From: Candidatus Omnitrophota bacterium
GTDB lineage: Bacteria; Omnitrophota; Gorgyraeia; Gygaellales; Profunditerraquicolaceae
Direction of reading: 5' to 3'
Assembly (NCBI GenBank): GCA_963805065.1
Contig: CAWDSS010000017.1
Span: forward strand, 726-64,725
DNA length: 64,000 nucleotides
In this document: piece by piece, positions 1 to 64,000 of the stretch
Layout of the letters: each line of letters begins with the position of its first letter
How positions within the stretch are numbered: position 1 is the first letter of the stretch
The notes under the pieces: generated by a model
The model's database searches: none
Told to the model about the DNA's origin: nothing
The model's input: only the letters and a program-made list of their open reading frames with translations
Position numbers and translations under genes: made by a program

Positions 1-711
1 CTCTTCAACGACTCTTTCTGCCGAATGCATACGTAATCTGCAGCGGTGCATAATCTTATTGCCGCAAAAACTGCAGTTATAGGGGCAGCCCCTGCTAGAC
101 ATCATATGCAATGCCGGATGCCTGCGTGCCCGGACTTCACTGCTTCTATATAAATGCATAGGCAATAGATGCCTTGCGGGCAAAGGTATTGTATCTAATT
201 CATCTTCTATCGGGCTGGGTGGAGTTATGATGATCTTACTGTCTTCTCTATAAACTATGCCTCTTATGCTTGAGACGGAATTTTTTGCCTCAAGCGCTTC
301 CACTAATTGTAAAAAGGTATTTTCTCCCTCTCCGATAACTACATAATCCACGTTCCCGCTGGAAAGAACATCCTCAGGGACAACGCTTGCGTGCGGCCCT
401 CCCATTACCACGGGAATATTCTTATTATGCTCCTTAACCGCCTTTACAACCGCATCGGATAAAAGGGCTAAAAAGGTATTAGAGGTAACGCCAACGATAT
501 CGAAATCCCAGGAAATAATACCTATTTGTTCAGGGGAAATGATTTCCGCCATTCCCTCGATAATTTTAACTTTATGCCCGCGTTTCTCTAATACGCTGGC
601 GATATAGGCTAAGCCAAGGGTGGGTAATTTAGGCCTTACACCCTGGTAACCATCAATATATTCTCCGCGTTCAGTCAACATCGGAGGATTGACTAATAAT
701 ACATTTGCCAT
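1..711 (-). CDS. B12-binding-domain radical SAM protein, N-terminal part (gene runs off left edge)
   Basis: Hand translation from ATG at 711-709: MANVLLVNPPMLTERGEYIDGYQGVRPKLPTLGLAYIASVLEKRGHKV...NIPVVMGGPHA...HPALHMMSSRGCPYNCSFCG (CxxxCxxC). The frame stays open to nt 1. Not in the ORF track, presumably because it is truncated. Confidence 0.75.
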   Translation of the reverse strand, partial: MANVLLVNPPMLTERGEYIDGYQGVRPKLPTLGLAYIASVLEKRGHKVKIIEGMAEIISPEQIGIISWDFDIVGVTSNTFLALLSDAVVKAVKEHNKNIPVVMGGPHASVVPEDVLSSGNVDYVVIGEGENTFLQLVEALEAKNSVSSIRGIVYREDSKIIITPPSPIEDELDTIPLPARHLLPMHLYRSSEVRARRHPALHMMSSRGCPYNCSFCGNKIMHRCRLRMHSAERVVEE

Positions 712-720
712 AGTTTATCC

Positions 721-2178
721 TTACATAAACAGATTATCCCCACAGGAGGCAAGAAAGTATGCAAAAGCGATCTTTAAATCCAAATCGTATTTACGGGCGG
801 TACGCATATAGCGGAATAAGTTGATGAAAAACCTTAATTTTTGTTTTTTTACCAGGCGCAGCACTCTTCTTGTAACAAAATACAGGAAACAGCGGTACTG
901 GAAATACTCTACATAGCTCTCACTACGGTTTTTGGATTTTAGCGCCGCCCCCCAATGCAGGGTATCAATTTCATGCGACATAGCGAAAGCATCTATTTCT
1001 TCCCCCAGTGCTTGCATTTGCGGAATGATATCTGTGCCAGGTAAAGGCCGAAAGATAAAGAAAATCGGCTTATTAGGATCCAACTCCTTATTAAAATTGT
1101 AAGTTTCCCAGAGTATCTGTTTGTTCTCAGTTGGGCCTCCCAGCATGTTGTAAGCTATTGTATTAATCCCGTATTTGCGAAAATTGCCAAAGGCCTCTCT
1201 TATCTGTGCATTCGTGGCATGCTTACCATACACCTCATTCCTGACCCGCTCATTACCTGATTCTATCCCTATACGCACTTCTTTGCAGCCTGCCGACCCA
1301 AGCATTTTAATTTTTTCTTCCTGTGAAGTTGCTCCATGAGTGAATACAGAAAACGGAAGCTCATTAGAAAGCCCTTGAGCGATATACTCGTTGCAAAATT
1401 CATTTACCCATTTGGCATTTACCGTAAAAACAGCATCAAAGGGATGTGCCATGCGCAATCCCCGGCATTTATATTTATTCCACTGGTGTTTAATTTCTTT
1501 AACGTAGCCGGCAGGATTCCTTACCCTAAAGCGCTTCCCAGGCAGTGCCCTGTTCATCGGCTCCTCAGAACAATTAGTGCATTTAAAAGGGCACCCACGC
1601 GTACCCATAAACCATAATTGACTCACAAAGTAAAAATACTTATCAATATCTTCCCAAAGGTCGTAATTCGGGATGGGTAAACTATCGATATCTTCTATCC
1701 AGCCGCGTTTCGAGTTCCTGATGATTTCACCGTTTTTCTTATACCAAAGCCCGCTTATACCATCTAACGGCTTACCGCTTGCTAACGCATCCAGATAATC
1801 CGTAAATATAAACTCACCTTCCCCCAGGATAACCGCGTCCACCCCCTCTTCATTAATTGCTGAATCAGGATTTAAGGTGGCATGATACCCCCCCAACACT
1901 ATGGGCACTGTTTTACTGTATTCAGCCCTTATCTCTGCAATAGTCATGCGCACATAGCGCATAAAGAGGGAGGTTGTGGTAATGCCGATAACATCCGGAT
2001 TAAACTCATTAAGCCTTTTACTCAGGTATTTCTTCCAATACTTATTTTTGAACGTATAATCGAGGATATTCGCCTCATGATCAGTGCGTTCATTTATGAA
2101 AGTCGCAAGGCACGTGACTCCTATGTCCAAAATAGAACAGCAACCGCTTAAATTAGGGCTTATAATACTTGTTCGCAT
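721..2178 (-). CDS. B12-binding-domain radical SAM protein
   Basis: 485-aa ORF. N-terminal cobalamin-binding-like region (PIVLGGYHATLNP) and radical SAM triad in TRGCPFKCTNC (CxxxCxxC). Confidence 0.85.
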   Translation of the reverse strand: MRTSIISPNLSGCCSILDIGVTCLATFINERTDHEANILDYTFKNKYWKKYLSKRLNEFNPDVIGITTTSLFMRYVRMTIAEIRAEYSKTVPIVLGGYHATLNPDSAINEEGVDAVILGEGEFIFTDYLDALASGKPLDGISGLWYKKNGEIIRNSKRGWIEDIDSLPIPNYDLWEDIDKYFYFVSQLWFMGTRGCPFKCTNCSEEPMNRALPGKRFRVRNPAGYVKEIKHQWNKYKCRGLRMAHPFDAVFTVNAKWVNEFCNEYIAQGLSNELPFSVFTHGATSQEEKIKMLGSAGCKEVRIGIESGNERVRNEVYGKHATNAQIREAFGNFRKYGINTIAYNMLGGPTENKQILWETYNFNKELDPNKPIFFIFRPLPGTDIIPQMQALGEEIDAFAMSHEIDTLHWGAALKSKNRSESYVEYFQYRCFLYFVTRRVLRLVKKQKLRFFINLFRYMRTARKYDLDLKIAFAYFLASCGDNLFM

Positions 2179-2196
2179 TTTTTCTCCAATCCTGAA

Positions 2197-3651
2197 TTAA
2201 TCCGTAAAATAAGAAACGGTTTTTCCGTCGTGATATCCGGGGTCCTGCCAGTCAAAAATTATGTTTTCCGTAGCAATTTCCAATATTTTCTGCCGGGGAT
2301 AACGATGAAGAATATGCTTGGCAGTAAGGATTCCCATTTTGATTGAATGATCCATATTGTTATAACGATAAAGGCCCTGCCTGCCTATAGGGATAAAATC
2401 TTTTATTTCAGCAATAAAATTATACACGGTATTTATTTTGTCACGGTAATCAAGAGAGTAAACCGGATAACTGAATTCAGCTGTTTCTGTAAAATAATCT
2501 GTGACTGCGCTTCGTTTTATAAGCCCGAGTCTCTCGAGGTCTTTTACGCAACGCTCCATAATCTCATCATCAGAGGCATTCCATACATTATCATTCTTGT
2601 TGCAGGCGATCTCAAGCGTAAGCGCATTCTTGCCTTCAGGCACAGTAGTCGGGCTCCAATTTTTCCTGTCCTGGATCCTGAAAAAGAAATATTTTTCCTC
2701 GGGAACATATATCCATGTATTATCCGTTACATATTCTGTATCAAGCATAAGATGAAGAAACTTAATACTGCGAAAATCCATTTTTTTAGCGATAGATAAA
2801 TACATCTCGTCTATGTCAGGCGTTATATTTAACAGTAATTCCGGCAGGGGAATCGTTGAAACGATAAAATCACCGCTGATTTCTTTTTCCTTACCATCCT
2901 GAAGATAGATAATCTTTTCCAGGCGTTTATTCTTTAATGATAATTTTATTACTTTTGCGTTTAAATGTATCCTGCCGTCATTTTTTATAATTTCATCCGC
3001 CATGAATTCACAAATCTGGCCTATCCCCTCTTTTGGATAGAGAAAATGGCGCGCATAAGTCTTAGGCATATCTTCTTTCTTGCCCAGCGCGCGCAGCAAT
3101 ACGTCGGTAATATTAACCAAAGAAATACGCTGTGCCGCCCATTCGGCGGAAATTTGTGCAGGAGGTATCCCCCATAATTTATGGGAATAAGGACCGAAGT
3201 ATATATCGTACATTGTCCTGCCAAATCTTTTTACAACCCAATTTTCAAATGAATCATCCGGCAATTTTGAATAAGTGCCTATTTTAGTAAGAAAAAAATC
3301 TATCCCTGATTTAAAAGAAACGGAAGGTTTTAGTTTCTTTAATAAATCCATTATTTCAAGCGGATAAGCAAAAAATTTATCCTGCAGCCTGATTACGCTC
3401 TGGCGCGGGCGCACAACGAGCTCATCTCCCATCAATTCCGTGATTTCGGCTAATACAAATTCATCCTTTGTAATAAAACGGTGTCCGCCTAAGTCAAAAA
3501 TAAAGCCGCCACGGCGGCTGCTCCGACAGAGGCCGCCTACCTGAGGCTCCATTTCAATAAGATCCACCTGAGCGCCTTCATTTGAAAGTTCGCGTCCGGC
3601 GCTTAATCCCGCAGGACCCGCCCCTAAAATAATCACGTTTTTTTTCATCAT
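2197..3651 (-). CDS. FAD-dependent oxidoreductase (amine-oxidase / UDP-galactopyranose-mutase-like fold)
   Basis: N-terminal dinucleotide-binding motif VIILGAGPAGLSAG...DLIEMEPQVGGLCRS, then FDLGGHRF. Its 3' end lies 18 nt from the start of the next rSAM gene. Confidence 0.75.
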   Translation of the reverse strand: MMKKNVIILGAGPAGLSAGRELSNEGAQVDLIEMEPQVGGLCRSSRRGGFIFDLGGHRFITKDEFVLAEITELMGDELVVRPRQSVIRLQDKFFAYPLEIMDLLKKLKPSVSFKSGIDFFLTKIGTYSKLPDDSFENWVVKRFGRTMYDIYFGPYSHKLWGIPPAQISAEWAAQRISLVNITDVLLRALGKKEDMPKTYARHFLYPKEGIGQICEFMADEIIKNDGRIHLNAKVIKLSLKNKRLEKIIYLQDGKEKEISGDFIVSTIPLPELLLNITPDIDEMYLSIAKKMDFRSIKFLHLMLDTEYVTDNTWIYVPEEKYFFFRIQDRKNWSPTTVPEGKNALTLEIACNKNDNVWNASDDEIMERCVKDLERLGLIKRSAVTDYFTETAEFSYPVYSLDYRDKINTVYNFIAEIKDFIPIGRQGLYRYNNMDHSIKMGILTAKHILHRYPRQKILEIATENIIFDWQDPGYHDGKTVSYFTD

Positions 3652-3652
3652 T

Positions 3653-5029
3653 TTATCTCCTAATGGATTTGGAAAAGGGTAAAATATTAAAATCCGCTAC
3701 CCGTTTAATTATAAACGGGATTTGGTTGAACTTAAAGTATTTTAAGAGAAAATAAATCTGCCGCGGCCTCAAAAAGAAACTCCTGAATGCGTATGCCGGC
3801 ATGCTGTTTAGCTTATCCTTGTCTATGCCGTCAGGAACCCAAGTCGCCTCCTGATAGCTCTTATAACCCCAATCCACAGAACGTCCTTTACCCACCTGCT
3901 CCCACAACAAAGAGCCAGGGAAGACATCAAGGATTAAAAACTGCGCTTTATCTAGAGGGATTCTCTTGGCAAAATTTATGGATTCCCTGATGCTTTTTTC
4001 AGTTTCTCCGGGTAAGCCAAAAATAAAGAATCCCTGGGTAACAATGCCGGCTTTCTTAGCTAACCTGACAGCCATTTCAATTGTCGCCAAATCAGTTTTT
4101 TTATTAATATTATTCAAAATCTCCTGGTTGCCTGATTCAATCCCAAAAGCAACAAAATAGCAGCCGCTTTTTTTCATCAATTTAAGCAACTCAAGGTCCA
4201 GGGTGTCCACACGTATGCCGTTGGGAGTAGCCCAATTTATTTTAAGCTTTCTATCCAGAATAAGCTTACAGATTTCTTCAATATGTTTTCGCTTGAAAGT
4301 CAGGTTATCATCTTCGAAATGTATCTCTTTTACTCGGAAATTCTTTATTAAGTATTCAATTTCATCGACAACGTTTCGGGGGCTGCGAAAACGTATGCTC
4401 CTATCCCAAAGAAAAGGACTGGCGCAGAAAGTGCACTCAAAGGGACAGCCGCGGCTTGAAGTAATGGGGGCTACCGGAAAGCTCTTGATTAATCCTCCGT
4501 GGGGCGCCTTTTTGTAAGCGCGCGGGTCAATCTGCTCCCAATCGGCAAAAGGCAATGAATCAAGGTCCTGGATTAAAGGCCTCTTCCGCAAGGCTGTATT
4601 AATAGTCATTACCCCAGGAGTATTTTCTACGGCCTTACCTTCTTCAATACATTTAATAAGCTCGAGCAGGCTAACTTCTCCTTCTCCGGAAATTACATAA
4701 TCAGCCTGAGTTTCTTTAAGGGTAAGTTCCGGAAGGCAGGAGGCATGCGGGCCGCCAATCGCTACTTTAAAACCCTGACCTTTCAATTCCTTACTTAATT
4801 GGATGACTTCGGGAAAATACGAGCTTAAACAATTTATTCCCACAAGGCCGCTTCCACGGCATTCTTTTACAATCTGTTCGATAGGATAACCTAAATTAAG
4901 TCCGTCGATTATTTTGGAGGCATAGCCTTTCGTTTTTAAATAGGCAGAAAGATACCCTAAACCTAACGGAGGAGTAATCAAATGCGTATGGTAATTAGGC
5001 CTTACTAAGGAAACTTTTATTTTCTCCAT
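3653..5029 (-). CDS. B12-binding-domain radical SAM protein
   Basis: 458-aa ORF. VAIGGPHAS B12-domain-like segment and SSRGCPFECTFCAS (CxxxCxxC). Its stop lies 1 nt from the start of the flavoprotein gene. Confidence 0.85.
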   Translation of the reverse strand: MEKIKVSLVRPNYHTHLITPPLGLGYLSAYLKTKGYASKIIDGLNLGYPIEQIVKECRGSGLVGINCLSSYFPEVIQLSKELKGQGFKVAIGGPHASCLPELTLKETQADYVISGEGEVSLLELIKCIEEGKAVENTPGVMTINTALRKRPLIQDLDSLPFADWEQIDPRAYKKAPHGGLIKSFPVAPITSSRGCPFECTFCASPFLWDRSIRFRSPRNVVDEIEYLIKNFRVKEIHFEDDNLTFKRKHIEEICKLILDRKLKINWATPNGIRVDTLDLELLKLMKKSGCYFVAFGIESGNQEILNNINKKTDLATIEMAVRLAKKAGIVTQGFFIFGLPGETEKSIRESINFAKRIPLDKAQFLILDVFPGSLLWEQVGKGRSVDWGYKSYQEATWVPDGIDKDKLNSMPAYAFRSFFLRPRQIYFLLKYFKFNQIPFIIKRVADFNILPFSKSIRR

Positions 5030-5195
5030 ATACGCGACAGTTTATCCTTAATTATTAGTAAGAGTAAATTATTCCAATGCAATCAGAGCAAGTTAAAAAC
5101 CTGGCTTCTTCACCATTCCCTCCCCGCGCAAATAGAAATTATAATTATATCATGGATTGATCATTAATTAACGTATTTCTTAACCCATTTTAAAA

Positions 5196-6407
5196 TTAAC
5201 TATGCCTTGCCTGACGTAATAAAGAGGCCAAAATACCCAAAAAAACCCAAAATAACACAGCCAATTGCAAACTATATAGATGAGTATCAAAAAAACTATG
5301 CACTGAAAAACCAAAAATAGAACAGAGCACACCTAACATTACATAATCATTAGATTTTTTAAATGACTTAATGCCTTGCCACAAAAGAACTGAGACAAAA
5401 CTGATAAAACTTAATAAAGCAAATACTCCTGTTTCAGCCCAAATTTGTAAATAGCAGTTGTGAGCATATTGGATTCCTAATCCTTTTGCGTATTGAGAGA
5501 AATTCGCCATAAACGTGCCTATTCCCTTGCCAAGAAAAGGATGCTCCTTAATCATAGCCCAAGCCCCCTTCCATATGGCGAACCTAGACGCATCTCCAAT
5601 AGAAGTAAAAGTTAAAACCGCTCTCTCTTTTAAAGCTGGAACAAAAATTACCGCAAACATAAAAAGACAAAATAATGATAGTATAAATTTCCACTTGCGA
5701 GACAAGAATAACATTAGTAAGCTGGCAAATAAAAAACCAACCCAGCCTCCTCGTGAAAAAGTTAATAAAAAACTCCCATATAATAAAATTAACTCAAAGA
5801 ATAAAATATAGAAAATAACTTTATTTTTTGAAGAAGATAAAAACTTAGAGTTGCCTTTAATAGAAATCGCTGCCATAACTAAAGCTAATATACAAATCAA
5901 ATAGGCAGCCAAGGCATTATAATAATAAAACGGCCCGGTAATTCTACTTATGTGTCCTGTTATTACAATAACATTTCTTCCTCGTAAAAACTCCCAACCA
6001 AAGAAGTTCTGATAAAGAGAGTCAACCGCAACAACGCCTCCTATTGCTAACAACAATCCTACAACATTTAGTATACGCTTTCGACTGGATAAAGTATCTT
6101 CCATTATAAGAAATATAAAAATATACTTTGTCCACTTAAAGAATAATGCATGTAGGCTCTTTTCAATATAATGTCCGCTATTCAATAAAGAAAACCCGCA
6201 AAAAACTAGAAAAAGTAAAAGAAATAAATTTGTATTACTTTTAATAAACTCAAAATCCGGGCAAAGAATCTTTTTGACAATAAAAGCTATTATCGCCAAA
6301 CTAGTAAATATCTCAATTGCTGCGATAGAAATAGGAATAAAAGAAATCAAACCATATAAAGAATACTCCACAACCCTATCGGCAATTGCTATCGCCTTCT
6401 CTCTCAT
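5196..6407 (-). CDS. O-antigen ligase family (Wzy_C-type) polytopic membrane protein
   Basis: Hydrophobic throughout (about 10-12 TM segments). FSRGGWVGF loop and YAHNCYLQIWAETG (H-N-x-x-L...E-x-G, as in O-antigen ligases). Confidence 0.65.
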   Translation of the reverse strand: MREKAIAIADRVVEYSLYGLISFIPISIAAIEIFTSLAIIAFIVKKILCPDFEFIKSNTNLFLLLFLVFCGFSLLNSGHYIEKSLHALFFKWTKYIFIFLIMEDTLSSRKRILNVVGLLLAIGGVVAVDSLYQNFFGWEFLRGRNVIVITGHISRITGPFYYYNALAAYLICILALVMAAISIKGNSKFLSSSKNKVIFYILFFELILLYGSFLLTFSRGGWVGFLFASLLMLFLSRKWKFILSLFCLFMFAVIFVPALKERAVLTFTSIGDASRFAIWKGAWAMIKEHPFLGKGIGTFMANFSQYAKGLGIQYAHNCYLQIWAETGVFALLSFISFVSVLLWQGIKSFKKSNDYVMLGVLCSIFGFSVHSFFDTHLYSLQLAVLFWVFLGILASLLRQARHS

Positions 6408-6413
6408 TTTTTC

Positions 6414-7814
6414 TTAATATGCGCCTTTTCTTTTAAGCACAGCCGGTATTGTCCACAAAAGAATCAGCAAATCCAAACTAAATGACCAGTTATCAATATA
6501 CCATAGATCCCATTTCATCCATTTATAGAAACTCAGCTCACTCCTTCCCCTCACCTGCCAAAAACAAGTAATCCCCGGCCTGATATCTAAGCGCCGCATC
6601 TGCCAGATATCGTAGTTAGCCACCTCATCAGGAGTCGGTGGCCGGGGGCCTACTAAGCTCATATCTCCCTTTACGACATTAATCAACTGTGGTAACTCGT
6701 CTAAACTATATCTACGTAAGTACTTTCCCACTCGAGTAATGCGAGGGTCATCCTTTATCTTAAATATTGGCCCTTTAACCTCCGATTTATCCCGCAAGGC
6801 TTCTTTATAGCCATCAGCATTCATTACCATGGAACGAAACTTATAGAAATCAAATAACTTACCCTTTCGGCCACAGCGTTTAGAGATATAAAATATAGGC
6901 CCCGGGCTATCCAGTTTAATCAAAAAAGCAATAAGTACAAATAAAGGAAGGGTAATTATTAAACTAACTCCCGCAATAGTCACATCTACCAATCTTTTAA
7001 TAAACAGCTCAGTCCCGTGTAAGCTGCCGTCAATATACCTAATTAAAGGGATAAATCCGATATAGTCCAATCTCATTTGAGTAAAAGAAGAGGCAAAGTT
7101 ATCCGCAACGACTCGCACAGTTTTATTCATTTTTTTCCCCAACGCCATAACCCCAGAAACCACTTTACGCTCAGAAGGAATTGTAACATAAATTTCATCA
7201 ACAAAATACTGCTGGACTAAATGTTCTAACTCATTTATATTTCCTAAGATATTATAATTATAGACCTTAACAGCTTTAGCATCATCTACAAAACCAACTA
7301 CTCTCAAACCTAAATAGGGATTATTTCTTATCTCCTCAGCTAAAGCATAACCCGCTTGGCCTGCACCCACAATTAAAACATTTATATTATAGTACCCTTC
7401 AGCAATACGATATCGAATAAGAATTCTTTTAATCATCCGCCAGAGTGATAAGTCTAAAATCAAAAGTAAGCTGCTGAAGCCAAATACAACACGAGAAAAA
7501 AACGTTATATTTAGAAAAAATATAGCCAGGCCAGCCAAAACAGAAGAAAAAACCACGCACTTAATTACTCTCCACGCCTCTTTCGGTATAGTTAAAGAAC
7601 GGTCTGTTGCATAAAGGAAGTTATTGTTTAGAAAAAATATGAGGCTCAATCCCCAAATAGAAAACAAAAGGGAATAATCCCTAAAATAAGGAAGGTAAAT
7701 TGAAGCGAAGTTCCTATTATATCTTAGGCAATAAGGTAGATAAAATGAAAAACTAATAAGAATTATATCTAAAAATATATAAGCAAAATGTATATATTTT
7801 CTCTTGCGAAGCAT
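6414..7814 (-). CDS. Polyprenyl-phosphate hexose-1-phosphate transferase (WbaP/exopolysaccharide priming transferase type)
   Basis: N-terminal TM segments, VLIVGAGQAG Rossmann-like domain, and a C-terminal bacterial sugar transferase block: YLRRYSLDELPQLINVVKGDMSLVGPRPP. Confidence 0.85.
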   Translation of the reverse strand: MLRKRKYIHFAYIFLDIILISFSFYLPYCLRYNRNFASIYLPYFRDYSLLFSIWGLSLIFFLNNNFLYATDRSLTIPKEAWRVIKCVVFSSVLAGLAIFFLNITFFSRVVFGFSSLLLILDLSLWRMIKRILIRYRIAEGYYNINVLIVGAGQAGYALAEEIRNNPYLGLRVVGFVDDAKAVKVYNYNILGNINELEHLVQQYFVDEIYVTIPSERKVVSGVMALGKKMNKTVRVVADNFASSFTQMRLDYIGFIPLIRYIDGSLHGTELFIKRLVDVTIAGVSLIITLPLFVLIAFLIKLDSPGPIFYISKRCGRKGKLFDFYKFRSMVMNADGYKEALRDKSEVKGPIFKIKDDPRITRVGKYLRRYSLDELPQLINVVKGDMSLVGPRPPTPDEVANYDIWQMRRLDIRPGITCFWQVRGRSELSFYKWMKWDLWYIDNWSFSLDLLILLWTIPAVLKRKGAY

Positions 7815-7934
7815 AGATTTAATTATAGCATAAAAATTTTTAAAAAATAAATATACTACCGCCCACCATTAACAACTGGATGAGCAATATAGATGCTCTA
7901 TAGATGGACTATAGAAAGAACAGCCAAAGGGATA

Positions 7935-9179
7935 TTAACTTTGGGGTAGCTTATTAGTTGTAAACCCTATGATCGCATCGCGCTCAAATGACTCAATAAC
8001 ATTAATTTTTGAAAAATGTTTAACTACATACTCTCTTGCTTTTCTACCGTATTCTTCACCTTCTTGTAGGTTATTGTATAGTTTCATTATTGCTTCCAGC
8101 AGTTGCCCAGAGTTTTCAGGTTCAACTATTAAACCGCCGCCAGAATCTTTTAAAATAGTGTAAAGTTCAGTTCCTACGCTAGCCCCCGCAATAACAGCTC
8201 TACCGCTTGCCATGATTCCTAAAAGCTTTGATGGCATAAAAACATCTTTCGTCTTTTTTTGTTGAGGGACCAATGAAACATCAGCTGCAGCTAACACATG
8301 AGGGAATATTTCTTTTGGCTGAAGGGGAAGGAAAATCATATTCTCTAACCCTAATCTTTCATATTTACAAATAAGCTCTTCCCTCCGTGCTCCATTTCCA
8401 ACAATAACGTAAATAATGTTTTTATTATCTTTAGTTTGTTTTGCTACTTCAAGCACAACATCCAATCCTTGTTTTATCCCGATATTGCCAGAATAAAGCA
8501 CTATGAACTTATCAACTATTTTATATAATTCTCTAAATTTGTTGATTTTAGGCATGGGTTTTATATAATCCGTATCTACCCAATTAGGAAAGTAAAAGAC
8601 TTTCTCTTCATTGATGCCTTTTGCGATAACTCTCTCCTTCATTTTCCTACCAATTACACTAATCCTTGCCGCCTTTCGATAGATTAATTTTTCAATTCCG
8701 TAAAGCAATCTAAGCATTGATTTATTTTTCAGCATCCCGAGTTCAACAGCGACATCGGGCTGTAAATCCTGGATATGAAAGATAAAAGGTATTCCTTTGA
8801 TCTTACTTATTGCGAGGGCAACTAATCCTAGCCCTAAAGGAGGAGAAACAGTAATGAGTAGTTCTGGCTTATCTGAGAAAAACAAGTTAAACAAGGCAGA
8901 AATTATAAAAGAGGATTCGTGCAAGACCCGAGTCTTTAGGGTAACCTTGTGATGAACATACACATATGAACGCCTAATTTTAATCCCTTGATAATCTTCA
9001 TTCATAAACAATTTATTTTTGTATCCCTCTTTAATTTTCCAATCGGGGTAATAGGGGAAAGATGTGAACACGGTCACATCATGTCCTGCACATTTTAAAT
9101 ATTCACACATCTCAGTAGTATATAATCCTATACCGATAGTTTCTGGAAAGAAATTAATTCCTAAAACAGCTATTCTCAT
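7935..9179 (-). CDS. Glycosyltransferase family 4 (WcaI-like)
   Basis: MRIAVLGINFFPETIGIGLYTTEM N-terminus and GT-B C-terminal block VSLVPQ...PSKLLGIMASGRAVIAG. Confidence 0.8.
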   Translation of the reverse strand: MRIAVLGINFFPETIGIGLYTTEMCEYLKCAGHDVTVFTSFPYYPDWKIKEGYKNKLFMNEDYQGIKIRRSYVYVHHKVTLKTRVLHESSFIISALFNLFFSDKPELLITVSPPLGLGLVALAISKIKGIPFIFHIQDLQPDVAVELGMLKNKSMLRLLYGIEKLIYRKAARISVIGRKMKERVIAKGINEEKVFYFPNWVDTDYIKPMPKINKFRELYKIVDKFIVLYSGNIGIKQGLDVVLEVAKQTKDNKNIIYVIVGNGARREELICKYERLGLENMIFLPLQPKEIFPHVLAAADVSLVPQQKKTKDVFMPSKLLGIMASGRAVIAGASVGTELYTILKDSGGGLIVEPENSGQLLEAIMKLYNNLQEGEEYGRKAREYVVKHFSKINVIESFERDAIIGFTTNKLPQS

Positions 9180-9937
9180 TTTAAGCCTATTACCTGGATT
9201 TTATTCCCGAATCTGCCTAAAAAAATATTTATAAGATAAAACAGGGCTTCTACCAAAATAAATAAAGGCAGAAAATCAAAAAATCTAAACACCTTGCCGG
9301 GCTTATGTGGGTAGTACATTAAATACCGTTTCACTATAACTTTTTTGATTCCAATTTCTTTAAACCATGCTATAATTTCACTTTTTCTAAACCGATAAAT
9401 AAAATCAGTATCTTCGTATTTTAGAGAAAATCCCAGCAAAACAGAAAGTTCAGTTATTAATGCCTTGGCTGGTTCAATAATAATAACCGCATTTTTGGCA
9501 ACTCTTACCATCTCCCTAACTGCTTTCTTTGGGCTACTTAAATGATGCAAACCATCATGAACAGATACTATATCAAAACTATTATCTGGAAAAGGCAAGT
9601 TAGTCGCATCCGCTTCTTTAAACTCCGCATAAAAACCATATCTTTTGCTCCTGATGCGAGCTCTTTCAACAGCACCTGAAGACAAATCAGTCCCAACTAC
9701 CCTTGCTCCCTCTTGAGCATAATATTCAGAAATCATCCCTGAACCACAACAAACATCTAAAACAAACAAACCTTTAATTGAAAAAGGTAAACCTTTTAAT
9801 ACTTCTTTAAATTTATAATCGATTAGAAAATTGTATAATCGCCCCACATTATGCGGCCGATTTATTTCGAATTGCTCACTGTCGTTTTCTTCATAATAAT
9901 TCGGGTGTCTTTGTTTATTATTAATTTTCTCGCTCAT
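9176..9937 (-). CDS. Class I SAM-dependent methyltransferase
   Basis: Motif I VLDVCCGSGMIS, acidic GTDLS, and post-I FDIVSVHDGLHHL. Overlaps neighbours by 4 nt on both sides. Confidence 0.8.
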   Translation of the reverse strand: MSEKINNKQRHPNYYEENDSEQFEINRPHNVGRLYNFLIDYKFKEVLKGLPFSIKGLFVLDVCCGSGMISEYYAQEGARVVGTDLSSGAVERARIRSKRYGFYAEFKEADATNLPFPDNSFDIVSVHDGLHHLSSPKKAVREMVRVAKNAVIIIEPAKALITELSVLLGFSLKYEDTDFIYRFRKSEIIAWFKEIGIKKVIVKRYLMYYPHKPGKVFRFFDFLPLFILVEALFYLINIFLGRFGNKIQVIGLK

Positions 9938-11154
9938 GAAATTAAATCCGAGTAGAACCCGATCATCTTTTCATAGTGAATTTCAGGATTGTAAAGATCT
10001 TCTACTTTTTTTCGAGCATTACGCCCCAAAACTTTAATCAATTCATCATTATAGTAAAGAGTCTTTACCTTTTCCCTTAAATCTTCTACGTCCCCCGGAG
10101 TGAATAACAGGCTTACATCTCCTGTAGCAAGTTCAGGTATCCCACCAATATTGGAGGCTACAACCGGTTTACCATAAGCAAACGATTCATGTATTATTAA
10201 CGGAGAGTTTTCGTACCATTCGGAAGGAACAATAACAAACCTTGCATATTCAATAATCTCTTGAAATTCTTTTCCTCTCAAGAATCCACTCAATTTAATA
10301 TTCTTCAGATTATGACTATCTATATAATCTTCTATCTCGGGAAGTAATTCACCTGTTCCTAAAAGAACTAATTTGATAGGGAGCGATTCAAAGGCTTTTA
10401 TTAGTGTCATTATACCTTTATGTCTTACAAATCTCCCCGCAAAAACAACATAATCTCTAAAATTATAATCTGCTTTATAATTACTTGATTCAATTGAATG
10501 AGGCAAAATTTTAATCTTTGATTCTTTAATCCCGTGGGATATTAGCTTATCTTTCAAAAACTTACTTGGAGAAATAAAAAGGTCTACATTTTGATTGTAA
10601 ATTTTAAAGGTATTGTGAATTACTCTAGCGGAAAAAGCCAGAAAACTCGCCATTAAACTATTATTGTAGCACTGGCTACTTATAATGTTATAATATTTTC
10701 CTCTACTGCAGTTTTCACATATCCTGCCGTTATAATAAAAATTGTTACTCGCACATATAACTTGATAATCGTGAAGCGTCTGAATTATTGGAATACATGC
10801 TTTCTTTAGCGGCTCAAGTATTGAAGGAGAAATCTGATAAAAAATATTATGAATGTGAGCAATATCCGGCTTCGTCTTTTCAATTAGGAGCCTTATCTTC
10901 TTCTTTGCCTCAATGTTATAGATGCCATTTATATAAGCTTTGACCTTCTCGATTGTCCTTGCTTCTTTCCAATTCTCGCCTGTTACACCAGTTATAAAAT
11001 ACTCTGAATATTCCGAAGCAAGATTTTTGGGATGTTTTAGACAGAACTCAATAACCTCGTGTCCTTTGCGCCGTAAGAGATCAGATAATTGGAAATAATA
11101 AGTATCTGCACCGCCTGTGATATGATGGTATTTATTAATCATTAATATTTTCAT
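9934..11154 (-). CDS. Glycosyltransferase family 4
   Basis: GT-B fold. C-terminal E-x7-E-type block PSEWYENSPLIIHESFAYGKPVVASNIGGIPEL. Confidence 0.8.
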   Translation of the reverse strand: MKILMINKYHHITGGADTYYFQLSDLLRRKGHEVIEFCLKHPKNLASEYSEYFITGVTGENWKEARTIEKVKAYINGIYNIEAKKKIRLLIEKTKPDIAHIHNIFYQISPSILEPLKKACIPIIQTLHDYQVICASNNFYYNGRICENCSRGKYYNIISSQCYNNSLMASFLAFSARVIHNTFKIYNQNVDLFISPSKFLKDKLISHGIKESKIKILPHSIESSNYKADYNFRDYVVFAGRFVRHKGIMTLIKAFESLPIKLVLLGTGELLPEIEDYIDSHNLKNIKLSGFLRGKEFQEIIEYARFVIVPSEWYENSPLIIHESFAYGKPVVASNIGGIPELATGDVSLLFTPGDVEDLREKVKTLYYNDELIKVLGRNARKKVEDLYNPEIHYEKMIGFYSDLIS

Positions 11155-11239
11155 CTGTGAGCATTCCTAATACTTCTCATTTCCAATTATCCATTCCCTT
11201 ACTGTTATTTCTTCCATATTTATTCCATTTATATAGGCT

Positions 11240-11998
11240 TTACTTAGGTTTTATTGCCTTTATAATAAGATCACCGGTTAAAAATGATGACCACCAGTTT
11301 CTTAATGGCGCTAAAAAACCACTGCCACTTTTTTTAATTATTTTAAATCCTTGAGATTCTAAAAGTTCACAAAGTTTTTTCAGAGTGAAATAATGAATGT
11401 GTCCGCCATCCCAACCAATTTCTTCCCAATTATATGGAGAAGAGGTTATAGGTAAATATCCTAAAAACAATTTAATCCGGTATTTCAAATAGGCAATATT
11501 CGGGACTTCTACAATTACATGACCACCGGATTTTAATACTCTATAAAGCTCTTTAACCAGGGGATAAATGTCATAAATATGTTCTAAAACAGCGAGGCAG
11601 ATTATTGTATCAAAAAAGTTAGATTCAAAGCCTATCCGTCTGTCAAGATTTCCTTCGTAAAAATAGAATCTATTTGGCAAATTAAGATACTTTGTAGCTA
11701 CGGTTTCATTCGCTTCTTTGATCATTGAAGGTGCGATATCTATGCCATACAATTCATTATATTTGTCTATTAAGCGGAATAACATATATCCATTTCCACA
11801 GCCGATATCAAGAACCCTTTCCCCTTTTTTGGCAAGTTTATATGCCATATCGTATCGGTTGATATCCCAGCGGGTTAATATTTTTCTTAAACCAAAAAAC
11901 TGCAGTTGTTTCTGGACAATCAGTTTTTTATCGCCAAATTGAGATTCATAAATCCTTTTGTAGTCCATACCTAACCGCCTCAAGTATTTTTTCAGCAT
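11240..11998 (-). CDS. Class I SAM-dependent methyltransferase
   Basis: Motif I VLDIGCGNGYML, GIDIAP, FDTIICLAVLEHI. The annotated start overlaps the upstream GT by 53 nt, so the start is uncertain. Confidence 0.8.
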   Translation of the reverse strand: MLKKYLRRLGMDYKRIYESQFGDKKLIVQKQLQFFGLRKILTRWDINRYDMAYKLAKKGERVLDIGCGNGYMLFRLIDKYNELYGIDIAPSMIKEANETVATKYLNLPNRFYFYEGNLDRRIGFESNFFDTIICLAVLEHIYDIYPLVKELYRVLKSGGHVIVEVPNIAYLKYRIKLFLGYLPITSSPYNWEEIGWDGGHIHYFTLKKLCELLESQGFKIIKKSGSGFLAPLRNWWSSFLTGDLIIKAIKPK

Positions 11999-13118
11999 AA
12001 TTATCTGTTGTCTTGTCTTTTATAATTTCTAGCGACTGTGCTCTCATCTTTTCCTTCAATTCATTATTACTCAAGATAAATTTCAATTTTTCAGCTAATT
12101 CACCAATTTTATTCGGATTATAGCTATATCCATTTATACCATCTTTTACTAAATCTTCTGTTACTCCAGCATAATTAGAAGAAATTACCGGTAAACCGCA
12201 GGCCATCGCTTCGTTTACTACGAATCCCCAAACTTCATTGAATGAAGGAAGGACGAAAACATCGGCCAATTTATAATATGTTACAATAGCTTCTTTCTGG
12301 ACAAATCCTTCAAAGAAAACATTTTTTATATCATGCTTCCTAATATATTCCAAATATTTATCTTTTTCTTTACCTTCCCCGAGCAGGATCAGTCCGACAT
12401 CAGCCATATCCAGCTTTTCAAACTCCGCAATGAGATTAAGAACGCCTTTGTGAGCGATAAATTTTCCAACATAAATAATATTCTGAGAAGGGTATCTCCT
12501 TTTCATCTGAATAATTTCATTATCCTGTATTTCTTTACACTTACGCATGAACCACTCAACATCAACTGTATTACAACCAACAACAGTCTTTTCAGGCTTC
12601 GCTCCATAATAAATAATCTGCTCCTTAGCTGCTGTCCCACAAGCAACATAAGAATCGAATCTTGAAATAATATTCCTTTTGTAAAAGTCGGTTAGTGGAT
12701 TTTTAATAAAACCACTCAACAGATGACTCTCCGCCCAAAGAGTGATAGGTATCTTTTTTATTTTTGCATATAAAAGCGCTTCTATTGTTACCAAATAGTG
12801 ATAACCGCACATACAAATAGCATCTGGCTTGAAATTAGTTAATATTTGCCAAAATCCAAGATTAAAATAAATGGGCATTTCCCATGATCGAATAAATATA
12901 CAAAAATTTTTTAGTATACTATAGTTAAACCTAATATCGTCCAAATTAATTTTCCATTTTCTATTACTTTCTTTCTCTGCTAGAAAGATAACTTTTAAAT
13001 CGACATCAGAATATTTGGATATTGAATTGAATACGGAAATTCGATAAGGAGCAATAATATTTGTAATTAATACGATTTTCTTTCTCATTTTTTCATTCTT
13101 AACTATCTTGATGCTCAA
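11946..13118 (-). CDS. Glycosyltransferase family 4
   Basis: C-terminal block PSFNEVWGFVVNEAMACGLPVISSNYAGVTEDL. Confidence 0.8.
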   Translation of the reverse strand: MSIKIVKNEKMRKKIVLITNIIAPYRISVFNSISKYSDVDLKVIFLAEKESNRKWKINLDDIRFNYSILKNFCIFIRSWEMPIYFNLGFWQILTNFKPDAICMCGYHYLVTIEALLYAKIKKIPITLWAESHLLSGFIKNPLTDFYKRNIISRFDSYVACGTAAKEQIIYYGAKPEKTVVGCNTVDVEWFMRKCKEIQDNEIIQMKRRYPSQNIIYVGKFIAHKGVLNLIAEFEKLDMADVGLILLGEGKEKDKYLEYIRKHDIKNVFFEGFVQKEAIVTYYKLADVFVLPSFNEVWGFVVNEAMACGLPVISSNYAGVTEDLVKDGINGYSYNPNKIGELAEKLKFILSNNELKEKMRAQSLEIIKDKTTDNYAEKILEAVRYGLQKDL

Positions 13119-13923
13119 GATGATTCTTTATTCTATTTCTATATTTCAAATAGTAAGCTATTTTAGCTCGAAGAAAATAATAAACAATTAAAAATTTATT
13201 TATGATTCCTGGGGCATAGATTCTTCTTATTCTTAGTAATTCTTTTCTCCATCTTCTTATGGATGCCTTCTGCCCGCTTTTACTTTGTGGATAAATTCGA
13301 AAGTTTCCTAGTATTTTCGGGATCAGGGCTATTTTAAATTTTTTTCCAATCCGGCAATAAAATTCTGTATCCATGGAATAGTCTAAATCTTCATTAAGAT
13401 AACCCACTTCCTCTAATACAGATTTTCTAAAGAAAACTGTTGGTTGGGGGGGGGTGAATCGACCACAGGCAAACTGCCTGTAATTGAAATCTATTATCTC
13501 TTTTGTAAAAAGAAAATTGCCATTCTCATCAATATAATTAAAATATCCATAAACCATCCCAACATCGGGATTCTTCAAGAAAAAATCCGCAATAATACTT
13601 ACTGTTTCTAGTAGGTAAGTATCATCGGAATTTTGCCATGCCAAAATTTCGCCTGTTGCCATTTTAAATCCTTTATTAATTGCCTGCGTTTGACCGTTAT
13701 CCGGTTCTGATTTCCAGATTATTTTTTTATCATATTTTTTTAATATGTCTAATGTATTGTCCGCCGAAGCTCCGTCTATTACTATGTATTCAATATTGGG
13801 GTAGTCTTGATTCAAGACACTTAAGATTGTTTCCTCGATAAAATTACCTTGATTAAATGAAGGCGTTACTATAGTTACCTTCGGATTTAATAAAATTAAA
13901 TTTTTATTATTTTCCGCTTGCAT
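13099..13923 (-). CDS. Glycosyltransferase family 2
   Basis: VTIVTPSFNQGNFIEETILSVLNQDYPNIEYIVIDGASADNT and a QNSDD acidic motif. Contains the C9 tract listed separately. Confidence 0.85.
   Translation of the reverse strand: MQAENNKNLILLNPKVTIVTPSFNQGNFIEETILSVLNQDYPNIEYIVIDGASADNTLDILKKYDKKIIWKSEPDNGQTQAINKGFKMATGEILAWQNSDDTYLLETVSIIADFFLKNPDVGMVYGYFNYIDENGNFLFTKEIIDFNYRQFACGRFTPPQPTVFFRKSVLEEVGYLNEDLDYSMDTEFYCRIGKKFKIALIPKILGNFRIYPQSKSGQKASIRRWRKELLRIRRIYAPGIINKFLIVYYFLRAKIAYYLKYRNRIKNHLEHQDS
13446..13454 (-). repeat. Homopolymeric C9 tract (G9 on plus strand) inside the GT2 coding sequence
   Basis: Plus strand reads tggttGGGGGGGGGtgaatc. The coding strand reads ttc aCC CCC CCC Caa cca (F-T-P-P-Q-P). 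It is the only G/C run of 9 nt or more that I found in the window. Confidence 0.9.
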
Positions 13924-14006
13924 TTCTTCATGCCTCTCAAGTAAATATTCATATTATTTTTCAATAAACAAAAATATATCTTTTCCAAACTACACCTATA
14001 ATCTTA

Positions 14007-15371
14007 CTAACTATTAATTGTCGATTTTTTTAATATAAACTTTTTCCTAAATAAATAAAATAAAATAATTGAAAACCATAAAGGAGTGCTCTCTAATCCA
14101 TTGGATAATATTGAAAGCATCATCAAGCCAACACACAATATTAGAAAGAACAAATAATCAAAAATATTTCCTTTTATACTCCACCTTACATAAAAACCTG
14201 AACAAATAAAGCCAATAACAAACCCTCCAAACAATACATATAGCATACCAAAATCCCTATACAATCCGTAAATAATATTATATAACGCATTATATTTTTT
14301 TTCTTTGCCATCATCAGTAAACCCTACTGTTGTAAACTCCCAGTGCTTTTCCCTATTATCAAAAACAAGAGAATGAATACTAGGGTCTATTAGTCTAAGT
14401 AATGTCACTACGACACGCTCTATACCACCAATAGAACTAAGGCCATAAGTGTACTGAGTATGTAGTATGCTTTTGGGATCAGACAGCTCCTGGTCAAGGA
14501 GAACAAAACCTGCGGTATGATAATCTATTACATACACTTTAATCAGCTCAAATATTTTTCTATGTCCCGCTCTCTGTACACTAACAAAAAATAACAGAAA
14601 TACTAATATAAGCCCAACTTTTTTTATAAATGCTTTAGCTTTTATAAAATTATGGTTTTTTACAAACAAAGACCCGGAAGATGTAAACAACACAACCATA
14701 ATTATCAACAGATAAAGATAGATAAGTTCCCTTGAAAAATATACCATTGAGTTTAGGATAACTATCAGAATACTTATGAAAATAAATTTATAATTTTTCG
14801 TAATTAGAAATGCACATATTGAATAGTATAAATATGCATATATTATAGATTGAATTACGACACGAAAAAAATAAGCAATACCTTTACTGGGAAATAACTC
14901 CCCTGCACTATGAAAAGTTCTAATTACAACCAACCTATAACTAGTACCATGTGTTAAGACAAGATTAAATCCTTTATATGCATAAAATAACATAAAAGGT
15001 ATCACAATTATTAAACATATAGTAAAAAATATTCCTAATTTTTTTAGTTTTTTAGTATTTTCGTTGGTTTTATCAATTAGGAACTTTGTATTTACTACTG
15101 GCTTATTTTTGTGAATATTCCTCATTCCAACATAGAGAAAACAACCAATTGTATAAAACAATATAAACATACAGGTCAACAAGTTAGTGCGCCAACTCGG
15201 TAAGAATAAGCCGGTTATACTTAAATTTGCAACAAATAGCCATCCTCCCCACCACCATAATATTATAGATACAGGATTAAATAACGACTTATAAATTTTA
15301 TATGACACTGCTGTAAAAAAAAGTATTGCCACAATACCAGCACTAAAATAAATCATTGAAATGCTCCCCAT
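14007..15371 (-). CDS. O-antigen polymerase (Wzy)-like polytopic membrane protein
   Basis: 454 aa, hydrophobic almost throughout with no soluble domain, embedded among glycosyltransferases. Assignment is by context and topology only. Confidence 0.5.
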   Translation of the reverse strand: MGSISMIYFSAGIVAILFFTAVSYKIYKSLFNPVSIILWWWGGWLFVANLSITGLFLPSWRTNLLTCMFILFYTIGCFLYVGMRNIHKNKPVVNTKFLIDKTNENTKKLKKLGIFFTICLIIVIPFMLFYAYKGFNLVLTHGTSYRLVVIRTFHSAGELFPSKGIAYFFRVVIQSIIYAYLYYSICAFLITKNYKFIFISILIVILNSMVYFSRELIYLYLLIIMVVLFTSSGSLFVKNHNFIKAKAFIKKVGLILVFLLFFVSVQRAGHRKIFELIKVYVIDYHTAGFVLLDQELSDPKSILHTQYTYGLSSIGGIERVVVTLLRLIDPSIHSLVFDNREKHWEFTTVGFTDDGKEKKYNALYNIIYGLYRDFGMLYVLFGGFVIGFICSGFYVRWSIKGNIFDYLFFLILCVGLMMLSILSNGLESTPLWFSIILFYLFRKKFILKKSTINS

Positions 15372-15457
15372 TTGTCAAGACACAAAATTGGCAGAAAAAG
15401 TAGATTACTCTCCATAATTTCTTTCATAATCAATACTCTTTTCACAATCAATTTTCT

Positions 15458-16696
15458 TCATACAGATAAAATCTCTTCATAAAGTTTTTTATACCACTTG
15501 GCAACTTTTACCATCTCAAATTCTCTCAAAGCTTTTTCTCTCGCTTTTTGCCTAAGATTATTATAATCAGGATTGTTCAACACCCAATCGATACCTTTTG
15601 CAAGGTCGTCTGTACTAAAGGGTTGGGCAAGGTAACCATTAATCTGCTGCTCAATCATATCGCTATTTCCCCCTATATTGAAAGCAACAACTGGCGTTCC
15701 GCAGGCCAATGGTTCCATGATGGTATTAGAAAGATTTTCTTGCAGACTTGGCACCACCATCACGTCTACTGCACTATAAAGTGTCACTAAACTCACATCG
15801 TCATGCAAATACCCAAGATAGTGAGTTTTAAATCCAAAATTTTGAGGCTCTTTTGGCTCACTACTTCCAAACAGGACAAATTCTATATCTTTGTTTTTGA
15901 GTTTATACAAAGCTTCGCTCAGTTGTGCAAAACCCTTTCGTGGATCGCTTGTCCATCCTATGGCACCAAAAAGAACGAGTTTTTTATCTCGAGAAAGGCT
16001 CCAAAGTCCTCTTGCTTTTTGTGTATCAAATGGTTTAAACACATTTGTATCTATAGTATTTGGAATATTTACAATCCGCCTGTTACCTAAAAGACCACTC
16101 TTAGCGGCACAATCAGTGAGCCATTTACTGGGCCCCACTACCGTGATATTTTTAGTCTTATTATATGTTTTATTTTTTCGTTTGAAGATTCTTCTGCTCA
16201 AATCTTTTTTTTTATCTGAATTAAGTATAGGGCACGCTCCACATTCTTTTTCATATTTACCACAGGAATTGTCATAATGGCATCCTCCGGTAAATGCCCA
16301 CATATCGTGCAACGTCCACACAATCGGAGCTTTTATCTTAGCAATGTCTTCTATGCTTATCATCCCGCCACAAATCCACTGCAGATGGACGATGTCGGGA
16401 TTTATCTCGTTTATCTTATTGACCATACTGCTAAATGGTAGCGATGAGGGGCTAAAAAGTGTCTTGGTTCGCTCTTTGTAAAATCTCACGGGGATAGAGT
16501 CCAAAAACGGTCTAAGTTTATTGAGCTTTTTTTTGACTTTGTCGGTTTCGGCTAAGACGGTATAATCATCACTGCTTTTGCTTTGCACAAGCATTTGAGA
16601 GTCAATGCCTTGAGAGAGCAAAGCCCTATGAAGCCTATAAGCCGCTCTCGCCGCTCCTCCTTGGATGTCTAATGTGTTTACGATAAGGATTTTCAT
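15458..16696 (-). CDS. Glycosyltransferase family 4/GT-B
   Basis: MKILIVNTLDIQGGAARAAYRL N-terminus and C-terminal VVPSLQENLSNTIMEPLACGTPVVAFNIGGNSDMI. Confidence 0.8.
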   Translation of the reverse strand: MKILIVNTLDIQGGAARAAYRLHRALLSQGIDSQMLVQSKSSDDYTVLAETDKVKKKLNKLRPFLDSIPVRFYKERTKTLFSPSSLPFSSMVNKINEINPDIVHLQWICGGMISIEDIAKIKAPIVWTLHDMWAFTGGCHYDNSCGKYEKECGACPILNSDKKKDLSRRIFKRKNKTYNKTKNITVVGPSKWLTDCAAKSGLLGNRRIVNIPNTIDTNVFKPFDTQKARGLWSLSRDKKLVLFGAIGWTSDPRKGFAQLSEALYKLKNKDIEFVLFGSSEPKEPQNFGFKTHYLGYLHDDVSLVTLYSAVDVMVVPSLQENLSNTIMEPLACGTPVVAFNIGGNSDMIEQQINGYLAQPFSTDDLAKGIDWVLNNPDYNNLRQKAREKALREFEMVKVAKWYKKLYEEILSV

Positions 16697-16931
16697 TTTA
16701 AAACTAATCTTTTTATTAGCCTTAAAATGCCTTGAATATTTCTATCAGCGGAAAGGCTAAATATGAGACTATTTCAAAAAATCTAATCTGATTCCAATTA
16801 GGTTCGATACTTTTGATTTTCTTAAATATCGTTGCGTGGCTACCTTCAAGCACCCCAATTACTCCAAGTCCAATCATTTTAGCAAAGAAATTAGTGGAAT
16901 CGACTGCCACATCCCAAGTTCAGCAGCCACA

Positions 16932-18011
16932 TCATACACTTCTCCTTCTTAAAACTCTCCTAACCCATCCTTCGATCTGGTACGGTAACAGCGAAGACAC
17001 AAACAAAAGGCTTCTGGTAGATACAAACATAACCGGTCCTGCAATCTTCAGAAAAACCTTACTCAACCAATACCTGCGCGATCGCAATAATGAATCAATG
17101 TCGTCTGTACGTCGTAATTGAACCCTACCGTGGTATCGCTGATTCACAAGATCGTTCCACATCGCCGTAATCTGTGGTGGATGCTTACCATCGAATCGCT
17201 CCAACCAGCTTGGGTATTTGTAAATATTGTGTACACGATATGGGTTCTGTAAACGCTCAAAGCTCTCTGCTGCCCATTCCTGCATTCTGCCAAACTCTCC
17301 CCATTGAACATGGGCGTAGTAAGCACTCTTAGCAGCTACCTGATGAGGAAAAATAAATGAATAGTGATACAGATAAATTCTTCTATTAGTCAGGTAACTC
17401 GGCTTGATCCAACCCAACTTCCTTAGATCAATTCCATCTTGATTGGCAACTCTTGGGGGACGATGAGTTGCATATGTGTAACCAGGTCCCCAGCGAAAGA
17501 GGCGGTGAAATACCTCTCCGCCATAATGACGTAGATACCAGCCATCCACATAGTAGTTGAGGCCACCCCAGAATTGGATTTGCTTGAACGATACCGCATG
17601 TGCGTCACTTCTTGCTAGCAGCTCGCTGATAATCCAATGCATATCCTGGGGTTGATAAAACTCGTCTACATCTACCTGCCACAACCAGCTGCCCGTTGCC
17701 CGCTTGGCATAAGCCTGGCTCTGTTCATCCTTCTCGCCGGGCCAGAAACCATTGGGGTGACCTTCGTCCTCAGCGGTCACAATGATTAGCTTGTTCGCCG
17801 GATCTTCGTGTGCCTTGAAGTCGAGAAGCGCTTGAATAGTGCCATCCATGGAGTGCCCGTCTGGTGTAGCAATGGTGGCCGCGGCCGGGGCAGCTCCCTC
17901 AACCACAATGATCTCATGGGCAAAGGGGTAGAGTGCGTGCAGGTTGTAGCGGATGAGAGGTTCGCCATTGAGCACGATCATGCCAAAGGTAACTTTTGGA
18001 AAATTATTCAT
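16932..18011 (-). CDS. Glycosyltransferase-like protein (GT-A/GT2-like), first gene of the higher-GC island
   Basis: VTFGMIVLNGEPLIRYNLHALYPFAHEIIVVEGA and a VDVDEFY acidic motif. Composition is clearly more GC-rich than the flanks. Confidence 0.45.
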   Translation of the reverse strand: MNNFPKVTFGMIVLNGEPLIRYNLHALYPFAHEIIVVEGAAPAAATIATPDGHSMDGTIQALLDFKAHEDPANKLIIVTAEDEGHPNGFWPGEKDEQSQAYAKRATGSWLWQVDVDEFYQPQDMHWIISELLARSDAHAVSFKQIQFWGGLNYYVDGWYLRHYGGEVFHRLFRWGPGYTYATHRPPRVANQDGIDLRKLGWIKPSYLTNRRIYLYHYSFIFPHQVAAKSAYYAHVQWGEFGRMQEWAAESFERLQNPYRVHNIYKYPSWLERFDGKHPPQITAMWNDLVNQRYHGRVQLRRTDDIDSLLRSRRYWLSKVFLKIAGPVMFVSTRSLLFVSSLLPYQIEGWVRRVLRRRSV

Positions 18012-18672
18012 AAGTTGTGCGGGCTATAACCATTAGTTGACGCCGCTTGAGACGCCAAGCAGTAAAAACACAAATCCAATCAAATACCTTAACAGGCAAA
18101 TGTGCATCAAATTGTTGCCAAAGGGAAGGCCAAGCATGCGTGTATACCCAAATACGTTCTACCTGGAATCCTGCCTCAGTCAGTAAATTCCCTAATAAAA
18201 GAGGCGTCCAAGTATAAAAATGGTGATGGATATCCTTTGGATCAAATCTCAGTTGAGTGCGCCAATCATCAATCGGAACGCAGAGTACAAAGATTCCACC
18301 CCGCTTCAATTTTCGGTGTATGGACTGACAAATTTCTAGCGGACCTGGCACATGCTCCAAAGCATGATTCGAAATCACAACGTCAACTGTCTTGTCCGGG
18401 ATGAACGACAAGTTTTCAAAAACCTCTAAGCCAGACTTGGCTGCTTCTGCTCGTGCCGCAGGATTTATCTCTATGCCTAACCGTTTGTTACATTTTAGAT
18501 TTAGTAGCAGTGCGCCGCTGCCGCAACCAAAATCCAGCACCGTGTCGGTAGGATGAATAAAGCGAGCAAACTTGCGGACATTGATCCGCCCTCGCTGTAA
18601 TCCTCCTTGATTTTGCAAGGCGAAATACACCTTGCCAGGTTCGCCAATGTAGTGAGTCGAGGCTTGAGGCAT
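18004..18672 (-). CDS. Class I SAM-dependent methyltransferase
   Basis: Motif I VLDFGCGSGALLLNL, GIEINP, VDVVISNHALEHV. Confidence 0.8.
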   Translation of the reverse strand: MPQASTHYIGEPGKVYFALQNQGGLQRGRINVRKFARFIHPTDTVLDFGCGSGALLLNLKCNKRLGIEINPAARAEAAKSGLEVFENLSFIPDKTVDVVISNHALEHVPGPLEICQSIHRKLKRGGIFVLCVPIDDWRTQLRFDPKDIHHHFYTWTPLLLGNLLTEAGFQVERIWVYTHAWPSLWQQFDAHLPVKVFDWICVFTAWRLKRRQLMVIARTTYE

Positions 18673-20036
18673 TAGACTTGCTTCCGTTTTCTCAATAATG
18701 AATCGATGGGCTTGAGCGTCAAATAAGCAAAATAAGCTGGTAGTCGTCGGGAACTCAAACCGAGTTTTCTGAGCACTCTGCCCAGTTTAGGTAAATTCAG
18801 AAAGGACTCGGCTCGATCGCTAAGAGTAATTTGCGGTACAGTCTCACGATTAATCCACTCAACATAAGCCGGCTTGATCACTTCAGCAAGCAAACGAACA
18901 TCAAGGGGCTTGAGCGAAACGCGCCGCATAGCTTGATGATTCAAATTGTTTTGGCGACTAATTGGAATATTTAAGGATTCAAAATCCAAACCCTGTTTTT
19001 GGAAGAATTCTTTATGCCATATACGTTTATGCCGACGCTCTGGCGGCAGGTTAAGCATTGCCATACATACATCAATATCTAAGAAAGGTGACCATGGTTT
19101 GAAGCCAAATAATTTTGGAACCCTCAGGAGATATGAAATCAACATAATTTTCAAACGAATTTGGATAATCACTCGATACCGCTCGTTTTGCAGCTGCTTG
19201 TTGTTTCCTTCTAAGAATAACTTACGTAACTCATAGAGTGAAGAATAAACCGAGGACTTGATATCGGCATTTAAACCATGAATATGCCCCAATTTATTCA
19301 TTTCATAATATGATTTAATTGCTGGGGGATGAGTGCTGCCTGCCCACACATCTCCAAAAATTCCGCTTAAAAATGGATTACCCTTTTCGACCTTGCTCAA
19401 TATCTTCTGATAAAACTCAAAATGATACATCCCGTGCGCATGGGTCGAGACACCGAAGAGATTATCCCAATCCTCAAAATAGTTGTGAAAGTCGCCCAGT
19501 AGAATCTGCTCCCATCGGGTACCCAGGATTTCTGACAAGCGCCGAGCATACACTACTTCGTAAGACTCGGCCTGATCATCAGATATCCCATAGGTAAAGG
19601 ATCGAATCCGCGTTTTATCCTCAATGCACCAGTTGAGCAGCCGCGAATCGTAGCCGCCGCTGGTGGGAATGACAATTTCGCCTTCTACCGAATGTTCCCA
19701 CTTCCGCACCCTTTCCCGAATCAGACCAATAATATCCTCTTCGGATAAACAATAGTCCAGCCACTGTTCCACTGGATCATCCAGATACTCGACGCTCAAC
19801 GCGCCTTTGTCATCCACCCACAACCTGGAGGAATGGCGCAAAAACTTAACATACTTAACTGGAGTTTGCTCAAAAACTGAGTAACCAAAATCCAGATAGT
19901 TATTGAATCCCTCCGGGTCAAACTCCAGGTCAGTCAACTCAATCACATCATTGATATTATGACTCGCTCTGCCTGTCTTTTCGTTATAAAAAACGGGCTG
20001 CGAGGCCAGCCAATCGGTTTCAAACAACTGTCTCAT
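18672..20036 (-). CDS. Asparagine-synthase-domain / PP-loop ATP pyrophosphatase-like protein (no Ntn glutaminase domain)
   Basis: PP-loop IVIPTSGGYDSRLL (SGGxDS). The N-terminus lacks the Met-Cys start of class II amidotransferases. Confidence 0.6.
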   Translation of the reverse strand: MRQLFETDWLASQPVFYNEKTGRASHNINDVIELTDLEFDPEGFNNYLDFGYSVFEQTPVKYVKFLRHSSRLWVDDKGALSVEYLDDPVEQWLDYCLSEEDIIGLIRERVRKWEHSVEGEIVIPTSGGYDSRLLNWCIEDKTRIRSFTYGISDDQAESYEVVYARRLSEILGTRWEQILLGDFHNYFEDWDNLFGVSTHAHGMYHFEFYQKILSKVEKGNPFLSGIFGDVWAGSTHPPAIKSYYEMNKLGHIHGLNADIKSSVYSSLYELRKLFLEGNNKQLQNERYRVIIQIRLKIMLISYLLRVPKLFGFKPWSPFLDIDVCMAMLNLPPERRHKRIWHKEFFQKQGLDFESLNIPISRQNNLNHQAMRRVSLKPLDVRLLAEVIKPAYVEWINRETVPQITLSDRAESFLNLPKLGRVLRKLGLSSRRLPAYFAYLTLKPIDSLLRKRKQV

Positions 20037-21610
20037 CGTGAACCCGGTTCACCCAACTCTATATTTCCACGCCATCCTCTGGGAGCCACGAAATTTATAA
20101 AGCGCCCCGCTCGAGACATAACCTCTGCGAAAGACGGATTGTTGGAAACCACAGATATTCCATCCTGTTCTCCCGTCCACATTTTAAGCCATGGCCGGCG
20201 CAAACCCTCACGCAGCATCATTATCTTCATAGGATCAAAGCCCATCAGGCGAGCTGCTACTGTGTCGACTGCAAGAGGATTGAAACCGCTCAAGATTACA
20301 CCACAAGAACGTGCCGTAGGCGACAATGGCCCCTCAGCTTCGCCCCCTATGATGCCATCTATCACAGAAAAAAATCTGCGTTGAGGCGTTGCTTGCAATT
20401 TACCATCACGGTCCGCATATAGAACAATACGATTAAGATCAAGCGTCATTCTCCATGCAGTATCATTACCATACCATGCGCCTCCAATAATATTACCCAA
20501 ATAGCCTTCCCCCTTTCGAAAATGTCCCACCATATCCGCAACTTGCTGCCCTGCTATTTGGAACCGATAGAGTAGTTTGTAGGCCAAGTCAGCTGATCTT
20601 GTTTCACGTGATAGGATACTAGTTAGTAACCACATTCTGTAGCGATTGACTAGGTTCTGAAACCAGCCTAAATCTGGGTGTTCATCCCCACCCCGATCAG
20701 GGGTACCAATCCGATAATGTGGTATGTAATTCTTGTCTCCCTGAGTGCCTACAATTCCTTTCAAGTTTAGCGTCACGCCAACTTTGGAGTGGACTTTGAG
20801 TTTTGGTATTGATATGATAACATCTGCATCAATAAATGTTTTGGCAATACAATAACGGTGATGACCTCCGATATGATGTTGCACTGTATGTTCACGGTTA
20901 TAATCCGAACCATATATCAAACGACAAGCTTCATCACTAAGACCAGCAAACTCACTAGAAGCCCCTAAATCTACCTCCAAGTAGCCCAAAGGGTCGCGGC
21001 TTGCTCGCTGTCGCAGATGAGAAGGTGCAAACACTTTTTTGAAATCCCAAGGCGCGTATAATTGACGAAGGTCATAAACTTCAATTTCAAAACCTGCAAC
21101 GTCACGGTAGAATGATACTATCTCGCCGACACCTGTAATCTGTTTCCAATTCTCAAAGTCCGAGTGGGCAAGCGGACAATCAGCGATAATCAATCTACCT
21201 TTGCCTTTAAGAGCTAAGTAGGCATAATCAACTACAGCCCTAAGCACAGAACCATGCGTGATACTGGCAAACACAGTCTCGCCAGACTTTAGGTTAATAT
21301 CCCAGACAGCATTAGGTTTGACTACGACAGTATGCCCGGGCGATATCACCGTTCCTAAGGGATTCCAACCTGGTGTATCCACCCTAGTCACATCTAAGTC
21401 TAACATCACGAAAGATTGACGGACGGCATGGTATACATGATTAGTCGGCTCAATGGACAAATGATCTTTAAATGGATACTCTGGATACATTTCGGGTGGA
21501 TGATATGGAGGATTTAAGGGATACCGAGCTTGATCACTATAAGAAAGCGCAACGCGAGAATCGCTCAAATCATGCGATGTCACAATATTCCTCCTATCAT
21601 TTCCACACAT
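20033..21610 (-). CDS. DUF362-like protein
   Basis: HTVVVKPNAVWD and GRLIIADCP segments resemble my recollection of DUF362. At 525 aa it is longer than typical. ATGA overlap with the downstream gene. Confidence 0.45.
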   Translation of the reverse strand: MCGNDRRNIVTSHDLSDSRVALSYSDQARYPLNPPYHPPEMYPEYPFKDHLSIEPTNHVYHAVRQSFVMLDLDVTRVDTPGWNPLGTVISPGHTVVVKPNAVWDINLKSGETVFASITHGSVLRAVVDYAYLALKGKGRLIIADCPLAHSDFENWKQITGVGEIVSFYRDVAGFEIEVYDLRQLYAPWDFKKVFAPSHLRQRASRDPLGYLEVDLGASSEFAGLSDEACRLIYGSDYNREHTVQHHIGGHHRYCIAKTFIDADVIISIPKLKVHSKVGVTLNLKGIVGTQGDKNYIPHYRIGTPDRGGDEHPDLGWFQNLVNRYRMWLLTSILSRETRSADLAYKLLYRFQIAGQQVADMVGHFRKGEGYLGNIIGGAWYGNDTAWRMTLDLNRIVLYADRDGKLQATPQRRFFSVIDGIIGGEAEGPLSPTARSCGVILSGFNPLAVDTVAARLMGFDPMKIMMLREGLRRPWLKMWTGEQDGISVVSNNPSFAEVMSRAGRFINFVAPRGWRGNIELGEPGSR

Positions 21611-21659
21611 TTCTCAACCTACCATATTTATACTGCTCCCTATTAACAAATAAGGTGTT

Positions 21660-21878
21660 TTAAGTTAGAATATGGCTCAAGGGGCTAATCCCCAAAAAGG
21701 AACCAATTCTAATGGAAAAAAAGACACTGAACCAACCAGCAAAAGCTGACAATCGTGCTTGAAGCTTAGTAAAAAAAGCTGAATCATGCCTAACTGAAAA
21801 AACTTGCGCCCCATGAGCTAAGCAAAACAAAGTAGAACCACCACCTCCATATTCAAATATACGATTTCTGTGAATAAG
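21660..21878 (-). pseudogene. Start-less fragment resembling the N-terminal SAM-binding part of a class I methyltransferase
   Basis: Hand translation between stops: LIHRNRIFEYGGGGSTLFCLAHGAQVFSVRHDSAFFTKLQARL...SHILT*. The EYGGGGST..GA.V.SV.HD pattern is like motif I/II of Methyltransf-type proteins. There is no in-frame start codon. It lies in the otherwise ORF-free 21611-22121 gap. Confidence 0.3.
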
Positions 21879-22121
21879 TCAGCTTTTAATGAAATCAATA
21901 GCATCAAATGTCATCCATAGAGATAGTGCTAAAAACAAATAATTTTTTTCTTAGATTTAATCCAACGTAGAATATTCTTGCGTTGAATTTAATTTATAGC
22001 CAATTTGAATAAAAATTTAATATCTAACCTAAGAAACAAGGATTTGTTTTTCAGATAAGAATTAAACCTATGCATTCCGGTTATTTCAAAAGTTATCTGT
22101 TCGCTATTTTTCATTCTTTTC

Positions 22122-23459
22122 TTATGGCTTATTTTTTAAAAACATACGCCTAAAACCTAAAAAAGTCAAAGACTCCATTTGCATTCGAAAACAAGGTATA
22201 GTTCTTCTATTAAAAACATTAAGTAAAACAGTAGCACTCATTTGAGCAATTAGGGAAGCAATCGCAGCACCAATGATACCATAGGTTGGTATAAATATAT
22301 AATTCAAAACAACATTTATCACTGCTCCTCCAGCGGTCAAATATAAACACAGATTCTGAAGGTTTTCAGATATAAACCAGTTGCTACTGGCAACCCCCAA
22401 AGCTACAAATACCCCTGTCCAGATATGTATAGCCAGCACATTAGATGCTTCTCTAAACGCCTGACCATAAAGCAATACCACTAAATATCTAGAGAAAAAA
22501 GTCATAGGTATAGCTACTACTAATGCCAACCATACCATTAAATCATAAAGCCGCTGAAGCCGTTCATAGTACAACGCTTCACTCTTTTTTTTAGCGTTTA
22601 ATACCGCGGGAAACAAAGAATTTGTAATTACCACAGGAACAAAGTACCATACTTCTGAAAGTTTGACTGCCGCTGAATACAAACCCACCGCAGTTTCATT
22701 AAGCATCCCCTTAATCATAACCTGATCAATCCGCATGTAAATCATAATAGCGATTCCTGATAAAATCAAAGGCCAGGAATTCTTAAGCATTTCTTTTGCT
22801 ATGCTAAACTCAAAATACCTAAAAAACAATCCTAATTTCTGCTGCCAATAAGAAAAAGTAAACGATACTGCCAATGTGACATAATCAATAAGAATAACGA
22901 GAACAAACCAGAAAAGATCGGCTTTTATAAAAACAAGGTATAGCTTAAGCAAAGACGAAAGCGCAAGTTGTGTTAACTTACATATAGACACGTATTTTGA
23001 AAGAACTTTAGACTTGAAATAAAAATCTACAACCTCGAAAGACTGAAAAAGTAAACCACTGGCAATAATAAATATATAAAGATTGGTCGTCGAGTCATTA
23101 GATGTAAATTGAATTGCTATCCCCAGAATGCCTAAAGTAAACAAAGCCCCTACGACTTTAAGCCAGAAAAAAGTGCCGAGATAAACGTCTCTTTTGTCCG
23201 GATGATTTACCAACTCTCTAACAGCAATACTGTCCAACCCTAATTTGGAAACTGCGCCAAAAAGCGCTACAAACGCCAGAGTATAACTAAAAATACCGAA
23301 GTTTCCCGGGCCTAAATACCGGGCAACATAGACTCCTACAAAAAGCCCGACAATAAGCCGTAAAATAGATTCAGTAAATAGCCATGATGTGTTGGTAAAA
23401 TACTTGCGGAAACCGCTATGATTTAGAATTTCTTTTAGTTTGTATGATAGTTTTGTCAT
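22122..23459 (-). CDS. wzx: Oligosaccharide flippase (Wzx, MOP/PST superfamily)
   Basis: 445 aa, about 12 TM segments, with N-terminus FRKYFTNTSWLFTESILRLIVGLFVGVYVARYLGPGNFG typical of polysaccharide biosynthesis flippases. Confidence 0.75.
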   Translation of the reverse strand: MTKLSYKLKEILNHSGFRKYFTNTSWLFTESILRLIVGLFVGVYVARYLGPGNFGIFSYTLAFVALFGAVSKLGLDSIAVRELVNHPDKRDVYLGTFFWLKVVGALFTLGILGIAIQFTSNDSTTNLYIFIIASGLLFQSFEVVDFYFKSKVLSKYVSICKLTQLALSSLLKLYLVFIKADLFWFVLVILIDYVTLAVSFTFSYWQQKLGLFFRYFEFSIAKEMLKNSWPLILSGIAIMIYMRIDQVMIKGMLNETAVGLYSAAVKLSEVWYFVPVVITNSLFPAVLNAKKKSEALYYERLQRLYDLMVWLALVVAIPMTFFSRYLVVLLYGQAFREASNVLAIHIWTGVFVALGVASSNWFISENLQNLCLYLTAGGAVINVVLNYIFIPTYGIIGAAIASLIAQMSATVLLNVFNRRTIPCFRMQMESLTFLGFRRMFLKNKP

Positions 23460-23463
23460 AAAT

Positions 23464-24411
<948 letters not shown>

Positions 24412-25455
24412 TTAATCCGCCTTCCACCATCTATAAGGAAGTTTTTTCTGAACAATCTTATCGCCCTCCCCTATAGGCTCTAAACCGCAGACCCTCATAT
24501 CAGCATCAACCATTATCTTGACTAAATCATAGAAATTTATCTTTGGGTGCCACTTAAACACCTTCTTTACTTTTTTAATATCAGCAATAAGATCACTTAC
24601 TTCTGTCGGCCGAAAATAACGCGGGTCAATTCTTACGTATTTCTTCCACTTTAGGCCCACGTAATTAAAAGCTTCCTCTACTAATTCTTTTACAGAATGA
24701 GACACCCCTGTACCTATAACATAATCATCGGGTTTATCCTGCTGCAATATTCGCCACATCATCTCTACATACTCCGGAGCATAGCCCCAGTCTCTCCTTG
24801 CATCTAGATTACCTAAATAAAGCTTATCCTGTTTACCCGCTAATATATTAACTACTGCCCGGGTAATCTTTCTGCTGACAAAAGTTTCCCCTCTGCGGGG
24901 GCTTTCGTGATTAAAAAGTATGCCGTTACAAGTAAACATATTATAGCCATCGCGGTAGTTTTTTGCTATCCAATACGAATAAAGCTTAGCGCAGGCATAA
25001 GGGCTTTGCGGTTTAAAACTAGTAGTTTCTGATTGCGGGGGAGGCGCGGAACCGAACATTTCGCTAGAAGATGCCTGATAAAACTTAATTTTCCTGCTGC
25101 TGCGGCGGATTGCCTCCAGAATACGGGTGGTGCCTAAAGCAGTAATATTTCCCGTATACTCGGGGATATCAAAACTTACCCTGACATGGCTTTGCGCGGC
25201 TAAATGATAAACTTCATCAGGTTTTATATTAAAGATAATGTTATTGATTTGTTCAGCGTCGGAGATATCACCATAATGCAGAAATAACTTGGCTTTTTTA
25301 GAATGCGGGTCAACATAAACATGGCCTATCCTACCAGTATTAAAAGTGCTTGCCCTTCTTATAATACCATGCACTTCATACCTTCTTGATAGAAGCAATT
25401 CTGCTAAATATGAGCCGTCCTGGCCAGTGATTCCGGTTATGAGAGCCTTTTTCAT
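24412..25455 (-). CDS. gmd: GDP-mannose 4,6-dehydratase
   Basis: [54 protein letters not shown]. These are highly characteristic Gmd blocks. Confidence 0.92.
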
Positions 25456-25469
25456 TATTTAGCTTCTCC

Positions 25470-26312
25470 TTATTTAGCTTTCTCTTCCTTACCTTTCTGC
25501 CAAAATTCCATAAAAAAGGCTAAAAATACACCAAACATAAGGCTGAGTATCCCAGAGATTGCCACATTTAGTTTTTTCTTTGGTTTTATGGGGTATTTTG
25601 GCGTAATCGGCATCTCAGCAATCTTAAATTCCTTGGCATCTGAAACAAGTAAAAGCTGTAAGTTATTGCTGTGATCCTTAAGTGAAGTAAGGTAAGTTTC
25701 ATAGTTAGGCAGAGAATTCACCAGAATAATCATCCTTAAAGATTCCTCCGCTGGAGAAATACCTGGGATCTTAGGAAGTTCGGCAATCAGGCTTCGTGTC
25801 CTGTCTACTTCCTTCTCTACGCTACCGATTTGAGTAATTAACTCTTCTAGGCGAACCTTGATAACGGCTAATCGTTGCTGATAAATATCTTGCCATTTGG
25901 CAATAAGAGGATTAATGAGTGCATCGTTTATTTTGAATGCCGTAGCAAGCCCAGGATATTCTATTGTTACCCTTAACAAGTTAGTGTCTTTTACGTCTTC
26001 GATCTTAATATATTTTTTTAAGCGTTCGACATACATACCAGAAAGGTTCAGTTGTTTAATTATCGAAGAAAGGGAATCCTGATTTAATATTGCTGCACTT
26101 GCTTCATCCTTAGTGATCAAAAGCCTATCGATGTTTCCAAGCTGGATCATGGTAGTCACTTCATATACCTTTGGCTCTAGAAAACTAACAATGGCTGTTG
26201 TAATCACTGAAACAAAAAACACAGTTAAGATAAATTTCTTCCGCTTAATAATCACATTGATGTAATCGCGTAAATCAATTTCATCCTCTATCGGTTGTTG
26301 TTGCGTATTCAT
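25470..26312 (-). CDS. Wzz-like polysaccharide chain-length determinant
   Basis: N-terminal EIDLRDYINVIIKRKKFILTVFFVSVI (Wzz domain plus TM1), a long coiled middle, and a C-terminal TM (ISGILSLMFGVFLAFF). Confidence 0.65.
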   Translation of the reverse strand: MNTQQQPIEDEIDLRDYINVIIKRKKFILTVFFVSVITTAIVSFLEPKVYEVTTMIQLGNIDRLLITKDEASAAILNQDSLSSIIKQLNLSGMYVERLKKYIKIEDVKDTNLLRVTIEYPGLATAFKINDALINPLIAKWQDIYQQRLAVIKVRLEELITQIGSVEKEVDRTRSLIAELPKIPGISPAEESLRMIILVNSLPNYETYLTSLKDHSNNLQLLLVSDAKEFKIAEMPITPKYPIKPKKKLNVAISGILSLMFGVFLAFFMEFWQKGKEEKAK

Positions 26313-27130
26313 TATTCCTCCTTGAATTTGTTAAGTATCTCTTCTTTCTTCTTAACCAACGCTTTAGGGTTTTCGATGAGATCGGTTGCGCTCCAGGCAT
26401 CGTGGCAATATCTTTTAAGATATTCGTATTGCAGGTAACCATAGCCTTTATCTGCCCATTTTGCACCCCAGGAATTCTTGAATTTAAAGACCTGCCTTGC
26501 GTCATCAAAGCCTACAATGCATATAGCATGGCCTCCCAAGAGCTCTTCATTTCTTTTAGGCATGGGAATTAAGCCGGTGTTAAGTGCCTTCCTGCTCATC
26601 CAGGATGCAAAAACTTTTACTCCAGCAAGAAACGGCCCGTTTACCAGCAAGCTTCTTTTCATTTCCACTACGCTATTAAGCCGCGCATATGCCTTAATGC
26701 GGTATCTCTTTGCGTCCTTATTTGCATTTTTCTTAGGCCGGTCTTTTTGATGCGGTTTGTAAGGCCATTCATTTTCCGGGCAAACTCCGTAATTAAGCAA
26801 TACCTTCATTGCAACACGCGGATATGTCCCTTCTTCATCAGGCGCGCCGTCAAATTGTTTACATAGGCTGTATACGTAGCGCGGAGACAGTTCGATAAGC
26901 TTCCTGTATTCTTTAGAATCCTCATATTCTTTCACACCCACAACAGAAGCAAACGCAACACAAGTGCCGTCGCTACCCTGATCCCTGACAGGAGTCATGC
27001 TTGCGGTGTAATCAAAACGTTTAGGCAGGAGGATTGGCGGCAAAACAAGCGCCATGGAAATATCGCGTAAATCCTTGGGGTCTTTACGGCAGCCGAAAGA
27101 ATAAATTAATTTTGTTTTCATTTTAATCAA
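26312..27130 (-). CDS. Papain-family (C1) cysteine peptidase, no signal peptide
   Basis: Catalytic blocks RDQGSDGTCVAFAS (Gln/Cys), GGHAICIVGFDD (His), FKNSWGAKWADKGYGY (Asn-Ser-Trp). The N-terminus is not hydrophobic. Confidence 0.8.
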   Translation of the reverse strand: MIKMKTKLIYSFGCRKDPKDLRDISMALVLPPILLPKRFDYTASMTPVRDQGSDGTCVAFASVVGVKEYEDSKEYRKLIELSPRYVYSLCKQFDGAPDEEGTYPRVAMKVLLNYGVCPENEWPYKPHQKDRPKKNANKDAKRYRIKAYARLNSVVEMKRSLLVNGPFLAGVKVFASWMSRKALNTGLIPMPKRNEELLGGHAICIVGFDDARQVFKFKNSWGAKWADKGYGYLQYEYLKRYCHDAWSATDLIENPKALVKKKEEILNKFKEE

Positions 27131-28071
27131 AACCTGTGTTTAAATGCTACGTTTATACCTAAATTTTCTCCCAGCTCATTCTTTAAAGCAAAAATAGCTT
27201 CGTCATCTTTGTTAAAATGGACTTCGGCGCCAAAATCAAGGGAACGAATCTGGTCCTTAGCATATTTCATCTCAAAGGTTAAACCAACATCATGGTTTAT
27301 CTTCCATGTTCCGTAAAGGCAAATAATATCAGGGACAGTCCCCTTCGGGGACGGTCCCTGATAACCCACCCCTAAGCGGTATTTAATTGCCCCCTCTTTT
27401 GGATAAATCGTAGGAGTTTCAATCTGGGCTCTAAAATCAAATCTTGAATTTGTGCCTGTAGAGAACATATAACTCAGGCGGTTTGCCGAGCTTATCTGCC
27501 AAAAGCCCGTAAAGGTTAAGGTAGTGGAAATTTTCTCTTTTGTTTTAAGGTTTGTTTTTTGACAGGTATAAATAATCTGCTGATTTTTATCCAACTGCCA
27601 GCCGCCCCGCAGAGTGAGGATATCAGGCGATTCCTTTTGGGTTACCGCAAAATAAATCTGATTTGACTCATCAGCTGCCCATGTACCGCTCAATTTTAAA
27701 AGCCTGACCTGCGTCAAGCCATTCTTATCGGTTGATTTAACCTCAAAAACGAGCTTATCGCTTTCACAAGAGATAATCTCGCCCTTAAACATAAGAACTT
27801 CTTTCTCTGAGTCCGATGTATTTTTACTAATCTCTAGTTCCAAATCATTGTTAGGATCAAGAGACCAATTACCTGTAAAAACGATTTTTTGCGGCAGCTG
27901 ATATTTCATCCGCCAGGTTTCAGGTTCATTAAGCCAATAAATAAGATTATTATTTTCACCTATTGAAAAAGTTCCGTCAGCAAGGAAGGTTTCTTGTCCG
28001 TTGGCAACAACCAGATGATTATCATTATCAATCGAATATCTATTGCGCATTGGCATTATACTTATGGCCAA
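27127..28071 (-). CDS. Hypothetical protein built from about 9 beta-hairpin-like repeats
   Basis: Recurring about every 30 aa: FTGNWSLDPNNDLELEI, LSGTWAADESNQIYFAV, LRGGWQLDKNQQIIYTC, FTGFWQISSANRLSYMF, LYGTWKINHDVGLTFEM. No signal peptide. 4-nt overlap with the C1 peptidase gene. Confidence 0.6.
   Translation of the reverse strand: MAISIMPMRNRYSIDNDNHLVVANGQETFLADGTFSIGENNNLIYWLNEPETWRMKYQLPQKIVFTGNWSLDPNNDLELEISKNTSDSEKEVLMFKGEIISCESDKLVFEVKSTDKNGLTQVRLLKLSGTWAADESNQIYFAVTQKESPDILTLRGGWQLDKNQQIIYTCQKTNLKTKEKISTTLTFTGFWQISSANRLSYMFSTGTNSRFDFRAQIETPTIYPKEGAIKYRLGVGYQGPSPKGTVPDIICLYGTWKINHDVGLTFEMKYAKDQIRSLDFGAEVHFNKDDEAIFALKNELGENLGINVAFKHRF
27330..27360. repeat. GGGAC hairpin element, copy 1 (inside the beta-repeat CDS)
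   Basis: caGGGACAGTCCCCTTCGGGGACGGTCCCtg. Translated in-frame as Q-G-P-S-P-K-G-T-V-P-D. Confidence 0.9.
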
Positions 28072-29072
28072 TTCTTATGAGATAGATACCAGTTCACAGT
28101 AAGCCTGATTCCTTGTTCAAATCCTACTTTCGGCTTCCACCCGGTTTCACTTACCACCTTCTTAGAATTAAGCCGGTATCTTATATCGTGCCCAGGCCTG
28201 TCTTTGACAAACCTTATTAACTTGTTGGGCTTTCCTAATATTTTCAGAATCTTTTTCACTACTTCTATATTTCTTTTCTCCTGCCCGCTTCCTATGTTAT
28301 AAATCTCCCCCGTCCTGCCTTTTTTTAGGACTGAAAGTATTGCTTTAGCGCAATCAGACACATACAGCCATTCCCTTATATTCTGGCCCTTTGCATAAAC
28401 AGGGACGTTTCTATTTTTTAAGGCTCGGGAAATTATCACTGGAATTAGTTTTTCCGGATATTGCCAAGGGCCGTAATTATTACAAGGCCTCACAATTATT
28501 GCGGGAAAATTGTAAGTTCTAATGTAAGATTTTATGAGTAAATCTGCAGCAGCCTTGGAAGCGGCATACGGACTGTTAGGCCGTAAGGAGCTTTCTTCGC
28601 TGAATTTACCCAATTTTGTCTCCCCATATACTTCATCAGTGCTAATTTGTAAAAACTTTCTTATTTTATATTTTCTTGCCATATCTAATAAAACCAAGAC
28701 CCCTTTTATGTTTGTATCAACGAAGGGAACGGCATCCACGATGCTGCGGTCGACGTGAGTTTGGGCAGCAAAGTTAACGAGATAATCCGGTTTTTCTTTA
28801 TTAAAAATAAATTCGATTCTAGACTTATCGCAAATATCGGCTTTATAGAATTCAAACTGCTCCTTTACCTCTTCTAATCGCTTCAAGTCACCAGCATAAG
28901 TTAAATTATCAACAACTAAAATCTCAGGGACAGTCCCCTTCGTGGACAGTCCCTGTTTAACCAATATTCTTACAAATTCGCTACCGATAAAACCTGCACC
29001 GCCGGTTACCAGAATCTTTAGGGACAGTCCCCTTCGGGGACAGTCCCTTATTTTAGGTAATTTTTTACGCAT
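28062..29072 (-). CDS. rfbB: dTDP-glucose 4,6-dehydratase
   Basis: ILVTGGAGFIGS, PNSPYAASKAAADLL (YxxxK), CNNYGPWQYPEKLIP. The only in-frame ATG (29072) gives a 19-aa extension that reads through a repeat element, so the start is uncertain. Confidence 0.88.
   Translation of the reverse strand: MRKKLPKIRDCPRRGLSLKILVTGGAGFIGSEFVRILVKQGLSTKGTVPEILVVDNLTYAGDLKRLEEVKEQFEFYKADICDKSRIEFIFNKEKPDYLVNFAAQTHVDRSIVDAVPFVDTNIKGVLVLLDMARKYKIRKFLQISTDEVYGETKLGKFSEESSLRPNSPYAASKAAADLLIKSYIRTYNFPAIIVRPCNNYGPWQYPEKLIPVIISRALKNRNVPVYAKGQNIREWLYVSDCAKAILSVLKKGRTGEIYNIGSGQEKRNIEVVKKILKILGKPNKLIRFVKDRPGHDIRYRLNSKKVVSETGWKPKVGFEQGIRLTVNWYLSHKNWP
28925..28955. repeat. GGGAC hairpin element, copy 2 (inside rfbB)
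   Basis: caGGGACAGTCCCCTTCGTGGACAGTCCCtg. Translated as Q-G-L-S-T-K-G-T-V-P-E between the Rossmann helix and the second beta strand. Confidence 0.9.
29021..29047. repeat. GGGAC hairpin element, copy 3 (abuts the stop codon of the upstream reductase gene)
   Basis: GGGACAGTCCCCTTCGGGGACAGTCCC (consensus copy). It lies immediately 3' of the TAA at 29048-29050 and immediately 5' of the conserved KILVTGGAGFIGS codons of rfbB. Confidence 0.9.
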
Positions 29073-29866
29073 TCTTCCAGCACCTCATTTATAGGCCTGA
29101 CTTTAAAACCGCTATTTTCCAGTTTCTTTGTGGATAAAATCAGGTTAGTCCTCACTAAATTCAGCTTCTTGAAATCTATTACCTTATACTTAAAATTGGT
29201 GACGTGCTTCTTATAAACCTCCAACAGGTCAGGATACCGCAGGCTTCCTTTGTTTACAACGTTATAAATACCTTTGGCATCGATGGCTAACAGGTGTTTT
29301 ATAGCCCTTAGAAAATCAGGAATATAAGTAATTGCATTAGGCAAATCAATAATACTGTGTTTATACTTTATTAACTTATCCAGGAGATTTTTGGGATGAG
29401 GCCTGTCATCAAGAGGAACTCTTAACCTGGGAATCAGGATATTATATTTATGGCTTAATATTTCTAATGCCCGTTCAGAATAAATTTTGCTTCTGCTATA
29501 AAATAAATCAAAAAAATCAGGCAGTTTTTTTTCATCTATAGGCCTGTCTTTGGCATAATCAAAGTGGTAAATACAACCGCTGCTGATATGCACAAGTTTG
29601 ATTTTGTTCCTTAGGGCAACTTCCGCAAGGATAACCGGGACAAAAACATTAGCTTGTAGGGTTTTATCTTTATCGAGCTCGCAATCATCCACGTTCCTTC
29701 CGATATGCCCAATACAGTTAATTATTGTTTTGGGGTTAAATTTATCGATTTCAGCTTGTGCATTTTTGAAAGAATAGATTTTTTTGCCGGAAAGCGCGCA
29801 ATTTAAGCCTTCCTGCAGCCTTTCTCCCAGATAGCCTTTCCCCAATATAAGTATTTTATTGTTCAT
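29048..29866 (-). CDS. RmlD-superfamily sugar-nucleotide reductase resembling NRS/ER-type bifunctional 3,5-epimerase/4-reductases
   Basis: ILILGKGYLG (GxGxxG), SSGCIYHFD, FYSRSKIYSE (YxxxK), PRLRVPLDDRPHPKNLLDKLIKYKHSIIDLPNAITYIPDFL, GIYNVVNKGSLRYPDLLEVY. These align block by block with my recollection of plant NRS/ER (GCIFEYD, FYSKTKAMVEE, LRVRMPISSD..PRNFITKI..VVDIPNSMT, GIYNFTNPGVVSHNEILEMY). Confidence 0.6.
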   Translation of the reverse strand: MNNKILILGKGYLGERLQEGLNCALSGKKIYSFKNAQAEIDKFNPKTIINCIGHIGRNVDDCELDKDKTLQANVFVPVILAEVALRNKIKLVHISSGCIYHFDYAKDRPIDEKKLPDFFDLFYSRSKIYSERALEILSHKYNILIPRLRVPLDDRPHPKNLLDKLIKYKHSIIDLPNAITYIPDFLRAIKHLLAIDAKGIYNVVNKGSLRYPDLLEVYKKHVTNFKYKVIDFKKLNLVRTNLILSTKKLENSGFKVRPINEVLEECVKNYLK

Positions 29867-30725
29867 CCTTAAGTATTCCTTTCAGATAATCCCCGTAACT
29901 TGTATTTATTTGTTTAGAAAGCTTCTCCAGTTGTTTCTTATTAATGTAGCCCATCCGATAAGCGACTTCTTCTATACAGCCTATTTTCAAGCCCTGCCTC
30001 TCTTCTATGGTCTTGATAAATATCGAGGCGTCGATAAGCGATTCGAATGTCCCGGTATCAAGCCAGGCATAGCCGCGGCCCAATAGCTTAACTTTCATTT
30101 TCCCTCTTTTTATGTATTCGTTGTTGACGTCTGTGATTTCCAGCTCATTCCTTGAAGAAGGCTTAATTTTCTTGGCAATTTTTACTACATCGTTATCATA
30201 AAAATACAACCCGGAAACCACCCAGTTTGATTTAGGTTTCCTGGGCTTTTCTTCTATGGAGATGACCTTACATTTATTATCAAATTCCAGGACCCCGTAC
30301 CTCTGGGGCTGGTTTACATAATAACCGAAAACCATTGCGCCGTTTTTTAAAGAAGAGCAGCTTTTCAAAATTTCACTGAGGTTGCCGCCGTAAAAAATAT
30401 TGTCTCCCAGGACCAGGCAAACAGAGTCATCCTTAATAAATTGCTCGGCAATTATGAAGCTATCTGCTATTCCTTTTGGCTCTTTTTGAACGGCATAGGA
30501 AATATGCACTCCTAATGCATTTCCATTGCCAAGCAGATCTTTAAACCTTTCGATTTCTTTGGGCGAGGAAATCAAAAGTATATCTTTAATCCCGGCAAGC
30601 ATTAAAACAGACAAAGGATAATAAATCATAGGCTTGTCGTAAATTGGAAGCAGTTGTTTACAAATGCCTTTGGTAACCGGGTATAACCTTGTTGCCTTAC
30701 CCCCTGCCAATAATATTCCTTTCAT
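29856..30725 (-). CDS. rfbA: Glucose-1-phosphate thymidylyltransferase
   Basis: MKGILLAGGKATRLYPVT, KQLLPIYDKPMIYYPLS, RGYAWLDTGTFESL. 289 aa. Confidence 0.92.
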   Translation of the reverse strand: MKGILLAGGKATRLYPVTKGICKQLLPIYDKPMIYYPLSVLMLAGIKDILLISSPKEIERFKDLLGNGNALGVHISYAVQKEPKGIADSFIIAEQFIKDDSVCLVLGDNIFYGGNLSEILKSCSSLKNGAMVFGYYVNQPQRYGVLEFDNKCKVISIEEKPRKPKSNWVVSGLYFYDNDVVKIAKKIKPSSRNELEITDVNNEYIKRGKMKVKLLGRGYAWLDTGTFESLIDASIFIKTIEERQGLKIGCIEEVAYRMGYINKKQLEKLSKQINTSYGDYLKGILKDEQ

Positions 30726-30985
30726 TTTTTTATCCTTTCCAGCTTAAAATAAAACGACAATAAAATCATTATTATCGCCAATGTAATCACATTTGCCACT
30801 ATGATTATTTTATCCCTCAAATGAAAGCCGTAAATAATCCATAAAGAAGAGCCCAGGCTTAATTGAAAAAGAGTAATCACGCTGACGTCTTTTACTGATT
30901 TTGTTTTCAAGACTTTAATAATCTGCGGCACAAAAGAAAACATGGTTAATGTTGCCGCCGCCGCTCCAATCAATGTCCAATACAT
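30722..30985 (-). CDS. SemiSWEET / PQ-loop family small membrane protein
   Basis: 87 aa, three TM helices, and PQ motif in TMFSFVPQIIKVLKTKS. Confidence 0.7.
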   Translation of the reverse strand: MYWTLIGAAAATLTMFSFVPQIIKVLKTKSVKDVSVITLFQLSLGSSLWIIYGFHLRDKIIIVANVITLAIIMILLSFYFKLERIKK

Positions 30986-32487
30986 TTTAGATAACCAGAG
31001 CCTCCTGCTTTTCGGAAATCGAAAATATGCCCTAAGACTTTCTTTGCTGCGCGCAAAGAGTACCTCAGGTCATCCATATCTTTTATAGAAAACAGCTTTC
31101 TTAAAATAAATTCGGGATTAAAAGAAATCTTATACATCCCCTGCACTAATTCCATGATTTTTTCATCGGAAACAGCAGTCTGCATTACCGGCTGTTTCAT
31201 ATCATAGTCGTCCCACTCTAAGCTCCTAAGCCACCCATTTTGTTTACACTCATTAAATAAAACTGTCCCCGGATAAGGAATAACCATTGTAGCCTGCATA
31301 GTATAGGCATAACCTTTATTTAATAGCCATTTTCCCAATTGTAAGGTTTTTAGCGCATCTTCGTAACTTTCCCAGGGATAGCCAAACATAATTGTTATAT
31401 GCGGGTACAACCCTGCTTTTGTGGCAAGTTTACATCCGTCTATGATATCCTGAACTTTGAGATTTTTGTTTATCCTGTCTAAGGTGCCTTGATTTGCGGA
31501 TTCCAACCCGAACAAGATCAACCGAAAGCCGGATTTTTTCATCAACCGGTAATCCTGCTCAGTCAAAATACCAAAACGCATATTACAGTCTAAATAAATT
31601 TTTTTGTTATAGCCGGCTGAAATCATGCCGTTACAAAATTCTTTCAGCCAATCTCCTACAGGAAATGTCCCCGAATCATCCATAATTTCACGGATCTGGT
31701 ATCTATAAATAAGCGTGCCTATCTCATTTAATACATTATTGGCATTGCGGGTGCGAAACCTGGGATACAATTGACTCCAGGCGCAGAAACTACACTTTCC
31801 CCACCAGCAGTCTCTTGCGGACATAATATATGTCCCGGGGATTCTTTTATAATTGCCGTTTTTAGAGGAATAGAGTTTCCACTTGGTCAGATCACGGTCG
31901 ATAAATGGCAGGTTATTTAAATCGTGGTTAAGCTGGAATTGTCCGGTGTTCTTTATTTGGCCGTTTTCGCGATAATATATCCCCGGCTCTAAAATCGGGT
32001 TTCCGGTTTTTGGACCTCGGCCTTCATAATAAGAAATGTATTGGCAGAGGTTTGAAAGCAAAAAGTCGTAGTCCCCGCCGGTTATAACAAAATCTACCTG
32101 GGAATTCTGAAATGACTCCTCGGGCAGGGCTGTAACGTGGTCTCCGAATAAAATAGTTGTCAGTTTCCAGTTGTCAGTTTCCAGTTTTTTCAAATCATTA
32201 ATAACCTTCCAATGCTGCCTGATAACCGGGGTTTTAGTCTCGAAGGCAATTAAATCGGGTTTTTCTGCCTGAACAAAATCCATAAATTGCTGATAAGAGG
32301 TGCCTTCGGCAATGCAATCATTCCAGATGACCTCGTGCCCTGCTTTGCTAAGTAAAGTGGCGGCGGTTGCCGGGACAACAGGATATATATAAGTAGGTTC
32401 CTTGAAGAATTGAAGCTGGCGGTTTTGGCCTAAGGTTGGATAACCCTTTTGGTTAGTTAAAGGAGGATATGAAATAATTATTTTCAC
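30970..32487 (-). CDS. B12-binding-domain radical SAM protein with non-canonical Cx4Cx2C spacing
   Basis: N-terminal B12-like domain (ILFGDHVTALPE). The cluster motif is SARDCWWGKCSFCAW, with four residues between the first two Cys. Confidence 0.8.
   Translation of the reverse strand: MKIIISYPPLTNQKGYPTLGQNRQLQFFKEPTYIYPVVPATAATLLSKAGHEVIWNDCIAEGTSYQQFMDFVQAEKPDLIAFETKTPVIRQHWKVINDLKKLETDNWKLTTILFGDHVTALPEESFQNSQVDFVITGGDYDFLLSNLCQYISYYEGRGPKTGNPILEPGIYYRENGQIKNTGQFQLNHDLNNLPFIDRDLTKWKLYSSKNGNYKRIPGTYIMSARDCWWGKCSFCAWSQLYPRFRTRNANNVLNEIGTLIYRYQIREIMDDSGTFPVGDWLKEFCNGMISAGYNKKIYLDCNMRFGILTEQDYRLMKKSGFRLILFGLESANQGTLDRINKNLKVQDIIDGCKLATKAGLYPHITIMFGYPWESYEDALKTLQLGKWLLNKGYAYTMQATMVIPYPGTVLFNECKQNGWLRSLEWDDYDMKQPVMQTAVSDEKIMELVQGMYKISFNPEFILRKLFSIKDMDDLRYSLRAAKKVLGHIFDFRKAGGSGYLKCIGH
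32159..32186. repeat. Perfect 14-nt tandem duplication (GTCAGTTTCCAGTT x2) inside the rSAM CDS
   Basis: Read directly. With the preceding aatAGTT it forms five NNCAGTT-type heptamers (32152-32186). Encodes K-L-E-T-D-N-W-K-L-T-T. Confidence 0.9.
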
Positions 32488-32496
32488 CGGTAAAAT

Positions 32497-33465
32497 TTAT
32501 TGTTTCTCTTCGGGAAGCCCCCTGGAGAGTAGACCTTTCATAAAATAAAACCCATAGCCGATGTGAGTGATAATTATACCAAAAAAAACCAGAGGAATCA
32601 AGCGTAACTCTTTAGAAATACTAAAGATAAAGACCAAAAGAAGATAGAAAAATACCCCTAACAAATACATAATCAAAAAGAGAGGAAAGATTGCAGATAA
32701 TATTATTCCTCCCGCTATAAAAAATAAAAATATGGAAGGGACAAAATAAGCAAATTTAAAAGAAGTAGCAGGGAATTTCTTTGCGAAATACCCCCTGTGG
32801 AGCGCGTAGCTTACAACCTGTTTAAAATGCGATTTGAATAAGGGCCTGCGATGGTGCCAAACCAGGACTTGGGGATCATAAATTATTTTTTTGCCAAGCT
32901 TAGCGGTAATATCCAGGCATAATTTAGTATCTTCACCGGGCCAAAAACGCGTATCAAAACCCCCGATTTCTTGCATAATGGTTTTACGGATAAAAAAATT
33001 GCAGCTGGGGTAGTCAACCACTTCCTGCTTATGCTTAGATATGTAGCGGTAGGTATATTTTCCGCTCACTAAAGCACAGCTATAAACTGCACCGCTTGCC
33101 CTCTGAAGCAAACTATCATCGGGCGGGGTAATTGCCGGCCCGCCTACCGCAGCAACACTTTCATCCTTAAAATGCAGCAGTGCGTTTTTGAGCCAATCTT
33201 TTCTGGGATAAGCATCGTCGTCGATGAACGCCAGTATTTCACCCTTGGTGTGGCTCAAGGCAATATCCCTTTTTTGCGCAGGGCCTACTTCACCTGTAGG
33301 AATAATCTTAACAGGGACAGTCCCCTTCAGGGACAATCCCTGTTCATCTTTATCAGGCAAAATCAGGATTTCGAATTCAGAAAAATCAAGCTCCTGGCAT
33401 GCCTTTACGCATTCTTCTAAATTCTTTTGCCAAGTTTTTACGGCGATGATAATCGATACGGTCAT
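32497..33465 (-). CDS. Glycosyltransferase family 2 with C-terminal TM segments
   Basis: VSIIIAVKTWQKNLEECVKAC...FEILILPD...ILAFIDDDAYP (DxD region), followed by hydrophobic C-terminal helices. Confidence 0.8.
   Translation of the reverse strand: MTVSIIIAVKTWQKNLEECVKACQELDFSEFEILILPDKDEQGLSLKGTVPVKIIPTGEVGPAQKRDIALSHTKGEILAFIDDDAYPRKDWLKNALLHFKDESVAAVGGPAITPPDDSLLQRASGAVYSCALVSGKYTYRYISKHKQEVVDYPSCNFFIRKTIMQEIGGFDTRFWPGEDTKLCLDITAKLGKKIIYDPQVLVWHHRRPLFKSHFKQVVSYALHRGYFAKKFPATSFKFAYFVPSIFLFFIAGGIILSAIFPLFLIMYLLGVFFYLLLVFIFSISKELRLIPLVFFGIIITHIGYGFYFMKGLLSRGLPEEKQ
33312..33342. repeat. GGGAC hairpin element, copy 4 (inside the GT2 CDS)
   Basis: caGGGACAGTCCCCTTCAGGGACAATCCCtg. Translated as Q-G-L-S-L-K-G-T-V-P-V. 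Confidence 0.9.
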
Positions 33466-34195
33466 AGTATTTTAATATATACATCCTGTACCAGACTGCC
33501 AAGGTATCCCATGTTGTGCTAAAAACCGCCCCGAACCCTATTCTGCCAAAACTCCTCTGCGGGTTAAGAATTATCGGGGCTTCAGTGATACGATAACCCA
33601 AATGATGCGCATTCACCAGGACTTCCAGGTCAAAAGCAAATTTTTTCACCAGGATCCTGGGCATTACCTCGCGTAATACCTGTGTTTTAAACAACTTTAA
33701 GCCTGTTTGAGTATCATGGCAGGGAAGATTAAATAATGTTTTGATTAAAAAATAATACCCGAGGCTGAATATTTTACGCTGGAGAGGATAACTGACTATC
33801 GAATTAGGGTGCAATTTAGAACCTATGACGATATCCGCATTGTCCAAACGCATAATATCAAAAAGCGTTTGCACCTGCAAAGGGTGTAAATCCATATCCG
33901 CATCTAAAAACACTATGTAATCGCCCCGTATATAATGCATTGCCTTTTTTATTGCCCTGCCTTTTCCCAGGTTAAGGGGATTTTTTTTTGCGATAATTTG
34001 ACCGGGGTATTTTTTAGACAATTCCAATGCTTTTTCAAAAGTATCATCGGTTGAACCGTCATCCAGCAAAATTATTTCCCAGGAACAGCCGAATTCATTA
34101 AAAGTCTTTACTACCTCTTCCAAATTCTGCTCTATCCTCTCCGCCTCATTATAAGCCGGAATGACAATGGAAACTTTTTCTTTCAAGTCTTTCAT
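33386..34195 (-). CDS. Glycosyltransferase family 2, polyprenol-phosphate glycosyltransferase (DPM1/GtrB)-like
   Basis: VSIVIPAYNEAERIEQNLEEV...EIILLDDGSTDDT...GKGRAIKKAM...IVFLDADMD. The last 80 nt overlap the next ORF. Confidence 0.8.
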   Translation of the reverse strand: MKDLKEKVSIVIPAYNEAERIEQNLEEVVKTFNEFGCSWEIILLDDGSTDDTFEKALELSKKYPGQIIAKKNPLNLGKGRAIKKAMHYIRGDYIVFLDADMDLHPLQVQTLFDIMRLDNADIVIGSKLHPNSIVSYPLQRKIFSLGYYFLIKTLFNLPCHDTQTGLKLFKTQVLREVMPRILVKKFAFDLEVLVNAHHLGYRITEAPIILNPQRSFGRIGFGAVFSTTWDTLAVWYRMYILKYYDRIDYHRRKNLAKEFRRMRKGMPGA

Positions 34196-35424
34196 TTCTT
34201 AAATGCCAGGTTTAAATGAATCAAAAAAAGCATAACGGCAGTTATGCAAAGTATCTGCTGGACCTGAAAAAGGCTGTTATGAAATACCGCAACAGCCAGG
34301 GATTCAAACAATGTGAAAAAAACCAGATATTTGATAAAACGCAGGTCTTTTACGGACAAAAAATAGGTAATCAAAACAAATGTGAGGGTGAAAAAAACCA
34401 TGGAGAAGCTAAATAACCTGCCCAGCAGTATGCATTCCACAGAAGCTTTACCGGTAAGGATCCTTAAGATAAGCGATGGGAATAAATTGTAAGTTAAGGC
34501 TGCCAGGATACATAAAATTGCAGCGTAAAGAAGCGACCTTCTTAAAGTTGAGCGCGTATCCAAATTTTTAGCATTTAAGCCGGAGATCCTCGGAAACATT
34601 ACTATGCTTATTGCTCCAGGTAAAAATAAAAAAATCTTTCCTACCATCTGCGCCAGGGAATATATCCCTGAATCCTGGGAGGCAAAAAAGTATTTTACCA
34701 AAATCATGTCTATATTTACCAGATACATGAAACAAAAGGTACTTACTGTTATCGGCAAAATATATGCTAAAATCTCTCTGAAATTTACTTCCTCTTCGTA
34801 GTTTACTTTTATAAAGTAATGTCTCAACGGGATAACCGATATTAAAATACCGATTATACCGGACGCCAAGAACCCTCCTAAGGCGCCTGCCAAGCCAAAC
34901 CCCATCATAACAAATGCAATTATCAAGGCCAGTTTCAAGACCGACGGTAATACCTGGATAAAAGCTAACCATTTGAATAACTCAAGGCCTTGAGTAGCTC
35001 CTAAAAACACAGGAGATATCCATGATAAGGCAAGTAGGAGTGTCAAAACATACCCGCACGATTGTGAAGGAATCTTAAGTTTTTCTAGTATGTGAGGCGA
35101 TAAAAAATAAAATAAGATCAATGTCAGAAGAGCTAAGCCGGCCGCATTCTTTGTGGTTCTTGCCAATAGGACCTTTATCTTATTAACCTGACTATGGGCG
35201 TTGAATTCAGAACTGTATTTGGCTACGGCTGTCTGTAACGTACTTAAGGGCGCCGAAACCAGAACAACAATAGAGAGTAAAGCATTAAATGCGGCGAAAT
35301 CAGGAGGGCTAAACCTATGTGCTATAAATAACTGACAAACAAGACTAAATAAATTAACTAAAGAACTGCTTATAAAGATAAGAATTATATTCTTACTGAA
35401 AATATCTATGTTTCTTGTGGGCAT
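34192..35424 (-). CDS. MOP-superfamily flippase-like membrane protein
   Basis: 410 aa, about 12 TM segments, 4-nt overlap with the downstream GT2. Assignment is by topology and context. Confidence 0.6.
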   Translation of the reverse strand: MPTRNIDIFSKNIILIFISSSLVNLFSLVCQLFIAHRFSPPDFAAFNALLSIVVLVSAPLSTLQTAVAKYSSEFNAHSQVNKIKVLLARTTKNAAGLALLTLILFYFLSPHILEKLKIPSQSCGYVLTLLLALSWISPVFLGATQGLELFKWLAFIQVLPSVLKLALIIAFVMMGFGLAGALGGFLASGIIGILISVIPLRHYFIKVNYEEEVNFREILAYILPITVSTFCFMYLVNIDMILVKYFFASQDSGIYSLAQMVGKIFLFLPGAISIVMFPRISGLNAKNLDTRSTLRRSLLYAAILCILAALTYNLFPSLILRILTGKASVECILLGRLFSFSMVFFTLTFVLITYFLSVKDLRFIKYLVFFTLFESLAVAVFHNSLFQVQQILCITAVMLFLIHLNLAFKK

Positions 35425-35427
35425 GAA

Positions 35428-36597
35428 TTAATTCTTTTCTAATTTCAAAAACCTTCTCTTGCCAACCTTGACTATGCCTTCTTTATCAATAACTGCGTCC
35501 TCCTTATCAATACGCTTACCGTCAAAATAAACACCTCCCTGTTTTATCAGGCGGCGGGCCTCATTGCGTGATTCTATAAGCCTGCTATCGATGAGAATAT
35601 CGATTATATTTAAGCTCTTGCCCTTTAGATTATATGCGGGTAAATTCTGCGGGACTTCACCCTGGCTGAATACCTGGTTAAATTCATTTCTTGCTTTTTC
35701 AGCTGATTCTTTGCCATGATATTGAGAGGTAATAATTCCGGCGAGGCGTAACTTGGCTTCTTTAGGATGTATTTGTTTTACCTTATCTAAAGGCTCATCA
35801 GTAAGCAAGGTGTAATATTTAATCATCAACTCATCTGTTATGGACATTATTTTACCGAATATTTCTTCTGCCGATTCATTAATCCCTATGTAGTTTCCCA
35901 AAGACTTACTCATTTTTTGCACGCCGTCAGTCCCCTCAAGAAGAGGCATAGTGATAACTACCTGGGGAGATTGAGTGAAATCTTTTTGCAGCTCCCGCCC
36001 GAATAAAAGATTAAAAATCTGGTCTGTGCCTCCTAATTCTATATCGGCTTTAAGCATAACCGAATCATACCCCTGCATTAGTGGATAAAGAAATTCAAGG
36101 ATTGAGATATTTTCTCCATTTGTAAAACGCTTCTTAAAATCATCCCGCGCAAGCATCTGGGATACTGAAGCATGCGTAGTAAGTTTTAACATATCTACTA
36201 TAGGCATTTTCTCAAACCATTTACTGTTAAACACTATCTTCAACTTATGGATATCAAGAATTTGGGAAACCTGCTTTTTATAGGTGAGGGCGTTTTTAGC
36301 GACTTCTTCTTTGGTAAGTTGCTTACGAATTTCTGAACGTCCGGTGGGGTCTCCAATCTGGCCGGTAAAATCACCAATCAGGAAATAAACTTGGTGGCCT
36401 AAATCCTGGAACTGCCGCAGCTTATTAAGCAGCACAGTATGGCCCAAATGTATATCCGGCGCAGTAGGGTCAAATCCGGCTTTAATAACCAGGGGCCTGT
36501 TTTCCTGCAGCTTCTTTTTAAGCTCATCTTCCGAGATAATATCAACTGCTCCCCGCTTGATAATTTCTAGTTGCTTATTTACATCAATTTTTTGCAT
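35428..36597 (-). CDS. tyrS: Tyrosine--tRNA ligase
   Basis: HIGH motif [18 protein letters not shown] motif KMSKSLGN, and a C-terminal S4-like domain ([21 protein letters not shown]). Confidence 0.95.
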
Positions 36598-36612
36598 ATG
36601 TCTCTCACTTTA

Positions 36613-36717
36613 GGGACACCCTCGATTTCAAAGCAAAGGGTATCCCCATGGTTTAAAACGGGGACACCCTGCCGATTAGTTTCAAGGGTGTCCCTCGATT
36701 GAATTACTGGGTGTCCC
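36613..36717 (-). promoter_or_regulatory. Five copies of a 9-mer (GGGACACCC / GGGTGTCCC / GGGTATCCC) filling the rpsA-tyrS intergenic region; includes a terminator-like hairpin
   Basis: Plus-strand copies lie at 36613-21, 36638-46 (variant), 36661-69, 36686-94 and 36709-17. On the minus-strand RNA, GGGACACCC(36694-86)/GGGUGUCCC(36669-61) forms a 9-bp hairpin followed by GUUUUAAA. The variant copy pairs via a G-U wobble only on the minus-strand transcript. Confidence 0.55.
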
Positions 36718-38255
36718 TAGATTTTGGCGGAGAGGCCGATTTTAGCCTGCTCAACATCCACTTTAATTACCTTGGCTTTAACTTTATCTCCCGCTTTTAA
36801 TTGCGCTGCTTGTTCTTTGTCTATTTCACTGGAATAAATCAAACCCTCAAGGTCTTCTTCAATTTTCACAAACACGCCAAAATCAGTAATGCTTATGACC
36901 TCGGCTTCCAAGACAGTATCCAAAGGATACTTAGTGGCTATGTCAGGCCAGGGATTAGGCTGCAGTTGTTTTAACCCTAAAGCAATACGGCGGTTTTTAC
37001 TGTCCACGGAAAGCACAACTACATCTACTTTCTGCCCTTTTTTCAAAACATCCTGCGGGTGGGCAATGCGCTTGGTCCATGATATATCAGAAACATGAAT
37101 CATCCCTTCCAAGTTGCTATCCAGCTCAACGAATGCGCCATAATCAGTGAATCCCCTTACCTTACCGGGAACCTTAGTCCCGGAGGGATATTTATTTTCA
37201 GCATCAATCCAGGGATTCTGCTCCAGTTGTTTAAGGCTAAGCGATATCCTACGGGCTTCTCTGTCTACGTTTAAAACCTGGGTTTCTACGATATCGCCAA
37301 CGGCAAACATTTCGCTGGGATTGCTTACCCTTGTCCATGAGATCTCTGAAACATGAATCAAACCCTCAATGCCTTTTTCTAATTCCACAAACACACCATA
37401 CGCAACGATATTTACTACCTTGCCCTTGACTTTAGTAGCCACGGAATATTTCGCCTCGATATCCTGCCAGGGGTCGGGTAAACGTTGTTTTAACCCCAGG
37501 GAAATTTTTCCCGATTCCCTGTCCAGGTTAAGAATCATCACTTCAATCTTATCCCCGAGAGCAACGATTTCCGAAGGATGGCTTATTTTGGACCACGACA
37601 TATCGGTAATATGCAAAAGCCCATCCACTCCGCCCAGGTCTATAAATGCGCCGAAATCGGTTATTGCCTTTACAGTGCCCGGGTGAATCGTCCCAACTTT
37701 TAAATCCTGCCAAATTTTATCCTTGGCAAATTCTTTTTCTTTCTGCACAGCTTCTCTGCGGGAAAGTATAATGCTTCGCCTTAAATTATTTACCTTGACG
37801 ATTTTAAAATGATATGGCTTATACATAATGTCTTTGTCGGTAACTCCCTTAAATGCCGAAAGCGAAGAAGGCAAGAACCCTTCCACGCCCATAACGTCTA
37901 CCAGGAATCCGCCCTTTACCTTTTTAACGGGTCTACCCTCTACCAACTCTCCGGTCTGGGAAAACTTTACAATCTTATCCCAGCCTTGAATTCGGATAGC
38001 CTTTTCCCTGGACAAGGCGATTATGCCGGCATCATTCTCAATGGATTCCACAAAGAAATCTAATTCTTTGCCTACTTCAAGATCTGCCTGGCTGAATTCA
38101 TTGATGGCAACAATTCCCTCTGATTTGAATCCTACGTCCACCAATACTTCTTTTGTCTTTATTGATACTATTTTGCCTTGCACTACCTGGTTCTCTCTGA
38201 TTATTTTGATACTTTGGTTATACAACTGCTCCATATCCGTTTTTGTTTCTGTCAT
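36717..38255 (-). CDS. rpsA: 30S ribosomal protein S1
   Basis: 512 aa with six S1-domain repeats (GxVxxxxxFGAFVxL...GLxHxSE pattern recurs, e.g. GTVKAITDFGAFIDLGGVDGLLHITDMS). Confidence 0.95.
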   Translation of the reverse strand: MTETKTDMEQLYNQSIKIIRENQVVQGKIVSIKTKEVLVDVGFKSEGIVAINEFSQADLEVGKELDFFVESIENDAGIIALSREKAIRIQGWDKIVKFSQTGELVEGRPVKKVKGGFLVDVMGVEGFLPSSLSAFKGVTDKDIMYKPYHFKIVKVNNLRRSIILSRREAVQKEKEFAKDKIWQDLKVGTIHPGTVKAITDFGAFIDLGGVDGLLHITDMSWSKISHPSEIVALGDKIEVMILNLDRESGKISLGLKQRLPDPWQDIEAKYSVATKVKGKVVNIVAYGVFVELEKGIEGLIHVSEISWTRVSNPSEMFAVGDIVETQVLNVDREARRISLSLKQLEQNPWIDAENKYPSGTKVPGKVRGFTDYGAFVELDSNLEGMIHVSDISWTKRIAHPQDVLKKGQKVDVVVLSVDSKNRRIALGLKQLQPNPWPDIATKYPLDTVLEAEVISITDFGVFVKIEEDLEGLIYSSEIDKEQAAQLKAGDKVKAKVIKVDVEQAKIGLSAKI

Positions 38256-38324
38256 TTTAATTCTCCTCGATTTAACGCAGCCTTTGGCGCTGCCTCTGGC
38301 ATTTAATGGTTAATTTTTATTTTT

Positions 38325-38350
38325 GACTTTTGGCTTTTAACTTTTAACTT
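38325..38350. repeat. Heptamer tandem array (GACTTTT GGCTTTT AACTTTT AACTT) in the rpsA upstream region
   Basis: Read directly. Same unit family as the array at 49209-49243. Confidence 0.8.
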
Positions 38351-38389
38351 AAAAAAACACCTCCCTTATCAAGAATTTTTCAAAAATAT

Positions 38390-38443
38390 GGGGACGTTTC
38401 TATTTTTCTGCTGACAGGAGACGTAAAAAATAGAAACGTCCCC
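38390..38443 (-). terminator. 54-nt perfect-stem hairpin (18-bp stem), copy 1; likely plsC terminator
   Basis: GGGGACGTTTCTATTTTT-18 nt-AAAAATAGAAACGTCCCC. It starts 6 nt after the plsC stop. On the minus-strand RNA it is followed by AUAUUUUUG. Confidence 0.65.
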
Positions 38444-38449
38444 TTTTTT

Positions 38450-39037
38450 CTAATCTTTAAGCTCTCTTACGCTATTCATTATTGATTGAGCAATGTCCTC
38501 ATGAGACTTATTCCTGTCTAAAAGAATCTGTTTACCGAACGTAACGGAGATTTTTGAAAAAGTAATAAATTTAGCTGCTTTAGGCAATACTGTTTCAGTC
38601 CCCTTTACATGAACCGGTATAACAGGCACGTTTAATTTATTTGCCAGGAATCCTACCCCTGCTTCCGGCATAGCTTCCTTTTCGTCAATGTGAATTCGCC
38701 TTCCTTCCGGAAACAAAAGTAAGCCGCCGCCTTTTTTTACCCGCCTTATCGCTTCTTTCAAAGCCCAAATATCCGATGAGCCTCTCTTAACAGGAAATGC
38801 CTTTAACTTAAACAAAAACCAGGAAGAAACCCCGTTAGAAAACAAATCGTGTTTAGCCATATAATTTACATCCCTGGGACAGGCACTGCCTACGACCACC
38901 GGGTCAAAGTAACTTACGTGGTTACTGGCTAAAATAAAACCTCCGCTTTTAGGAATATTTTCCAAGCCTACTGTGTGGAGCCGAAAAAAAACATTCAATA
39001 TTATCCTGCATAGGCCTCGGACTAAATAATGTATCAT
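38450..39037 (-). CDS. plsC: 1-acyl-sn-glycerol-3-phosphate acyltransferase
   Basis: Acyltransferase motifs NHVSYFDP (HX4D) and LLLFPEGRR. Confidence 0.85.
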   Translation of the reverse strand: MIHYLVRGLCRIILNVFFRLHTVGLENIPKSGGFILASNHVSYFDPVVVGSACPRDVNYMAKHDLFSNGVSSWFLFKLKAFPVKRGSSDIWALKEAIRRVKKGGGLLLFPEGRRIHIDEKEAMPEAGVGFLANKLNVPVIPVHVKGTETVLPKAAKFITFSKISVTFGKQILLDRNKSHEDIAQSIMNSVRELKD

Positions 39038-39044
39038 TCTATTA

Positions 39045-40424
39045 TTAAGCCAGAATCAATTTTTTCCCCAGTTCAATTAATTCCCGGGATTTACCTTGTG
39101 ACTTTGCCTCTGCGTAAATTCTCACTATGGGCTCTGTCCCGGAAACCCTAAACATTAACCAGCTTTCGTCTTCGCAAATAAGCTTGACGCCATCATAATC
39201 TTTTACCTGCACAACTTTACTGCCCAATAATTCATGGGGAAGTTTTTCTTTCTTAAGTTCTACCGGTTTTTCTAACTGAAGGTCATCCCGCAGGTAAAAA
39301 TACCTGCCGAATTGCTTTTCCATATCATTGAGGATTCTTAAGATATCTTTATTACGGTAAGCCATCATCTCTAAAAGCAGAAGCCCTGCAACCGTGCCGT
39401 CACGCTCCGGGATATAACCTTTTACACCCATACCGCCAGCTTCTTCTCCTCCGGCGACAATATCTTCTTTCTCCATAAGATTAGAAATATATTTAAATCC
39501 CACAGGAGTTTCGTACAATTTAACGCCTAAAAATTTGGCTATATTATCAATCATGGTCGTGCCTGCGATTGTCTTAACGATCCCGCCTGACCAATGCCTG
39601 TCCTGATTCAAGTGCAGGGCTAAAAGGCCTAAAATTTTCTGGGGATGAATAAAAACTCCTCCCGGTGCCACTGCAGCAATCCTATCAGCATCTCCATCCA
39701 GGGCTATACCAAGGTCGAATTTCCCTTTTTTAACCCTATCTTTCAATTCTCCCAGATTTTCTTCAACCGGCTCAGGCCTTCTTCCGCCGAATGAAGGATT
39801 GATAGTATTTCTCATAAACTCTAAACTTATCTTTGTTCCTTTTAAAATCTCGGCAATGAAACTACCTCCCGCGCCAAACATGGGGTCAACCAGCACTTTA
39901 AATTTCTTATTTCTAATCCTCTCAAAGTCAATGTAGGAACGGATAAAACTCACATATGCCGTTGATAAATTTTCAATTATTATCTTATCCGGGTTTCTGC
40001 CGCTTAACTTGACAGCGGTTTCACCCAGTAATCCTTCTACTTTCTTAGTCACTTCCGGACCGGCAGCACCGCCTGAGGCATCCTTGATTTTGAATCCGTT
40101 GTATTCTGCCGGGTTATGAGAAGCGGTAATCATGACACCCAAATCTAATTTTCTCGATCTAACCGTAAAGCTTAAAGTAGGAGTAGGAATATGCCTGTCT
40201 GAAAGAATGACTTCAATATCATTATTGTTAAGCACTTCACTAGCGACCTTGGCAAAATCTGCCGACATAAAACGCGTGTCAAAACCTACGGCAACTTTTT
40301 TACCCGGGCCCAGGTAATCTGCAACCGCCTGTGAAACAATGCGTAAGTTGCTAAAAGTATAATTATCTCCTATAACCCCTCTCCAGCCGTCTGTCCCGAA
40401 TTTGATCTGATTATTATCTTGCAT
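39045..40424 (-). CDS. Phosphoglucomutase/phosphomannomutase family protein
   Basis: Phosphoserine loop ITASHNPAEYNGFK, metal loop ALDGDADR, sugar loop GGEEAGG. Confidence 0.88.
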   Translation of the reverse strand: MQDNNQIKFGTDGWRGVIGDNYTFSNLRIVSQAVADYLGPGKKVAVGFDTRFMSADFAKVASEVLNNNDIEVILSDRHIPTPTLSFTVRSRKLDLGVMITASHNPAEYNGFKIKDASGGAAGPEVTKKVEGLLGETAVKLSGRNPDKIIIENLSTAYVSFIRSYIDFERIRNKKFKVLVDPMFGAGGSFIAEILKGTKISLEFMRNTINPSFGGRRPEPVEENLGELKDRVKKGKFDLGIALDGDADRIAAVAPGGVFIHPQKILGLLALHLNQDRHWSGGIVKTIAGTTMIDNIAKFLGVKLYETPVGFKYISNLMEKEDIVAGGEEAGGMGVKGYIPERDGTVAGLLLLEMMAYRNKDILRILNDMEKQFGRYFYLRDDLQLEKPVELKKEKLPHELLGSKVVQVKDYDGVKLICEDESWLMFRVSGTEPIVRIYAEAKSQGKSRELIELGKKLILA

Positions 40425-41076
40425 GCCTTAACCTCTCTATGGCTGATTTAGCGTTCTTGGCGCCAAAAACATAAGAGCCTGCGGCCAAAACATTAGCGCC
40501 TGCTTCTAGAAGCCTCACAGCTACTCTATCATTTACTCCGCCATCTACGGATATATCGCCCTTAAACAGAGAGCGTAATTTCTTGATCTTAGGCAATACA
40601 GCAGGAATAAATTTTTGCCCTCCAAAACCCGGATTAACCGACATCACCAGGACAAAGTCAACATAAGGCAGCACTTTTGTAATTTTCGATAAAGGCGTAG
40701 AAGGATTTAAGGAAACACCCAACTTTATTCCCTTATCCCTTAACCCTAGACCCTTAACCCTAAACCACCTAATTGGCACTGTTTCAATATGCACTGTAAT
40801 CATGTCGCTTCCTGCTAAGACGAAAGCATCGATAAAATCTTGCGGGTCCTCAATCATTAAATGCACATCCAAAGGCAGCTTCGTAATCTTGCGGATTTGT
40901 TTAACCACTGCAGGCCCAATTGTAATATTGGGTACGAAATGGCCGTCCATCACGTCTACGTGAATCATATCTGCGCCGCCAGACTCAACACGCCTAATTT
41001 CTTTGTCCAAGCAACTAAAATCGGCGGATAATATTGAAGGTGCAATCTTTACTTTCATGGGCTTGCTATTAACCAT
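40414..41076 (-). CDS. rpe: Ribulose-phosphate 3-epimerase
   Basis: APSILSADF, HVDVMDGHFVPN, MSVNPGFGGQKF, VDGGV. One internal helix is replaced by heptamer-array-encoded sequence. Confidence 0.9.
   Translation of the reverse strand: MVNSKPMKVKIAPSILSADFSCLDKEIRRVESGGADMIHVDVMDGHFVPNITIGPAVVKQIRKITKLPLDVHLMIEDPQDFIDAFVLAGSDMITVHIETVPIRWFRVKGLGLRDKGIKLGVSLNPSTPLSKITKVLPYVDFVLVMSVNPGFGGQKFIPAVLPKIKKLRSLFKGDISVDGGVNDRVAVRLLEAGANVLAAGSYVFGAKNAKSAIERLRHAR
40730..40771. repeat. Six tandem heptamers (CCCTTAT CCCTTAA CCCTAGA CCCTTAA CCCTAAA CCACCTA) inside rpe
   Basis: Read directly. 42 nt, which is 14 codons, encoding ..IRWFRVKGLGLRDK... Confidence 0.85.
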
Positions 41077-41082
41077 TAACGA

Positions 41083-41658
41083 TTAACTATTAACCAAATA
41101 TAGTTTCTTGTTCACGATATATTTATACACCGCTTCAGGCACTAAATAGCGAAAAGACTTGTTTTCTTTTACACAGCTTCGTATTTCAAAAGCAGAGACA
41201 TCCACTGCCCTGATAGCCATGGTCTTTATATAAGAAGGAATCTTCTCTAAGGGGAATCCCGGCCGGGTAACCACAATAAACTTCACCAGTTTGATAATTT
41301 CGTCCAAGTCCTTCCAATCATCAAGGTATTTAAGCAGGTCAGAACCGATAATAAAATACAAATCTTGCCGGGAATACTTTTTATTAAATTCCTTCAGTGT
41401 GTCTATGGTATAAGAGCGGCCGTCCCTTCTTATCTCTACGTCGGAAACCAGAAAGTGCCTGTTCCCTTTAATCGCAAGCCTAACCATGTTCAGCCTGTCT
41501 TTTGCCGGCGCAATATCGGAGTTATCTTTATGCGGCGGCAGAAACGTAGGCACAAAAATTATCTTGTCTAAACCTATTCTTTCCCTGGCCTCTTCAGCTA
41601 ATATCAGGTGGCCTATGTGTATCGGATTGAAAGTTCCGCCTAATATACCTATTTTCAT
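41083..41658 (-). CDS. nadD: Nicotinate-nucleotide adenylyltransferase
   Basis: GILGGTFNPIHIGH (HxGH-type nucleotidyltransferase motif), 191 aa. Confidence 0.9.
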   Translation of the reverse strand: MKIGILGGTFNPIHIGHLILAEEARERIGLDKIIFVPTFLPPHKDNSDIAPAKDRLNMVRLAIKGNRHFLVSDVEIRRDGRSYTIDTLKEFNKKYSRQDLYFIIGSDLLKYLDDWKDLDEIIKLVKFIVVTRPGFPLEKIPSYIKTMAIRAVDVSAFEIRSCVKENKSFRYLVPEAVYKYIVNKKLYLVNS

Positions 41659-42920
41659 GTTCTGACCTGCCCGTTTCCAAACACCATGTATTTATAAGTC
41701 GTCAGTTCCTCTAAGGCCATAGGACCACGGGCATGCAACTTATCAGTAGAGATTCCTATCTCAGCGCCCATGCCGAATTGGTAACCATCTGTAAAACGGG
41801 TTGAGGCATTTACATATACGCAGGCAGAATCAACCCCTCTTAAAAATTGCAGGGCATTATCGTAGTTTTCGGTAATTATGGAATCCGAATGATGCGAGCC
41901 ATAATTATTCACATGCGTTATTGCTTCATCAATATTTTCTACCACCTTAACAGAGAGAATCAAATCCAAATACTCGCTGCGATAGTCTTTTTCAGTGGCA
42001 GCCTTAGCACCTTTTACGATTTTTCTGGTCATGGGACAGCCGCGGATTTGGACTCCTGCGAGCTTGAATTTCTTTAACATCCCCGGCAAAAACCTTGCAG
42101 CAACATCCCTATGCACGAGCATACTCTCCATAGCATTACACACTCCCGGACGCTGCACCTTGGCATTAAAGCAAACTGCCTGCGCCATGTTTAAATCTGC
42201 CCACTCATCAACGTAAATGTGGCAAATGCCTTTGTAATGTTTTATAACGGGAATGCGTGACAAGTTGACTACGCGGTTAATCAGGCTCTCTCCTCCCCGC
42301 GGAATAACCAAATCAATGAAACTATTCAATTTTAATAATTCGGCGACTGCGCTTCTATCAGTTGTAGCAACCATGTTTATCAGGCCTTGCGGTAAATTAT
42401 TATTCTTAATCACGCCTCTTAAGATATTAAATATGGCAAGATTAGAATTCAGTGCTTCGCTGCCGCCTCTTAAAATTACGCTATTGCCGGATTTAAAACA
42501 CAAACCAACACAATCAGAAGTAACGTTTGGCCTGGATTCATAAATAATCGCAATTACTCCTATTGGGACGCGCACCTTATGAATCCATAGGCCGTTTGGC
42601 CTGCGCCAGGCTTTTATAACCTCTCCCACAGGGTCATTTAACTTGGCTATTTCCATTAATGATTCTGACATATCAGAAATCCGTTTATCTGAAAGTGTCA
42701 GCCTGTCTATAAAGGCTTTTGATAGGCCGGAAGCCTTGGCTTTGGATATGTCTTTCTTATTGGCAGCGAAAATTAAATCCCTATGTTTATTTATTGCCAA
42801 GCTCATGTCTTTCAAGATTTCGTTCTTGGTATCTGAAGAAAGGTTTAACATTGCCCTGCAGGAACCTTGAGCATCTTTCGCTATATTGGTAATTTCCTGT
42901 TTTAACGTCATATTTCTCAC
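41655..42920 (-). CDS. proA: Glutamate-5-semialdehyde dehydrogenase
   Basis: Catalytic Cys block RPGVCNAMESMLVH, 421 aa, 4-nt overlaps with proB and nadD. Confidence 0.92.
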   Translation of the reverse strand: MRNMTLKQEITNIAKDAQGSCRAMLNLSSDTKNEILKDMSLAINKHRDLIFAANKKDISKAKASGLSKAFIDRLTLSDKRISDMSESLMEIAKLNDPVGEVIKAWRRPNGLWIHKVRVPIGVIAIIYESRPNVTSDCVGLCFKSGNSVILRGGSEALNSNLAIFNILRGVIKNNNLPQGLINMVATTDRSAVAELLKLNSFIDLVIPRGGESLINRVVNLSRIPVIKHYKGICHIYVDEWADLNMAQAVCFNAKVQRPGVCNAMESMLVHRDVAARFLPGMLKKFKLAGVQIRGCPMTRKIVKGAKAATEKDYRSEYLDLILSVKVVENIDEAITHVNNYGSHHSDSIITENYDNALQFLRGVDSACVYVNASTRFTDGYQFGMGAEIGISTDKLHARGPMALEELTTYKYMVFGNGQVRT

Positions 42921-43990
42921 CTATTTTTTAATATAACTATATTGTCCCGGTGTATTACCTCTTTTTCAAAACGATTGCCCTTGATTTCATCCAATTTCTT
43001 GCTGGAAATTGCTACTGTCCCTTTGGCAAATTCACATTTTTTAGTATCCGCAACGCTTACCGTAGTGCCGCTGGCAAAATCCCCCAAAACAGCTACCACG
43101 CCTACGGATAAAAGGCTCTTATTATTTAAAAGAGCTTTCTTTGCTCCCTCGTCAACGATAATCTTACCTTTGGATTTGGCGCTGAAGGCTAGCCATCTTT
43201 TCTTAGCATTAAGGTTTCCCTTGGGTAAAAATAATGTCCCCTGCTGTGAAGGCCCGCTTAATACGTCTAAAATTATATCTTTTCTATGGCCGTTAGCAAT
43301 CACGCAAGGTATACCCGCCTCTACAACGTCTTCGGCTGCTTTAATCTTGGTAACCATACCGCCTACGCAGGTCTTCTTGTTAGTAGGACATGCTAGCTCC
43401 TTTATTTGCGGCGTAATCTGATCTACTATGCTGACAACCTTTTTATTTTTATCAAGCAAGCCGTCAACATCTGAAAGGATAATTAAAATATCAGCGGAAA
43501 TCAAAATCGCCACCTCTGCTGACAGCTTATCATTATCTCCGAATTTAATCTCATCGGTTGAGACCGTGTCATTTTCGTTGATTATAGGCACGCTGTTAAA
43601 CTTTAAAAGCTTAAGCAGCGTATTCTTGGCGTTGAGGTAACGCCGCCGATTCTCAAAATCTTCATGCGTCAGGAGAAGCTGGGCGCAGTTTAAGTTTCTT
43701 GACTGAAAGAATTTTTGATATACTAGCATGAGCTCATTTTGCCCTATTGCTGCTGCAGCCTGTAAAGAAGGCAGGTCCTTAGGCCTTGACTCCAGCTTCA
43801 ATATAGACATGCCCATGGCAATAGCGCCTGAAGAAACAATCACGATTTCTTTTCCGTCTTCAATTAAATTGCTGATTTGGCCGGTAATTTCATTTAATAA
43901 GCCACAGTCCAGTTTGGTTTCTCTGGAATACAATAGGCTAGAGCCAATTTTTACTACTATCCTCTTATAGTTTCCTGCTGACTGCTTCAA
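42917..43990 (-). CDS. proB: Glutamate 5-kinase with C-terminal PUA domain
   Basis: RIVVKIGSSLL amino-acid-kinase N-terminus, and a C-terminal GKIIVDEGAKKALLNNKSLL PUA-like region. Confidence 0.92.
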   Translation of the reverse strand: MKQSAGNYKRIVVKIGSSLLYSRETKLDCGLLNEITGQISNLIEDGKEIVIVSSGAIAMGMSILKLESRPKDLPSLQAAAAIGQNELMLVYQKFFQSRNLNCAQLLLTHEDFENRRRYLNAKNTLLKLLKFNSVPIINENDTVSTDEIKFGDNDKLSAEVAILISADILIILSDVDGLLDKNKKVVSIVDQITPQIKELACPTNKKTCVGGMVTKIKAAEDVVEAGIPCVIANGHRKDIILDVLSGPSQQGTLFLPKGNLNAKKRWLAFSAKSKGKIIVDEGAKKALLNNKSLLSVGVVAVLGDFASGTTVSVADTKKCEFAKGTVAISSKKLDEIKGNRFEKEVIHRDNIVILKNR

Positions 43991-44918
43991 TTAATTCCTC
44001 CAGTCCTTGTTTTTTAAGCGCTGAAATGGGATATGCTTTTTTCCTTATCGTTTTTTTGAATCTTTCCAGGTTTGCATCTGCGCCTTCAAGATCCATCTTA
44101 TTGGCTGCGATAATCTGTGTTTTTTTGGAAACGTCGTCTCTATAATTCTTTAATTCGGCATTGATTTTCTTAAAATCATCTATAGGGTCTCTACCCTCAA
44201 AACCAGACATATCAATAAGGTGGACCAAAATCTTCGTGCGTTCAACATGCCGTAAAAATTTATCACCCAGCCCCTTACCCCTGGAAGAACCTTCTATAAG
44301 GCCCGGGATATCCGCGATGACAAAATTTTTGTCGCTGGCTTTAACTACCCCTAAAACCGGCGATTTAGTAGTGAAGGGGTATGCCGCAATTTTAGGATGA
44401 GCATTAGAAATATTTGAGATTAATGTAGATTTTCCCGCGTTGGGAAAACCCACAACCCCTACATCTGCTATAAGCTTGAGATCAAAAAGAAGCTGGCGTT
44501 CTTGCCCAGGTTCTCCTTCACTTGCATCAGGGCGATGCTTATTGCCTAATCCGCCTTTTCCTCCGGATGCAACGACAAATTCCTCTTTGTCCTGGGTTAA
44601 ATCCCTTAACAGGTATCCTGTGTTTATGTCTTTAATGGTTGTCCCGACTGGCACACGGATAATTATGCTGTTTGCGTTTTTACCTTTTTTATGTTTCCCC
44701 GAGCCATGGCCGCCATGCAAGCCGTAAAAGTGCTTGTTGTATTTGAAATCCAGGAGCGTATAAAGGTTCCTGTCGGCCCTGATTATTATATCGGAACCGC
44801 GCCCTCCATCTCCGCCATCCGGGACACCTTGTCTAGAGTATTTATCGCGGTAAAAACTTTTGCAGCCCTTGCCTCCGTTACCGCCTTTTACGAAAATTGT
44901 TACCTGGTCAATTAACAC
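43965..44918 (-). CDS. obg: GTPase Obg
   Basis: Gly-rich Obg fold IDQVTIFVKGGNGGKGCKSFYRDKY. G1 GFPNAGKST, G3 DIPGLIEG, G4 NKMD. Confidence 0.93.
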   Translation of the reverse strand: MLIDQVTIFVKGGNGGKGCKSFYRDKYSRQGVPDGGDGGRGSDIIIRADRNLYTLLDFKYNKHFYGLHGGHGSGKHKKGKNANSIIIRVPVGTTIKDINTGYLLRDLTQDKEEFVVASGGKGGLGNKHRPDASEGEPGQERQLLFDLKLIADVGVVGFPNAGKSTLISNISNAHPKIAAYPFTTKSPVLGVVKASDKNFVIADIPGLIEGSSRGKGLGDKFLRHVERTKILVHLIDMSGFEGRDPIDDFKKINAELKNYRDDVSKKTQIIAANKMDLEGADANLERFKKTIRKKAYPISALKKQGLEELIEAVSRKL

Positions 44919-44930
44919 GGGTCATTGGCT

Positions 44931-45245
44931 TTAAGGTATTTCTAATTCCTTGATTCTTAATCGGGTCAATTGCTGCCTGTGGCCTTTTTTCCAGTGTTTG
45001 CTCTTACGGCGGCGGTACTTAAATGACACTGTTTTAGGAGATTTTATCTGCCCTAAAACCTCAGCCTGGACTTTAACTTCTTTTAGATAAGGCTGGCCAA
45101 TCTCAACTTTCTGGTTCTTGACAGCTAAAATCACCTTATTGAGGCTGATTTCTTTACCGCTGGCTGCATTTTGTTTCTCAACCTCTATAATATCGCCTTT
45201 TTTTACGTTATACTGTTTTGCTCCAACTTCAACTATTGCATACAT
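44931..45245 (-). CDS. rplU: 50S ribosomal protein L21
   Basis: MYAIVEVGAKQYNVKKGDII start and basic C-terminus FKYRRRKSKHWKKGHRQ. Confidence 0.93.
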   Translation of the reverse strand: MYAIVEVGAKQYNVKKGDIIEVEKQNAASGKEISLNKVILAVKNQKVEIGQPYLKEVKVQAEVLGQIKSPKTVSFKYRRRKSKHWKKGHRQQLTRLRIKELEIP

Positions 45246-45292
45246 TTTTTAACCTCCTAGAAAGAGTAAGATTACTAAATTCGTAAAATTAT

Positions 45293-45320
45293 ATTATACC
45301 TTATAAATCCGATGGGTCAA
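45293..45320 (-). promoter_or_regulatory. Sigma70-type promoter candidate for rplU
   Basis: Minus strand: TTGACC (45320-45315), a 16-nt spacer, TATAAT (45298-45293). The AGGAG RBS lies 8 nt before the ATG at 45245. Confidence 0.45.
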
Positions 45321-45340
45321 GCATAAATTACGGTGAAAAT

Positions 45341-46783
45341 TTAGGAAATTCTGTTATCTTCTATGTGTGAGGAGGGGTTAGAGATAAGATTGATCTTGGT
45401 TCTGTATTTGTGTTCGATTAAGTGTAGGTTTTCCTTATTTTTAAGGATTTCATCAATTACAGGAGGAGCTAAAGTAAGGTTTACCTGTCTTAAAGATTTG
45501 CCTTTTAAAAATCTTTTCAGTTCTTTTAAGGCATAAATTGCTGTGGTAATTGGGGATCTGACCTTACCTCTACCCTGGCAATAAGGGCATAACTGGTAAG
45601 AAAGCATCTGGACAGTCTTGTGAATTCGCTCCCGGGTCATTTCTACGACGCCAAACTTTGAAATTCCCAGGATATCATATTTTGCCTTGTCGTTACTGAG
45701 CGCCCTTTTGAATACCTTCAAGACCTCCCTTCTGTGATATTCTTTTTCCATATCTATGAAATCAATGACTATTATACCTCCCAGGTCGCGTAAAACTAAC
45801 TGCCTGGCTATCTCGATGGCAGCGTCACTATTAACCTTAAACGCTGCTTCTTCCTGCTCAAGCTTCTTTTTAAACCCGCCGCTATTTACATCAATAACAA
45901 CCAACCCTTCGGTGGGCTCGATTATAATGTAGGCTTTTGATTTTAAATAAACGTGGCTTTCAAAAATCCTGTTTATCTGCCTTTCAATATCTTTTTCCTC
46001 AAATAAATCATCACCCTTGTATAACTCAACCCGATGAGTCAAATAGCTTAGGAAGGTTTTCATAAAATGCATTATGCGGTAGAATTCTACCTTCGAATCC
46101 ACGATTAATTTTGTTACATCGTCGGAAAAAGAATCCCTTATCGCCCTTAATGTCAAATCGTATTCCTCATAAATCAAAGCTGGCGCGGGTTTCTTGGGGA
46201 TTGTTTTTTTGAGCCTACCCCATAACTTAAGCAGGAATTGCGCATCCCTGGATAATTCCTGTTTGGATTTTCCGCTTGCAGCAGTGCGGACTATGAAACC
46301 CACATCCTTGGGCAATTTCAACTCGCTGAATATAAGCCGTAACCTTCTTCTTTCTTCATCGTCCTCAATCCTGCGCGAAATTCCTATCTGGTTTCCCAGC
46401 GGCATTAATACAAGGTACCTTCCTGCAAGGCCTATGTGGGTTGAAAGCCTGGGGCCTTTTGTGCCAAAAGACTCTTTCACTACCTGAACCATTACTTCCT
46501 GTCCCTTTTTAACCTCAAAAGGAGTAGTAGCTGACTGGGATTCCAGGGATTCGTAAGCGGATTCTATTTCGGATAGATAGAGAAAACCTTTTTTAGGTAA
46601 ACCTATGTCTACAAACGCCGCCCCTATAGAAGGCAGCACTGCTTCAATCCTGCCTTTATAAATATTTCCCACTATAGTCTTATCCTGCGGCCGCTCGATA
46701 TAGAATTCATCGAGCTTTCCGTCGGTGACTATGGCAACGCGCTTCTCCTGCGGCTCTATATTAATTAAAATTTCTTTCGGCAT
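45341..46783 (-). CDS. rng: Ribonuclease G/E family endoribonuclease
   Basis: N-terminal S1 domain VGNIYKGRIEAVLPSIGAAFVDIG, catalytic region GGIIVIDFIDM, and Zn-link-like CPYCQGRG. 480 aa. Confidence 0.87.
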   Translation of the reverse strand: MPKEILINIEPQEKRVAIVTDGKLDEFYIERPQDKTIVGNIYKGRIEAVLPSIGAAFVDIGLPKKGFLYLSEIESAYESLESQSATTPFEVKKGQEVMVQVVKESFGTKGPRLSTHIGLAGRYLVLMPLGNQIGISRRIEDDEERRRLRLIFSELKLPKDVGFIVRTAASGKSKQELSRDAQFLLKLWGRLKKTIPKKPAPALIYEEYDLTLRAIRDSFSDDVTKLIVDSKVEFYRIMHFMKTFLSYLTHRVELYKGDDLFEEKDIERQINRIFESHVYLKSKAYIIIEPTEGLVVIDVNSGGFKKKLEQEEAAFKVNSDAAIEIARQLVLRDLGGIIVIDFIDMEKEYHRREVLKVFKRALSNDKAKYDILGISKFGVVEMTRERIHKTVQMLSYQLCPYCQGRGKVRSPITTAIYALKELKRFLKGKSLRQVNLTLAPPVIDEILKNKENLHLIEHKYRTKINLISNPSSHIEDNRIS

Positions 46784-47066
46784 GTTTTATGTTTATGCCT
46801 TGCGGCAATTGCTGTTGAAACCTTACAATAAATTCTTCCGGGAGGATTTCTTCTCTCATAACGATACTCGCCTCTTCGTTTTCGCTTTCTAATCCTAATT
46901 TTAATGCACGTTTAATGCTTAATTTAGGATGCGGGTTAAAACCCTCGGTTATTTTTATCGGCAGTCCCGCGCGGCGTAACGCCCTATGGAATAGGCGTAT
47001 TAAATCCAGGTGCGAGATATATTTCATGAAACCCTGCTTAGAAAATACAAAATTTATTTTATACAT
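46761..47066 (-). CDS. DUF2344 (radical-SAM-linked, TIGR03936-like) protein, short form
   Basis: FVFSKQGFMKYISHLDLIRLFHRALRRAGLPIKITEGFNPHPKLS matches my recollection of the family's N-terminal block. At 101 aa it is about half the usual length. Confidence 0.55.
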   Translation of the reverse strand: MYKINFVFSKQGFMKYISHLDLIRLFHRALRRAGLPIKITEGFNPHPKLSIKRALKLGLESENEEASIVMREEILPEEFIVRFQQQLPQGINIKHAERNFN

Positions 47067-47083
47067 TTTAAAATACGGGTGGG

Positions 47084-48769
47084 TTACTTTTTCTTCTGCT
47101 GCTGATTATTTTGCTTTACCGGTTCTCTCTTGGCAGCCTGATCCCTGCCTAAATTTTGTTCCAATTTGGCTATTTCTTCTGGCGCAAGTTCTCCTTCTTT
47201 TAACACGTGGGCACTTATAAAAATGAGCAAATCCAATTTCGTCTTACTCTCAGTTTCCCTCTCGAAAAATTTTCCTACCCAAGGAAGTTTGTCTAAAATA
47301 GGAATACCTATTGTTTCTTTGCTTCTTTGGTCCGTCAATAAACCACCTAACACTATGGTTTCTCCGTCTTTCATTAAAACCTGAGTCTGGGCTTCCCGTA
47401 CATCGATTATCGGATAATTAATCGTAGAGGTGATTGCGCTGCCCCCTGTTCCTGCGACACTTGTAGCCGGAACGCTTGAAGTCGAGGAAGTAACGCTTGG
47501 ATGTATAATCATATTAATGTAACCTTCTTCGCTTATTTGAGGAACTACATTTAGCCTTATCCCTATCTCCTGATAATAATCCAGGGTTTGCGTCAGACTC
47601 GACCCCGTCTCAGCAGTAGCCGCAGTTAACTGAGAGCTTAAAATAGGCGTATGATACCCAACCAAGATGGAAGCTTCTTGATTATCGATGGTGACGATTC
47701 TGGGAGACGACAATGTATTGGTATGCACATCCTCCTGTAACGCATGCAATACAACTTCAAACTGAGTGCCGGTTAATTTCTTAAACAATAACTCCAGGCC
47801 CGCAGAGTAAGGGTTTGTCCCTGTAACAGCCGTGGTAAGTTCTTGCGGGTTAAAAACACTCGGGGTAGCTTCAGATCCCAGATTTCTTCCGGCAATTGTT
47901 AAACCACTTCCATTCAGGGGTATATCTGTGGGGGCATTCTTATATCCTGCAGCGCCGCTTACACCTGTTCCCCAGTCAAAACCAATATCTTTTAATTTAT
48001 CCACATTAACTTCCATAATCCTGGCCTCAATTAATACCTGTTTCGGTTTTTTATCAATCTGAGGAAGGATTACATTGCGTACCCTATCCAAAGAAGAAGC
48101 GGTATCGGTAATAATCAACGTCTTGGATTTAATAGAAGGCTCGAATTCGGCCTTTTTGGAGACTAAATCACCGGTGGCAGACCTTTCAATGGAAATCGTC
48201 TCATTTTTAGCCGCGAGTTCCGATTCTTTTATCAAGCCTCCTCCTTTTGTCTCGGATTTTCCTATTTGAAATGTCCCGAATTGCCAGCCCTTTTGCCCCC
48301 GCGTGTACAATACGGATATTTTTCCTCGGGTGGATAAAAGCGGAATCAAAATCTTTTCCGCATCCTGGGCATCAAGGTATTTAAGAGTAAAAATTTCTGT
48401 CTGCAGCGGCTCTTCTGCCTGTATCTTGGAAATATTTTCCATTTTTGTCACCAGGATTACATTGCCCTGCCTTTGATATCCAAAGCCATAAGTTTTAAGA
48501 ATTACATCCAAGGCCCTATCCCACGGCACGTCCACAAGCCTTATGCTAACATTTCCAATAACATCCGGCGTTGTTACGATATTTATGCCGGATTTGTAAG
48601 AGATTATCTTTAAGACATTCTGGATGTCGGCGTCCTTAAAATCCAGGGTGACATTTTCAGAAACAGCCAGCTCAGGTTGGGCTACGGCCCCCGTGTTATC
48701 CGGGGCTTGAGCAAATGCAAAAGTGGACAAGAAAACCAGGTACGTAAAATATAAAAACACTTTTTTCAT
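47084..48769 (-). CDS. pilQ: Type IV pilus secretin
   Basis: Signal peptide (LSTFAFAQA) and a C-terminal secretin domain (TLSSPRIVTIDNQEASILVG ... IPILDKLPWVGKFF). Follows pilMNOP. Confidence 0.85.
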   Translation of the reverse strand: MKKVFLYFTYLVFLSTFAFAQAPDNTGAVAQPELAVSENVTLDFKDADIQNVLKIISYKSGINIVTTPDVIGNVSIRLVDVPWDRALDVILKTYGFGYQRQGNVILVTKMENISKIQAEEPLQTEIFTLKYLDAQDAEKILIPLLSTRGKISVLYTRGQKGWQFGTFQIGKSETKGGGLIKESELAAKNETISIERSATGDLVSKKAEFEPSIKSKTLIITDTASSLDRVRNVILPQIDKKPKQVLIEARIMEVNVDKLKDIGFDWGTGVSGAAGYKNAPTDIPLNGSGLTIAGRNLGSEATPSVFNPQELTTAVTGTNPYSAGLELLFKKLTGTQFEVVLHALQEDVHTNTLSSPRIVTIDNQEASILVGYHTPILSSQLTAATAETGSSLTQTLDYYQEIGIRLNVVPQISEEGYINMIIHPSVTSSTSSVPATSVAGTGGSAITSTINYPIIDVREAQTQVLMKDGETIVLGGLLTDQRSKETIGIPILDKLPWVGKFFERETESKTKLDLLIFISAHVLKEGELAPEEIAKLEQNLGRDQAAKREPVKQNNQQQKKK

Positions 48770-48771
48770 GA

Positions 48772-49254
48772 TTAATCCTCCTTCTTAAATTCTACCTCTG
48801 TAAGCTGGCCTTCTTTGGCAAAAATTATTTTGTCCGGCTCTATTTTTAAAACCTCATAGCCGCTTACGGAATCTCCTATTCCTACCACGGTTGCGTTTAC
48901 AATAGCATAGGAACGGCCGTTTTTGTCATAAATTAATCCTTCAATGACTAATTCTCCGCTGGCTTCTTCCTTGTCCAGTTTTACAAGCCTCCCCTCGGAA
49001 TTAACCAAGGAGATAAAGGGGTTACGCTTTCCCTTCGCATCGTAACTAAATTGCTCTTGAGCAGAAAGGTAATGACAAATTCCAAAGCTCAAAATCAAAA
49101 ATAATAAAATAAAGGGGACGTTTCTATTTTTCTGCTGATTAGGAAACATTAAAAATAGAAACGTCCCCTTTTCTTTTAAGGGACTACAAATACCAAATCC
49201 CAAAAATTGACTTTTGACTTTTGACTTTTGACTTTTGACTTTATTTACTAACAT
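48772..49254 (-). CDS. PilP-like pilus assembly protein (start uncertain: 49254 or ATG at 49149)
   Basis: KRNPF motif and a C-terminal beta domain (ELVIEGLIYDKNGRSYAIVNATVVGIGDSVSGYEVLKIEPDKIIF), positioned between pilO and pilQ. The first 35 codons are encoded by repeat elements. Confidence 0.55.
   Translation of the reverse strand: MLVNKVKSQKSKVKSQFLGFGICSPLKEKGTFLFLMFPNQQKNRNVPFILLFLILSFGICHYLSAQEQFSYDAKGKRNPFISLVNSEGRLVKLDKEEASGELVIEGLIYDKNGRSYAIVNATVVGIGDSVSGYEVLKIEPDKIIFAKEGQLTEVEFKKED
49114..49168. repeat. 54/55-nt perfect-stem hairpin, copy 2 (at the pilO-pilP junction)
   Basis: GGGGACGTTTCTATTTTT-19 nt-AAAAATAGAAACGTCCCC. The arms are identical to those at 38390-38443. The loop begins with the same CTGCTGA. 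On the minus strand the loop contains the ATG at 49149-49147. Confidence 0.9.
49209..49243. repeat. Heptamer tandem array GACTTTT x5
   Basis: GACTTTTGACTTTTGACTTTTGACTTTTGACTTTA, read directly. It lies at the pilO stop / annotated pilP start. Confidence 0.9.
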
Positions 49255-49816
49255 ATGTCTTTAATGTCAATTGCTCTGCTTGCTGCATATAATTTGTCTG
49301 CTCAGAATTAATTTTAAAACTTTGCACTTCCATAAAAGTTTGTGCATTTTCCAAATCATTTATGAACTTGCCGAAATGGTGGTAATCAGAGACTAAATCC
49401 AGGATAACAAAAACAGGGGAAAATTTATCCGCCGCAGAAGCTTTTCCCGGACCCGAGGGAGCCTCTTTGGAAGATTTTATCTGTATAATCTGCACACTGT
49501 CTTTTTTGGCTATTTCAGATATGTTCTTTAACAAGGAAACGACTTCCGTATTGCTAAGAACTTTTTTAACTTTCGGTGACGGTTTTTGACTAGTTTCAAC
49601 CTGCTTGCCATTAGTGGCCTTGGATTTATCTAAATCTCGCGATAGCTTATCCAGATCTTTCTTTATCTTCGTTATCTTTTGCCCCAGTGTATTAATATTA
49701 CCCATCTGCCTGCCGATGACAAATGTAAAATCCAAATACACTACTGCCACAAATACAATTATAATCAAAATTATTTTCTTCTTATCCAACTGCAGATTAT
49801 TCAGTAAATTAATCAT
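49241..49816 (-). CDS. PilO-like pilus assembly protein
   Basis: Single N-terminal TM (IILIIIVFVAVVYLDFTF), then a coiled segment, positioned between pilN and pilP. Confidence 0.55.
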   Translation of the reverse strand: MINLLNNLQLDKKKIILIIIVFVAVVYLDFTFVIGRQMGNINTLGQKITKIKKDLDKLSRDLDKSKATNGKQVETSQKPSPKVKKVLSNTEVVSLLKNISEIAKKDSVQIIQIKSSKEAPSGPGKASAADKFSPVFVILDLVSDYHHFGKFINDLENAQTFMEVQSFKINSEQTNYMQQAEQLTLKTYVSK

Positions 49817-50394
49817 TTAGATTTGAGTGTCCCGGTTAAAGTAAAATCTGCTACACTATAGCTTCCAATGCTCTTCTGTGTGACCGCGCCAAGCTCAAGA
49901 TTATTAAATCCGCTATAGAATCCGACGTCACTTTTAAGATTGTCAACAAATTTTGCTATCAATGCCATTTCATCATTCTCCAGCGACACCACCGAACCGT
50001 ATAGAATCAAATCTGTCCCGGAAGCAGAGAGCTGAGTGAACCAAATTCCGGCAGGTAAATCCATACTTAGTCTGTTTAATTTTTCCGACCAGTTTATTCT
50101 CTGTTCAACTAACTTCTGTACTGACTTGGCTGCTTCCGACATCATTACATTTTCCATGCTATAGCTCTCTAGCGCCTTTTTCTGAGGCTCGAACTTCTTC
50201 CATTTTTCATTAAGGGCACGGTATTGATTATTTTTGGCTATAACCGCTATCACCAGGTAAATGTGGATACAAATTAATAGCCCCAGAGCTACGGGTATCA
50301 AATACAGGAGGTTTGAGGGCTTTATATTGATTTCGCTTCTTTTGGACTTACTCTTTACTTTTAATTCCTCTGGTAATAAATTTATTTCAATCAT
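49813..50394 (-). CDS. pilN: PilN (fimbrial assembly) protein
   Basis: MIEINLLPEE start and a single TM. 8-nt overlap with pilM and 4-nt overlap with pilO. Confidence 0.7.
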   Translation of the reverse strand: MIEINLLPEELKVKSKSKRSEINIKPSNLLYLIPVALGLLICIHIYLVIAVIAKNNQYRALNEKWKKFEPQKKALESYSMENVMMSEAAKSVQKLVEQRINWSEKLNRLSMDLPAGIWFTQLSASGTDLILYGSVVSLENDEMALIAKFVDNLKSDVGFYSGFNNLELGAVTQKSIGSYSVADFTLTGTLKSK

Positions 50395-51427
50395 ATTTCC
50401 TCAGGGCCAGCCCCACAGCCACAGCCAATTGGCTGGATAGTAAATTCAATTTTTGTGAATCTAAGTCTTGTGGCAGTTCTATTTTTTTCAGGGGATCCCA
50501 GTTTTCTACTTCTATGCCTAAAAGGTTTCCCAGCATGTCTTTCAAGCCCGCAAACTTACTGCCTCCTCCGTTTAAAAAGATCTTTGAAACAGAAGTCGTG
50601 CTCTGGCTTTCATAATAATCAAAAGACGTCCTTATGTTTCCTGTCAGGTTAGTAAACACTGATTCAACGGTTGCTGAAACGCTCTTAGCCCTTTCTGCAT
50701 CGGGATTAAGTTTAAGTTCTTCTGCAGCATTAAAATCCAGATTAAATACTTCCGAAAGTTTTTGGGTAAAGTTGTTGCCTGCAATGTGAATGTCACGGCT
50801 TAGGCGGGGTATGCCGTTTTCCAGTATATCGAGGTTACTCATTGATGAGCCGATGTTAAGCAACGCCACTGACTTATATTTTGAGTTTTCTTCCTGGGAA
50901 AAATTAAAATTGTAGGCGTTGGCCAAAGCAAGCGAATCGATATCCACCAGAGTAGGCTTTATGCCTGCATCCTCTAATAATTTCAGGCGCTGGCTCAAGA
51001 AATCCTTTTTAACCGCGGCGATTAAAACCAGCATCTTATTATCGGGTAAATCTTCTTTAAGTATGAAGCTGTCCAATAATACTTCGTCAATGGAAAAAGG
51101 AATGTGTTTCTGAGCCTCAAACTTTAATGCCTGTTTCAGCTCATTGGCAGACATCTTGGGGAAATTTACGTGTCGGATTACGGTAGAGGGGCCGCAAACT
51201 GAAATATTGGCATAATCAATTCCATGCGCTTGCCGGATTTTCTTAAGCGCAGACGACAAATCAGGCCCGCAAGCCTCTAAATCAAAACTGCTCAAAGTAG
51301 CGGAATCATTAAGCAATTTTAACTTAATGAATTTTACTGAATTCGTTCCGATATCCAGGCCTATAGAAGCTTTTTCCTGGCCGAATTTTGGTTGAAACTT
51401 AAACTTAAATTTAAACGATGGTTTCAT
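50387..51427 (-). CDS. pilM: Type IV pilus assembly ATPase-fold protein PilM
   Basis: Actin-like fold start GLDIGTNSVKFIKL, internal LLNIGSSMSNL, and C-terminal GGGSKFAGL. Confidence 0.85.
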   Translation of the reverse strand: MKPSFKFKFKFQPKFGQEKASIGLDIGTNSVKFIKLKLLNDSATLSSFDLEACGPDLSSALKKIRQAHGIDYANISVCGPSTVIRHVNFPKMSANELKQALKFEAQKHIPFSIDEVLLDSFILKEDLPDNKMLVLIAAVKKDFLSQRLKLLEDAGIKPTLVDIDSLALANAYNFNFSQEENSKYKSVALLNIGSSMSNLDILENGIPRLSRDIHIAGNNFTQKLSEVFNLDFNAAEELKLNPDAERAKSVSATVESVFTNLTGNIRTSFDYYESQSTTSVSKIFLNGGGSKFAGLKDMLGNLLGIEVENWDPLKKIELPQDLDSQKLNLLSSQLAVAVGLALRKYD

Positions 51428-51436
51428 TTAAAACCT

Positions 51437-51880
51437 CTAGTTGACGATTGGATCATCCGGCCCTGCGGGCTGATTCTGGTTGACCCGCATCTCGCCGCTT
51501 TCGTCAATATAAAAATACCTGCCCTTTAATAAACCGGTATGCAGTGGATTAGCGTTTACAGTAAAGTGATCTGAATTCGGTCTTGCGTATATAAATTCGT
51601 AGCCTTGTTTCTGGCCTGAACCTAAAACATTATCTATATAAGGAGGATTGACATTAGCAAGTGTCTGCAGGCTATCTGGATAAGTCTGCTGGTCCATGTG
51701 GTAAGTCTGACAGGCAGTACTGAGAGCCTTAAGGTTGGCCATTGTTACACCTTCATTAGCAGTCACGCGCGAACGCAAAATATTCGGTATGGAAAGAGAA
51801 ATCAAAACGCTTAAGATAAGCAAAACAATCATAATTTCAACTAAGGTGAACGCTCTCTTCATTTCACTCCTTTTTCTCAC
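51437..51880 (-). CDS. Type IV pilin-like protein (prepilin N-terminal methylation domain, Ala at -1)
   Basis: MKRA/FTLVEIMIVLLILSVLISLSIPN. Glu5 is present, but Ala replaces the usual Gly before the cleavage site. Confidence 0.7.
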   Translation of the reverse strand: MRKRSEMKRAFTLVEIMIVLLILSVLISLSIPNILRSRVTANEGVTMANLKALSTACQTYHMDQQTYPDSLQTLANVNPPYIDNVLGSGQKQGYEFIYARPNSDHFTVNANPLHTGLLKGRYFYIDESGEMRVNQNQPAGPDDPIVN

Positions 51881-52280
51881 AAGTTTCAGAAACCAGGATG
51901 CTTCCCGTAGTAACAGTATAAATCATGTTGCCGGTTAACTTACATTTTGCGGGAGTTGCATAACAGGTATATCCTGAAGCATCCATGCGCGGACAGCTAT
52001 AGTTGTATCCTGCTAAAAAAGACTTTTCGGTATAATCCTTATATAGATACGCAGGTTTAGTCTGTGTTAATACGGAAAGGCTTGTTGGATATATGCCTCG
52101 GTTATCTTTAGCATAATTATCCAATGCCGCTGAAATCAGTTTTAATGTAAATGGGGCTCGGGATTCATTTTGCGCTATATTTATCGTTATCAGGCGTTCA
52201 ATCACGATTCTTAAAAGCAGGGCGCAAACCGCAATAATAATCATTATTGCTACAAAACTTTTCGCTTTTTTACCCCTCAT
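51864..52280 (-). CDS. Degenerate pilin-like protein
   Basis: KAKS/FVAIMIIIAVCALLL N-terminal hydrophobic helix without Gly-1 or Glu5. Located between two pilin genes. Confidence 0.4.
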   Translation of the reverse strand: MRGKKAKSFVAIMIIIAVCALLLRIVIERLITINIAQNESRAPFTLKLISAALDNYAKDNRGIYPTSLSVLTQTKPAYLYKDYTEKSFLAGYNYSCPRMDASGYTCYATPAKCKLTGNMIYTVTTGSILVSETCEKKE

Positions 52281-52350
52281 TTTCCAGAAATAAATTTATT
52301 GTAACTCCTTATTAAATAAATATTATAACACAAAAAAATAATTTTCGCAA

Positions 52351-52402
52351 GCCCCATTAGAAATTATTATTAAACAGAATACCATAAAATTTCTAATGGG
52401 GC
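52351..52402. other. 14-bp inverted repeat hairpin (GCCCCATTAGAAAT / ATTTCTAATGGGGC, 24-nt loop)
   Basis: Read directly. It lies between the pilA terminator and the next pilin-like gene. Confidence 0.6.
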
Positions 52403-52438
52403 AAGCTAATTATTATTCTTGTTAAGTTATGCGTTCAT

Positions 52439-52474
52439 TAAAAAACCCCGCATCTTTATAAAAGATGCGGGGGG
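52439..52474 (-). terminator. Rho-independent terminator after the major pilin gene
   Basis: The minus-strand RNA reads CCCCGCAUCUUU-UAU-AAAGAUGCGGGG followed by UUUUUU. It starts about 25 nt after the pilin stop at 52500. Confidence 0.8.
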
Positions 52475-52499
52475 CAAAACATCAAACAGAATCAAACAA

Positions 52500-52967
52500 C
52501 TATGGTTGAGTAGCAGCGTAACCTTGACATGTATTGTGATCTGTAGCTCCAGTAATAGCAGCATCAGTCCTTACCACTCCGTCTTCGGTTATGCAAAACT
52601 TGCGCACGCCACTTACATCCTGGTTAGTAGGCACAGCATTGCAAACAAACGCATCTGATCCCGCAACAACCTGAGGTACAGTAAAGTTATACCCATTTTT
52701 TACTCCAAGTGCCAAAACACCATCAATATAAGGAGGACCGTTTGTTGGAGAACCCAAACTATTGTTTCCCGTAAGTTGTGCATAATTAGGATTGGCACTA
52801 CGCCATGTGACCTCAGCAGTAGCCACTGTCTTTAAAGCTGCCTGCGCTGCAGATTCATTGGCTTGCAGACGTGCTCTAAGCAGGTTAGGTATGGCTATAG
52901 CAGCGAGTAACGCGATGATTGCCACAACTATCATGATTTCTACGAGCGTAAAACCTCTTTTTCTCAT
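52500..52967 (-). CDS. pilA: Major type IV pilin (start moved to internal ATG with strong RBS)
   Basis: MRKRG/FTLVEIMIVVAIIALLAAIAIPNLLRARLQANESAA is a canonical class III leader with Glu5. GGAGG lies 8 nt upstream of the ATG at 52967. The track start at 53048 adds 27 non-pilin residues. Confidence 0.8.
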   Translation of the reverse strand: MRKRGFTLVEIMIVVAIIALLAAIAIPNLLRARLQANESAAQAALKTVATAEVTWRSANPNYAQLTGNNSLGSPTNGPPYIDGVLALGVKNGYNFTVPQVVAGSDAFVCNAVPTNQDVSGVRKFCITEDGVVRTDAAITGATDHNTCQGYAATQP

Positions 52968-53354
52968 CTTAAAAGCCTCCTCTCTAAGGTAAAATTGACT
53001 GTTTTCGCTCATTTTAAGATTGCCTCTTATATAAATGAATAAGAGCAATAATTGCGGTTGAGTTAAGAGGTTCTCCTAAGCGCCAGTCTCCCTTATGGCG
53101 AAACTTTAATCTTTATATCACCTCCTTTGCCTTTTGTCAAGTGAAATTAACACAACAAGTTACATTATTTCTGCCTATCCCAAATAAATAAGCCTATTCT
53201 CGCGTATTTGAAGAATAGGCTTAATTACTAAGCTAAGTTTTGAATAATTAAAGCATTATAAATAAAAAATATGAAAACTGTTTATTTCCCCTATTGCTTC
53301 AAATAGGCCAATATAAGTATAACATTTATTTTAACAAAAATCAACCTAAGCGAA

Positions 53355-53780
53355 TTAATAAAGCACTATACCCTTGGCGCGCATTTCGTTTAATTCTTGG
53401 GGTGTGGGTGGTTTATTAATTTGCGTAGTGGTGCCGGGCTCAGTTTCAGAGGAAGCTGTTGCGCCGCTTCCGGAGCTCGAGCTTACGTTTTCCTGTGGCT
53501 GATAATTTTCTACTATCGTCTGTTTTCTATTTTCCCCGCTAGCCAAGGTAGACGCAGACTTATTTTCTTTATGAGGCGTTCCGATTATGGTAACTGCCCT
53601 GCGAGGCGGTATCATTTGCGCTACCGGCGGTTGTTGCGCCTCATTAGTTATTTGTGTATTTTCTATTGCAGTATTTTGCGGCAAAGTAGTTGTTTCAGGA
53701 TTCTGCCGAGTAAAGAAAAGGCTAATGATTATCAGAGCAATCAGCAATATAGTTAAACCAACTATCAGTTTAGTGTTCAT
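53355..53780 (-). CDS. Hypothetical membrane-anchored, low-complexity protein
   Basis: N-terminal TM (LIVGLTILLIALIIISLFF), then a Q/T/S/P-rich tail. Directly downstream of the PilX-like gene. Confidence 0.4.
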   Translation of the reverse strand: MNTKLIVGLTILLIALIIISLFFTRQNPETTTLPQNTAIENTQITNEAQQPPVAQMIPPRRAVTIIGTPHKENKSASTLASGENRKQTIVENYQPQENVSSSSGSGATASSETEPGTTTQINKPPTPQELNEMRAKGIVLY

Positions 53781-53783
53781 ATA

Positions 53784-55145
53784 TTAGTCCTCCTCCCATG
53801 ATAGCGTAATATAATCTCCCGTAGTAGGATAAAAAGGCGGCGGATTATTGAGCAACCGTGAATCATATGAGTAGTTTTTGGTATATCCGCTTAATTTCGT
53901 TGAACCGCTAAAAGTGCCTACAGGCCCTCGCTGATCCTGGATAATACCTCCGTAGACGGTAAGCGTACCCTTGGCAGGTCCTTGCGACCAATTGTTTACC
54001 ATAAAAGAGGTATTTAAAGCCATAACAGAGGCATCGATTTCCAGATTATTAGGGGCATTACTTGCGATTACCACATTCTGCTCTGAAATAAGGCCTAAGG
54101 TATCAGTTGAAGTAGGATTAACTCGCGGGTCATTATTATAAAGTATGCTATTAGGAATATTCACATTTCCAGCAGCGCCTACTGTCAGCCGGCCGCTTAG
54201 TGTTCCGGAAATAGTCAGAGTATCATTACCTCCACTATCATTACTTACAAAAAGCGCGCCATTTGCCGGTAGCGGTTGGTTTGACATGGTACAATTACTA
54301 GAACAATTTTTAATACACCCGGTTGTACAGTTAGCCTTATAGTAATTGGTATTAGTAACATTCATCGTGGTTGAATTAAGCGCAATAGTTGTATTGCCTG
54401 TAAGCCAAAGGCCTCCGCTGGAGTAAGCAGCGCTCCTTAAGTTTAAGGCCTGTGTGGGCATATTAGTTTGATTCACGCCAAACGTCATGCCTGCTTGAAA
54501 GTTCGGAATATCATAAGGGGGATTACTGGTTGTGCTTAAAGGTTTATTATTGCCATTATTATAATATTCGATATAAGTATCTACGGATTCTACCTGCGCG
54601 GCAAAGGTTGGATTTCCGTATATATTAAAATGGTCGTTTGTATGCGTTGGCCCGTTAAGGTAATCCTGGCTCCAAAACCACACAGGAGTTCCACCATAAC
54701 TTTCACCATCTGTAAACCAAATATAGCGGGCATAATTATCAGTTTCAATATAATTCTTTAACACCCGATTTATATTATTAACTGTCCCGGTGGAAGCTAC
54801 GCTATATCTTGTTACACCAGGATTTCCCCCGGGGTTGCCTAGGTTAGTGATAGTGACGCTAAAAGTACCTGTATAATTACCTACTACTAAGTTACTAGTT
54901 ATAGGAGGGATGACTCCGGTGGGAGGTGTAGGCTGGGCTCTAAGCCAAACAAGTGCCTGGTCAAGGCCGGCCTCAGCCAGGTTAAACGCCTGGATGTTTT
55001 TCTGAAAAGTGATAACTGACCTATTTTGGAAAATTCCCCTGTTCAAAAATGCTGCTGTAAAAATAATCATTACTACCAACACTAGATACGCGACAATCAG
55101 CACTATGCCTTTTTTACTCTTAATTTTTATAATTGGATTGACCAT
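53784..55145 (-). CDS. Large PilX-like pilus-associated protein
   Basis: N-terminal anchor KKGIVLIVAYLVLVVMIIFTAAF followed by AFNLAEAGLDQALVWL (PilX_N-like). The C-terminal N/T/G-rich region carries the Cys cluster NCTTGCIKNCSSNC. Confidence 0.5.
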   Translation of the reverse strand: MVNPIIKIKSKKGIVLIVAYLVLVVMIIFTAAFLNRGIFQNRSVITFQKNIQAFNLAEAGLDQALVWLRAQPTPPTGVIPPITSNLVVGNYTGTFSVTITNLGNPGGNPGVTRYSVASTGTVNNINRVLKNYIETDNYARYIWFTDGESYGGTPVWFWSQDYLNGPTHTNDHFNIYGNPTFAAQVESVDTYIEYYNNGNNKPLSTTSNPPYDIPNFQAGMTFGVNQTNMPTQALNLRSAAYSSGGLWLTGNTTIALNSTTMNVTNTNYYKANCTTGCIKNCSSNCTMSNQPLPANGALFVSNDSGGNDTLTISGTLSGRLTVGAAGNVNIPNSILYNNDPRVNPTSTDTLGLISEQNVVIASNAPNNLEIDASVMALNTSFMVNNWSQGPAKGTLTVYGGIIQDQRGPVGTFSGSTKLSGYTKNYSYDSRLLNNPPPFYPTTGDYITLSWEED

Positions 55146-55146
55146 A

Positions 55147-55665
55147 TTAGTTCCTTATTTTTATTTCAGCCTGCTCGTTATCTGTTATCTGTTGACTGGT
55201 CGTAGGCTTCTTTTGCGCCGTAATATTTACTTGTATAATCCTGCTTGCCTGCCTTAAAAACTGTAAGGACGTAATATCGTTAGCAATTGTCCAGTTTGTT
55301 ACTCCAAAGCTGCGTATAACTTGGTGCGTAGCATTATTAAGCGAATATTTAAAAGGTCCGGTCCATTGTATGTTACCGTTTGGTGCCACAACGCTGCCGC
55401 TGGAATTATCCGGCAACCAAAATGTCACGGAATTACTTGACGCGCCAACAGCCAGATTTATGCTGTTAACTCCAGAGGCCGGGCCTTCACTTAGGTCTTT
55501 ATCCATGGTCATAATCGCTCGTATTACCTGGTCGCGTAGCTCAATCGTAGCATCGCCGGTAAACCAGGAGCGATTCTCGATAGAAAAAGTCATGAACAGC
55601 GCTGCCATGATAATGCTCATGATTAAAGTAGTAACAAGTACCTCTATTAATGTAAAGCCTCTCAT
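55147..55665 (-). CDS. Minor pilin (PilW-like), prepilin N-terminal domain
   Basis: MRG/FTLIEVLVTTLIMSIIMAALF. Confidence 0.7.
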   Translation of the reverse strand: MRGFTLIEVLVTTLIMSIIMAALFMTFSIENRSWFTGDATIELRDQVIRAIMTMDKDLSEGPASGVNSINLAVGASSNSVTFWLPDNSSGSVVAPNGNIQWTGPFKYSLNNATHQVIRSFGVTNWTIANDITSLQFLRQASRIIQVNITAQKKPTTSQQITDNEQAEIKIRN

Positions 55666-55672
55666 ATTTAAT

Positions 55673-56089
55673 TTAACGGTCAGCTATCAATGTAACAAGT
55701 TGAGTGGGTGAATTGGTACAGTTGCCGTTTGCATCTTCCACTCCGAAAATCCTATTATTTTGTTTCCAACAAACGCTTATTGTAACCTGGTAGAGCACCG
55801 GATTCGTAACATTAACAGAAACTACTACGCTATTTGCTATATTTAGAGCAGTTAGATTGGGCACTTTGGGAGGATACATGAATCCGGGGATCTGCGGAAA
55901 GGGAGTGTTACGTATCTGTTCCATTAATCCCTGGGCATAATTGGTGGCAATATTTACAATTTTTGAGGTGTTAAGAAAACCCGTGCAACCCACATATGCT
56001 GCCATTATTCCACAGAGCGCAATGGCGACTACCACGGTTGCCAGCAACGCTTCTGCCAAAGTGAAACCCTTTTGAGATGTTTTACGCAT
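55673..56089 (-). CDS. Minor pilin (PilV-like), prepilin N-terminal domain
   Basis: SQKG/FTLAEALLATVVVAIALCGI. Confidence 0.7.
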   Translation of the reverse strand: MRKTSQKGFTLAEALLATVVVAIALCGIMAAYVGCTGFLNTSKIVNIATNYAQGLMEQIRNTPFPQIPGFMYPPKVPNLTALNIANSVVVSVNVTNPVLYQVTISVCWKQNNRIFGVEDANGNCTNSPTQLVTLIADR

Positions 56090-56134
56090 TTTAGCTCGCT
56101 TTCCTAACCCGCTTAATATTTTCTAAACTACATT

Positions 56135-56162
56135 ATTATACTGCAAAATAATGCTAATGCAA
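56135..56162 (-). promoter_or_regulatory. Sigma70-type promoter candidate for the minor-pilin operon
   Basis: Minus strand: TTGCAT (56162-56157), a 16-nt spacer, TATAAT (56140-56135), about 45 nt upstream of the ATG at 56089. Confidence 0.4.
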
Positions 56163-56193
56163 ATAAAAAAGCTCCAAGGCAAACCTTAGAGCT
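56161..56193 (-). terminator. Rho-independent terminator downstream of mtaB
   Basis: The minus-strand RNA reads AGCUCUAAGG-UUUG-CCUUGGAGCU followed by UUUUUUAUUU. The single non-Watson-Crick position is a U-G wobble on the minus strand and a C-A mismatch on the plus strand. Confidence 0.7.
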
Positions 56194-56344
56194 TACTACC
56201 TCCTTGGCAGTGCAGCCAGCTGAGTTTCAGCTCTGTCACTTTGCGTCCCAAGATTGCTCCTGGTTTGCCTTTATCAATGAGTATATCCTTAACCTGTTCT
56301 CTATAATAAATATACACTATATTTTGTTGCTTTTCAAGGCTATA

Positions 56345-57532
56345 TTACACTATGTTTTGAGCTCTAATAAGGCAGGAAACCAGCTGATTTTTTAAGTTTT
56401 TACCGGATTTAATACGAATTTTTAAGTAATTATCCGTGTGACCTTCCCATAAACCAGATTTTTCCTTTGTTTCAAATAACACATTCATACGTTTATTGAA
56501 AAATCTTCTCTTATATTTTGACGACAAATCAGAACAAATTTTTCCCAATACCAAACTCCTTTGTTTTATTACCAAAGGACTAACTTTACCTGTGAGATTA
56601 TTTGCTTGTGTGCCCTGCCTCTGGGAATAAGGAAATACATGCACTTTAAGAGGTAAAATCTTTCTCATTAAATCTACGGTGTTGGCAAAATTTTTTTCGC
56701 TTTCACCCGGAAAACCCACCAAGCAATCAGTAGTGATACTCAACCCTGAAACACGCCTGTTTAATTTCCTGATCAGCCTAAGGTAATCATCCCGGGAATA
56801 CTTTCTGTTCATTTTCTTAAGGATTTCGTTGTCTCCGCTTTGTATAGGAATGTGTAAATGCCTGCACAATTTTTTTGATTTTGAAATTTTATCGATTAAT
56901 TCATCTGTGATGTCTCCTGCTTCTATAGAGCTTAACCTTATGCGTAGCAGGCCTGTAATTTCTTCTAATTTCAAGATTAGCGTAACAAGAGAAGTCTTTT
57001 GCTTTAGGTCTTTGCCGTATGAGCCAAGGTTTATGCCTGTCAGCACTAATTCTTTAAAACCTTTTTTAACCAGAAAATTCGCCTCATTTAAAACCTCCTC
57101 CAACTGCCTGCTGCGGGACCTGCCTCTTACCAAGGGCACCTTGCAATATGAACAAAAATTATCGCAGCCATCCTGGATCTTCAAGAATGCGCGCGTGTGG
57201 CCGCAGAAATCGCTTATACCGTCGGGAAAAAATCTTTTGCTGATAATTGCATCTATTAGCCTTATCTTGGATAAAGACACGCAATCTTTTTCCACAAGGC
57301 AGCCGGTAACGATAACTTTTGCCTTTGGGTTTTCTCTTTTCGCCCTGCGCACAAGGCCAAGAGACTCTGAATCTGCCCTGTGCGTTACTGTGCAGGTATT
57401 AATCAGATAAACTTGCGCAGGCTTCCCGTCAGAGATTTCTTTAAAGCCTTTCTGACTAAACCGCTCTCTGATACTCTGCGTATCGTATTGATTAACCTTG
57501 CAACCCAATGTATAAAATTTTATAGTCTTCAT
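56345..57532 (-). CDS. mtaB: tRNA t6A37 methylthiotransferase MtaB
   Basis: FYTLGCKVNQYDTQ and INTCTVTHRADSE (N-terminal cluster), IQDGCDNFCSYCKVP (radical SAM CxxxCxxC), and a C-terminal TRAM-like region. Confidence 0.87.
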   Translation of the reverse strand: MKTIKFYTLGCKVNQYDTQSIRERFSQKGFKEISDGKPAQVYLINTCTVTHRADSESLGLVRRAKRENPKAKVIVTGCLVEKDCVSLSKIRLIDAIISKRFFPDGISDFCGHTRAFLKIQDGCDNFCSYCKVPLVRGRSRSRQLEEVLNEANFLVKKGFKELVLTGINLGSYGKDLKQKTSLVTLILKLEEITGLLRIRLSSIEAGDITDELIDKISKSKKLCRHLHIPIQSGDNEILKKMNRKYSRDDYLRLIRKLNRRVSGLSITTDCLVGFPGESEKNFANTVDLMRKILPLKVHVFPYSQRQGTQANNLTGKVSPLVIKQRSLVLGKICSDLSSKYKRRFFNKRMNVLFETKEKSGLWEGHTDNYLKIRIKSGKNLKNQLVSCLIRAQNIV

Positions 57533-57539
57533 ATAATTT

Positions 57540-57754
57540 AATGAATCTGCCGGTTTTCTCGCTCAGCACGATTTTTTAACGCCAATGATCTTTCGTTCTT
57601 CGGCGGCTGCTGAACTCGTCGCATTTGCTCTAGCAAATGCTCCTCAAACAGCATCGCCGTGCCAGTGTTGTCGCTTCGCTCCACTGGCATTCCCTCATCA
57701 CTCAAGCTCCATTGGCTAAAATCGTGATTCGCTCGAAAATCCGGCAGATTCATT
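57540..57754. ncRNA. Candidate structured RNA/element, domain 1 (about 215 nt closed by a 14-bp helix)
   Basis: AATGAATCTGCCGG (57540-53) pairs with CCGGCAGATTCATT (57741-54). Nested helices are TTTTC/GAAAA, CACGATTTT/AAAATCGTG and GCCAATG/CATTGGC. Internal hairpins are GCATTTGC-TCTA-GCAAATGC and GCCAGTG-14nt-CACTGGC. GC-rich, with no convincing ORF. Confidence 0.3.
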
Positions 57755-57768
57755 TTCCAGCTTTCCGA

Positions 57769-57976
57769 GCGCCTGCTCTATTAGCGGATGGCTTGGCTGA
57801 TGTTTCGAGGGACATGGAGGCAAGGAACGGGCAAGGTTTCCGCATCCGGCTCCTACATAAAAAGAACGGACTTATACACGGCCCGGATGCGGAAGAGCGA
57901 CGCAGCCGACCTGAGCGAAGCATTTCCACGCTGGGGAAATGCGAGCGTTCCCGAGAAACACAGACAAGGCAGGCGC
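57769..57976. ncRNA. Candidate structured RNA/element, domain 2 (about 208 nt closed by GCGCCTGC/GCAGGCGC)
   Basis: Closing helix 57769-76 / 57969-76. GTTTCGAGGGA (57802-12) pairs with TTCCCGAGAAAC (57948-59). There is a 12-bp hairpin TTCCGCATCCGG (57838-49) / CCGGATGCGGAA (57883-94), and a hairpin GCATTTCC/GGAAATGC. Confidence 0.25.
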
Positions 57977-58006
57977 GTAGTGCAGGACGCGAGAAGAACA
58001 ATAAGG

Positions 58007-58744
58007 TTATTGAGGACTTAAGTATAACTTAATGAAACTCGCTACGGTCACTGCAGCTGTTTCAACTCGCAAGACAGATTCACCTAGCGAAACTGCCACA
58101 AACCCATTTCTTTTAGCCAAATCAATTTCCTCGTCGGCAAAATCGCCTTCCGGCCCGATAAGCACTAAAATATTTTTAGGCTTGCTGTTAAGCGCATCTT
58201 TCAAGAATTTTCTTTTTCCTGGTAAGGTAGGAATTAATTTTAAATCATAATCTTTCGAACCTAAAATGACCTTTTTTATATCGCTTACAACATCAATGGC
58301 CGGAACGGTAGTACGCTGGCTCTGCTGGCTGGCGCTTAAAGCTATGCGTTTCCAACGTTCATGCAGCAGGGATTCCTTGTGTTTATCTAACTTCACAACC
58401 ACGCGCTCTGTTTTTAAAGGAATAATCCTATCCACGCCTAACTGGGTCAATTTATCGACAATATCCGACATATTGGATTTTTTGGGGATTGCGCAGGCGA
58501 TAGTCAAATTAATCTTATTTTGTTTATTTACGGACAATCGTTTGTTTTTAATCTGCAGGGTGATGGTGTTTTGGATTTTTTCAATAATACAATCATACTC
58601 ATTGCCATTTTTATCAACGATAGTCAGCTTATCTTTGGGTTTAAGCCGCAAAACATCCCTGATATGATGAGCCTGATTATAGTCAACAATAGTTATCGTA
58701 TTTTGAAAAATATTGCTTTGGGTAGAAAAAAACCTGTTCATCAA
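58007..58744 (-). CDS. rsmE: 16S rRNA (uracil1498-N3)-methyltransferase
   Basis: MNRFF start, PUA-like N-terminus, C-terminal SPOUT block LIGPEGDFADEEI...VSLGESVLRVETAAV. Confidence 0.87.
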   Translation of the reverse strand: MMNRFFSTQSNIFQNTITIVDYNQAHHIRDVLRLKPKDKLTIVDKNGNEYDCIIEKIQNTITLQIKNKRLSVNKQNKINLTIACAIPKKSNMSDIVDKLTQLGVDRIIPLKTERVVVKLDKHKESLLHERWKRIALSASQQSQRTTVPAIDVVSDIKKVILGSKDYDLKLIPTLPGKRKFLKDALNSKPKNILVLIGPEGDFADEEIDLAKRNGFVAVSLGESVLRVETAAVTVASFIKLYLSPQ

Positions 58745-59391
58745 AAGCTCCTTAAGATTAATTGAACACCTAGATAAATAATTATAATGCCGAATACAAA
58801 ATTAAAAATGCGGCTATAGTTATTTTTATACATAACCGCCTTGGTTACAGCGCTGCTAAAAATAACAAGTATCAAAAGGGGCGAGACAAAAGTCCCCAAT
58901 CCAAAGAACAAACTGTACAATAAAGCATCGACCCAGTGTTTAGCAACCAGGCCTATGTAAGACAAAACTGAAATCAGCGGCGCGCAGGGAAGAATTCCGA
59001 CTATTAATCCGAAAATTAATACGGTCTTAGAATCTTTGTTTAAGAAAAACTCCTGGAACTTTTTACAAAACAAATGCTTCGTATCTTTGCCGAAAGCAAC
59101 TAATACTCCTATTACAGTAATAAATAAGCCGCCCGATATAAAAAAATACTTTGCTGCCGATGCAAATTTATATTCAATAACCGCCTGGCCTAACAGGAAA
59201 ACGAGTATACCAAGGCACATATAAATAAATATGCGGCTCAAGGAAAAAAGCAGGTACACTAAAATGCTCCTAATTACGTTCTTGTTTGTCCCGGCGGTAT
59301 ACGATATTAAAAGCGGGCCGCAGCTGGCCATGCAAGGCCCCAAACCAAACGATAGCCCCAGTAAAAATGAGCTAAGTATTATTTTTGTCAT
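58741..59391 (-). CDS. CcdA/DsbD-superfamily (DsbD_2-type) membrane protein
   Basis: Six predicted TM segments. Cys motifs sit in TM1 (GLGPCMASCGPLL) and TM4 (GILPCAPLIS), like the thiol-disulfide electron conduits CcdA/DsbD. Confidence 0.6.
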   Translation of the reverse strand: MTKIILSSFLLGLSFGLGPCMASCGPLLISYTAGTNKNVIRSILVYLLFSLSRIFIYMCLGILVFLLGQAVIEYKFASAAKYFFISGGLFITVIGVLVAFGKDTKHLFCKKFQEFFLNKDSKTVLIFGLIVGILPCAPLISVLSYIGLVAKHWVDALLYSLFFGLGTFVSPLLILVIFSSAVTKAVMYKNNYSRIFNFVFGIIIIYLGVQLILRSF

Positions 59392-59397
59392 TAAAAA

Positions 59398-60957
59398 TTA
59401 TTTTTCTGAAAAAACTTCGGCAGTAAAGATATAGATATCCGTTGATTTATCTTTCCAGGCTAGAGGTGGAAGGCCGGCCTTATGAGAACATAGCGTGGAT
59501 AAAAATTCTTCTTTACTCCATCCCGTCTCCGTTGCCACTTGCGGAAGGAAAACGCCGCTGTTGAAACCTTTTCTTACCAAAACCCCATGAACGCCTAATT
59601 GGATTTTATCAACTGAGTCTATTTTTTCCAATGGCGATAAAACCGATATTTCAATCTCTATTGTTTCAAGTTCTGATAAGTTTACCCTTGAAAACCTTGG
59701 GTCACCTGTAGCCGCCTCCACAGCCATATCCCTTACTGTAAGGTAAAGCGGCTGGCTTCCTACTAAATTTCCTATGCATCCGCGTAATTCCCCATGTTCA
59801 TTCAGGGTTACAAAAGCACTCATCTGTTTAAGCAAAACAGGATCTTGCTCGCTCACTGTTAATTTTTTACCGGTCTTAAGATACGTTTCAATGGAATTTC
59901 TTGCAATTTGCAATAATTTATTTCTTTGTTCGGTATTTAACATGGTTATTTCTCCTTTGGGCTGGTCTATTGCGCAACTAGTGTAGCCTACAGTCCAAAC
60001 TCCCTTTTTCTTATTCCCGGTTACTACAGCAGAATTTGTATGATTTAATACATTACAAATATTATGCCCGAGTTCTTTTGATAAAATTATCGTGCAAACC
60101 ACTCCAAAACCGCCGCAAAGCTGGAGTTTCCCTTCTCTCAAACCGTAATACAAACCTTCAGCATCCATGTTCTTTATAAATGACAAGGTCAAATTATCTA
60201 CTCTCTCTGCTTCCTCGTAATCGTATCCGTGATACATATCAGTTGAGACAATAACCAGCACATCTTTACGTTCACCTATAGCGTCTTTAAGTAATGCTGC
60301 TAATTTCTTACAAGTCGCAAGCGCACAATCGCCCATAATAATCGGCACAATCTTATACCCTGAAAGAGACTTTTGTAAAAACGGTAGTTCTACTTCTACT
60401 GAATGTTCTTTTTCAAACGCCAGCGACTCAAAAATAATATCGTCTGATTTATTGAGCAATTTTTGCGTAAAATCATCATCAATTGTTATGTCGCCTAACG
60501 GAGTACGGAAGACCCCCCTGGGATATATAGAAATGCCGCTAAACCCGTAATAATGGCTTGGCCCGATTACAATCACTGTTTTGTAGGGCTTGCCTGTTAT
60601 CAACTTGTAACCAAAAGCTGCAGTCTGCCCTGAATAGCCATAACCTGCATGGGGAGAAATCAAAGCAAATATTTCGCCTTTTACTGGTTGAGGATTGGCC
60701 TTGGCAAAGAAAGTATCAAGCATCCCGGATAATTCTTTTGGATTATCGGGATAGAATGCGCCTGCTACATTGGGGTATTTAATATCCTGGGCGAAACAGA
60801 AAAAGTTAAAAGGTAAAAGCAAAAAGGCAAAAGTACAAATTAAAAGTAAAAATTTTAGCTTTTTGCCTAAACTTTTTCCTTTTGGCTTTTTACTTTTCAC
60901 TTTAATTCCATACTCCTTCAATTTTTTCTCCGCAAAACTTACATCTGCCGTTTTCAA
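59398..60957 (-). CDS. Fused AmmeMemoRadiSam system protein B (Memo-like) + protein A (AMMECR1) with N-terminal signal-like sequence
   Basis: Memo block FALISPHAGYGYSGQTAA. AMMECR1 blocks GELRGCIGNLVG and GVFLPQV. The N-terminus is KKLKFLLLICTFAFLLLPFNFFCFA/QD. An alternative GTG start at 60900 sits 1 nt after the upstream stop. Confidence 0.85.
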   Translation of the reverse strand: MKTADVSFAEKKLKEYGIKVKSKKPKGKSLGKKLKFLLLICTFAFLLLPFNFFCFAQDIKYPNVAGAFYPDNPKELSGMLDTFFAKANPQPVKGEIFALISPHAGYGYSGQTAAFGYKLITGKPYKTVIVIGPSHYYGFSGISIYPRGVFRTPLGDITIDDDFTQKLLNKSDDIIFESLAFEKEHSVEVELPFLQKSLSGYKIVPIIMGDCALATCKKLAALLKDAIGERKDVLVIVSTDMYHGYDYEEAERVDNLTLSFIKNMDAEGLYYGLREGKLQLCGGFGVVCTIILSKELGHNICNVLNHTNSAVVTGNKKKGVWTVGYTSCAIDQPKGEITMLNTEQRNKLLQIARNSIETYLKTGKKLTVSEQDPVLLKQMSAFVTLNEHGELRGCIGNLVGSQPLYLTVRDMAVEAATGDPRFSRVNLSELETIEIEISVLSPLEKIDSVDKIQLGVHGVLVRKGFNSGVFLPQVATETGWSKEEFLSTLCSHKAGLPPLAWKDKSTDIYIFTAEVFSEK

Positions 60958-62002
60958 TATTATTCTGCATCACAAAATAGCCCTTGCGTTCAATTAAAAG
61001 TTTTTTGCATCTGGGGCAATACGTATTCTCTGCATCATTGCCTGCTACATTGCCAATGTAAACAAATTTTAGCCCGCAAGCTAAGGCGATTGCTCTAGCC
61101 TTTTCCAGGGTTTCAACGGGAGTGGCATTAAGGCTAGTGAGTTTATACATGGGGAAAAAACGCAAGAAATGTATTGGCGTATCTACGCCTAAATTTTCTT
61201 TTATCCATAGGCACATTTTCCTAATAGTATCCGGGTCATCATTGTATCCGGGTAAGACGACGTTAGTTATCTCTAAAAATACCTGTTCTTCTTTTAAAAT
61301 TTTTAAGGCCTTAAGCACAGGAGGCAGGGTTGCATCTGATATTTTGACATAAAAATCCTGCGTAAACCCTTTTAAATCAATATCGGCAGCATCAAGGTAT
61401 TTTGCCAATTGCCTAAGGGGCTCTTCGTTGATGTAGCCTGAGGAATGCATGACGTTTCTTATACCTTCTTTCCTGGCTAATTTTGCAATCTCAATCATAT
61501 ATTCATAAAATATCGTAGGCTCTGTATAGGTGTAGGCTATGGTGGGAGAGCCTGATGCTTTTACCTTTTTTATTATTTGTTTTGGCTCCAGGTAAAAATA
61601 GAGTGTTTCTTCCGGCCTGGCTTGAGATATATCCCAATTCCGGCAAAACTTACATTTCAAATTACAGCCTACGGTAGCTAGTGAAAAGGCTGTTGTAGAA
61701 GGAAGGAAATGGAAGAAGGGCTTTTTTTCTATAGGGTCAATATGCATTATAACTGCTTTTGCATAAACCAAAGTATATAATGAGCCTGCGCGGTTCTCCC
61801 TTACTCCACAATAACCTCTTTTACCCAAGGCTATAGTGCAGTTTCTAGGGCAAAGCACACATTGCACTATTTTTTTATCCAACTTATTATAAAATAGGGC
61901 TTCATGCGCACTTTGCCATACAGAAGAATCAGGCAAACGAAAACAGAGTAAAATTAAGATGAGTATAATTGAAATAGTCCATATCCATCTTAGAATTTTC
62001 AT
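60902..62002 (-). CDS. AmmeMemoRadiSam system radical SAM enzyme, paralog 1, with N-terminal TM extension
   Basis: HEALFYNKLDKKIVQCVLCPRNCTIALGKRGYCGVRENR (family N-terminal Cys motif) and GCNLKCKFCRNW (CxxxCxxC). Preceded by MKILRWIWTISIILILILLCF. Confidence 0.85.
   Translation of the reverse strand: MKILRWIWTISIILILILLCFRLPDSSVWQSAHEALFYNKLDKKIVQCVLCPRNCTIALGKRGYCGVRENRAGSLYTLVYAKAVIMHIDPIEKKPFFHFLPSTTAFSLATVGCNLKCKFCRNWDISQARPEETLYFYLEPKQIIKKVKASGSPTIAYTYTEPTIFYEYMIEIAKLARKEGIRNVMHSSGYINEEPLRQLAKYLDAADIDLKGFTQDFYVKISDATLPPVLKALKILKEEQVFLEITNVVLPGYNDDPDTIRKMCLWIKENLGVDTPIHFLRFFPMYKLTSLNATPVETLEKARAIALACGLKFVYIGNVAGNDAENTYCPRCKKLLIERKGYFVMQNNIENGRCKFCGEKIEGVWN
61362..61556. repeat. 195-nt near-identical tract shared with 62959-63153 (paralog 1 side)
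   Basis: By-eye alignment gives 4 differences in 195 nt (one T/C, one TGA/AGC triplet). The flanking paralogous sequence is much more diverged. Confidence 0.85.
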
Positions 62003-62043
62003 GTTAATCTCATTCAGCGAACTTTTAAACTTTGCAATTAACC

Positions 62044-62475
62044 CTAAGAACCTTTACATCCCGCCCCTTTCCCTGTTGTCCCCTCCACCCATGGATCAGT
62101 ATCAGTAACCTCCATAAACCATTCACGGCCGAGAGGGTTAGTTTTACGCACCCCCCACACACAACCTTCATCATCTACGCCATAATACCAATTACTGACA
62201 GACCCCGGAGGCAAATTAAGATTTAAATTTGTATTTATATTATCTGCACCTTCTTTAAATTCAGGATCCGGCCCAGAGGGATAGTATGTGCCAAATTTTA
62301 CATAATAATTTTTTTCAGCAGCGTGCATTAATCTAAGATTTGACTGCACCTCCATGTCATAAAGTTTTTCCCTTTTAGGGCCATAACTGACTATCGCTAC
62401 TGTAGCCAAAATGCCTATAATAACAACAGTAATTATAATCTCTATTAGGGTAACTGACTTTAACTTCTTCATCAA
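62044..62475 (-). CDS. Pilin-like protein with non-canonical prepilin leader
   Basis: MMKKLKS/VTLIEIIITVVIIGILATVAIV. Glu5 is present, but Ser replaces Gly at -1 and Val replaces Phe at +1. Located between the two rSAM paralogs. Confidence 0.65.
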   Translation of the reverse strand: MMKKLKSVTLIEIIITVVIIGILATVAIVSYGPKREKLYDMEVQSNLRLMHAAEKNYYVKFGTYYPSGPDPEFKEGADNINTNLNLNLPPGSVSNWYYGVDDEGCVWGVRKTNPLGREWFMEVTDTDPWVEGTTGKGAGCKGS

Positions 62476-62498
62476 TTTCCTCCTTTCTAATTATGCCA

Positions 62499-63599
62499 TC
62501 ACTTCCAAATTCCCGTTATTTTCTCTCCACAGAACTTGCATTTACCATCTTGAACATTATTCTGCATCACAAAATTGCCCTTACGTTCAATTAAAAGCCT
62601 CTTGCATCTCGGGCAATAGGTATTTTCTGATAAGGTTTGGCCCACGTTTCCTAAGTAAACAAATTTAAGGCCGCTTGCTAAAGCGATGGCTCTCGCTTTC
62701 TCCATGGTTTCTACAGGAGTAGGATTGAGGCTGGTAAGTTTATACATTGGGAAAAAACGGGAAAAATGTAACGGCGTATCGCTTCCTAAATTTTCTTTTA
62801 TCCATAGGCACATTTTCCTGATACTATCCGGGTCATCATTGTATCCGGGTAAAATCAAGTTGGTTATTTCTATAAATACCCCTTCTTGTTTTAAAATCTT
62901 CAAAGTCTTAAGCACCGGCTCTAATGTAGCTTCTGAAATCTTGGAATAGTAATCGTCAGTAAACCCTTTTAAATCAATATCGGCAGCATCAAGGTATTTT
63001 GCCAACTGCCTAAGGGGCTCTTCGTTGATGTAGCCAGCGGAATGCATGACGTTTCTTATACCTTCTTTCCTGGCTAATTTTGCAATCTCAATCATATATT
63101 CATAAAATATCGTAGGCTCTGTATAGGTGTAGGCTATGGTGGGAGAGCCTGATTGTTTTACTTTCTTTATTAAATCCGCAGGCGTAAGGTAAACATATTG
63201 CACATCTTCTGGTTTTGCCTGGGATATTTCCCAGTTCTGGCAAAATTTACATTTTAAATTACACCCCGTTGTTGCAATTGAAAAGGCTGTTGTAGAAGGA
63301 AGGAAATGAAAAAAGGGCTTTTTCTCTATGGGGTCAATATGGATAGCAACCGGCTTGGCAAAAACTAATGTGTATAATACGCCATCACGGTTTTCTCTAA
63401 CACCGCAATAGCCTCTCTTTCCAGCAGGGATTACGCATTGCCGTGGACAAAGCACGCATTGCACTATTTTTTTATCGAGCTTGTTATAAAACAGGGCTTC
63501 ATGCAATTTTTCCTGAGTGAAAGCCAAGCAAGGATAACGGCAAAAATAGGCCAGGCTGAATAAAATCAACACTCCCAATAACAATCTTAGAATCTTCAT
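62499..63599 (-). CDS. AmmeMemoRadiSam system radical SAM enzyme, paralog 2 (start moved to ATG at 63599)
   Basis: Same motifs as paralog 1 (CVLCPRQCVIPAGKRGYCGVRENR; GCNLKCKFCQNW). At 366 aa it is identical in length to paralog 1. The track start at 63689 would overlap the tRNA gene. Confidence 0.85.
   Translation of the reverse strand: MKILRLLLGVLILFSLAYFCRYPCLAFTQEKLHEALFYNKLDKKIVQCVLCPRQCVIPAGKRGYCGVRENRDGVLYTLVFAKPVAIHIDPIEKKPFFHFLPSTTAFSIATTGCNLKCKFCQNWEISQAKPEDVQYVYLTPADLIKKVKQSGSPTIAYTYTEPTIFYEYMIEIAKLARKEGIRNVMHSAGYINEEPLRQLAKYLDAADIDLKGFTDDYYSKISEATLEPVLKTLKILKQEGVFIEITNLILPGYNDDPDSIRKMCLWIKENLGSDTPLHFSRFFPMYKLTSLNPTPVETMEKARAIALASGLKFVYLGNVGQTLSENTYCPRCKRLLIERKGNFVMQNNVQDGKCKFCGEKITGIWK
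62959..63153. repeat. 195-nt near-identical tract shared with 61362-61556 (paralog 2 side)
   Basis: See the paired feature. Encodes the identical peptide run SGSPTIAYTYTEPTIFYEYMIEIAKLARKEGIRNVMHS.GYINEEPLRQLAKYLDAADIDLKGFT. Confidence 0.85.
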
Positions 63600-63639
63600 A
63601 TGAATATTATAGTTATGCTTACATTTCTGCGAAGCACAA

Positions 63640-63712
63640 TGGACCCGAGCGGATTCGAACCGCTGACCTCCGCAATGCGAATGCGGCATTCTCCCAACTG
63701 AACTACGGGCCC
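63640..63712 (-). tRNA. tRNA-Ala (anticodon CGC)
   Basis: Reverse complement: GGGCCCG-TA-GTTC-AGTTGGGA-GAAT-G-CCGCA-TTCGCAT-TGCGG-AGGTC-AGCGG-TTCGAAT-CCGCT-CGGGTCC-A. A 73-nt cloverleaf with the G3-U70 alanine identity pair. CCA is not encoded. Confidence 0.93.
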
Positions 63713-63781
63713 GAATTATTCTATAATCCCTATATTTATATTATACCATGAATTTAGCGGGAGATAAATAGCGCAGGTTTA

Positions 63782-64000
63782 TTAATTAATGGAAACAGAT
63801 GGCATGCCGATTAAGGTATCTTTAGTGATACATGGATTATCAACGCCTGGCGCCTGAGAAGGATTCCAGCAGGAGCTAATTCTAACGGTTACATAATTAT
63901 TAGTTAGTAGCGTACCTGCGGGCTTTGCAGGCTGGAGACTGAAGCTGGAGATATTGCTGGCAATGGTATCATTTGCTACAGTACCCCACGCATCAACACA
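63782..64000 (-). CDS. 3' end of an unidentified CDS entering from the right edge
   Basis: Hand translation in the frame set by nt 64000: CVDAWGTVANDTIASNISSFSLQPAKPAGTLLTNNYVTVRISSCWNPSQAPGVDNPCITKDTLIGMPSVSIN*. It is open for 72 codons, with the stop at 63784-63782. No recognisable family. Confidence 0.35.
   Translation of the reverse strand, partial: CVDAWGTVANDTIASNISSFSLQPAKPAGTLLTNNYVTVRISSCWNPSQAPGVDNPCITKDTLIGMPSVSIN

Follow-up and report, generated by a model that had tools for sequence, protein, structure and literature searches.

A probable REP-type mobile hairpin with in-frame copies in protein-coding genes of Omnitrophota

A 27-nt palindrome, GGGACAGTCCCCTTCGGGGACAGTCCC, occurs four times within 6 kb of the window, i.e. 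the whole stretch of 64,000 nucleotides of Candidatus Omnitrophota DNA that was analysed. This element is probably a non-autonomous mobile DNA hairpin of the REP (repetitive palindromic) type; its in-frame behaviour resembles that of the Rickettsia palindromic elements (RPEs). Such an RPE-like palindrome, surviving as in-frame insertions, had been proposed in a sequence-only reading of the window, and most of the tests bearing on that proposal were favourable.

A pattern search of the 64 kb retrieved exactly four copies, all on the + strand and at 0 to 2 substitutions from the consensus as previously claimed, against 0.00 expected from 100 dinucleotide-preserving shuffles, and no fifth copy was found in the window with up to 7 mismatches allowed. 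The source contig holds four copies in ~73 kb, all inside 6 kb. Copy 1 (GGGACAGTCCCCTTCGGGGACGGTCCC, 27332..27358) and copy 2 (GGGACAGTCCCCTTCGTGGACAGTCCC, 28927..28953) carry one substitution each, copy 3 (29021..29047) is a perfect consensus, and copy 4 (GGGACAGTCCCCTTCAGGGACAATCCC, 33314..33340) carries two; the coordinates first given, such as 27330-27360, comprised the element plus two flanking bases per side. The proposed hairpin with one A-A mismatch was recovered as well: folded as ssDNA, the consensus with CA/TG flanks forms stems of 7 bp and 6 bp with that mismatch between them and a 3-nt loop, at -12.9 kcal/mol (z = -5.8), while hairpins of 27-31 nt, whose central mismatch is A-A (or T-T), range from -12.9 to -14 kcal/mol (z about -5.8). 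CA...TG flanks are present at copies 1, 2 and 4, and the palindrome reaches 27327-27363 (TATCA...TGATA) at copy 1 and 33310-33344 (AACA...TGTT) at copy 4. The conserved unit is of 27 nt, and of 29 nt in low-GC genomes (A-GGGACAGTCCCC-TTC-GGGGACAGTCCC-T). Since the 27-nt element contains neither a TA dinucleotide nor TGA, it is free of stop codons in all six frames.

All host genes of the window copies lie on the - strand. Copies 1, 2 and 4 share one orientation and one codon phase and are read as G-[LP]-S-x-K-G-T-V-P, in agreement with the initial claim, in a beta-repeat protein of unassigned function (314 aa, 27127..28071; YQ-GPSPKGTVP-DI), in the dTDP-glucose 4,6-dehydratase RfbB (rfbB, 28062..29072; KQ-GLSTKGTVP-EI, residues 41-49 of the 336-aa ORF), and in a family-2 glycosyltransferase, GT2 (322 aa, 32497..33465; EQ-GLSLKGTVP-VK). 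These three copies appear to add nine-residue loops to their hosts. In GT2, the insert site is a variable loop with LPD on one side and VKIIPTG on the other, and a homolog of the beta-repeat protein, in locus L073, has the element at another position. The window RfbB is identical to protein P0001, and the nearest of its named homologs, at 63-70% identity, carry an Omnitrophota annotation. Copy 2 occupies the loop joining helix A to strand 2 of its Rossmann fold, as had been suggested: in the AlphaFold model, residues 41-49 are coil, preceded by a helix (28-40) and followed by a strand (50-55), with lowered confidence there. In RfbB homologs that lack the element, the two are joined by a short KGYK segment, in line with the short connection first described. 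The clean 9-aa insertion that had been anticipated could nevertheless not be demonstrated, as loop lengths vary among distant homologs and no clean addition of nine residues was seen in the host loops aligned with them.

Copy 3 had been described as lying at a gene junction, which is correct in that it begins directly after the TAA stop codon (29048-29050) of an rfbD-like ORF (dTDP-4-dehydrorhamnose reductase, 29048..29866, - strand), but incomplete in that the copy also lies within the sole available rfbB frame. There it is read in a different phase as RDCPRRGLS, in the N-terminal extension MRKKLPKI-RDCPRRGLS-LKILVTGG, and no ATG, GTG or TTG occurs from copy 3 to the Rossmann motif of RfbB. 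Copy 3 interrupts the ancestral RfbB N-terminus MRKKLxKILVTGG and, placed at the rfbD/rfbB overlap, is predicted to be translated within it. More widely, rfbB is a strong hot spot for the element. RfbB homologs are polymorphic in whether given sites are occupied, show one loop with the element in two frames, and include degenerate as well as nested copies. The single empty/filled pair available at the nucleotide level, at the rfbD/rfbB junction, differs by 36 nt with the Lys-Ile codons duplicated, which speaks against a duplication-free 27-nt insertion, as this would predict otherwise. In locus L099, an 81-nt tandem duplication has copies at its boundaries, which indicates recombination between copies.

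The same junction raises the question of whether copies are retained mainly as structured RNA or DNA signals, their mobility being only a historical origin, for instance as a hairpin between rfbD and rfbB that stabilises the mRNA or serves in its processing, or as a terminator for intergenic copies. Five lineages with only 46-82% identity in the flanks share the junction copy at 27/27 positions, the intergenic copies of L008 and L069 stand between A-runs and T-runs and resemble bidirectional terminators, and some extended stems contain G-T pairs, which would form only in one strand's RNA. In the same line, REPs are reported to stabilise mRNA and to be located mostly 3' of genes (PMC3733652). 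However, loci were collected by a near-perfect match to the core, so that decayed junction copies are under-sampled, and L015 and L073 have different repeats at the rfbD/rfbB junction. Besides, intragenic copies are found in either orientation and in every frame, the window copies have no T-run after the hairpin when read on the sense strand, and no matching Rfam family was found. Retention as a signal is hence regarded as quite improbable, and a mobile hairpin of the REP type as the better account.

The sequence-only reading had asked for further copies, and sequence scans revealed the core at at least 117 genome loci and at least 120 metagenome loci, in at least eight phyla and in DNA of 35-73% GC. 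The genome loci belong to Omnitrophota, Planctomycetota-labelled MAGs, Myxococcaceae, Telluria, Pseudoduganella, Actinomycetes/Gaiellaceae, Aminicenantes, Gammaproteobacteria, and Eubacteriales. Among the matches listed, one Myxococcaceae MAG holds 11 copies, one Actinomycetes MAG nine, and Omnitrophica H51-bin231 seven. In Telluria, copies are arranged as REPIN-like inverted doublets whose spacers are conserved; heterodimers occur in Actinomycetes, and the copies of low-GC hosts are singletons. In low-GC (Omnitrophota-like) DNA, 98 of the 158 copies (62%) among the matches listed lie inside long open frames (at least 150 codons); these 98 use all six frames, with 63 in one phase, and the commonest phase reads G-[LQ]-S-P-[KS]-G-T-V-P.

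It is in the light of these data that an ancestral or convergent peptide motif G-L-S-x-K-G-T-V-P, or an assembly or sequencing artefact, becomes hardly credible, even though one reading frame is common to three of the window copies. This DNA is read in six frames, is also intergenic, and sits in both orientations within mutually unrelated proteins, and it is more conserved than its translation; the conserved feature is the nucleotide palindrome, not the peptide. Moreover, the core is found in single-cell genomes, long-read MAGs, one cultured Pseudoduganella isolate and assemblies from different programs, and the host frames stay open at all copies. Both variants were rejected on the frame and orientation statistics, and the earlier view that the element is no ancestral peptide motif is upheld.

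The flanks of 145 dereplicated copies show no excess of direct repeats that would reflect a target-site duplication (mean longest direct match of 3.40, against 3.42 +/- 0.07 in shuffles), and abutting 2-4-nt duplications are in neither clear nor consistent excess. The inverted match between the flanks, in contrast, reaches 4.08 against 3.47 +/- 0.08 in shuffles: the palindromy of the flanks exceeds chance, and nesting of copies also occurs. The stem feet are mostly symmetric (YA-GGGAC...GTCCC-TR), each foot being YAGGGAC. Among 126 copies, GTAG overlaps the stem foot on the 3' side in 13 and on the 5' side in four, and no CGTC tag was seen at the feet.

As to the enzyme involved, inverted copies surround a Y1/HUH gene in Aminicenantes-type contigs, an arrangement classically seen with a REP-associated tyrosine transposase (RAYT). 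In one of them (L046), a 194-aa Y1 transposase is encoded at 4138-4722; copies in the CGAA orientation lie upstream of its gene (4014-4041) and copies in the TTCG orientation downstream (4692-4718 and 4738-4765), and the final nine codons of the gene are the element itself. The arrangement is the same in L020. The protein matches Pfam PF01797 (Y1_Tnp) with 46.9 bits (cut-off 23), has the HUH-containing motif LMPNHFH, and finds its best NCBIfam match in REP_Tyr_transpos, with 61.4 bits, below the curated cut-off of 80. Thirteen relatives (P0124 to P0136, 49-71% identity) have element-like peptide ends in the scan, all but P0127 and P0132. In L119-L125, hairpins flank a RAYT gene whose chromosomal position is conserved, with DUF1667 on one side and a Maf-methyltransferase gene on the other, which fits a domesticated, vertically inherited RAYT.

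A RAYT/IS200-like gene, suggested beforehand as a mobilising candidate to look for, is thus found, flanked by the element, in Aminicenantes-type contigs, but not in the Omnitrophota DNA sampled. Omnitrophota-like DNA yielded no RAYT with this hairpin on its flanks, the window and 9.3 kb beyond included, and among the matches listed neither the ~57 low-GC copies from genomes nor the 120 loci from metagenomes (709 kb) have a cognate RAYT next to them; the Omnitrophota RAYTs that were found (the L073/P0241 clade, L118, and L093) are flanked by other repeats. The hairpin could therefore be mobile and yet spread in Omnitrophota by means other than a RAYT, for instance through another transposase acting in trans, or through gene conversion or templated repair by which the hairpin of one locus would be copied into sites that are palindromic or form hairpins, in which case host loop sequence would sometimes be replaced rather than added to. 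Besides the lack of a cognate RAYT near any of the ~158 low-GC copies among the matches listed, this reading draws on element peptides that seem to take the place of some host loop residues, on the 36-nt size of the junction insertion, on the duplication of L099, on the palindromic flanks and nested copies, and on the rfbB hot spot. Nevertheless, Aminicenantes-type contigs have RAYT genes with the identical core on their flanks, RAYT genes are single-copy and easily missed in ~1.6 Mb of sampled fragments, and no other enzyme family was seen to recur beside the copies. A route other than a RAYT is accordingly considered rather unlikely, and mobilisation of the element by a RAYT would apply to Omnitrophota as well.

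By analogy with the IS200/IS605 and REP/RAYT systems, the single-stranded element would form a hairpin with a G+C-rich stem, ~12-13 bp long, interrupted centrally by a purine-purine mismatch and capped by a 3-nt loop, and this hairpin would be recognised by a single-copy Y1/HUH tyrosine transposase whose own gene would be bracketed by inverted copies. Single strands may then be cut and rejoined at the foot of the hairpin, so that copies would move without target-site duplication. Insertion appears to prefer an A|T step, either midway in a short palindrome or within the loop of a hairpin already present; such a target choice would account for the complementary extension of the flanks and for nesting. 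In coding DNA, insertion would add a Gly/Ser/Pro/Thr-rich nonapeptide and keep the frame because the core comprises nine codons free of stops in six frames, and selection would retain the insertions that fall in length-tolerant surface loops.

Several known systems resemble the element. RPE-1 has a length of about 100-150 bp, and the 27-nt element differs from it in being shorter. Small dispersed repeats (SDRs) of Nostoc and other cyanobacteria, which Elhai and colleagues are said to have described in 2008, are reportedly hairpin-forming mobile repeats of 21-27 nt, without coding capacity, that insert into one another. To our knowledge, no transposase has been linked to SDRs; they belong to another phylum and have another sequence, and their likeness to the element is tentative. 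MITEs are likewise short and non-autonomous with inverted-repeat ends, some of them in-frame, but are typically 70-300 bp long with target-site duplications, of which the element bears no signal. With RPEs (Ogata et al. 2000, as cited in PMC3733652), it shares the nature of an in-frame palindromic repeat found in many unrelated genes as a tolerated peptide: three window copies lie in-frame in intact genes and one at the RfbB N-terminus, as do 98 of 158 elsewhere. However, RPEs are restricted to Rickettsia, whereas the element is found here in Omnitrophota. The short RPE-4 and RPE-6 are members of the CGTC-tagged REPs (PMC3733652).

The closest likeness is with REP/REPIN-RAYT systems (Bertels and Rainey 2011, PMC3116915; PMC3733652): a G+C-rich imperfect palindrome of 20-40 nt, probably in many dispersed copies, a Y1/HUH transposase gene between inverted copies in some genomes (Aminicenantes-type), and inverted doublets in Telluria. 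The element differs in having no consistent unpaired GTAG or CGTC tag, GTAG defining the main REP superfamily; in its low-GC singletons, ~62% intragenic where REPs are mainly extragenic; in the cognate RAYT not found in the Omnitrophota-like DNA sampled; and in one core common to at least eight phyla. RAYT 'REPtrons' and REP families common to distant taxa have been reported (PMC3733652). Within the portions of the literature searched, the core string is absent except from four animal-biology papers without link to bacteria. The family had been thought undescribed, which appears to hold for this sequence but not for its kind: intragenic REPs, to which its in-frame copies are akin, have been published for Opitutus terrae and other species (Di Nocera et al. 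2013, PMC3733652), and what is new is this apparently undescribed sequence family.

The 27-mer, whose consensus is GGGACAGTCCCCTTCGGGGACAGTCCC, occupies four plus-strand positions in the window, namely 27332-27358 (copy 1), 28927-28953 (copy 2), 29021-29047 (copy 3) and 33314-33340 (copy 4), with one, one, no and two substitutions relative to the consensus, respectively. The four-copy repeat reported by the sequence-only reading is real: a degenerate pattern search returns four plus-strand matches against a shuffled expectation of 0.00, and no fifth copy was found in the 64-kb window with up to seven mismatches allowed. The element, lying in DNA of 39.5% G+C, consists of an 11-nt palindrome, GGGAC-A-GTCCC, present twice with CTTCG in between. 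Folded as single-stranded DNA together with its usual CA/TG flanks, it forms a 7-bp and a 6-bp stem with a single A-A mismatch between them and a 3-nt loop, at -12.9 kcal/mol (z = -5.8), the reverse strand folding at -14.0 kcal/mol. Since it contains neither a TA dinucleotide nor TGA, the 27-mer is free of stop codons in all six frames.

All genes around the four copies lie on the minus strand. Copies 1, 2 and 4 are contained in the ORFs of the beta-repeat protein (27127..28071), rfbB (28062..29072) and GT2 (32497..33465), respectively, where they share a common phase and encode the peptide G-[LP]-S-x-K-G-T-V-P. Copy 3 directly adjoins the TAA that ends the rfbD-like gene and, because no start codon occurs between it and KILVTGGAGFIG, the sole open rfbB frame begins at ATG 29072, so that this copy is read as RDCPRRGLS. 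In the AlphaFold model of the window RfbB (mean pLDDT 86.7, residues 1-14 below 50), the insert, which had been placed in a loop after the Rossmann helix, indeed corresponds to a coil (residues 41-49) between a helix (28-40) and a strand (50-55), and the mean pLDDT goes down to 70 in the 10-residue block including it. The element peptides of GT2 and of the beta-repeat protein lie in length-variable loops and show no clean nine-residue gain over distant homologs; in all three host proteins, RfbB included, the distance to the homologs and the variability of the loops stand in the way of a clean nine-residue test.

Outside the window, a scan in which each species was represented by a single genome revealed at least 117 loci with the core, and a metagenome scan at least 120 more, 96 of the 120 listed being below 50% G+C. 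A scan of viral contigs gave no match to the core, and no phage vehicle was seen there. Hosts among the genome matches listed include Omnitrophota, Planctomycetota-labelled MAGs, Myxococcaceae, Telluria, Pseudoduganella (a cultured isolate), Actinomycetes/Gaiellaceae, Aminicenantes, Gammaproteobacteria and Eubacteriales; across these matches, locus G+C ranges from 35% to 73% with a nearly invariant core. The regions flanking the core are lineage-specific. Telluria copies form inverted doublets with a conserved spacer, reminiscent of REPINs (inverted doublets of repetitive palindromic elements, REPs), Myxococcaceae copies have a common upstream motif, gccttggg....ccg, and Actinomycetes copies are partnered by a second hairpin, GGGTCTGACCCCGAAGGGGTCTGACCC. 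At the Actinomycetes/Gaiellaceae loci L003, L034, L035, L061, L094, L097, L103 and L112, the 27-mer stands about 30 nt downstream of this hairpin, whose sole difference from the reverse 27-mer is an A/T swap at two stem positions per arm, the pair thus being a REP heterodimer with compensatory changes. In Omnitrophota, the core is also found capping longer composite repeats that recur, such as cttgtcgt[27]tactggc and tctcgcttggta[27]tgctacagt, where [27] stands for the 27-mer (loci L011, L049, L065, L096, L081 and L031, L068, L111, L023); these stand 60-80 nt upstream of the starts of divergent genes, and some of their extended stems include G-T pairs.

At the low-GC loci other than the window, 98 of the 158 copies among the listed matches (62%; 32/57 from genomes and 66/101 from metagenomes) are intragenic, that is, within an open frame of at least 150 codons. 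All six frames are used by these listed copies, 63 of the 98 being in a single phase that gives G-L-S-P-K-G-T-V-P on one strand and G-Q-S-P-S-G-T-V-P on the other. Thirteen of the 158 low-GC copies sampled fall in orthologs of the window rfbB, where they occupy three sites, use two frames and are in part nested or decayed. Five of the 158 are assigned to the neighbouring rfbD end; the two tallies overlap, since any copy no more than 60 nt from each of the two genes enters both. RfbB-type genes are present in 21 of the 120 listed metagenome loci, and this extreme hot spot comprises L015, L043, L099, L128, L156, L164, L183, L218, L221, L236, L244 and window positions 28062-29072. Omnitrophota RfbB homologs empty of the element read FVRQAVK-KGYK-IVVVDKLTYAG, and others carry GLSPKGTVP or RDCPRRGLS at the KGYK loop; as two frames are used at this loop, at least two insertion events took place there. 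Degenerate (e.g. GLSLKGDVP) and nested versions (RDCPH-RSKGVLSEVEG-TGLSL; RDCP-ESLRQLRGIHPERSEGPSKL-KGLSL) are also found in RfbB homologs, which have two further insertion sites, one following DLKRL and one N-terminal. In L099 (1-430, reverse strand), an 81-nt unit made of the element and DLIVVDKLTYAGDLKRLQ is tandemly duplicated within rfbB, which could reflect either recombination between copies or an assembly effect.

The copy at the rfbD/rfbB junction is identical over 27/27 nt in five lineages, the flanks there being 46-82% identical, and its exact position differs between the lineages of the window (W) and L236 and those of L043, L099 and L164. In L015 and L073, this junction is taken up by other repeats. 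Such a pattern could come from repeated insertion, from homogenisation or from selection acting on the hairpin, and decayed junction copies are under-sampled because loci were picked by their match to the core.

With regard to the insertion itself, an A directly precedes the core in 48 of 58 low-GC copies and a T directly follows it in 53 of 58, which makes the effective unit 29 nt. In 145 dereplicated copies no target-site duplication was detected, the longest direct match between flanks averaging 3.40 vs 3.42 +/- 0.07 in shuffles; nor did abutting direct repeats of 2-4 nt show a clear or consistent excess, the sole value above shuffles being that of 2-nt repeats at offset 0 (12 observed vs a shuffled maximum of 11). 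The flanks are complementary far above chance, with four or more extra base pairs in 11 of 58 copies (1.6 expected, shuffle maximum 7) and a mean longest inverted flank match of 4.08 vs 3.47 +/- 0.08 in the 145 dereplicated copies. Insertion of the element at palindrome centres or in hairpin loops, which would also account for nesting, is one explanation, a variable outer stem the other. The only empty/filled pair at the nucleotide level is the rfbD/rfbB overlap: L221, L128 and L156 are empty, with cctaaaata directly followed by ttagtaacc, and W and L236 are filled, with cctaaaataa[27]taaagattctggtaacc. The two states differ by 36 nt (12 codons) and the Lys-Ile codons are duplicated, which is at odds with a simple 27-nt insertion.

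Clustering of all ORFs from 117 listed loci brought out a Y1/HUH transposase, encoded at 4138 to 4722 in L046 (Aminicenantales). Upstream of this gene lies a CGAA-oriented copy (4014-4041), itself preceded by a degenerate one, and TTCG-oriented copies are located downstream at 4692-4718 and 4738-4765, the final nine codons of the gene (GQSPSGTVP) being the 27-mer itself. The protein scores 46.9 bits against Pfam Y1_Tnp (cut-off 23), and its top NCBIfam model is REP_Tyr_transpos, at 61.4 bits, under the equivalog cut-off of 80. The arrangement in L020 (Aminicenantes) is the same. In the same line, thirteen relatives, P0124 to P0136 (49-71% identity; all but P0127 and P0132 from one scan), have element-like C-termini, and flanking hairpins with variable loops, one copy being nested, occur on the relatives' contigs L119-L125, at one common chromosomal position with a DUF1667 gene and a Maf-methyltransferase gene on either side. 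L046, L020 and L119-L125 have the layout that is canonical for a REP-associated tyrosine transposase (RAYT), and direct evidence for such a partner is from one phylum only.

The sequence-only reading had suggested looking for a candidate RAYT/IS200-like mobilising gene elsewhere in the source genome; hairpin-flanked genes of this kind were found in Aminicenantes-type contigs, and no cognate was found in the Omnitrophota-like DNA searched. An HMM built from 121 RAYTs was run on every ORF in the window and in the first 126 loci. It detected none in the window and none adjoining the low-GC genome copies of the listed loci, and matched only the Aminicenantes-type genes already identified and three RAYTs associated with other repeats. 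The 120 listed metagenome loci (709 kb) yielded no match to this HMM, and a 9.3 kb contig extension on one side contained neither a RAYT nor a further 27-mer. Omnitrophota do possess RAYTs, but these are flanked by repeats other than the 27-mer: GTAGACAGT.TACGTAA in the L073/P0241 clade, GGGACAGGCTAC/GTAGCCTGTCCC for P0198/L118 and CCACCTCGTAGGTGG for L093. Among 120 proteins of the L073 clade, no clear element-coded terminus was seen, the closest approaches being GLSP within P0324, at an internal position, and an incomplete GQSP shortly before the P0360 terminus. On both sides of the L073 RAYT gene (307-882) there is a repeat some 54 nt long that ends in TAGACAGTCTACGTAA, the L073 features lying at 185-205, 977-1031, 2999-3052, 4090-4148 and 5220-5272. 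A copy of this repeat holds the rfbD/rfbB junction of L073, where the window has the 27-mer, and its 11-nt palindrome, TAGAC-A-GTCTA, has the GAC-A-GTC centre in common with the 27-mer arms. RAYT genes being single-copy, such sampling is not proof of absence; nevertheless, confidence in RAYT mobilisation for the source genome is lowered.

REPs have been sorted into GTAG- and CGTC-tagged superfamilies by Di Nocera et al. 2013 (PMC3733652), who named REP-flanked RAYT genes REPtrons and reported that distant organisms can have REP families in common, and that intragenic in-frame REPs are most numerous in Opitutus terrae, from the PVC superphylum, and Rickettsia conorii (RPE-4 and RPE-6, Rickettsia palindromic elements). 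The 27-mer works like these published intragenic and RAYT-flanking REPs, but differs in that it has no consistent unpaired GTAG or CGTC tag (GTAG at 13/126 copies) and that, in low-GC hosts, the listed matches are singletons and mostly intragenic. In the part of the literature that the search reached, the string GGGACAGTCCCC occurred only in four animal-biology papers without link to bacteria. The 11-5-11 architecture might evoke a dif/lox-like recombinase core site, which was dropped since single, dispersed, in-frame intragenic copies and the RAYT-flanking layout do not fit it. The same features led us to discard a CRISPR repeat, a sequencing adaptor and a hairpin acting as a terminator only.

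Rfam scans found no RNA family at the four copies in the window and no structured-RNA host gene in 11 loci with recurrent flanks. Elsewhere in the window, Rfam matches a c-di-GMP-I-GGC riboswitch aptamer on the minus strand at 56202-56278 (61.1 bits, gathering score 59). A second hairpin family, GGGGACGTTTCTATTTTT-(18-19 nt)-AAAAATAGAAACGTCCCC, has two copies about 90% identical and bracketed by A-runs and T-runs, one at 38387-38449 between ORFs 38023..38313 and 38450..39037, the other at 49113-49176 overlapping the predicted ORF 48772..49254; it may be terminator-like or REPIN-like. G+C drops to 32-34% at 8001-16000, vs about 40% elsewhere, in or beside a glycosyltransferase/radical-SAM polysaccharide gene cluster, and this stretch may be horizontally acquired. 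Finally, two minus-strand radical-SAM-type ORFs of 366 aa (60902-62002) and 396 aa (62499-63689, overlapping the tRNA-Ala gene at 63640-63712) are tandem paralogs with long identical stretches in common.

Taken together, these data indicate that the 27-mer is best filed as a new member of the REP family with RPE-like in-frame behaviour, essentially as first interpreted, and is not categorically new. As a REP family defined by its sequence, it lends itself to the study of how very small selfish hairpins enter coding DNA; since the core is short and open in six frames and its copies are concentrated in one codon phase, the balance between insertion bias and selection is directly measurable. The Aminicenantes RAYT gene and its adjoining core constitute an enzyme-substrate pair for biochemistry, and the presence of the core in many phyla tests the view of strictly vertical REP/RAYT inheritance; for REPIN/RAYT workers, the points of interest are the identical core across phyla, the intragenic predominance and the rfbB hot spot. 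In terms of annotation, the 27-mer accounts for unusual loops of low complexity and spurious N-terminal extensions in proteins of Omnitrophota, RfbB among them. A wider reading, which we consider rather doubtful as a whole, would be that one REP hairpin family crossed phylum boundaries with its core unchanged from 35% to 73% GC, and that in Omnitrophota it left the extragenic niche to become a nonapeptide cassette, mostly in coding sequence and without a cognate flanking RAYT, targeting palindromes or existing hairpins, with the rfb operon, and above all RfbB, as an extreme hot spot. If so, the element would be mobilised in trans or copied by a non-RAYT mechanism, and surface-polysaccharide enzymes would be supplied with a continuing source of loop variation.

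Follow-up and report, generated by a model that had tools for sequence, protein, structure and literature searches.

The gap between mtaB and rsmE in the window, the 64-kb stretch of Omnitrophota DNA analysed in this study, is an island made up of two structured modules, A and B, separated by a short spacer (Table 1). Its GC content is 52.5% relative to 39.5% across the window, with a sliding-window maximum of 0.575, so that the initial annotation was right to call the island GC-rich. It was also described there as non-coding, which agrees with our data. The four overlapping ORFs of the island have no Pfam match, the lengths of 69 homologous copies are evenly spread modulo 3 (26/25/18), and the strand carrying the 71-aa ORF (57538-57753, minus) is free of stop codons in just 18 of the 69. 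The pyrimidine-rich strand is stop-free in 39 of the 69, which we put down to composition because the lengths are not multiples of three. A database of 5.8 billion proteins yielded just 23 matches, fragmentary hypothetical ORFs of 42-102 aa. Since its frame is not kept among homologues, its Pfam search was empty and its protein matches are fragmentary, a protein-coding reading of the 71-aa ORF was rejected. The further claim that no other long geneless stretch exists in the window is weaker, since gaps such as 21611-22121 and 33466-34191 are also left at a 100-aa ORF threshold. In a consensus scan of both strands, no promoter-like or terminator-like site was found in the island, all matches lying inside the flanking genes. 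Module A has its 3′ end 7 nt before the start codon (ATG) of mtaB. The reported absence of a Shine-Dalgarno (SD) sequence before mtaB stands, but it is ordinary here: by a crude test of window genes, an SD-like motif occurs in 20 of 54.

Table 1. Features of the rsmE-mtaB junction in the window.
Feature	Position	Strand	Remarks
mtaB	56345-57532	-	Pfam Radical_SAM and UPF0004
Direct-repeat copy 1, TATAATTTAATGAATCT	57532-57548		Gene strand AGATTCATTAAATTATA; covers the final 9 nt of A
Gap between genes	57533-58006		Flanked by mtaB and rsmE
Module A (domain 1)	57540-57754	- (purine-rich strand, better fold)	nhmmer against 69-copy profile, E = 4.7e-59, full length
Spacer A-B	57755-57766		Short, unconserved
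Module B (domain 2)	about 57767-57978	+	nhmmer against B profile, E = 1.7e-33 at 57779-57978
Segment from B to repeat copy 2	57979-58022	-	Last four codons and stop of rsmE (LSPQ, stop)
rsmE	58007-58744	-	Pfam Methyltrans_RNA and PUA_4
Direct-repeat copy 2, TATAACTTAATGAAACT	58023-58039		Inside the rsmE 3′ end; encodes S-F-I-K-L-Y

The island has a minimum free energy (MFE) of -187.9 kcal/mol on the minus strand and -183.2 kcal/mol on the plus strand, vs. means of -154 and -149 kcal/mol for shuffled sequences (z = -5.8 and -5.7, respectively), and none of 100 shuffles folded as well. The MFE structure divides into the same two closed domains that had been described in the initial annotation, and the helices named there are present. 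AATGAATCTGCCGG/CCGGCAGATTCATT is a perfect 14-bp helix, extended in the repeat finder to 18 nt at 94% and then 22 nt more at 77%; the 23-nt arms occupy 57838-57860 and 57872-57894; and the closing helix GCGCCTGC/GCAGGCGC is legible directly in the sequence. Module A is a 215-nt imperfect palindrome whose long closing helix (AATGAATCTGCCGG.../...CCGGCAGATTCATT) is followed by helices P2-P4 and then by a three-way junction that bears two hairpins. Its consensus structure is a rod capped by this junction and interrupted by a small GAGCGA/GAGCGA internal loop, both sides of which are conserved on the purine-rich strand. The window copy of A folds at -96.6 kcal/mol on the minus strand vs. -88.2 kcal/mol on the plus strand. 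Module B is about 210 nt long, with a family core of TTAGCGGrTGGCTTGG ... CAAGrCAGG. The window copy, which stands head-to-head with A, belongs to a subtype with a long hairpin (57838-57894) and adds the local closing helix; the long-hairpin subtype also occurs at L077, an unrelated locus.

Compensatory changes among copies support the fold of both modules. Of 73 pairs in A, 43 show double changes and 93.1% of cells are paired, vs. 12-22 pairs and 37-46% in slid controls; for the 46 pairs of B, the values are 35 pairs with double changes and 90% of cells paired, vs. 11-18 and 40-45%. The termini and arms of A covary among copies and are not invariant in sequence. RNAalifold recovered a partial structure from the first MAFFT alignment, made in the pyrimidine-rich orientation, and the full structure after realignment in the purine-rich orientation. 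The structure also shows a strand asymmetry. The purine-rich strand of A folds better by 13.4 kcal/mol (68 of 69 copies), and the model strand of B folds better in 32 of 32. On the purine-rich strand of A, GU pairs outnumber AC mismatches 149 to 52, and purine-purine mismatches greatly exceed pyrimidine-pyrimidine ones in both gene-orientation classes. The asymmetry is thus intrinsic to the element and independent of the direction of the host genes. The corresponding GU:AC ratio in B is 26:32, i.e., without a GU bias. Conserved unpaired motifs include the GAGCGA repeats, CUCAAGC and, on the complementary strand, UGGCUAAAA. Judging from these substitution patterns, the single-strand fold of A and B appears to be under selection.

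The family is absent from Rfam and from the literature searched. A permissive cmscan of 57300-58300 on both strands (E ≤ 1) returned just a chance match to the L31 leader inside mtaB; at gathering thresholds, the whole window contained only a tRNA and a c-di-GMP riboswitch outside the island, and 18 related loci gave tRNAs only. ARAGORN found no tmRNA in the island, and a full-text search on Omnitrophota or Omnitrophica repeats, MITEs and structured or non-coding RNA retrieved nothing relevant. The initial proposal of a novel structured RNA is upheld as to structure and novelty to Rfam, but not as to a single locus-specific RNA gene. Likeness to 6S RNA (RF00013), which had been suggested by the rod-like stem, is limited to a size of about 200 nt and a long closing helix. 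Module A has a branched apical domain instead of the large central bubble of 6S, matches no Rfam family, lacks a gene-like context with its unrelated neighbors, and is multi-copy, with two full copies on each of five contigs.

Neither module is confined to this locus. A 26-nt terminal pattern of A matched seven species-level genomes, six of them labelled Omnitrophota and none with the match near mtaB or rsmE, and a 21-base internal pattern was present in at least 120 metagenome contigs. An nhmmer census of 830 kb recorded 137 matches to A and 42 to B. Copies adjoin unrelated genes in either orientation, and some are nested (L061, L101), truncated or partial (L005, L012), or chimeric, with an outer stem of A enclosing a B-type core (L002, L003). 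Size variants of A arise through an optional P2′ hairpin and expanded P6/P7; across both families, units measure 100-270 nt and are multi-branched. The two domains, for which a single two-domain RNA had been one proposal, are instead separate modules of dispersed repeat families, and the check for further copies of domain 1 likewise revealed a dispersed family with diverged members. We read A and B as families of non-coding palindromic interspersed repeats occurring in Omnitrophota.

Blastn and nhmmer detected no copies in the 64-kb window beyond the one A and one B of the island. About five extra A copies were found in roughly 830 kb of flanks, a low density of some one additional copy for every 100-150 kb. 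Pairs of copies within a contig are 64-90% identical, i.e., as diverged as pairs from different contigs. This divergence and the low density give no sign of a recent burst. Median identity among copies is about 74%, with the fold retained. Without recopying, a purely selfish element should see its helices decay. The island had no blastn match in plasmid or phage collections, nor did the two A patterns match viral contigs; 79 viral-contig matches to a 15-mer of B were taken as chance, none fitting the A or B profile. The 85 ORFs to the right of A copies contained 104 Pfam families, of which the 25 most frequent represent housekeeping functions with no recurring partner. An associated protein family was thus ruled out for right-hand neighbors. 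Neither a transposase or other mobilizing enzyme nor a recombinase was present among these 25 families, and no mobilizing enzyme was enriched among the right-side neighbors scanned. No parent insertion sequence with matching ends was seen there either.

Comparison with relatives points to an insertion at the rsmE/mtaB junction. L133, L215, and L216 have an empty junction with a 14-nt overlap between the genes; in L133 and L215, rsmE ends in ...(F/R)LY over the mtaB ATG. Because the genes overlap with nothing between them in these relatives, the island would be an insertion into an originally overlapping junction. Other relatives hold different family members at the same place. Among the nearest relatives of the window, L002 carries A and B in the order and orientation of the window, whereas L003, L004, and L005 carry them reversed in both respects; L134 has a mini-B of roughly 75 nt, and L214 a different palindrome. 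Two comparisons favor mobility or exchange: identity between the window B and its inverted counterpart upstream of mtaB in L005 reaches 93.6%, vs. 73% for mtaB itself at the nucleotide level, and among 114 ranked by mutual similarity, copies at orthologous sites come just 13th to 70th. The island is bracketed by a direct repeat whose two copies agree at 15 of 17 positions in the repeat finder. A chance match was ruled out, since the empty junctions show the mtaB-proximal copy to be homologous to the rsmE 3′ end; this copy is a relic of that end (..FIKLY) that runs directly into the first base of the mtaB ATG. Target-site duplication is not general, however. Among 79 copies of A, only the window repeat and one artefact of tandem copies exceeded controls, and a general duplication was rejected. 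The RsmE C-terminus reads SFIKLYLSPQ in the window, SFIRLYFSDK in L003, SFIRLYEDD in L215, and FVRLYENS in L133, each followed by a stop, and in L134 the ORF runs on into the small element. The tail of the window is unlike any relative's, so that LSPQ was probably imported or created by the insertion; all occupied sites have different tails.

Another feature of these elements is the fixed arrangement of A and B. Module A on the minus strand resembles B on the plus strand. All adjacent pairs (18 of 18) are head-to-head, with B next to the CAGATTCATT side of A and the alignment orientation unchanged. Ten further pairs, 130-1130 nt apart, keep the same arrangement. Seven of the eight gaps examined in these separated pairs hold one unrelated small ORF, an orphan except in one case with an NYN domain, and the gap in L047 contains short overlapping ORFs only. 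Spacers of adjacent pairs (19 loci) are AT-rich, unconserved and mostly 5-60 nt long, with one of about 80 nt; no conserved promoter is visible in them, and the consensus scan added none. Similarity matches in the right flank of A number 150 in plus and 2 in minus orientation, and most solo A copies have unique sequence on their right (51 of 91 flanks are singletons). According to a crude purpose-made ORF caller, copies mostly lie between co-directional genes (43 + 20, vs. 6 divergent and 0 convergent). The terminus of A falls within -4 to +2 of a stop codon in 19 of 64 cases, where a stop codon in the terminus itself coincides with the end of the ORF upstream, and 8-16 nt from a start codon in 9 of 30. 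Relative to the genes, solo A copies favor one orientation by about 3:1. Either this bias or the abutment of stop codons could reflect a host-level function rather than tolerated insertion alone.

Collectively, the dispersal of the copies, their insertion polymorphism and covariation, the fixed A-B arrangement, and the intrinsic strand asymmetry lead us to think it probable that the island is an insertion of A and B as undescribed structured intergenic repeats, behaving like REP/BIME, ERIC, or MITE-type elements. Such elements would be moved or exchanged in trans, now or formerly, via a single-stranded intermediate with a recognised fold, for which single-stranded DNA, as in REP/RAYT-type systems, would be the likeliest form. 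With a single-stranded intermediate, compensatory changes would keep the helices on one strand whatever the direction of the host genes. Weighing against this reading are the absence of a mobilizing enzyme among the neighbors listed, the lack of a general target-site duplication, the low density of diverged copies, the orientation bias and stop-codon abutment that could point to a host-level function, and a B module without GU bias. At the locus itself, the A-B pair is no dedicated regulator of mtaB and is probably just co-transcribed with rsmE and mtaB, as a large spacer rich in hairpins within their operon.

REP/BIME elements are imperfect palindromes of intergenic regions, mostly within transcription units and in either orientation. 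Related units pair inverted, head-to-head, and the doublet is itself a larger palindrome; the mosaic found at any one site varies between related genomes, target-site duplication is irregular, and the hairpin matters more than the sequence. A and B share the palindromic form, intergenic setting, inverted pairing, free orientation, and site mosaics that differ between relatives, as well as the lack of a regular target-site duplication and the primacy of hairpin structure over sequence. REP units of 20-40 nt and REPINs of about 100 nt are mobilized in proteobacteria by RAYT, a Y1 HUH transposase. In contrast, A and B are larger and multi-branched, their copy density seems far lower, they are distinct families whose partners can be separated by an orphan ORF, and they belong to another phylum. 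ERIC/IRU, a 127-bp enterobacterial element, is a long imperfect palindrome found in either orientation in transcribed intergenic regions, with size variants due to segments inserted at fixed internal positions, moderate divergence, and no obvious transposase. A and B resemble it in these respects, the segments behind the size variants being here P2′ and the expanded P6/P7, yet they are unrelated in sequence, consist of two modules rather than one, and have a more complex fold with a three-way junction and internal loops that are purine-rich and conserved. Of the ideas in the initial annotation, a MITE with 14-bp terminal inverted repeats came nearest. Like Correia/NEMIS of Neisseria and the RUP and BOX elements of pneumococcus, A and B are short, non-coding, and dispersed near gene ends, A has terminal inverted repeats of 14-26 bp, and nested or truncated copies occur. 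What does not fit is that a flanking duplication is confined to the window copy, that copies are not near-identical, and that the fold is conserved rather than the termini, which covary unlike the inverted repeats bound by a transposase.

A more tentative reading is that A and B are the ends of an unrecognised mobile unit or exchangeable module, or else members of a paralogous structured-RNA family. As a mobile unit, they may be recognised in the form of a folded single strand, the purine-rich strand with the GAGCGA loop pointing away from the center on both sides; the unit may carry one passenger gene and home to junctions that mimic its own termini (..TTCATTAA.. / ..ATTTTAAC..). As RNAs, they may form a large paralogous set of 100-270 nt that shares the tandem-G.A architecture of GAGCGA and has a trans-acting partner.

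It is rather unlikely that every copy of A and B is a functional gene for a structured non-coding RNA, expressed on its own from the purine-rich strand, with the two multi-copy families forming divergent pairs. Strong covariation, conserved unpaired motifs, an asymmetry that ignores the host genes, and a fold kept at the observed divergence would all suit such genes, which would constitute a new class since no Rfam family fits. However, spacers are as short as 5-10 nt and unconserved, therefore leaving no room for two divergent promoters, and the island lacks promoter-like and terminator-like sites. The largely unique right flanks of solo A copies, the replacement of elements at orthologous sites, and the nested, truncated, and chimeric forms (e.g., L002 and L003), which typify repeats and not genes, also speak against them.

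We regard as improbable a role at the level of operon mRNA in the manner of REP or ERIC, whereby intercistronic hairpins would make mRNA stability or processing differ along the operon, or separate the translation of adjacent genes, and be retained for that purpose. Co-directional settings, the closeness of the A terminus to stops or starts, the biased orientation of solo copies, and the folding of both strands far beyond shuffles accord with this role. Nevertheless, the best-preserved strand, on which GU is favored over AC and G.A is tolerated, runs antisense to the operon in roughly three out of four solo copies, and the asymmetry stays put when orientation changes; therefore, the operon transcript is not the most strongly selected molecule. 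Moreover, the empty junction with overlapping genes in relatives indicates that the element is dispensable at rsmE/mtaB.

By analogy with attC, A and B might also be single-strand-folded recombination sites that bracket gene cassettes, the window being an empty site, but we consider this very improbable. The orphan ORFs within separated pairs, single and promoterless-looking, the constant A-to-B arrangement, and a fold that is specific to one strand, contains mismatched or extra-helical bases and is maintained by structure more than sequence recall attC sites. In contrast, most units are without cargo, the neighbors are housekeeping genes, and neither an integrase (among the neighbors listed) nor an array of sites in one orientation was seen. 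The elements are also two to four times the size of attC, show no R/L core boxes or GTTRRRY-type cores in the alignment of A copies, and comprise two different inverted end modules rather than one site per cassette. Least credible of all is one locus-specific RNA, whether 6S-like or a cis-acting mtaB leader as the initial annotation had also entertained, for despite the rod-like closing stem and an A terminus so close to an mtaB start without an SD, no 6S or other Rfam family matches at E ≤ 1, the element is multi-copy beside unrelated genes (the seven genome loci of A being without mtaB), it is missing from the junction in L133, L215, and L216 and inverted in L003 and L005, and SD absence is common in the window.

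Omnitrophota is a widespread phylum, nearly all of it uncultured, and its non-coding content is essentially uncharted. Module A is common, and since A and B are long and branched, with a shape kept by numerous compensatory changes, pipelines for automated RNA discovery will repeatedly flag them as novel structured RNAs, just as happened in the initial annotation; knowing them as a repeat family averts their misreading as RNA genes. They also break assemblies, as illustrated by a public (Logan) contig of the same organism that terminates inside A, and alter gene ends, as seen in the variable tail of rsmE and in the ORF that reads through into the element in one relative. If the fold proves to be the substrate of a single-strand transposition or recombination system, or to represent a new RNA class, the alignments and the A-B architecture described here would provide an entry point.

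The 474-nt gap between mtaB and rsmE (the island) is made up of modules A and B, which probably form a new intergenic repeat family, structured and palindromic, of the REP/BIME/REPIN, ERIC or structured-MITE kind. The copies are dispersed and polymorphic for insertion, keep a fixed two-module arrangement, and evolve with preservation of structure on a strand intrinsic to the element. The GC content of the island is 52.5% vs. 39.5% window-wide, and none of its four overlapping ORFs has a Pfam match. Its MFE is -187.9 and -183.2 kcal/mol on the two strands (z = -5.8 and -5.7), and 0 of 100 dinucleotide shuffles folded as well on either strand. The MFE structure consists of two closed domains, exactly the division described in an initial annotation made from the sequence alone; all helices named there, including the 14-bp one that closes domain 1, are present, and its picture of a GC-rich, gene-less, strongly folded gap is borne out by composition, Pfam and shuffle-tested folding. 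The Rfam search that it recommended gave no family match to the island at E≤1, and no tmRNA was found there.

Features of the window around and beyond the rsmE-mtaB junction
Feature	Position in window	Strand	Basis or remark
Prepilin-type (N_methyl) gene run	55147-56089		
c-di-GMP-I-GGC riboswitch aptamer	56202-56278	minus	Rfam RF03167, 61.1 bits (gathering score 59)
mtaB	56345-57532	minus	Pfam
Island	57533-58006		474 nt
Module A (domain 1)	57540-57754		
Module B (domain 2)	~57767-57978		
rsmE	58007-58744	minus	Pfam
Further gap	21611-22121		511 nt, GC 0.32
Further gap	33466-34191		726 nt, GC 0.40

Two points of the initial annotation are weaker. The island is not the only long gene-less stretch of the window, which has two further gaps, defined by the absence of ORFs ≥100 aa in a crude gene set and without a match to the A or B profile. 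The lack of an SD at mtaB is nothing unusual here, because an SD-like motif lies 5-15 nt upstream of only 20 of the 54 window ORFs >150 aa picked by a crude caller; all 54 are on the minus strand. Just downstream of mtaB, the aptamer precedes the prepilin-type genes, which suggests that a pilus or pseudopilus operon may be under c-di-GMP control.

Homologues of MtaB place the organism in Omnitrophota, and its closest relatives (MtaB identity 68-74%) carry related, differently arranged sequence upstream of mtaB. In contig L002 the order is that of the window (reversed B, A, mtaB); in L003 and L004 the entire unit is turned round (rsmE, A, B, mtaB), and L005 has a forward B followed by an A fragment and a duplicated B end. 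Among 185,579 species genomes scanned, the 26-nt terminus of domain 1 occurs at seven loci in seven genomes (six labelled Omnitrophota, one Planctomycetales), five with the full 210-240-nt module and none adjoining mtaB or rsmE. The contig labelled 'uncultured Planctomycetales bacterium' (L006, CAZJFL010000010.1) holds a full A and a mini-B, and could reflect a mislabelled bin or a family reaching outside Omnitrophota. A 21-base internal A pattern was found on at least 120 metagenome contigs. Profile searches of 133 sequences (830 kb) gave 137 A and 42 B matches, the window's own A and B matching the family profiles at full length (E = 4.7e-59 and 1.7e-33), and on each of five contigs there are two full copies of A. 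In the 85 ORFs adjoining A, 104 Pfam families were identified, all typical of ordinary housekeeping genes (PGK, TGT, MreB, RuvB and MurJ among them), and none was seen more than twice. The viral, plasmid and phage collections searched contained no A or B copies. The island is not specific to the rsmE-mtaB locus.

At that junction the window island is, judged by sequence comparison, an insertion. In L133, L215 and L216, which are syntenic with the window across Memo/AMMECR1, DsbD, rsmE and mtaB, the last two genes overlap by 14 nt (...TTA TAT GAA..., the mtaB ATG lying within Tyr-Glu codons). These empty junctions, and the inverted elements of L003 and L005, contradict the suggestion of a cis-acting mtaB leader. 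The window insertion is flanked by a direct repeat matching at 15 of 17 positions (57532-57548 and 58023-58039), a duplication of the rsmE 3' end (S-F-I-K-L-Y) that extends to the A of the mtaB ATG, so that neither of the overlapping genes was disrupted; rsmE now ends in LSPQ*, a new tail that none of the relatives shares. At 8 of 9 positions the host site AGTTTCATT agrees with the conserved terminus of A, AGATTCATT, which hints at a possible preference for targets similar to the element's own end. Flanking repeats are not general, rising above control among 79 A copies only in the window and in one tandem artefact. In L134 (2205-2300), a ~75-nt mini-B lies inside the rsmE 3' end, and the ORF runs through it to a 266-aa product with the tail LTGGCQTEPLPRATKVSTARWRADRTR*, the stop being the TAA that the terminus of the element supplies; small variants of this type are also present in L082, L101 and the core of A' in L003. 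In L214 (1414-1500), the junction is filled by a different short palindromic repeat, GGGACACCC / GGGTGTCCC, present three times and unrelated to A/B. Similar GGGAC..GTCCC palindromes adjoin A copies elsewhere (L011 and L079 flanks), and several repeat families seem to be present in the intergenic DNA of Omnitrophota. Downstream of mtaB, L133 (3777-5288) encodes a 503-aa protein with Hint/PT-HINT/intein-type domains where the window has pilin-like genes.

Within a contig, A copies share 64-90% identity, which does not exceed that between contigs (median 74%), and these identities give no sign of a recent burst. The copies that share an orthologous site (upstream of hisB or of MTHFR) are not mutual nearest relatives, ranking 13th-70th of 114, and the hisB copy of L093 is closest to the window A copy (88.9%). 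The window B and the inverted B of L005 are 93.6% identical, whereas mtaB is 73% identical. Thus, one junction holds different family members in related species, an occupancy pattern that points away from simple vertical descent and towards probable exchange, replacement or re-insertion. Logan contig ERR10755942_464512 (L001), with an identical MtaB, ends inside A (its position 1 = window ~57608), as assemblies would at repeats.

The structure of both modules is conserved through compensatory change. On the purine-rich strand (window minus), the 69 distinct full-length A copies of alignment A1, realigned and folded with RNAalifold, form a rod of helices P1 to P4 with a three-way junction at its end. 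Measured against nulls that for both modules are slides and shuffles rather than phylogeny-aware, the 73 pairs of A have standard pairs in 93.1% of cells and double changes in 43 pairs, vs. 37-46% and 12-22 with the partner column slid 1-3 positions and 82% and 31 in column shuffles; the 46 pairs of B (32 copies) are 90% paired with double changes in 35, vs. 40-45% and 11-18 in slid controls. The terminal helix of A also covaries (AATGAACCTG/CAGGTTCATT, AATGCCTCTG/CAGAGGCATT). A copy lengths follow no multiple-of-three pattern, the window ORF is not conserved among A copies, and only 23 fragmentary hypothetical ORFs match in the protein database. That A and B are independently transcribed RNA families is unlikely, since promoters would have no room, none is conserved, and nested (B inside minimal B in L061) and chimeric forms (an outer stem of A enclosing a core of B type in L002 and L003) look repeat-like. 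Partial or truncated copies occur in L005 and L012. The 6S-like RNA of the initial annotation is contradicted by the missing Rfam match and by multiple copies beside unrelated genes.

The purine-rich strand of A has the more stable fold in 68 of 69 copies (by 13.4 kcal/mol), as has the window plus strand of B in 32 of 32 (by 8.5 kcal/mol). On the former, GU outnumbers AC (149 vs. 52) and purine-purine mismatches greatly exceed pyrimidine-pyrimidine ones; B shows no GU bias (GU:AC 26:32). A conserved internal loop of A has GAGCGA on both sides and may, in principle, form G.A/A.G - G-C/C-G - G.A/A.G. The A asymmetry is equal for sense and antisense elements (GU:AC 32:13 and 67:36; RR:YY 87:18 and 130:35) and, being independent of neighbour gene direction, indicates that the host operon transcript is not the molecule under strongest structural selection. 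According to a simple in-house ORF caller, which is crude, the genes on either side of A are co-directional in 63 cases, divergent in 6 and convergent in 0. The AATGA terminus of A doubles as the stop codon of the upstream ORF in 19 of 64 cases, and in 9 of 30 a start codon follows it by 8-16 nt. In solo A, the purine strand is antisense to genes ~3:1. Action of A and B in operon mRNA is quite improbable, the better-preserved strand being usually antisense to the operon.

The purine strand of A resembles that of B, making the A-B pair a large imperfect inverted repeat. Wherever the modules lie within 120 nt of each other, they share one alignment orientation and B occupies the CAGATTCATT side of A (18/18), and ten further pairs 130-1130 nt apart share this arrangement. 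The spacers of adjacent pairs are unconserved and AT-rich, with lengths mostly of 5-60 nt; of eight gaps examined among the ten wider pairs, seven contain a single unrelated ORF, mostly orphan and on either strand, and one only short overlapping ORFs. Among 91 distinct right flanks of A, 28 form one similarity cluster, which includes a third module, C, and the matches are 150 in plus vs. 2 in minus orientation. Module C (..TTTGCTGGAGCGTGCATTAGAAAATTTTCAGCACGCGGAAGCAAAG.., sometimes expanded to ~200 nt) is a structured repeat that replaces B beside A, always in one orientation (L027, L043, L058, L064, L084, L097 and L124), and is absent from the window. tRNA genes lie 20-90 nt past the outer end of B in L030 (3132-3203) and L051 (2860-2932). 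That A and B are cassette boundaries is very improbable, as neither an integrase nor any array was observed and the majority of units are empty.

A and B may be mobilised or exchanged via a folded single strand, most likely ssDNA; no mobilising enzyme was found among the 25 most frequent Pfam families of the 85 right-side ORFs beside A. Searches of the island, the whole window and 18 related loci gave no Rfam 15 family for these repeats, and a full-text literature search found no published description of these Omnitrophota repeats. Interspersed palindromic repeats are a familiar category; unfamiliar are their size here, a branched fold that covaries, the GAGCGA loops, a head-to-head unit of two modules that occasionally carries cargo, and the phylum of the host.

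Follow-up and report, generated by a model that had tools for sequence, protein, structure and literature searches.

AmmeMemoRadiSam is a known system whose function is unsolved, and our searches of the accessible literature found no described function for it. In its canonical form, which occurs in archaea and some bacteria, it consists of three families encoded by adjacent genes: AMMECR1 (system protein A, TIGR04335), Memo (system protein B, TIGR04336) and a radical SAM enzyme (rSAM, TIGR04337). A role in RNA modification has been proposed for AMMECR1 in a paper that also describes the motifs RGCIG and DPRF (PMC2034487); such a role is incompatible with exported proteins. The closest solved structure to the rSAM component is the pyruvate formate-lyase activating enzyme (PFL-AE; PDB 3c8f / 8fo0), a cytoplasmic protein without a leader with which it has the radical SAM core in common. 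Meheust et al. (2021; PMC8238504) describe NapH-like proteins with an FMN domain as modules for extracytosolic electron transfer, without naming radical SAM enzymes, Memo or AMMECR1 among their partners.

The DNA analyzed here, termed the window, is a stretch of 64,000 nt from Candidatus Omnitrophota bacterium (GCA_963805065.1, contig CAWDSS010000017.1). Its locus resembles the canonical system in that all three families are found above their cut-offs in adjacent genes and in that the catalytic motifs (CX3CX2C, RGCIG/DPRF and the Memo metal-site residues) are kept. It differs in that every enzyme carries a leader, Memo and AMMECR1 are fused, the rSAM gene is duplicated and a DsbD_2 gene is attached.

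Results

Organization of the locus

The genes lie on the minus strand in the order tRNA-Ala, rSAM1, pseudopilin, rSAM2, Memo-AMMECR1 fusion, six-TM DsbD_2/CcdA-like protein, rsmE and mtaB; the five genes placed by an earlier sequence-only reading were all recovered there. The tRNA-Ala(CGC) gene (63640..63712, minus strand) was detected with ARAGORN and Rfam. The same tRNA-Ala stands directly 5' of the rSAM gene in related loci (L001, L005, L084, L086, L087, L089, L090, L092 and L094), and it marks where the rSAM operon ancestrally began. Beyond it an upstream T2SS-like cluster has its last pseudopilin-like gene, which extends past the edge of the window and is represented by its C-terminal end (63782..64000, minus strand). 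When translated, this end matches the C-termini encoded immediately 5' of the tRNA-Ala in L090 (57% identity, E 3e-20), L086 (6e-13) and L089.

The AmmeMemoRadiSam radical SAM enzyme rSAM1 (62499..63599, minus strand), whose gene keeps the ancestral place behind the tRNA, has 366 aa; since a longer ORF of 396 aa enters the tRNA-Ala gene, the ATG at 63599 was taken as its start. rSAM2, the second and more diverged copy, likewise has 366 aa (60902..62002, minus strand), and its stop codon (60902-60904) and the GTG start of the fusion (60900) are 1 nt apart. The fusion comprises 500 aa from this GTG (59398..60900, minus strand), which has a GGAG 12 nt ahead of it; a start at the alternative TTG (60957) would likewise take in the leader. 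Adjacency of rSAM and Memo-AMMECR1 was seen in many related loci, and in L069 the three are joined in a triple fusion. The gene for the DsbD_2/CcdA-like protein (58741..59391, minus strand) is followed by two syntenic neighbours: rsmE (58007..58744, minus strand; TIGR00046, 178 bits), which encodes the 16S rRNA m3U1498 methyltransferase and is probably part of a separate housekeeping module, and mtaB (56345..57532, minus strand; TIGR01579, 425.5 bits), which encodes the tRNA ms2t6A methylthiotransferase. The block of rSAM, fusion, DsbD_2, rsmE and mtaB is kept in relatives.

The enzyme domains are intact

Both rSAM copies score above the curated TIGR04337 cut-off of 220 bits (rSAM1 371.9, rSAM2 374.7), and a single polypeptide matches TIGR04336 (246.4 bits, cut-off 26) and TIGR04335 (179.9 bits, cut-off 99), with Pfam E-values of 2e-58 for Memo and 1.5e-56 for AMMECR1. 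The CX3CX2C motif is present as CNLKCKFC in both copies; rSAM1 also has an N-terminal Cx2Cx3C..C and a C-terminal CxxC..CxxC, and RGCIG and DPRF are both found in the fusion. All three enzyme domains are intact, and Memo-AMMECR1 fusions were also found in about 35 related loci. The match of the rSAM to the PFL-AE structure (phmmer, E 2.4e-8) spans residues 111-280; PFL-AE lacks the N- and C-terminal cysteine motifs, and the window rSAMs score far under the cut-offs of the PFL-AE family models.

rSAM1 and rSAM2 are 78% identical. A tract of 115 nt that is the same in both indicates gene conversion, and outside this tract rSAM1 is 83% identical to its nearest single-copy relatives.

Each enzyme carries an N-terminal leader

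The leader of rSAM1, MKILRLLLGVLILFSLAYFCRYPCLAFTQEKLH (63501..63599, minus strand), shows by hydropathy a Sec-like n-h-c layout without a twin arginine. That of rSAM2, MKILRWIWTISIILILILLCFRLPDSSVWQSAH (61904..62002, minus strand), reaches a 19-residue Kyte-Doolittle maximum of 2.53 and contains a C-F-x-L-P motif common to most of the clade. The fusion begins with the signal-peptide-like (M)KSKKPKGKSLGKKLKFLLLICTFAFLLLPFNFFCFA/QD (60790..60900, minus strand), right after which the Memo domain starts. Kyte-Doolittle windows of 19 residues give 2.0-2.5 within the first ~30 residues of both rSAMs and 2.4 for residues 13-38 of the fusion, and the TIGR04337 profile begins only at residue 37 of the rSAM. 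Heuristic rules alone clearly show an n-h-c layout in each of the three proteins, with candidate cleavage sites at CFA/QD in the fusion and CLA/FT in rSAM1. The Tat motif S/T-R-R-x-F-L-K is absent from the window rSAMs, which start MKILRW... and MKILRL..., and a canonical lipobox (motif rule L-[ASTVI]-[GAS]-C) was not found in them, whereas 51 of 116 homologues have one.

With leader classes assigned by heuristic hydropathy and motif (regex) rules written for this analysis, an n-h-c leader was found on all 116 classified Omnitrophota rSAM homologues: 100 have an AXA-like site, 102 a Cys where the h-region ends, 51 a lipobox and 2 an RR. Homologous Memo-AMMECR1 fusions not truncated at the N-terminus by a contig end number 35; all but one (34) begin with a hydrophobic leader, which in many cases includes a lipobox. 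The leaders that the sequence-only reading had seen on each enzyme are thus real, and because they are conserved in all 116 classified rSAM homologues they are neither a product of chance nor artefacts of start-codon choice.

That reading had further supposed the members of the family to be soluble and leaderless, which did not hold. Across the 80 species loci closest to the query, which are not an unbiased sample of the family, rSAM leaders are of the Tat type in 45 and Sec-like in 13, and the rSAM of the other 22, among them Methanococcoides, Bathyarchaeia and Geobacteraceae, is leaderless. This locus therefore shares a widespread trait: in the nearest relatives, the rSAM leader is a twin-arginine one in most phyla and a Sec-like one in the clade of the window and in a small number of others. 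Records named 'AmmeMemoRadiSam system radical SAM enzyme' by NCBI start MKKISRRxFLYCSAA and contain the Tat consensus SRRxFLK. In the nearest relatives, from many phyla, the fusion has Sec or lipoprotein-type signals. The rSAMs with Tat leaders (Desulfobacterales, Bacteroidota, Acidobacteriota, Ignavibacteriota and others) are 46-58% identical to the window rSAMs in the catalytic domain. Like these, they have the full set of cysteines, start with an export leader and are partnered by a Memo-AMMECR1 fusion that bears a Sec or lipobox signal. However, they combine SRRxFLK with a moderately hydrophobic h-region, whereas in the window rSAMs RR is absent and the h-region is very hydrophobic.

A DsbD_2 gene accompanies rSAMs with Sec-like leaders

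A new point is that the DsbD_2 gene correlates with the Sec-like rSAM leader. Within the 80-locus set, a DsbD_2-domain gene lies beside the rSAM in 11 of the 13 Sec-like loci and in 0 of the 67 others (Fisher p = 7e-12, a statistic that ignores shared ancestry, most of the positive loci being from Omnitrophota). Omnitrophota rSAMs of the Tat type (L008, L017) are without DsbD_2, so the gene tracks the type of leader and not the phylum. No Tat-type locus in the set has a DsbD_2-domain gene; a polytopic spermidine-synthase-like protein is encoded nearby in 27 Tat-type loci and DUF362 in 11.

The partner gene occurs in four arrangements and in several lineages, which bears out the DsbD/CcdA-like partner named earlier. 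It follows the Memo-AMMECR1 fusion, as in the window, and adjoins the system in every clade relative examined; it lies directly after the rSAM in L007, L010 and L016, and directly before it in L037; and in L015, L019 and L021 a DsbD_2-FMN_bind-Fer4_5 fusion with SGAT/TGAT flavinylation motifs directly precedes the rSAM. These fusions resemble NosR/NapH-like flavinylated modules (Meheust et al., 2021; PMC8238504) in having FMN_bind with SGAT/TGAT and the CxxxCP repeats of Fer4_5, whereas the DsbD_2 protein of the window stands alone without FMN or Fe-S domains.

The window protein matches DsbD_2 (PF13386) with 80.4 bits (GA 24.9) and DsbD_TM (PF02683) with 35.4 bits (GA 27.1), and Kyte-Doolittle hydropathy gives about six hydrophobic spans. 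Cysteines lie in GPCxxSCGP (TM1) and LPCAPL (TM4); across 27 DsbD_2 homologues C24 and C136 are invariant and C20 is conserved in at least 90%. The protein thus resembles CcdA/DsbD transporters in both domain matches, in its approximately six TM helices and in the Pro-Cys-motif cysteines of TM1 and TM4, and differs from them in the Cx3C (two cysteines) of TM1 and in that no thioredoxin-like acceptor is encoded nearby; profile searches found no thioredoxin-like periplasmic partner among the annotated genes of the operon. The logic would be analogous to that of CcdA in system II cytochrome c maturation, which keeps the cysteines of a Sec-exported apoprotein reduced. By the positive-inside rule the loop charges fit an N-out/C-out topology, which would put a fused FMN domain outside. 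An AF2 model of mediocre confidence (pLDDT 67.8) gave no significant match in a fold search of the PDB, in which NqrE/NqrD were the best hits (TM 0.42, E >= 0.9) and CcdA was not recovered.

The embedded pilin-like gene

A minor pseudopilin-like gene (62044..62472, minus strand; 142 aa from its ATG, which is preceded by the ribosome-binding site AGGAGG) lies between the two rSAM copies. It scores 21.3 bits with N_methyl (PF07963, GA 21.2) and under the cut-off with TIGR02532, and has weak matches to the N-termini of GspG and PilA. As in minor pseudopilins of type II secretion systems and type IV pili, there is a class III leader (MKKLKS/VTLIE) in which position +5 is Glu, and the N-terminal helix is hydrophobic; in contrast to these, it has Ser instead of Gly at -1 and Val instead of Phe at +1, and the gene is displaced into the rSAM operon. 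The sequence-only reading had called this leader atypical, but Ser or Ala at -1 is usual in the minor pseudopilins of this lineage, with the same deviations within its T2SS-like clusters. Full-length homologues are the second pseudopilin of the secretin-GspE-GspF-pseudopilin cluster that lies 5' of the rSAM in L084, L086, L087 and L005 (E 1e-16 to 1e-20), which makes the embedded gene a paralogue of that pseudopilin of the neighbouring cluster.

It had also been proposed that the pilin-like protein may be a substrate; a pseudopilin from the adjacent T2SS/T4P-like machinery would then be what both rSAM copies and the exported Memo-AMMECR1 modify. The ORF is intact, has a strong ribosome-binding site and sits between two rSAM genes; loci of the window clade, as well as L005, L007 and L017, have pseudopilin clusters just 5' of the rSAM; and the globular domains of pseudopilins are periplasmic, within reach of exported enzymes. 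Yet the duplication with the embedded pilin was found in no relative examined, in the clade the pseudopilin cluster and the rSAM operon lie on opposite sides of a tRNA gene, and no pilin was found near the system in more than 60 loci outside Omnitrophota or in seven other Omnitrophota loci. A lineage-specific segmental duplication accounts best for the arrangement, with the embedded pilin as its by-product, and we regard a pilin substrate as very unlikely. It would be the passenger of a tandem duplication of the segment from the second pseudopilin to the rSAM, followed by internal deletion.

Discussion

The enzymes could instead be held at the inner face of the membrane, their leaders being uncleaved anchors (N-out/C-in) and DsbD_2 a membrane partner or a transporter of substrate or product. 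Fe-S assembly, SAM and flavodoxin are on hand in the cytoplasm, where the rSAMs, which retain all cluster cysteines, would fittingly mature; their leaders have no twin arginine, the h-regions equal transmembrane helices in hydrophobicity (KD 2.0-3.5), and the Cys conserved at the helix end in 102 of 116 homologues could mark a retained, functional helix. However, the positive charges precede the helix instead of following it (MKxLLK...), which predicts N-in/C-out, and AXA-like cleavage sites (100/116) and lipoboxes (51/116) are frequent. A Tat signal, which exports the domain, occupies the homologous position in 45 related species, the partner Memo-AMMECR1 has classical signal peptides or lipoboxes, and the flavinylated FMN domains fused to DsbD_2 belong to extracytosolic modules. 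We therefore consider cytoplasmic anchoring unlikely. A functionally unrelated DsbD_2, a generic TauE/CcdA-like exporter or cytochrome c biogenesis factor carried along by synteny as rsmE and mtaB are, seems improbable. It is true that the block is syntenic down to 45% DsbD_2 identity and clearly takes in unrelated housekeeping genes, that NCBI ('sulfite exporter TauE/SafE family protein') and JGI call the subfamily a TauE/SafE exporter, and that no thioredoxin-like partner is near. Nevertheless, DsbD_2 flanks the rSAM in three other arrangements without rsmE and mtaB, including the FMN_bind and NapH-like fusion in other phyla, it is absent from 67/67 Tat-type or leaderless loci, and all three distant homologues looked up fall in an AmmeMemoRadiSam system.

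The conserved leaders, the Tat-exported homologues and DsbD_2 make the membrane-tethered or extracytoplasmic version suggested by the sequence-only reading the best one: with a probability of roughly 55%, the locus is an Omnitrophota member of an export-type AmmeMemoRadiSam branch and has its site of action on the outer face of the cytoplasmic membrane or further out. The distribution of DsbD_2 together with its FMN/NapH-like fusions supports an extracytoplasmic system fed by a transmembrane conduit for reductant or electrons. In such a system, Sec would export the Memo-AMMECR1 fusion, with cleavage near CFA/QD, and the rSAM paralogues would be inserted N-in/C-out through leaders that may be cleaved, lipid-anchored or retained as anchors, so that their catalytic domains would face the periplasm like those of the Tat-exported homologues. 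The CcdA-like DsbD_2 would pass reducing equivalents across the membrane via its conserved membrane-embedded cysteines, and would either maintain in a reduced state the cluster-ligand cysteines of the rSAM, about 11 in number, along with AMMECR1's catalytic cysteine, or supply electrons. In three other lineages this role may have been widened: DsbD_2 is joined there with a flavinylated FMN domain and a NapH-like Fe-S module, and this fusion would reduce an extracytoplasmic radical SAM cluster in place of flavodoxin.

Sec exports unfolded chains, and we know of no extracytoplasmic Fe-S assembly or SAM supply; a Sec-exported rSAM with two or three clusters would thus be biochemically unprecedented. 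Only tentatively, then, do we suggest that the radical SAM domains truly work outside the cytoplasm, being delivered folded by Tat in most phyla and through a Sec-type leader in the window clade, there to be reduced, matured or electron-fed by a dedicated DsbD_2 conduit (elsewhere by the DsbD_2-FMN-NapH fusion in place of flavodoxin). Since exported versions are common among the 80 related species, they probably act at the cell envelope and not on RNA, and the substrate would be an envelope-associated molecule. If this is true, radical SAM chemistry would take place outside the cytoplasm, and the Memo/AMMECR1/rSAM system would move from RNA modification to the biochemistry of the cell envelope.

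Organization of the AmmeMemoRadiSam locus

All genes of the region are encoded on the minus strand and are described here in the order of transcription. The region opens with the part of a pseudopilin-like gene that encodes its C-terminus (63782-64000, the last 219 bases of the window), after which come tRNA-Ala(CGC) (63640-63712), the first radical SAM gene (rSAM1, 62499-63599), a pilin-like gene (62044-62472), the second radical SAM gene (rSAM2, 60902-62002), a gene in which Memo is fused to AMMECR1 (59398-60900), the gene for the membrane protein DsbD_2 (58741-59391), rsmE (58007-58744), a GC-rich spacer of 474 nt (57533-58006) and mtaB (56345-57532). With 371.9 bits (rSAM1) and 374.7 bits (rSAM2), both radical SAM enzymes score above the TIGR04337 cut-off of 220; the fusion exceeds the cut-offs of TIGR04336 and TIGR04335, and the DsbD_2 protein those of Pfam DsbD_2 and DsbD_TM. 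By the source names of its homologues, the window belongs to Candidatus Omnitrophota. A scan for promoters and terminators did not yield more sites than expected by chance; a promoter-like site with a 10-of-12 match is located between tRNA-Ala and rSAM1.

The spacer has a GC content of 52.5% compared to 39.5% for the window and separates rsmE from mtaB, two genes that either adjoin directly or overlap in relatives. For the minus-strand RNA of this spacer, the folding energy is -187.9 kcal/mol (z = -5.8 relative to 100 shuffled sequences), no Rfam match was found at E <= 1, and a second copy is absent from the window and the fetched loci. It may represent a structured RNA, or else what is left of an inserted element. 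A c-di-GMP-I-GGC riboswitch (56202-56278, minus strand; 61.1 bits against a gathering score of 59) precedes a terminator-like hairpin of 11 bp with a T tail (56169-56194, minus strand). Both are located directly upstream of a cluster encoding a pseudopilin, PilM/N/O and a secretin (55673-56089 down to 47084-48769), and therefore this pilus or T2SS-like operon looks c-di-GMP controlled.

Conserved hydrophobic leaders on the enzymes

The sequence-only reading had assigned an N-terminal hydrophobic leader to every component of the system. The TIGR04337 alignment to the radical SAM enzymes of the window starts only at residue 37, and the first 33 residues of rSAM1 and rSAM2 consist of a short basic segment and, after it, a strongly hydrophobic stretch (Kyte-Doolittle, 19-residue window, up to 2.0-2.5). 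A longer rSAM1 ORF of 396 amino acids was rejected because it starts within tRNA-Ala, which leaves ATG 63599 as the start; a start at an internal TTG, by which the leaders would be lost, was rejected as well, since the leaders are kept as coding sequence among homologues. The Memo-AMMECR1 fusion starts with GTG 60900, with a GGAG 12 nt upstream. The alternative start TTG 60957 also includes the hydrophobic segment, and gene callers picked longer, overlapping fusion starts of this kind in relatives. The Memo domain begins immediately after CFA/QD.

For the leaders of the radical SAM enzymes, the 120 best homologues, all similar in length, were surveyed, and 116 of them could be classified automatically. 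All 116 show an n-h-c layout (a typical leader is MKNLLKLILGLFFLFGLIAACFYLPNITAQ). An AXA-like site was found in 100/116 and a cysteine at the end of the h-region in 102/116, 51 of the latter with a canonical lipobox, while a twin arginine is present in only two of the 116. The leader sequence is variable but its architecture is constant, as expected of a translated leader under selection. The hydrophobic leaders are thus real, and a start-codon artefact is ruled out.

In the 102 Omnitrophota homologues with a cysteine at the end of the h-region, this residue is usually followed by Phe-x-Leu-Pro (C-F-Y-L-P). The motif is located at 61939-61944 in rSAM2, and in rSAM1 the cysteine only is present (63539-63541). 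The conserved cysteine could serve for lipidation or provide a membrane-surface thiol near the DsbD_2 cysteines.

Leader classes among related loci

A scan with one genome per species provided the 80 loci that are most similar to the query (45-67% identity, many phyla) and thus no random sample of the family. ORFs were called in these loci and matched to the window proteins, and the N-termini of the radical SAM enzymes were classed; the final classing, which affected loci L007, L010, L060 and L064, used a hydrophobicity threshold and RK motifs. By these heuristic hydropathy and motif rules, which are not a trained signal-peptide or topology predictor, a Tat (twin-arginine) leader near the textbook consensus (lsRReFLk, itRRdFLk, mtRReFVk) is present in 45 of the 80 loci, a very hydrophobic Sec-like leader lacking the Tat consensus in 13 (Omnitrophota, Auribacterota, UBP3, a MAG labelled Chlamydiae and others) and no leader in 22 (archaea, Geobacteraceae, Thermodesulfatator and others). 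The N-terminus is cut by the contig end in one locus. A database search with a Desulfobacterales query returned proteins named 'AmmeMemoRadiSam system radical SAM enzyme' by NCBI which start with MKKISRRxFLYCSAA, confirming the Tat class. Of the Memo-AMMECR1 fusions, 35 have an N-terminus that no contig end truncates; a hydrophobic leader is present there in 34 of them, in many cases with a terminal lipobox cysteine. On these sequence features, export-type versions are the majority among the nearest relatives. The sequence-only reading had taken the system as soluble, which fits the leaderless loci but not those with Tat or Sec-like leaders.

A DsbD_2 gene is associated with the Sec-like leader

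The gene order rSAM, Memo-AMMECR1, DsbD_2, rsmE, mtaB is kept in relatives of the window clade down to a DsbD_2 identity of 45%. Synteny alone proves little, because the block also contains rsmE and mtaB, which are neighbours in Bacillus as well (yqeU-yqeV). Independent evidence for DsbD_2 as a partner is provided by arrangements that differ from the window: DsbD_2 directly follows rSAM, with no Memo-AMMECR1 in between, in three loci (L007, L010, L016), is flanked by a spermidine-synthase-like gene and Memo-AMMECR1 in another (L020), is located directly upstream of rSAM in L037, and is the N-terminal part of a DsbD_2-FMN_bind-Fer4_5 fusion whose gene immediately precedes rSAM in three more (L015, L019, L021).

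Using a profile built from these sequences, a DsbD_2-domain gene was detected in 11 of the 13 Sec-like loci and in none of the 67 others (Fisher p = 7e-12, kinship ignored). The two Sec-like loci without it are L009 and L006, the contig of the latter ending about 1 kb after rSAM. Two Omnitrophota loci of the Tat type (L008, L017) have no DsbD_2 gene, showing that this gene tracks leader type and not taxonomy. The association and the additional arrangements together bear out the proposal that the CcdA/DsbD-like gene is a partner of the system.

The DsbD_2 protein retains Cys20 and Cys24 (TM1, GPCxxSCGP) and Cys136 (TM4, LPCAPL). Its lysine and arginine residues cluster in loops 1, 3 and 5, and thus the positive-inside rule predicts an N-out/C-out topology; in the fusions, the FMN domain would then lie on the extracytoplasmic side. 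The FMN domains of these fusions carry an SGAT/TGAT flavinylation motif and the Fer4_5 parts CxxxCP motifs. NapH-like proteins with such FMN domains were described by Meheust et al. as electron carriers to extracytosolic enzymes (PMC8238504), a work in which radical SAM, Memo or AMMECR1 partners are not mentioned. Comparison of an AlphaFold2 model of DsbD_2 (pLDDT 67.8) with the PDB by Foldseek gave no significant match; the weak top matches, NqrE/NqrD, were not counted as evidence.

Duplication of the radical SAM gene and the embedded pilin

In the window clade, the genes are arranged in the order secretin, GspE, GspF, four to five pseudopilins, tRNA-Ala, rSAM, fusion, DsbD_2. The last 219 bases of the window correspond to the C-terminus of the last of these pseudopilins. 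The second of them is homologous to the embedded pilin over the full length (E 1e-16 to 1e-20). Neither two leader-bearing rSAM copies nor a pilin inside the rSAM operon were found in any relative examined; locus L017 has a second rSAM copy, which is leaderless. The simplest history would be that the stretch from pseudopilin B to rSAM was duplicated in tandem and that the genes in between, together with the second tRNA, were then lost. The two rSAM genes share about 75% DNA identity with an identical tract of 115 nt, about 200 nt being nearly identical (61400-61560 in rSAM2, 62997-63157 in rSAM1; codons ~151-205), and the identical tract indicates gene conversion between them. Outside the conversion tract, rSAM1 is 83% identical to the single copies of other genomes versus 79% to rSAM2, and therefore the view of the pair as a recent tandem duplicate in full was rejected.

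The pilin leader KS/VTLIE had been called atypical, but serine at -1 and valine at +1 are usual among the minor pseudopilins of this lineage (KTS/VTLIE, NKS/LTLME, KA/FSLIE). Pilin genes flank rSAM in the window clade, L005, L007 and L017 only; none were found near rSAM in seven other Omnitrophota loci or in other phyla, and a metagenome scan with the pilin yielded a single weak relative (38% identity over 79 residues). The idea that the pilin is the substrate thus reduces to a lineage-restricted proximity and is not sustained by the relatives, which lack the operon pilin.

Other neighbours of export-type loci

Recurrent neighbours were sought by all-against-all clustering of ORFs across the loci. 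The largest neighbour cluster comprises 44 loci, and of eight large members (649-803 amino acids) checked with Pfam, seven are polytopic with a central spermidine-synthase domain (PF01564; PRK03612-like), for instance at L047 7663-9813, L010 3492-5792, L024 11027-13273 and L041 12550-14958 (minus strand). Smaller members of the same cluster are three DsbD_2-FMN-NapH fusions and, as a fourth, the stand-alone DsbD_2 ORF of L037. The spermidine-synthase-like protein recurs beside export-type AmmeMemoRadiSam genes in many phyla and is a candidate fourth component of the exported branch that may give a clue to its chemistry. DUF362 (PF04015) is encoded immediately upstream of a Tat-type rSAM in 11 loci from Acidobacteriota, Desulfobacterota and related groups (L022 8704-9777, L041 8656-9723 and nine others). 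Neither of these two neighbours is present in the window.

A single leaderless ORF of 815 amino acids in L069 (9944-12388) combines rSAM, Memo and AMMECR1, which independently supports that the three domains work together. In L001, the region just downstream of mtaB (13341-16311) encodes HxsD together with two radical SAM proteins; these genes resemble the anti-phage system HXS of PMC13128918 and are unrelated to the AmmeMemoRadiSam finding.

Discussion

From the observed leaders, leader classes, gene associations and motifs we infer a topology, an export route and an electron flow. Memo-AMMECR1 would be exported by Sec, and the radical SAM domains would face the periplasm like those of the Tat-exported homologues. 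DsbD_2 would carry reducing power across the membrane, keeping the cysteine-rich radical SAM enzyme and the AMMECR1 thiol functional, a role resembling that of CcdA, which acts for Sec-exported apocytochromes. In some lineages this role would be extended to a flavin/Fe-S electron conduit, which could act as reductant of the radical SAM cluster in the way of the cytoplasmic flavodoxin.

The weak point of this export model is that Sec translocates unfolded chains and that, to our knowledge, neither Fe-S assembly nor a SAM supply exists outside the cytoplasm. The main rival explanation takes the leader as a retained anchor on a cytoplasmic enzyme. The charge distribution around the leader, its AXA and lipobox sites, the Tat signals that homologues carry at the same position and the export of the partner proteins all make such an anchor less likely, and we favour export of the leader-bearing enzymes.

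Conservation of the AmmeMemoRadiSam trio extends from archaea to humans (MEMO1, AMMECR1). The comparative Memo-AMMECR1 study of Burroughs et al. 2019 (JBC) reportedly linked Memo to nucleotide-base and isoprenoid modification. AMMECR1 has been proposed to act on RNA (PMC2034487). In the searchable literature we found neither a described function for the trio nor a model in which such a conduit maintains or reduces a radical SAM enzyme outside the cytoplasm. The system itself is known, whereas its Tat and Sec leaders and its DsbD_2/NapH-FMN partner are without a description in the literature covered, to which Burroughs et al. 2019 did not belong.

In a large bacterial branch, the radical SAM enzyme has a Tat or Sec-like export signal and Memo-AMMECR1 one of the Sec or lipoprotein type. 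This narrows the search for substrates of that branch to the cell envelope and argues against the RNA-modification hypothesis for the leader-bearing members. The pairing of the Sec-like leader with DsbD_2 poses the paradox of an Fe-S enzyme with a Sec-type leader, and offers a testable model of how a radical SAM enzyme may be maintained and reduced outside the cytoplasm.
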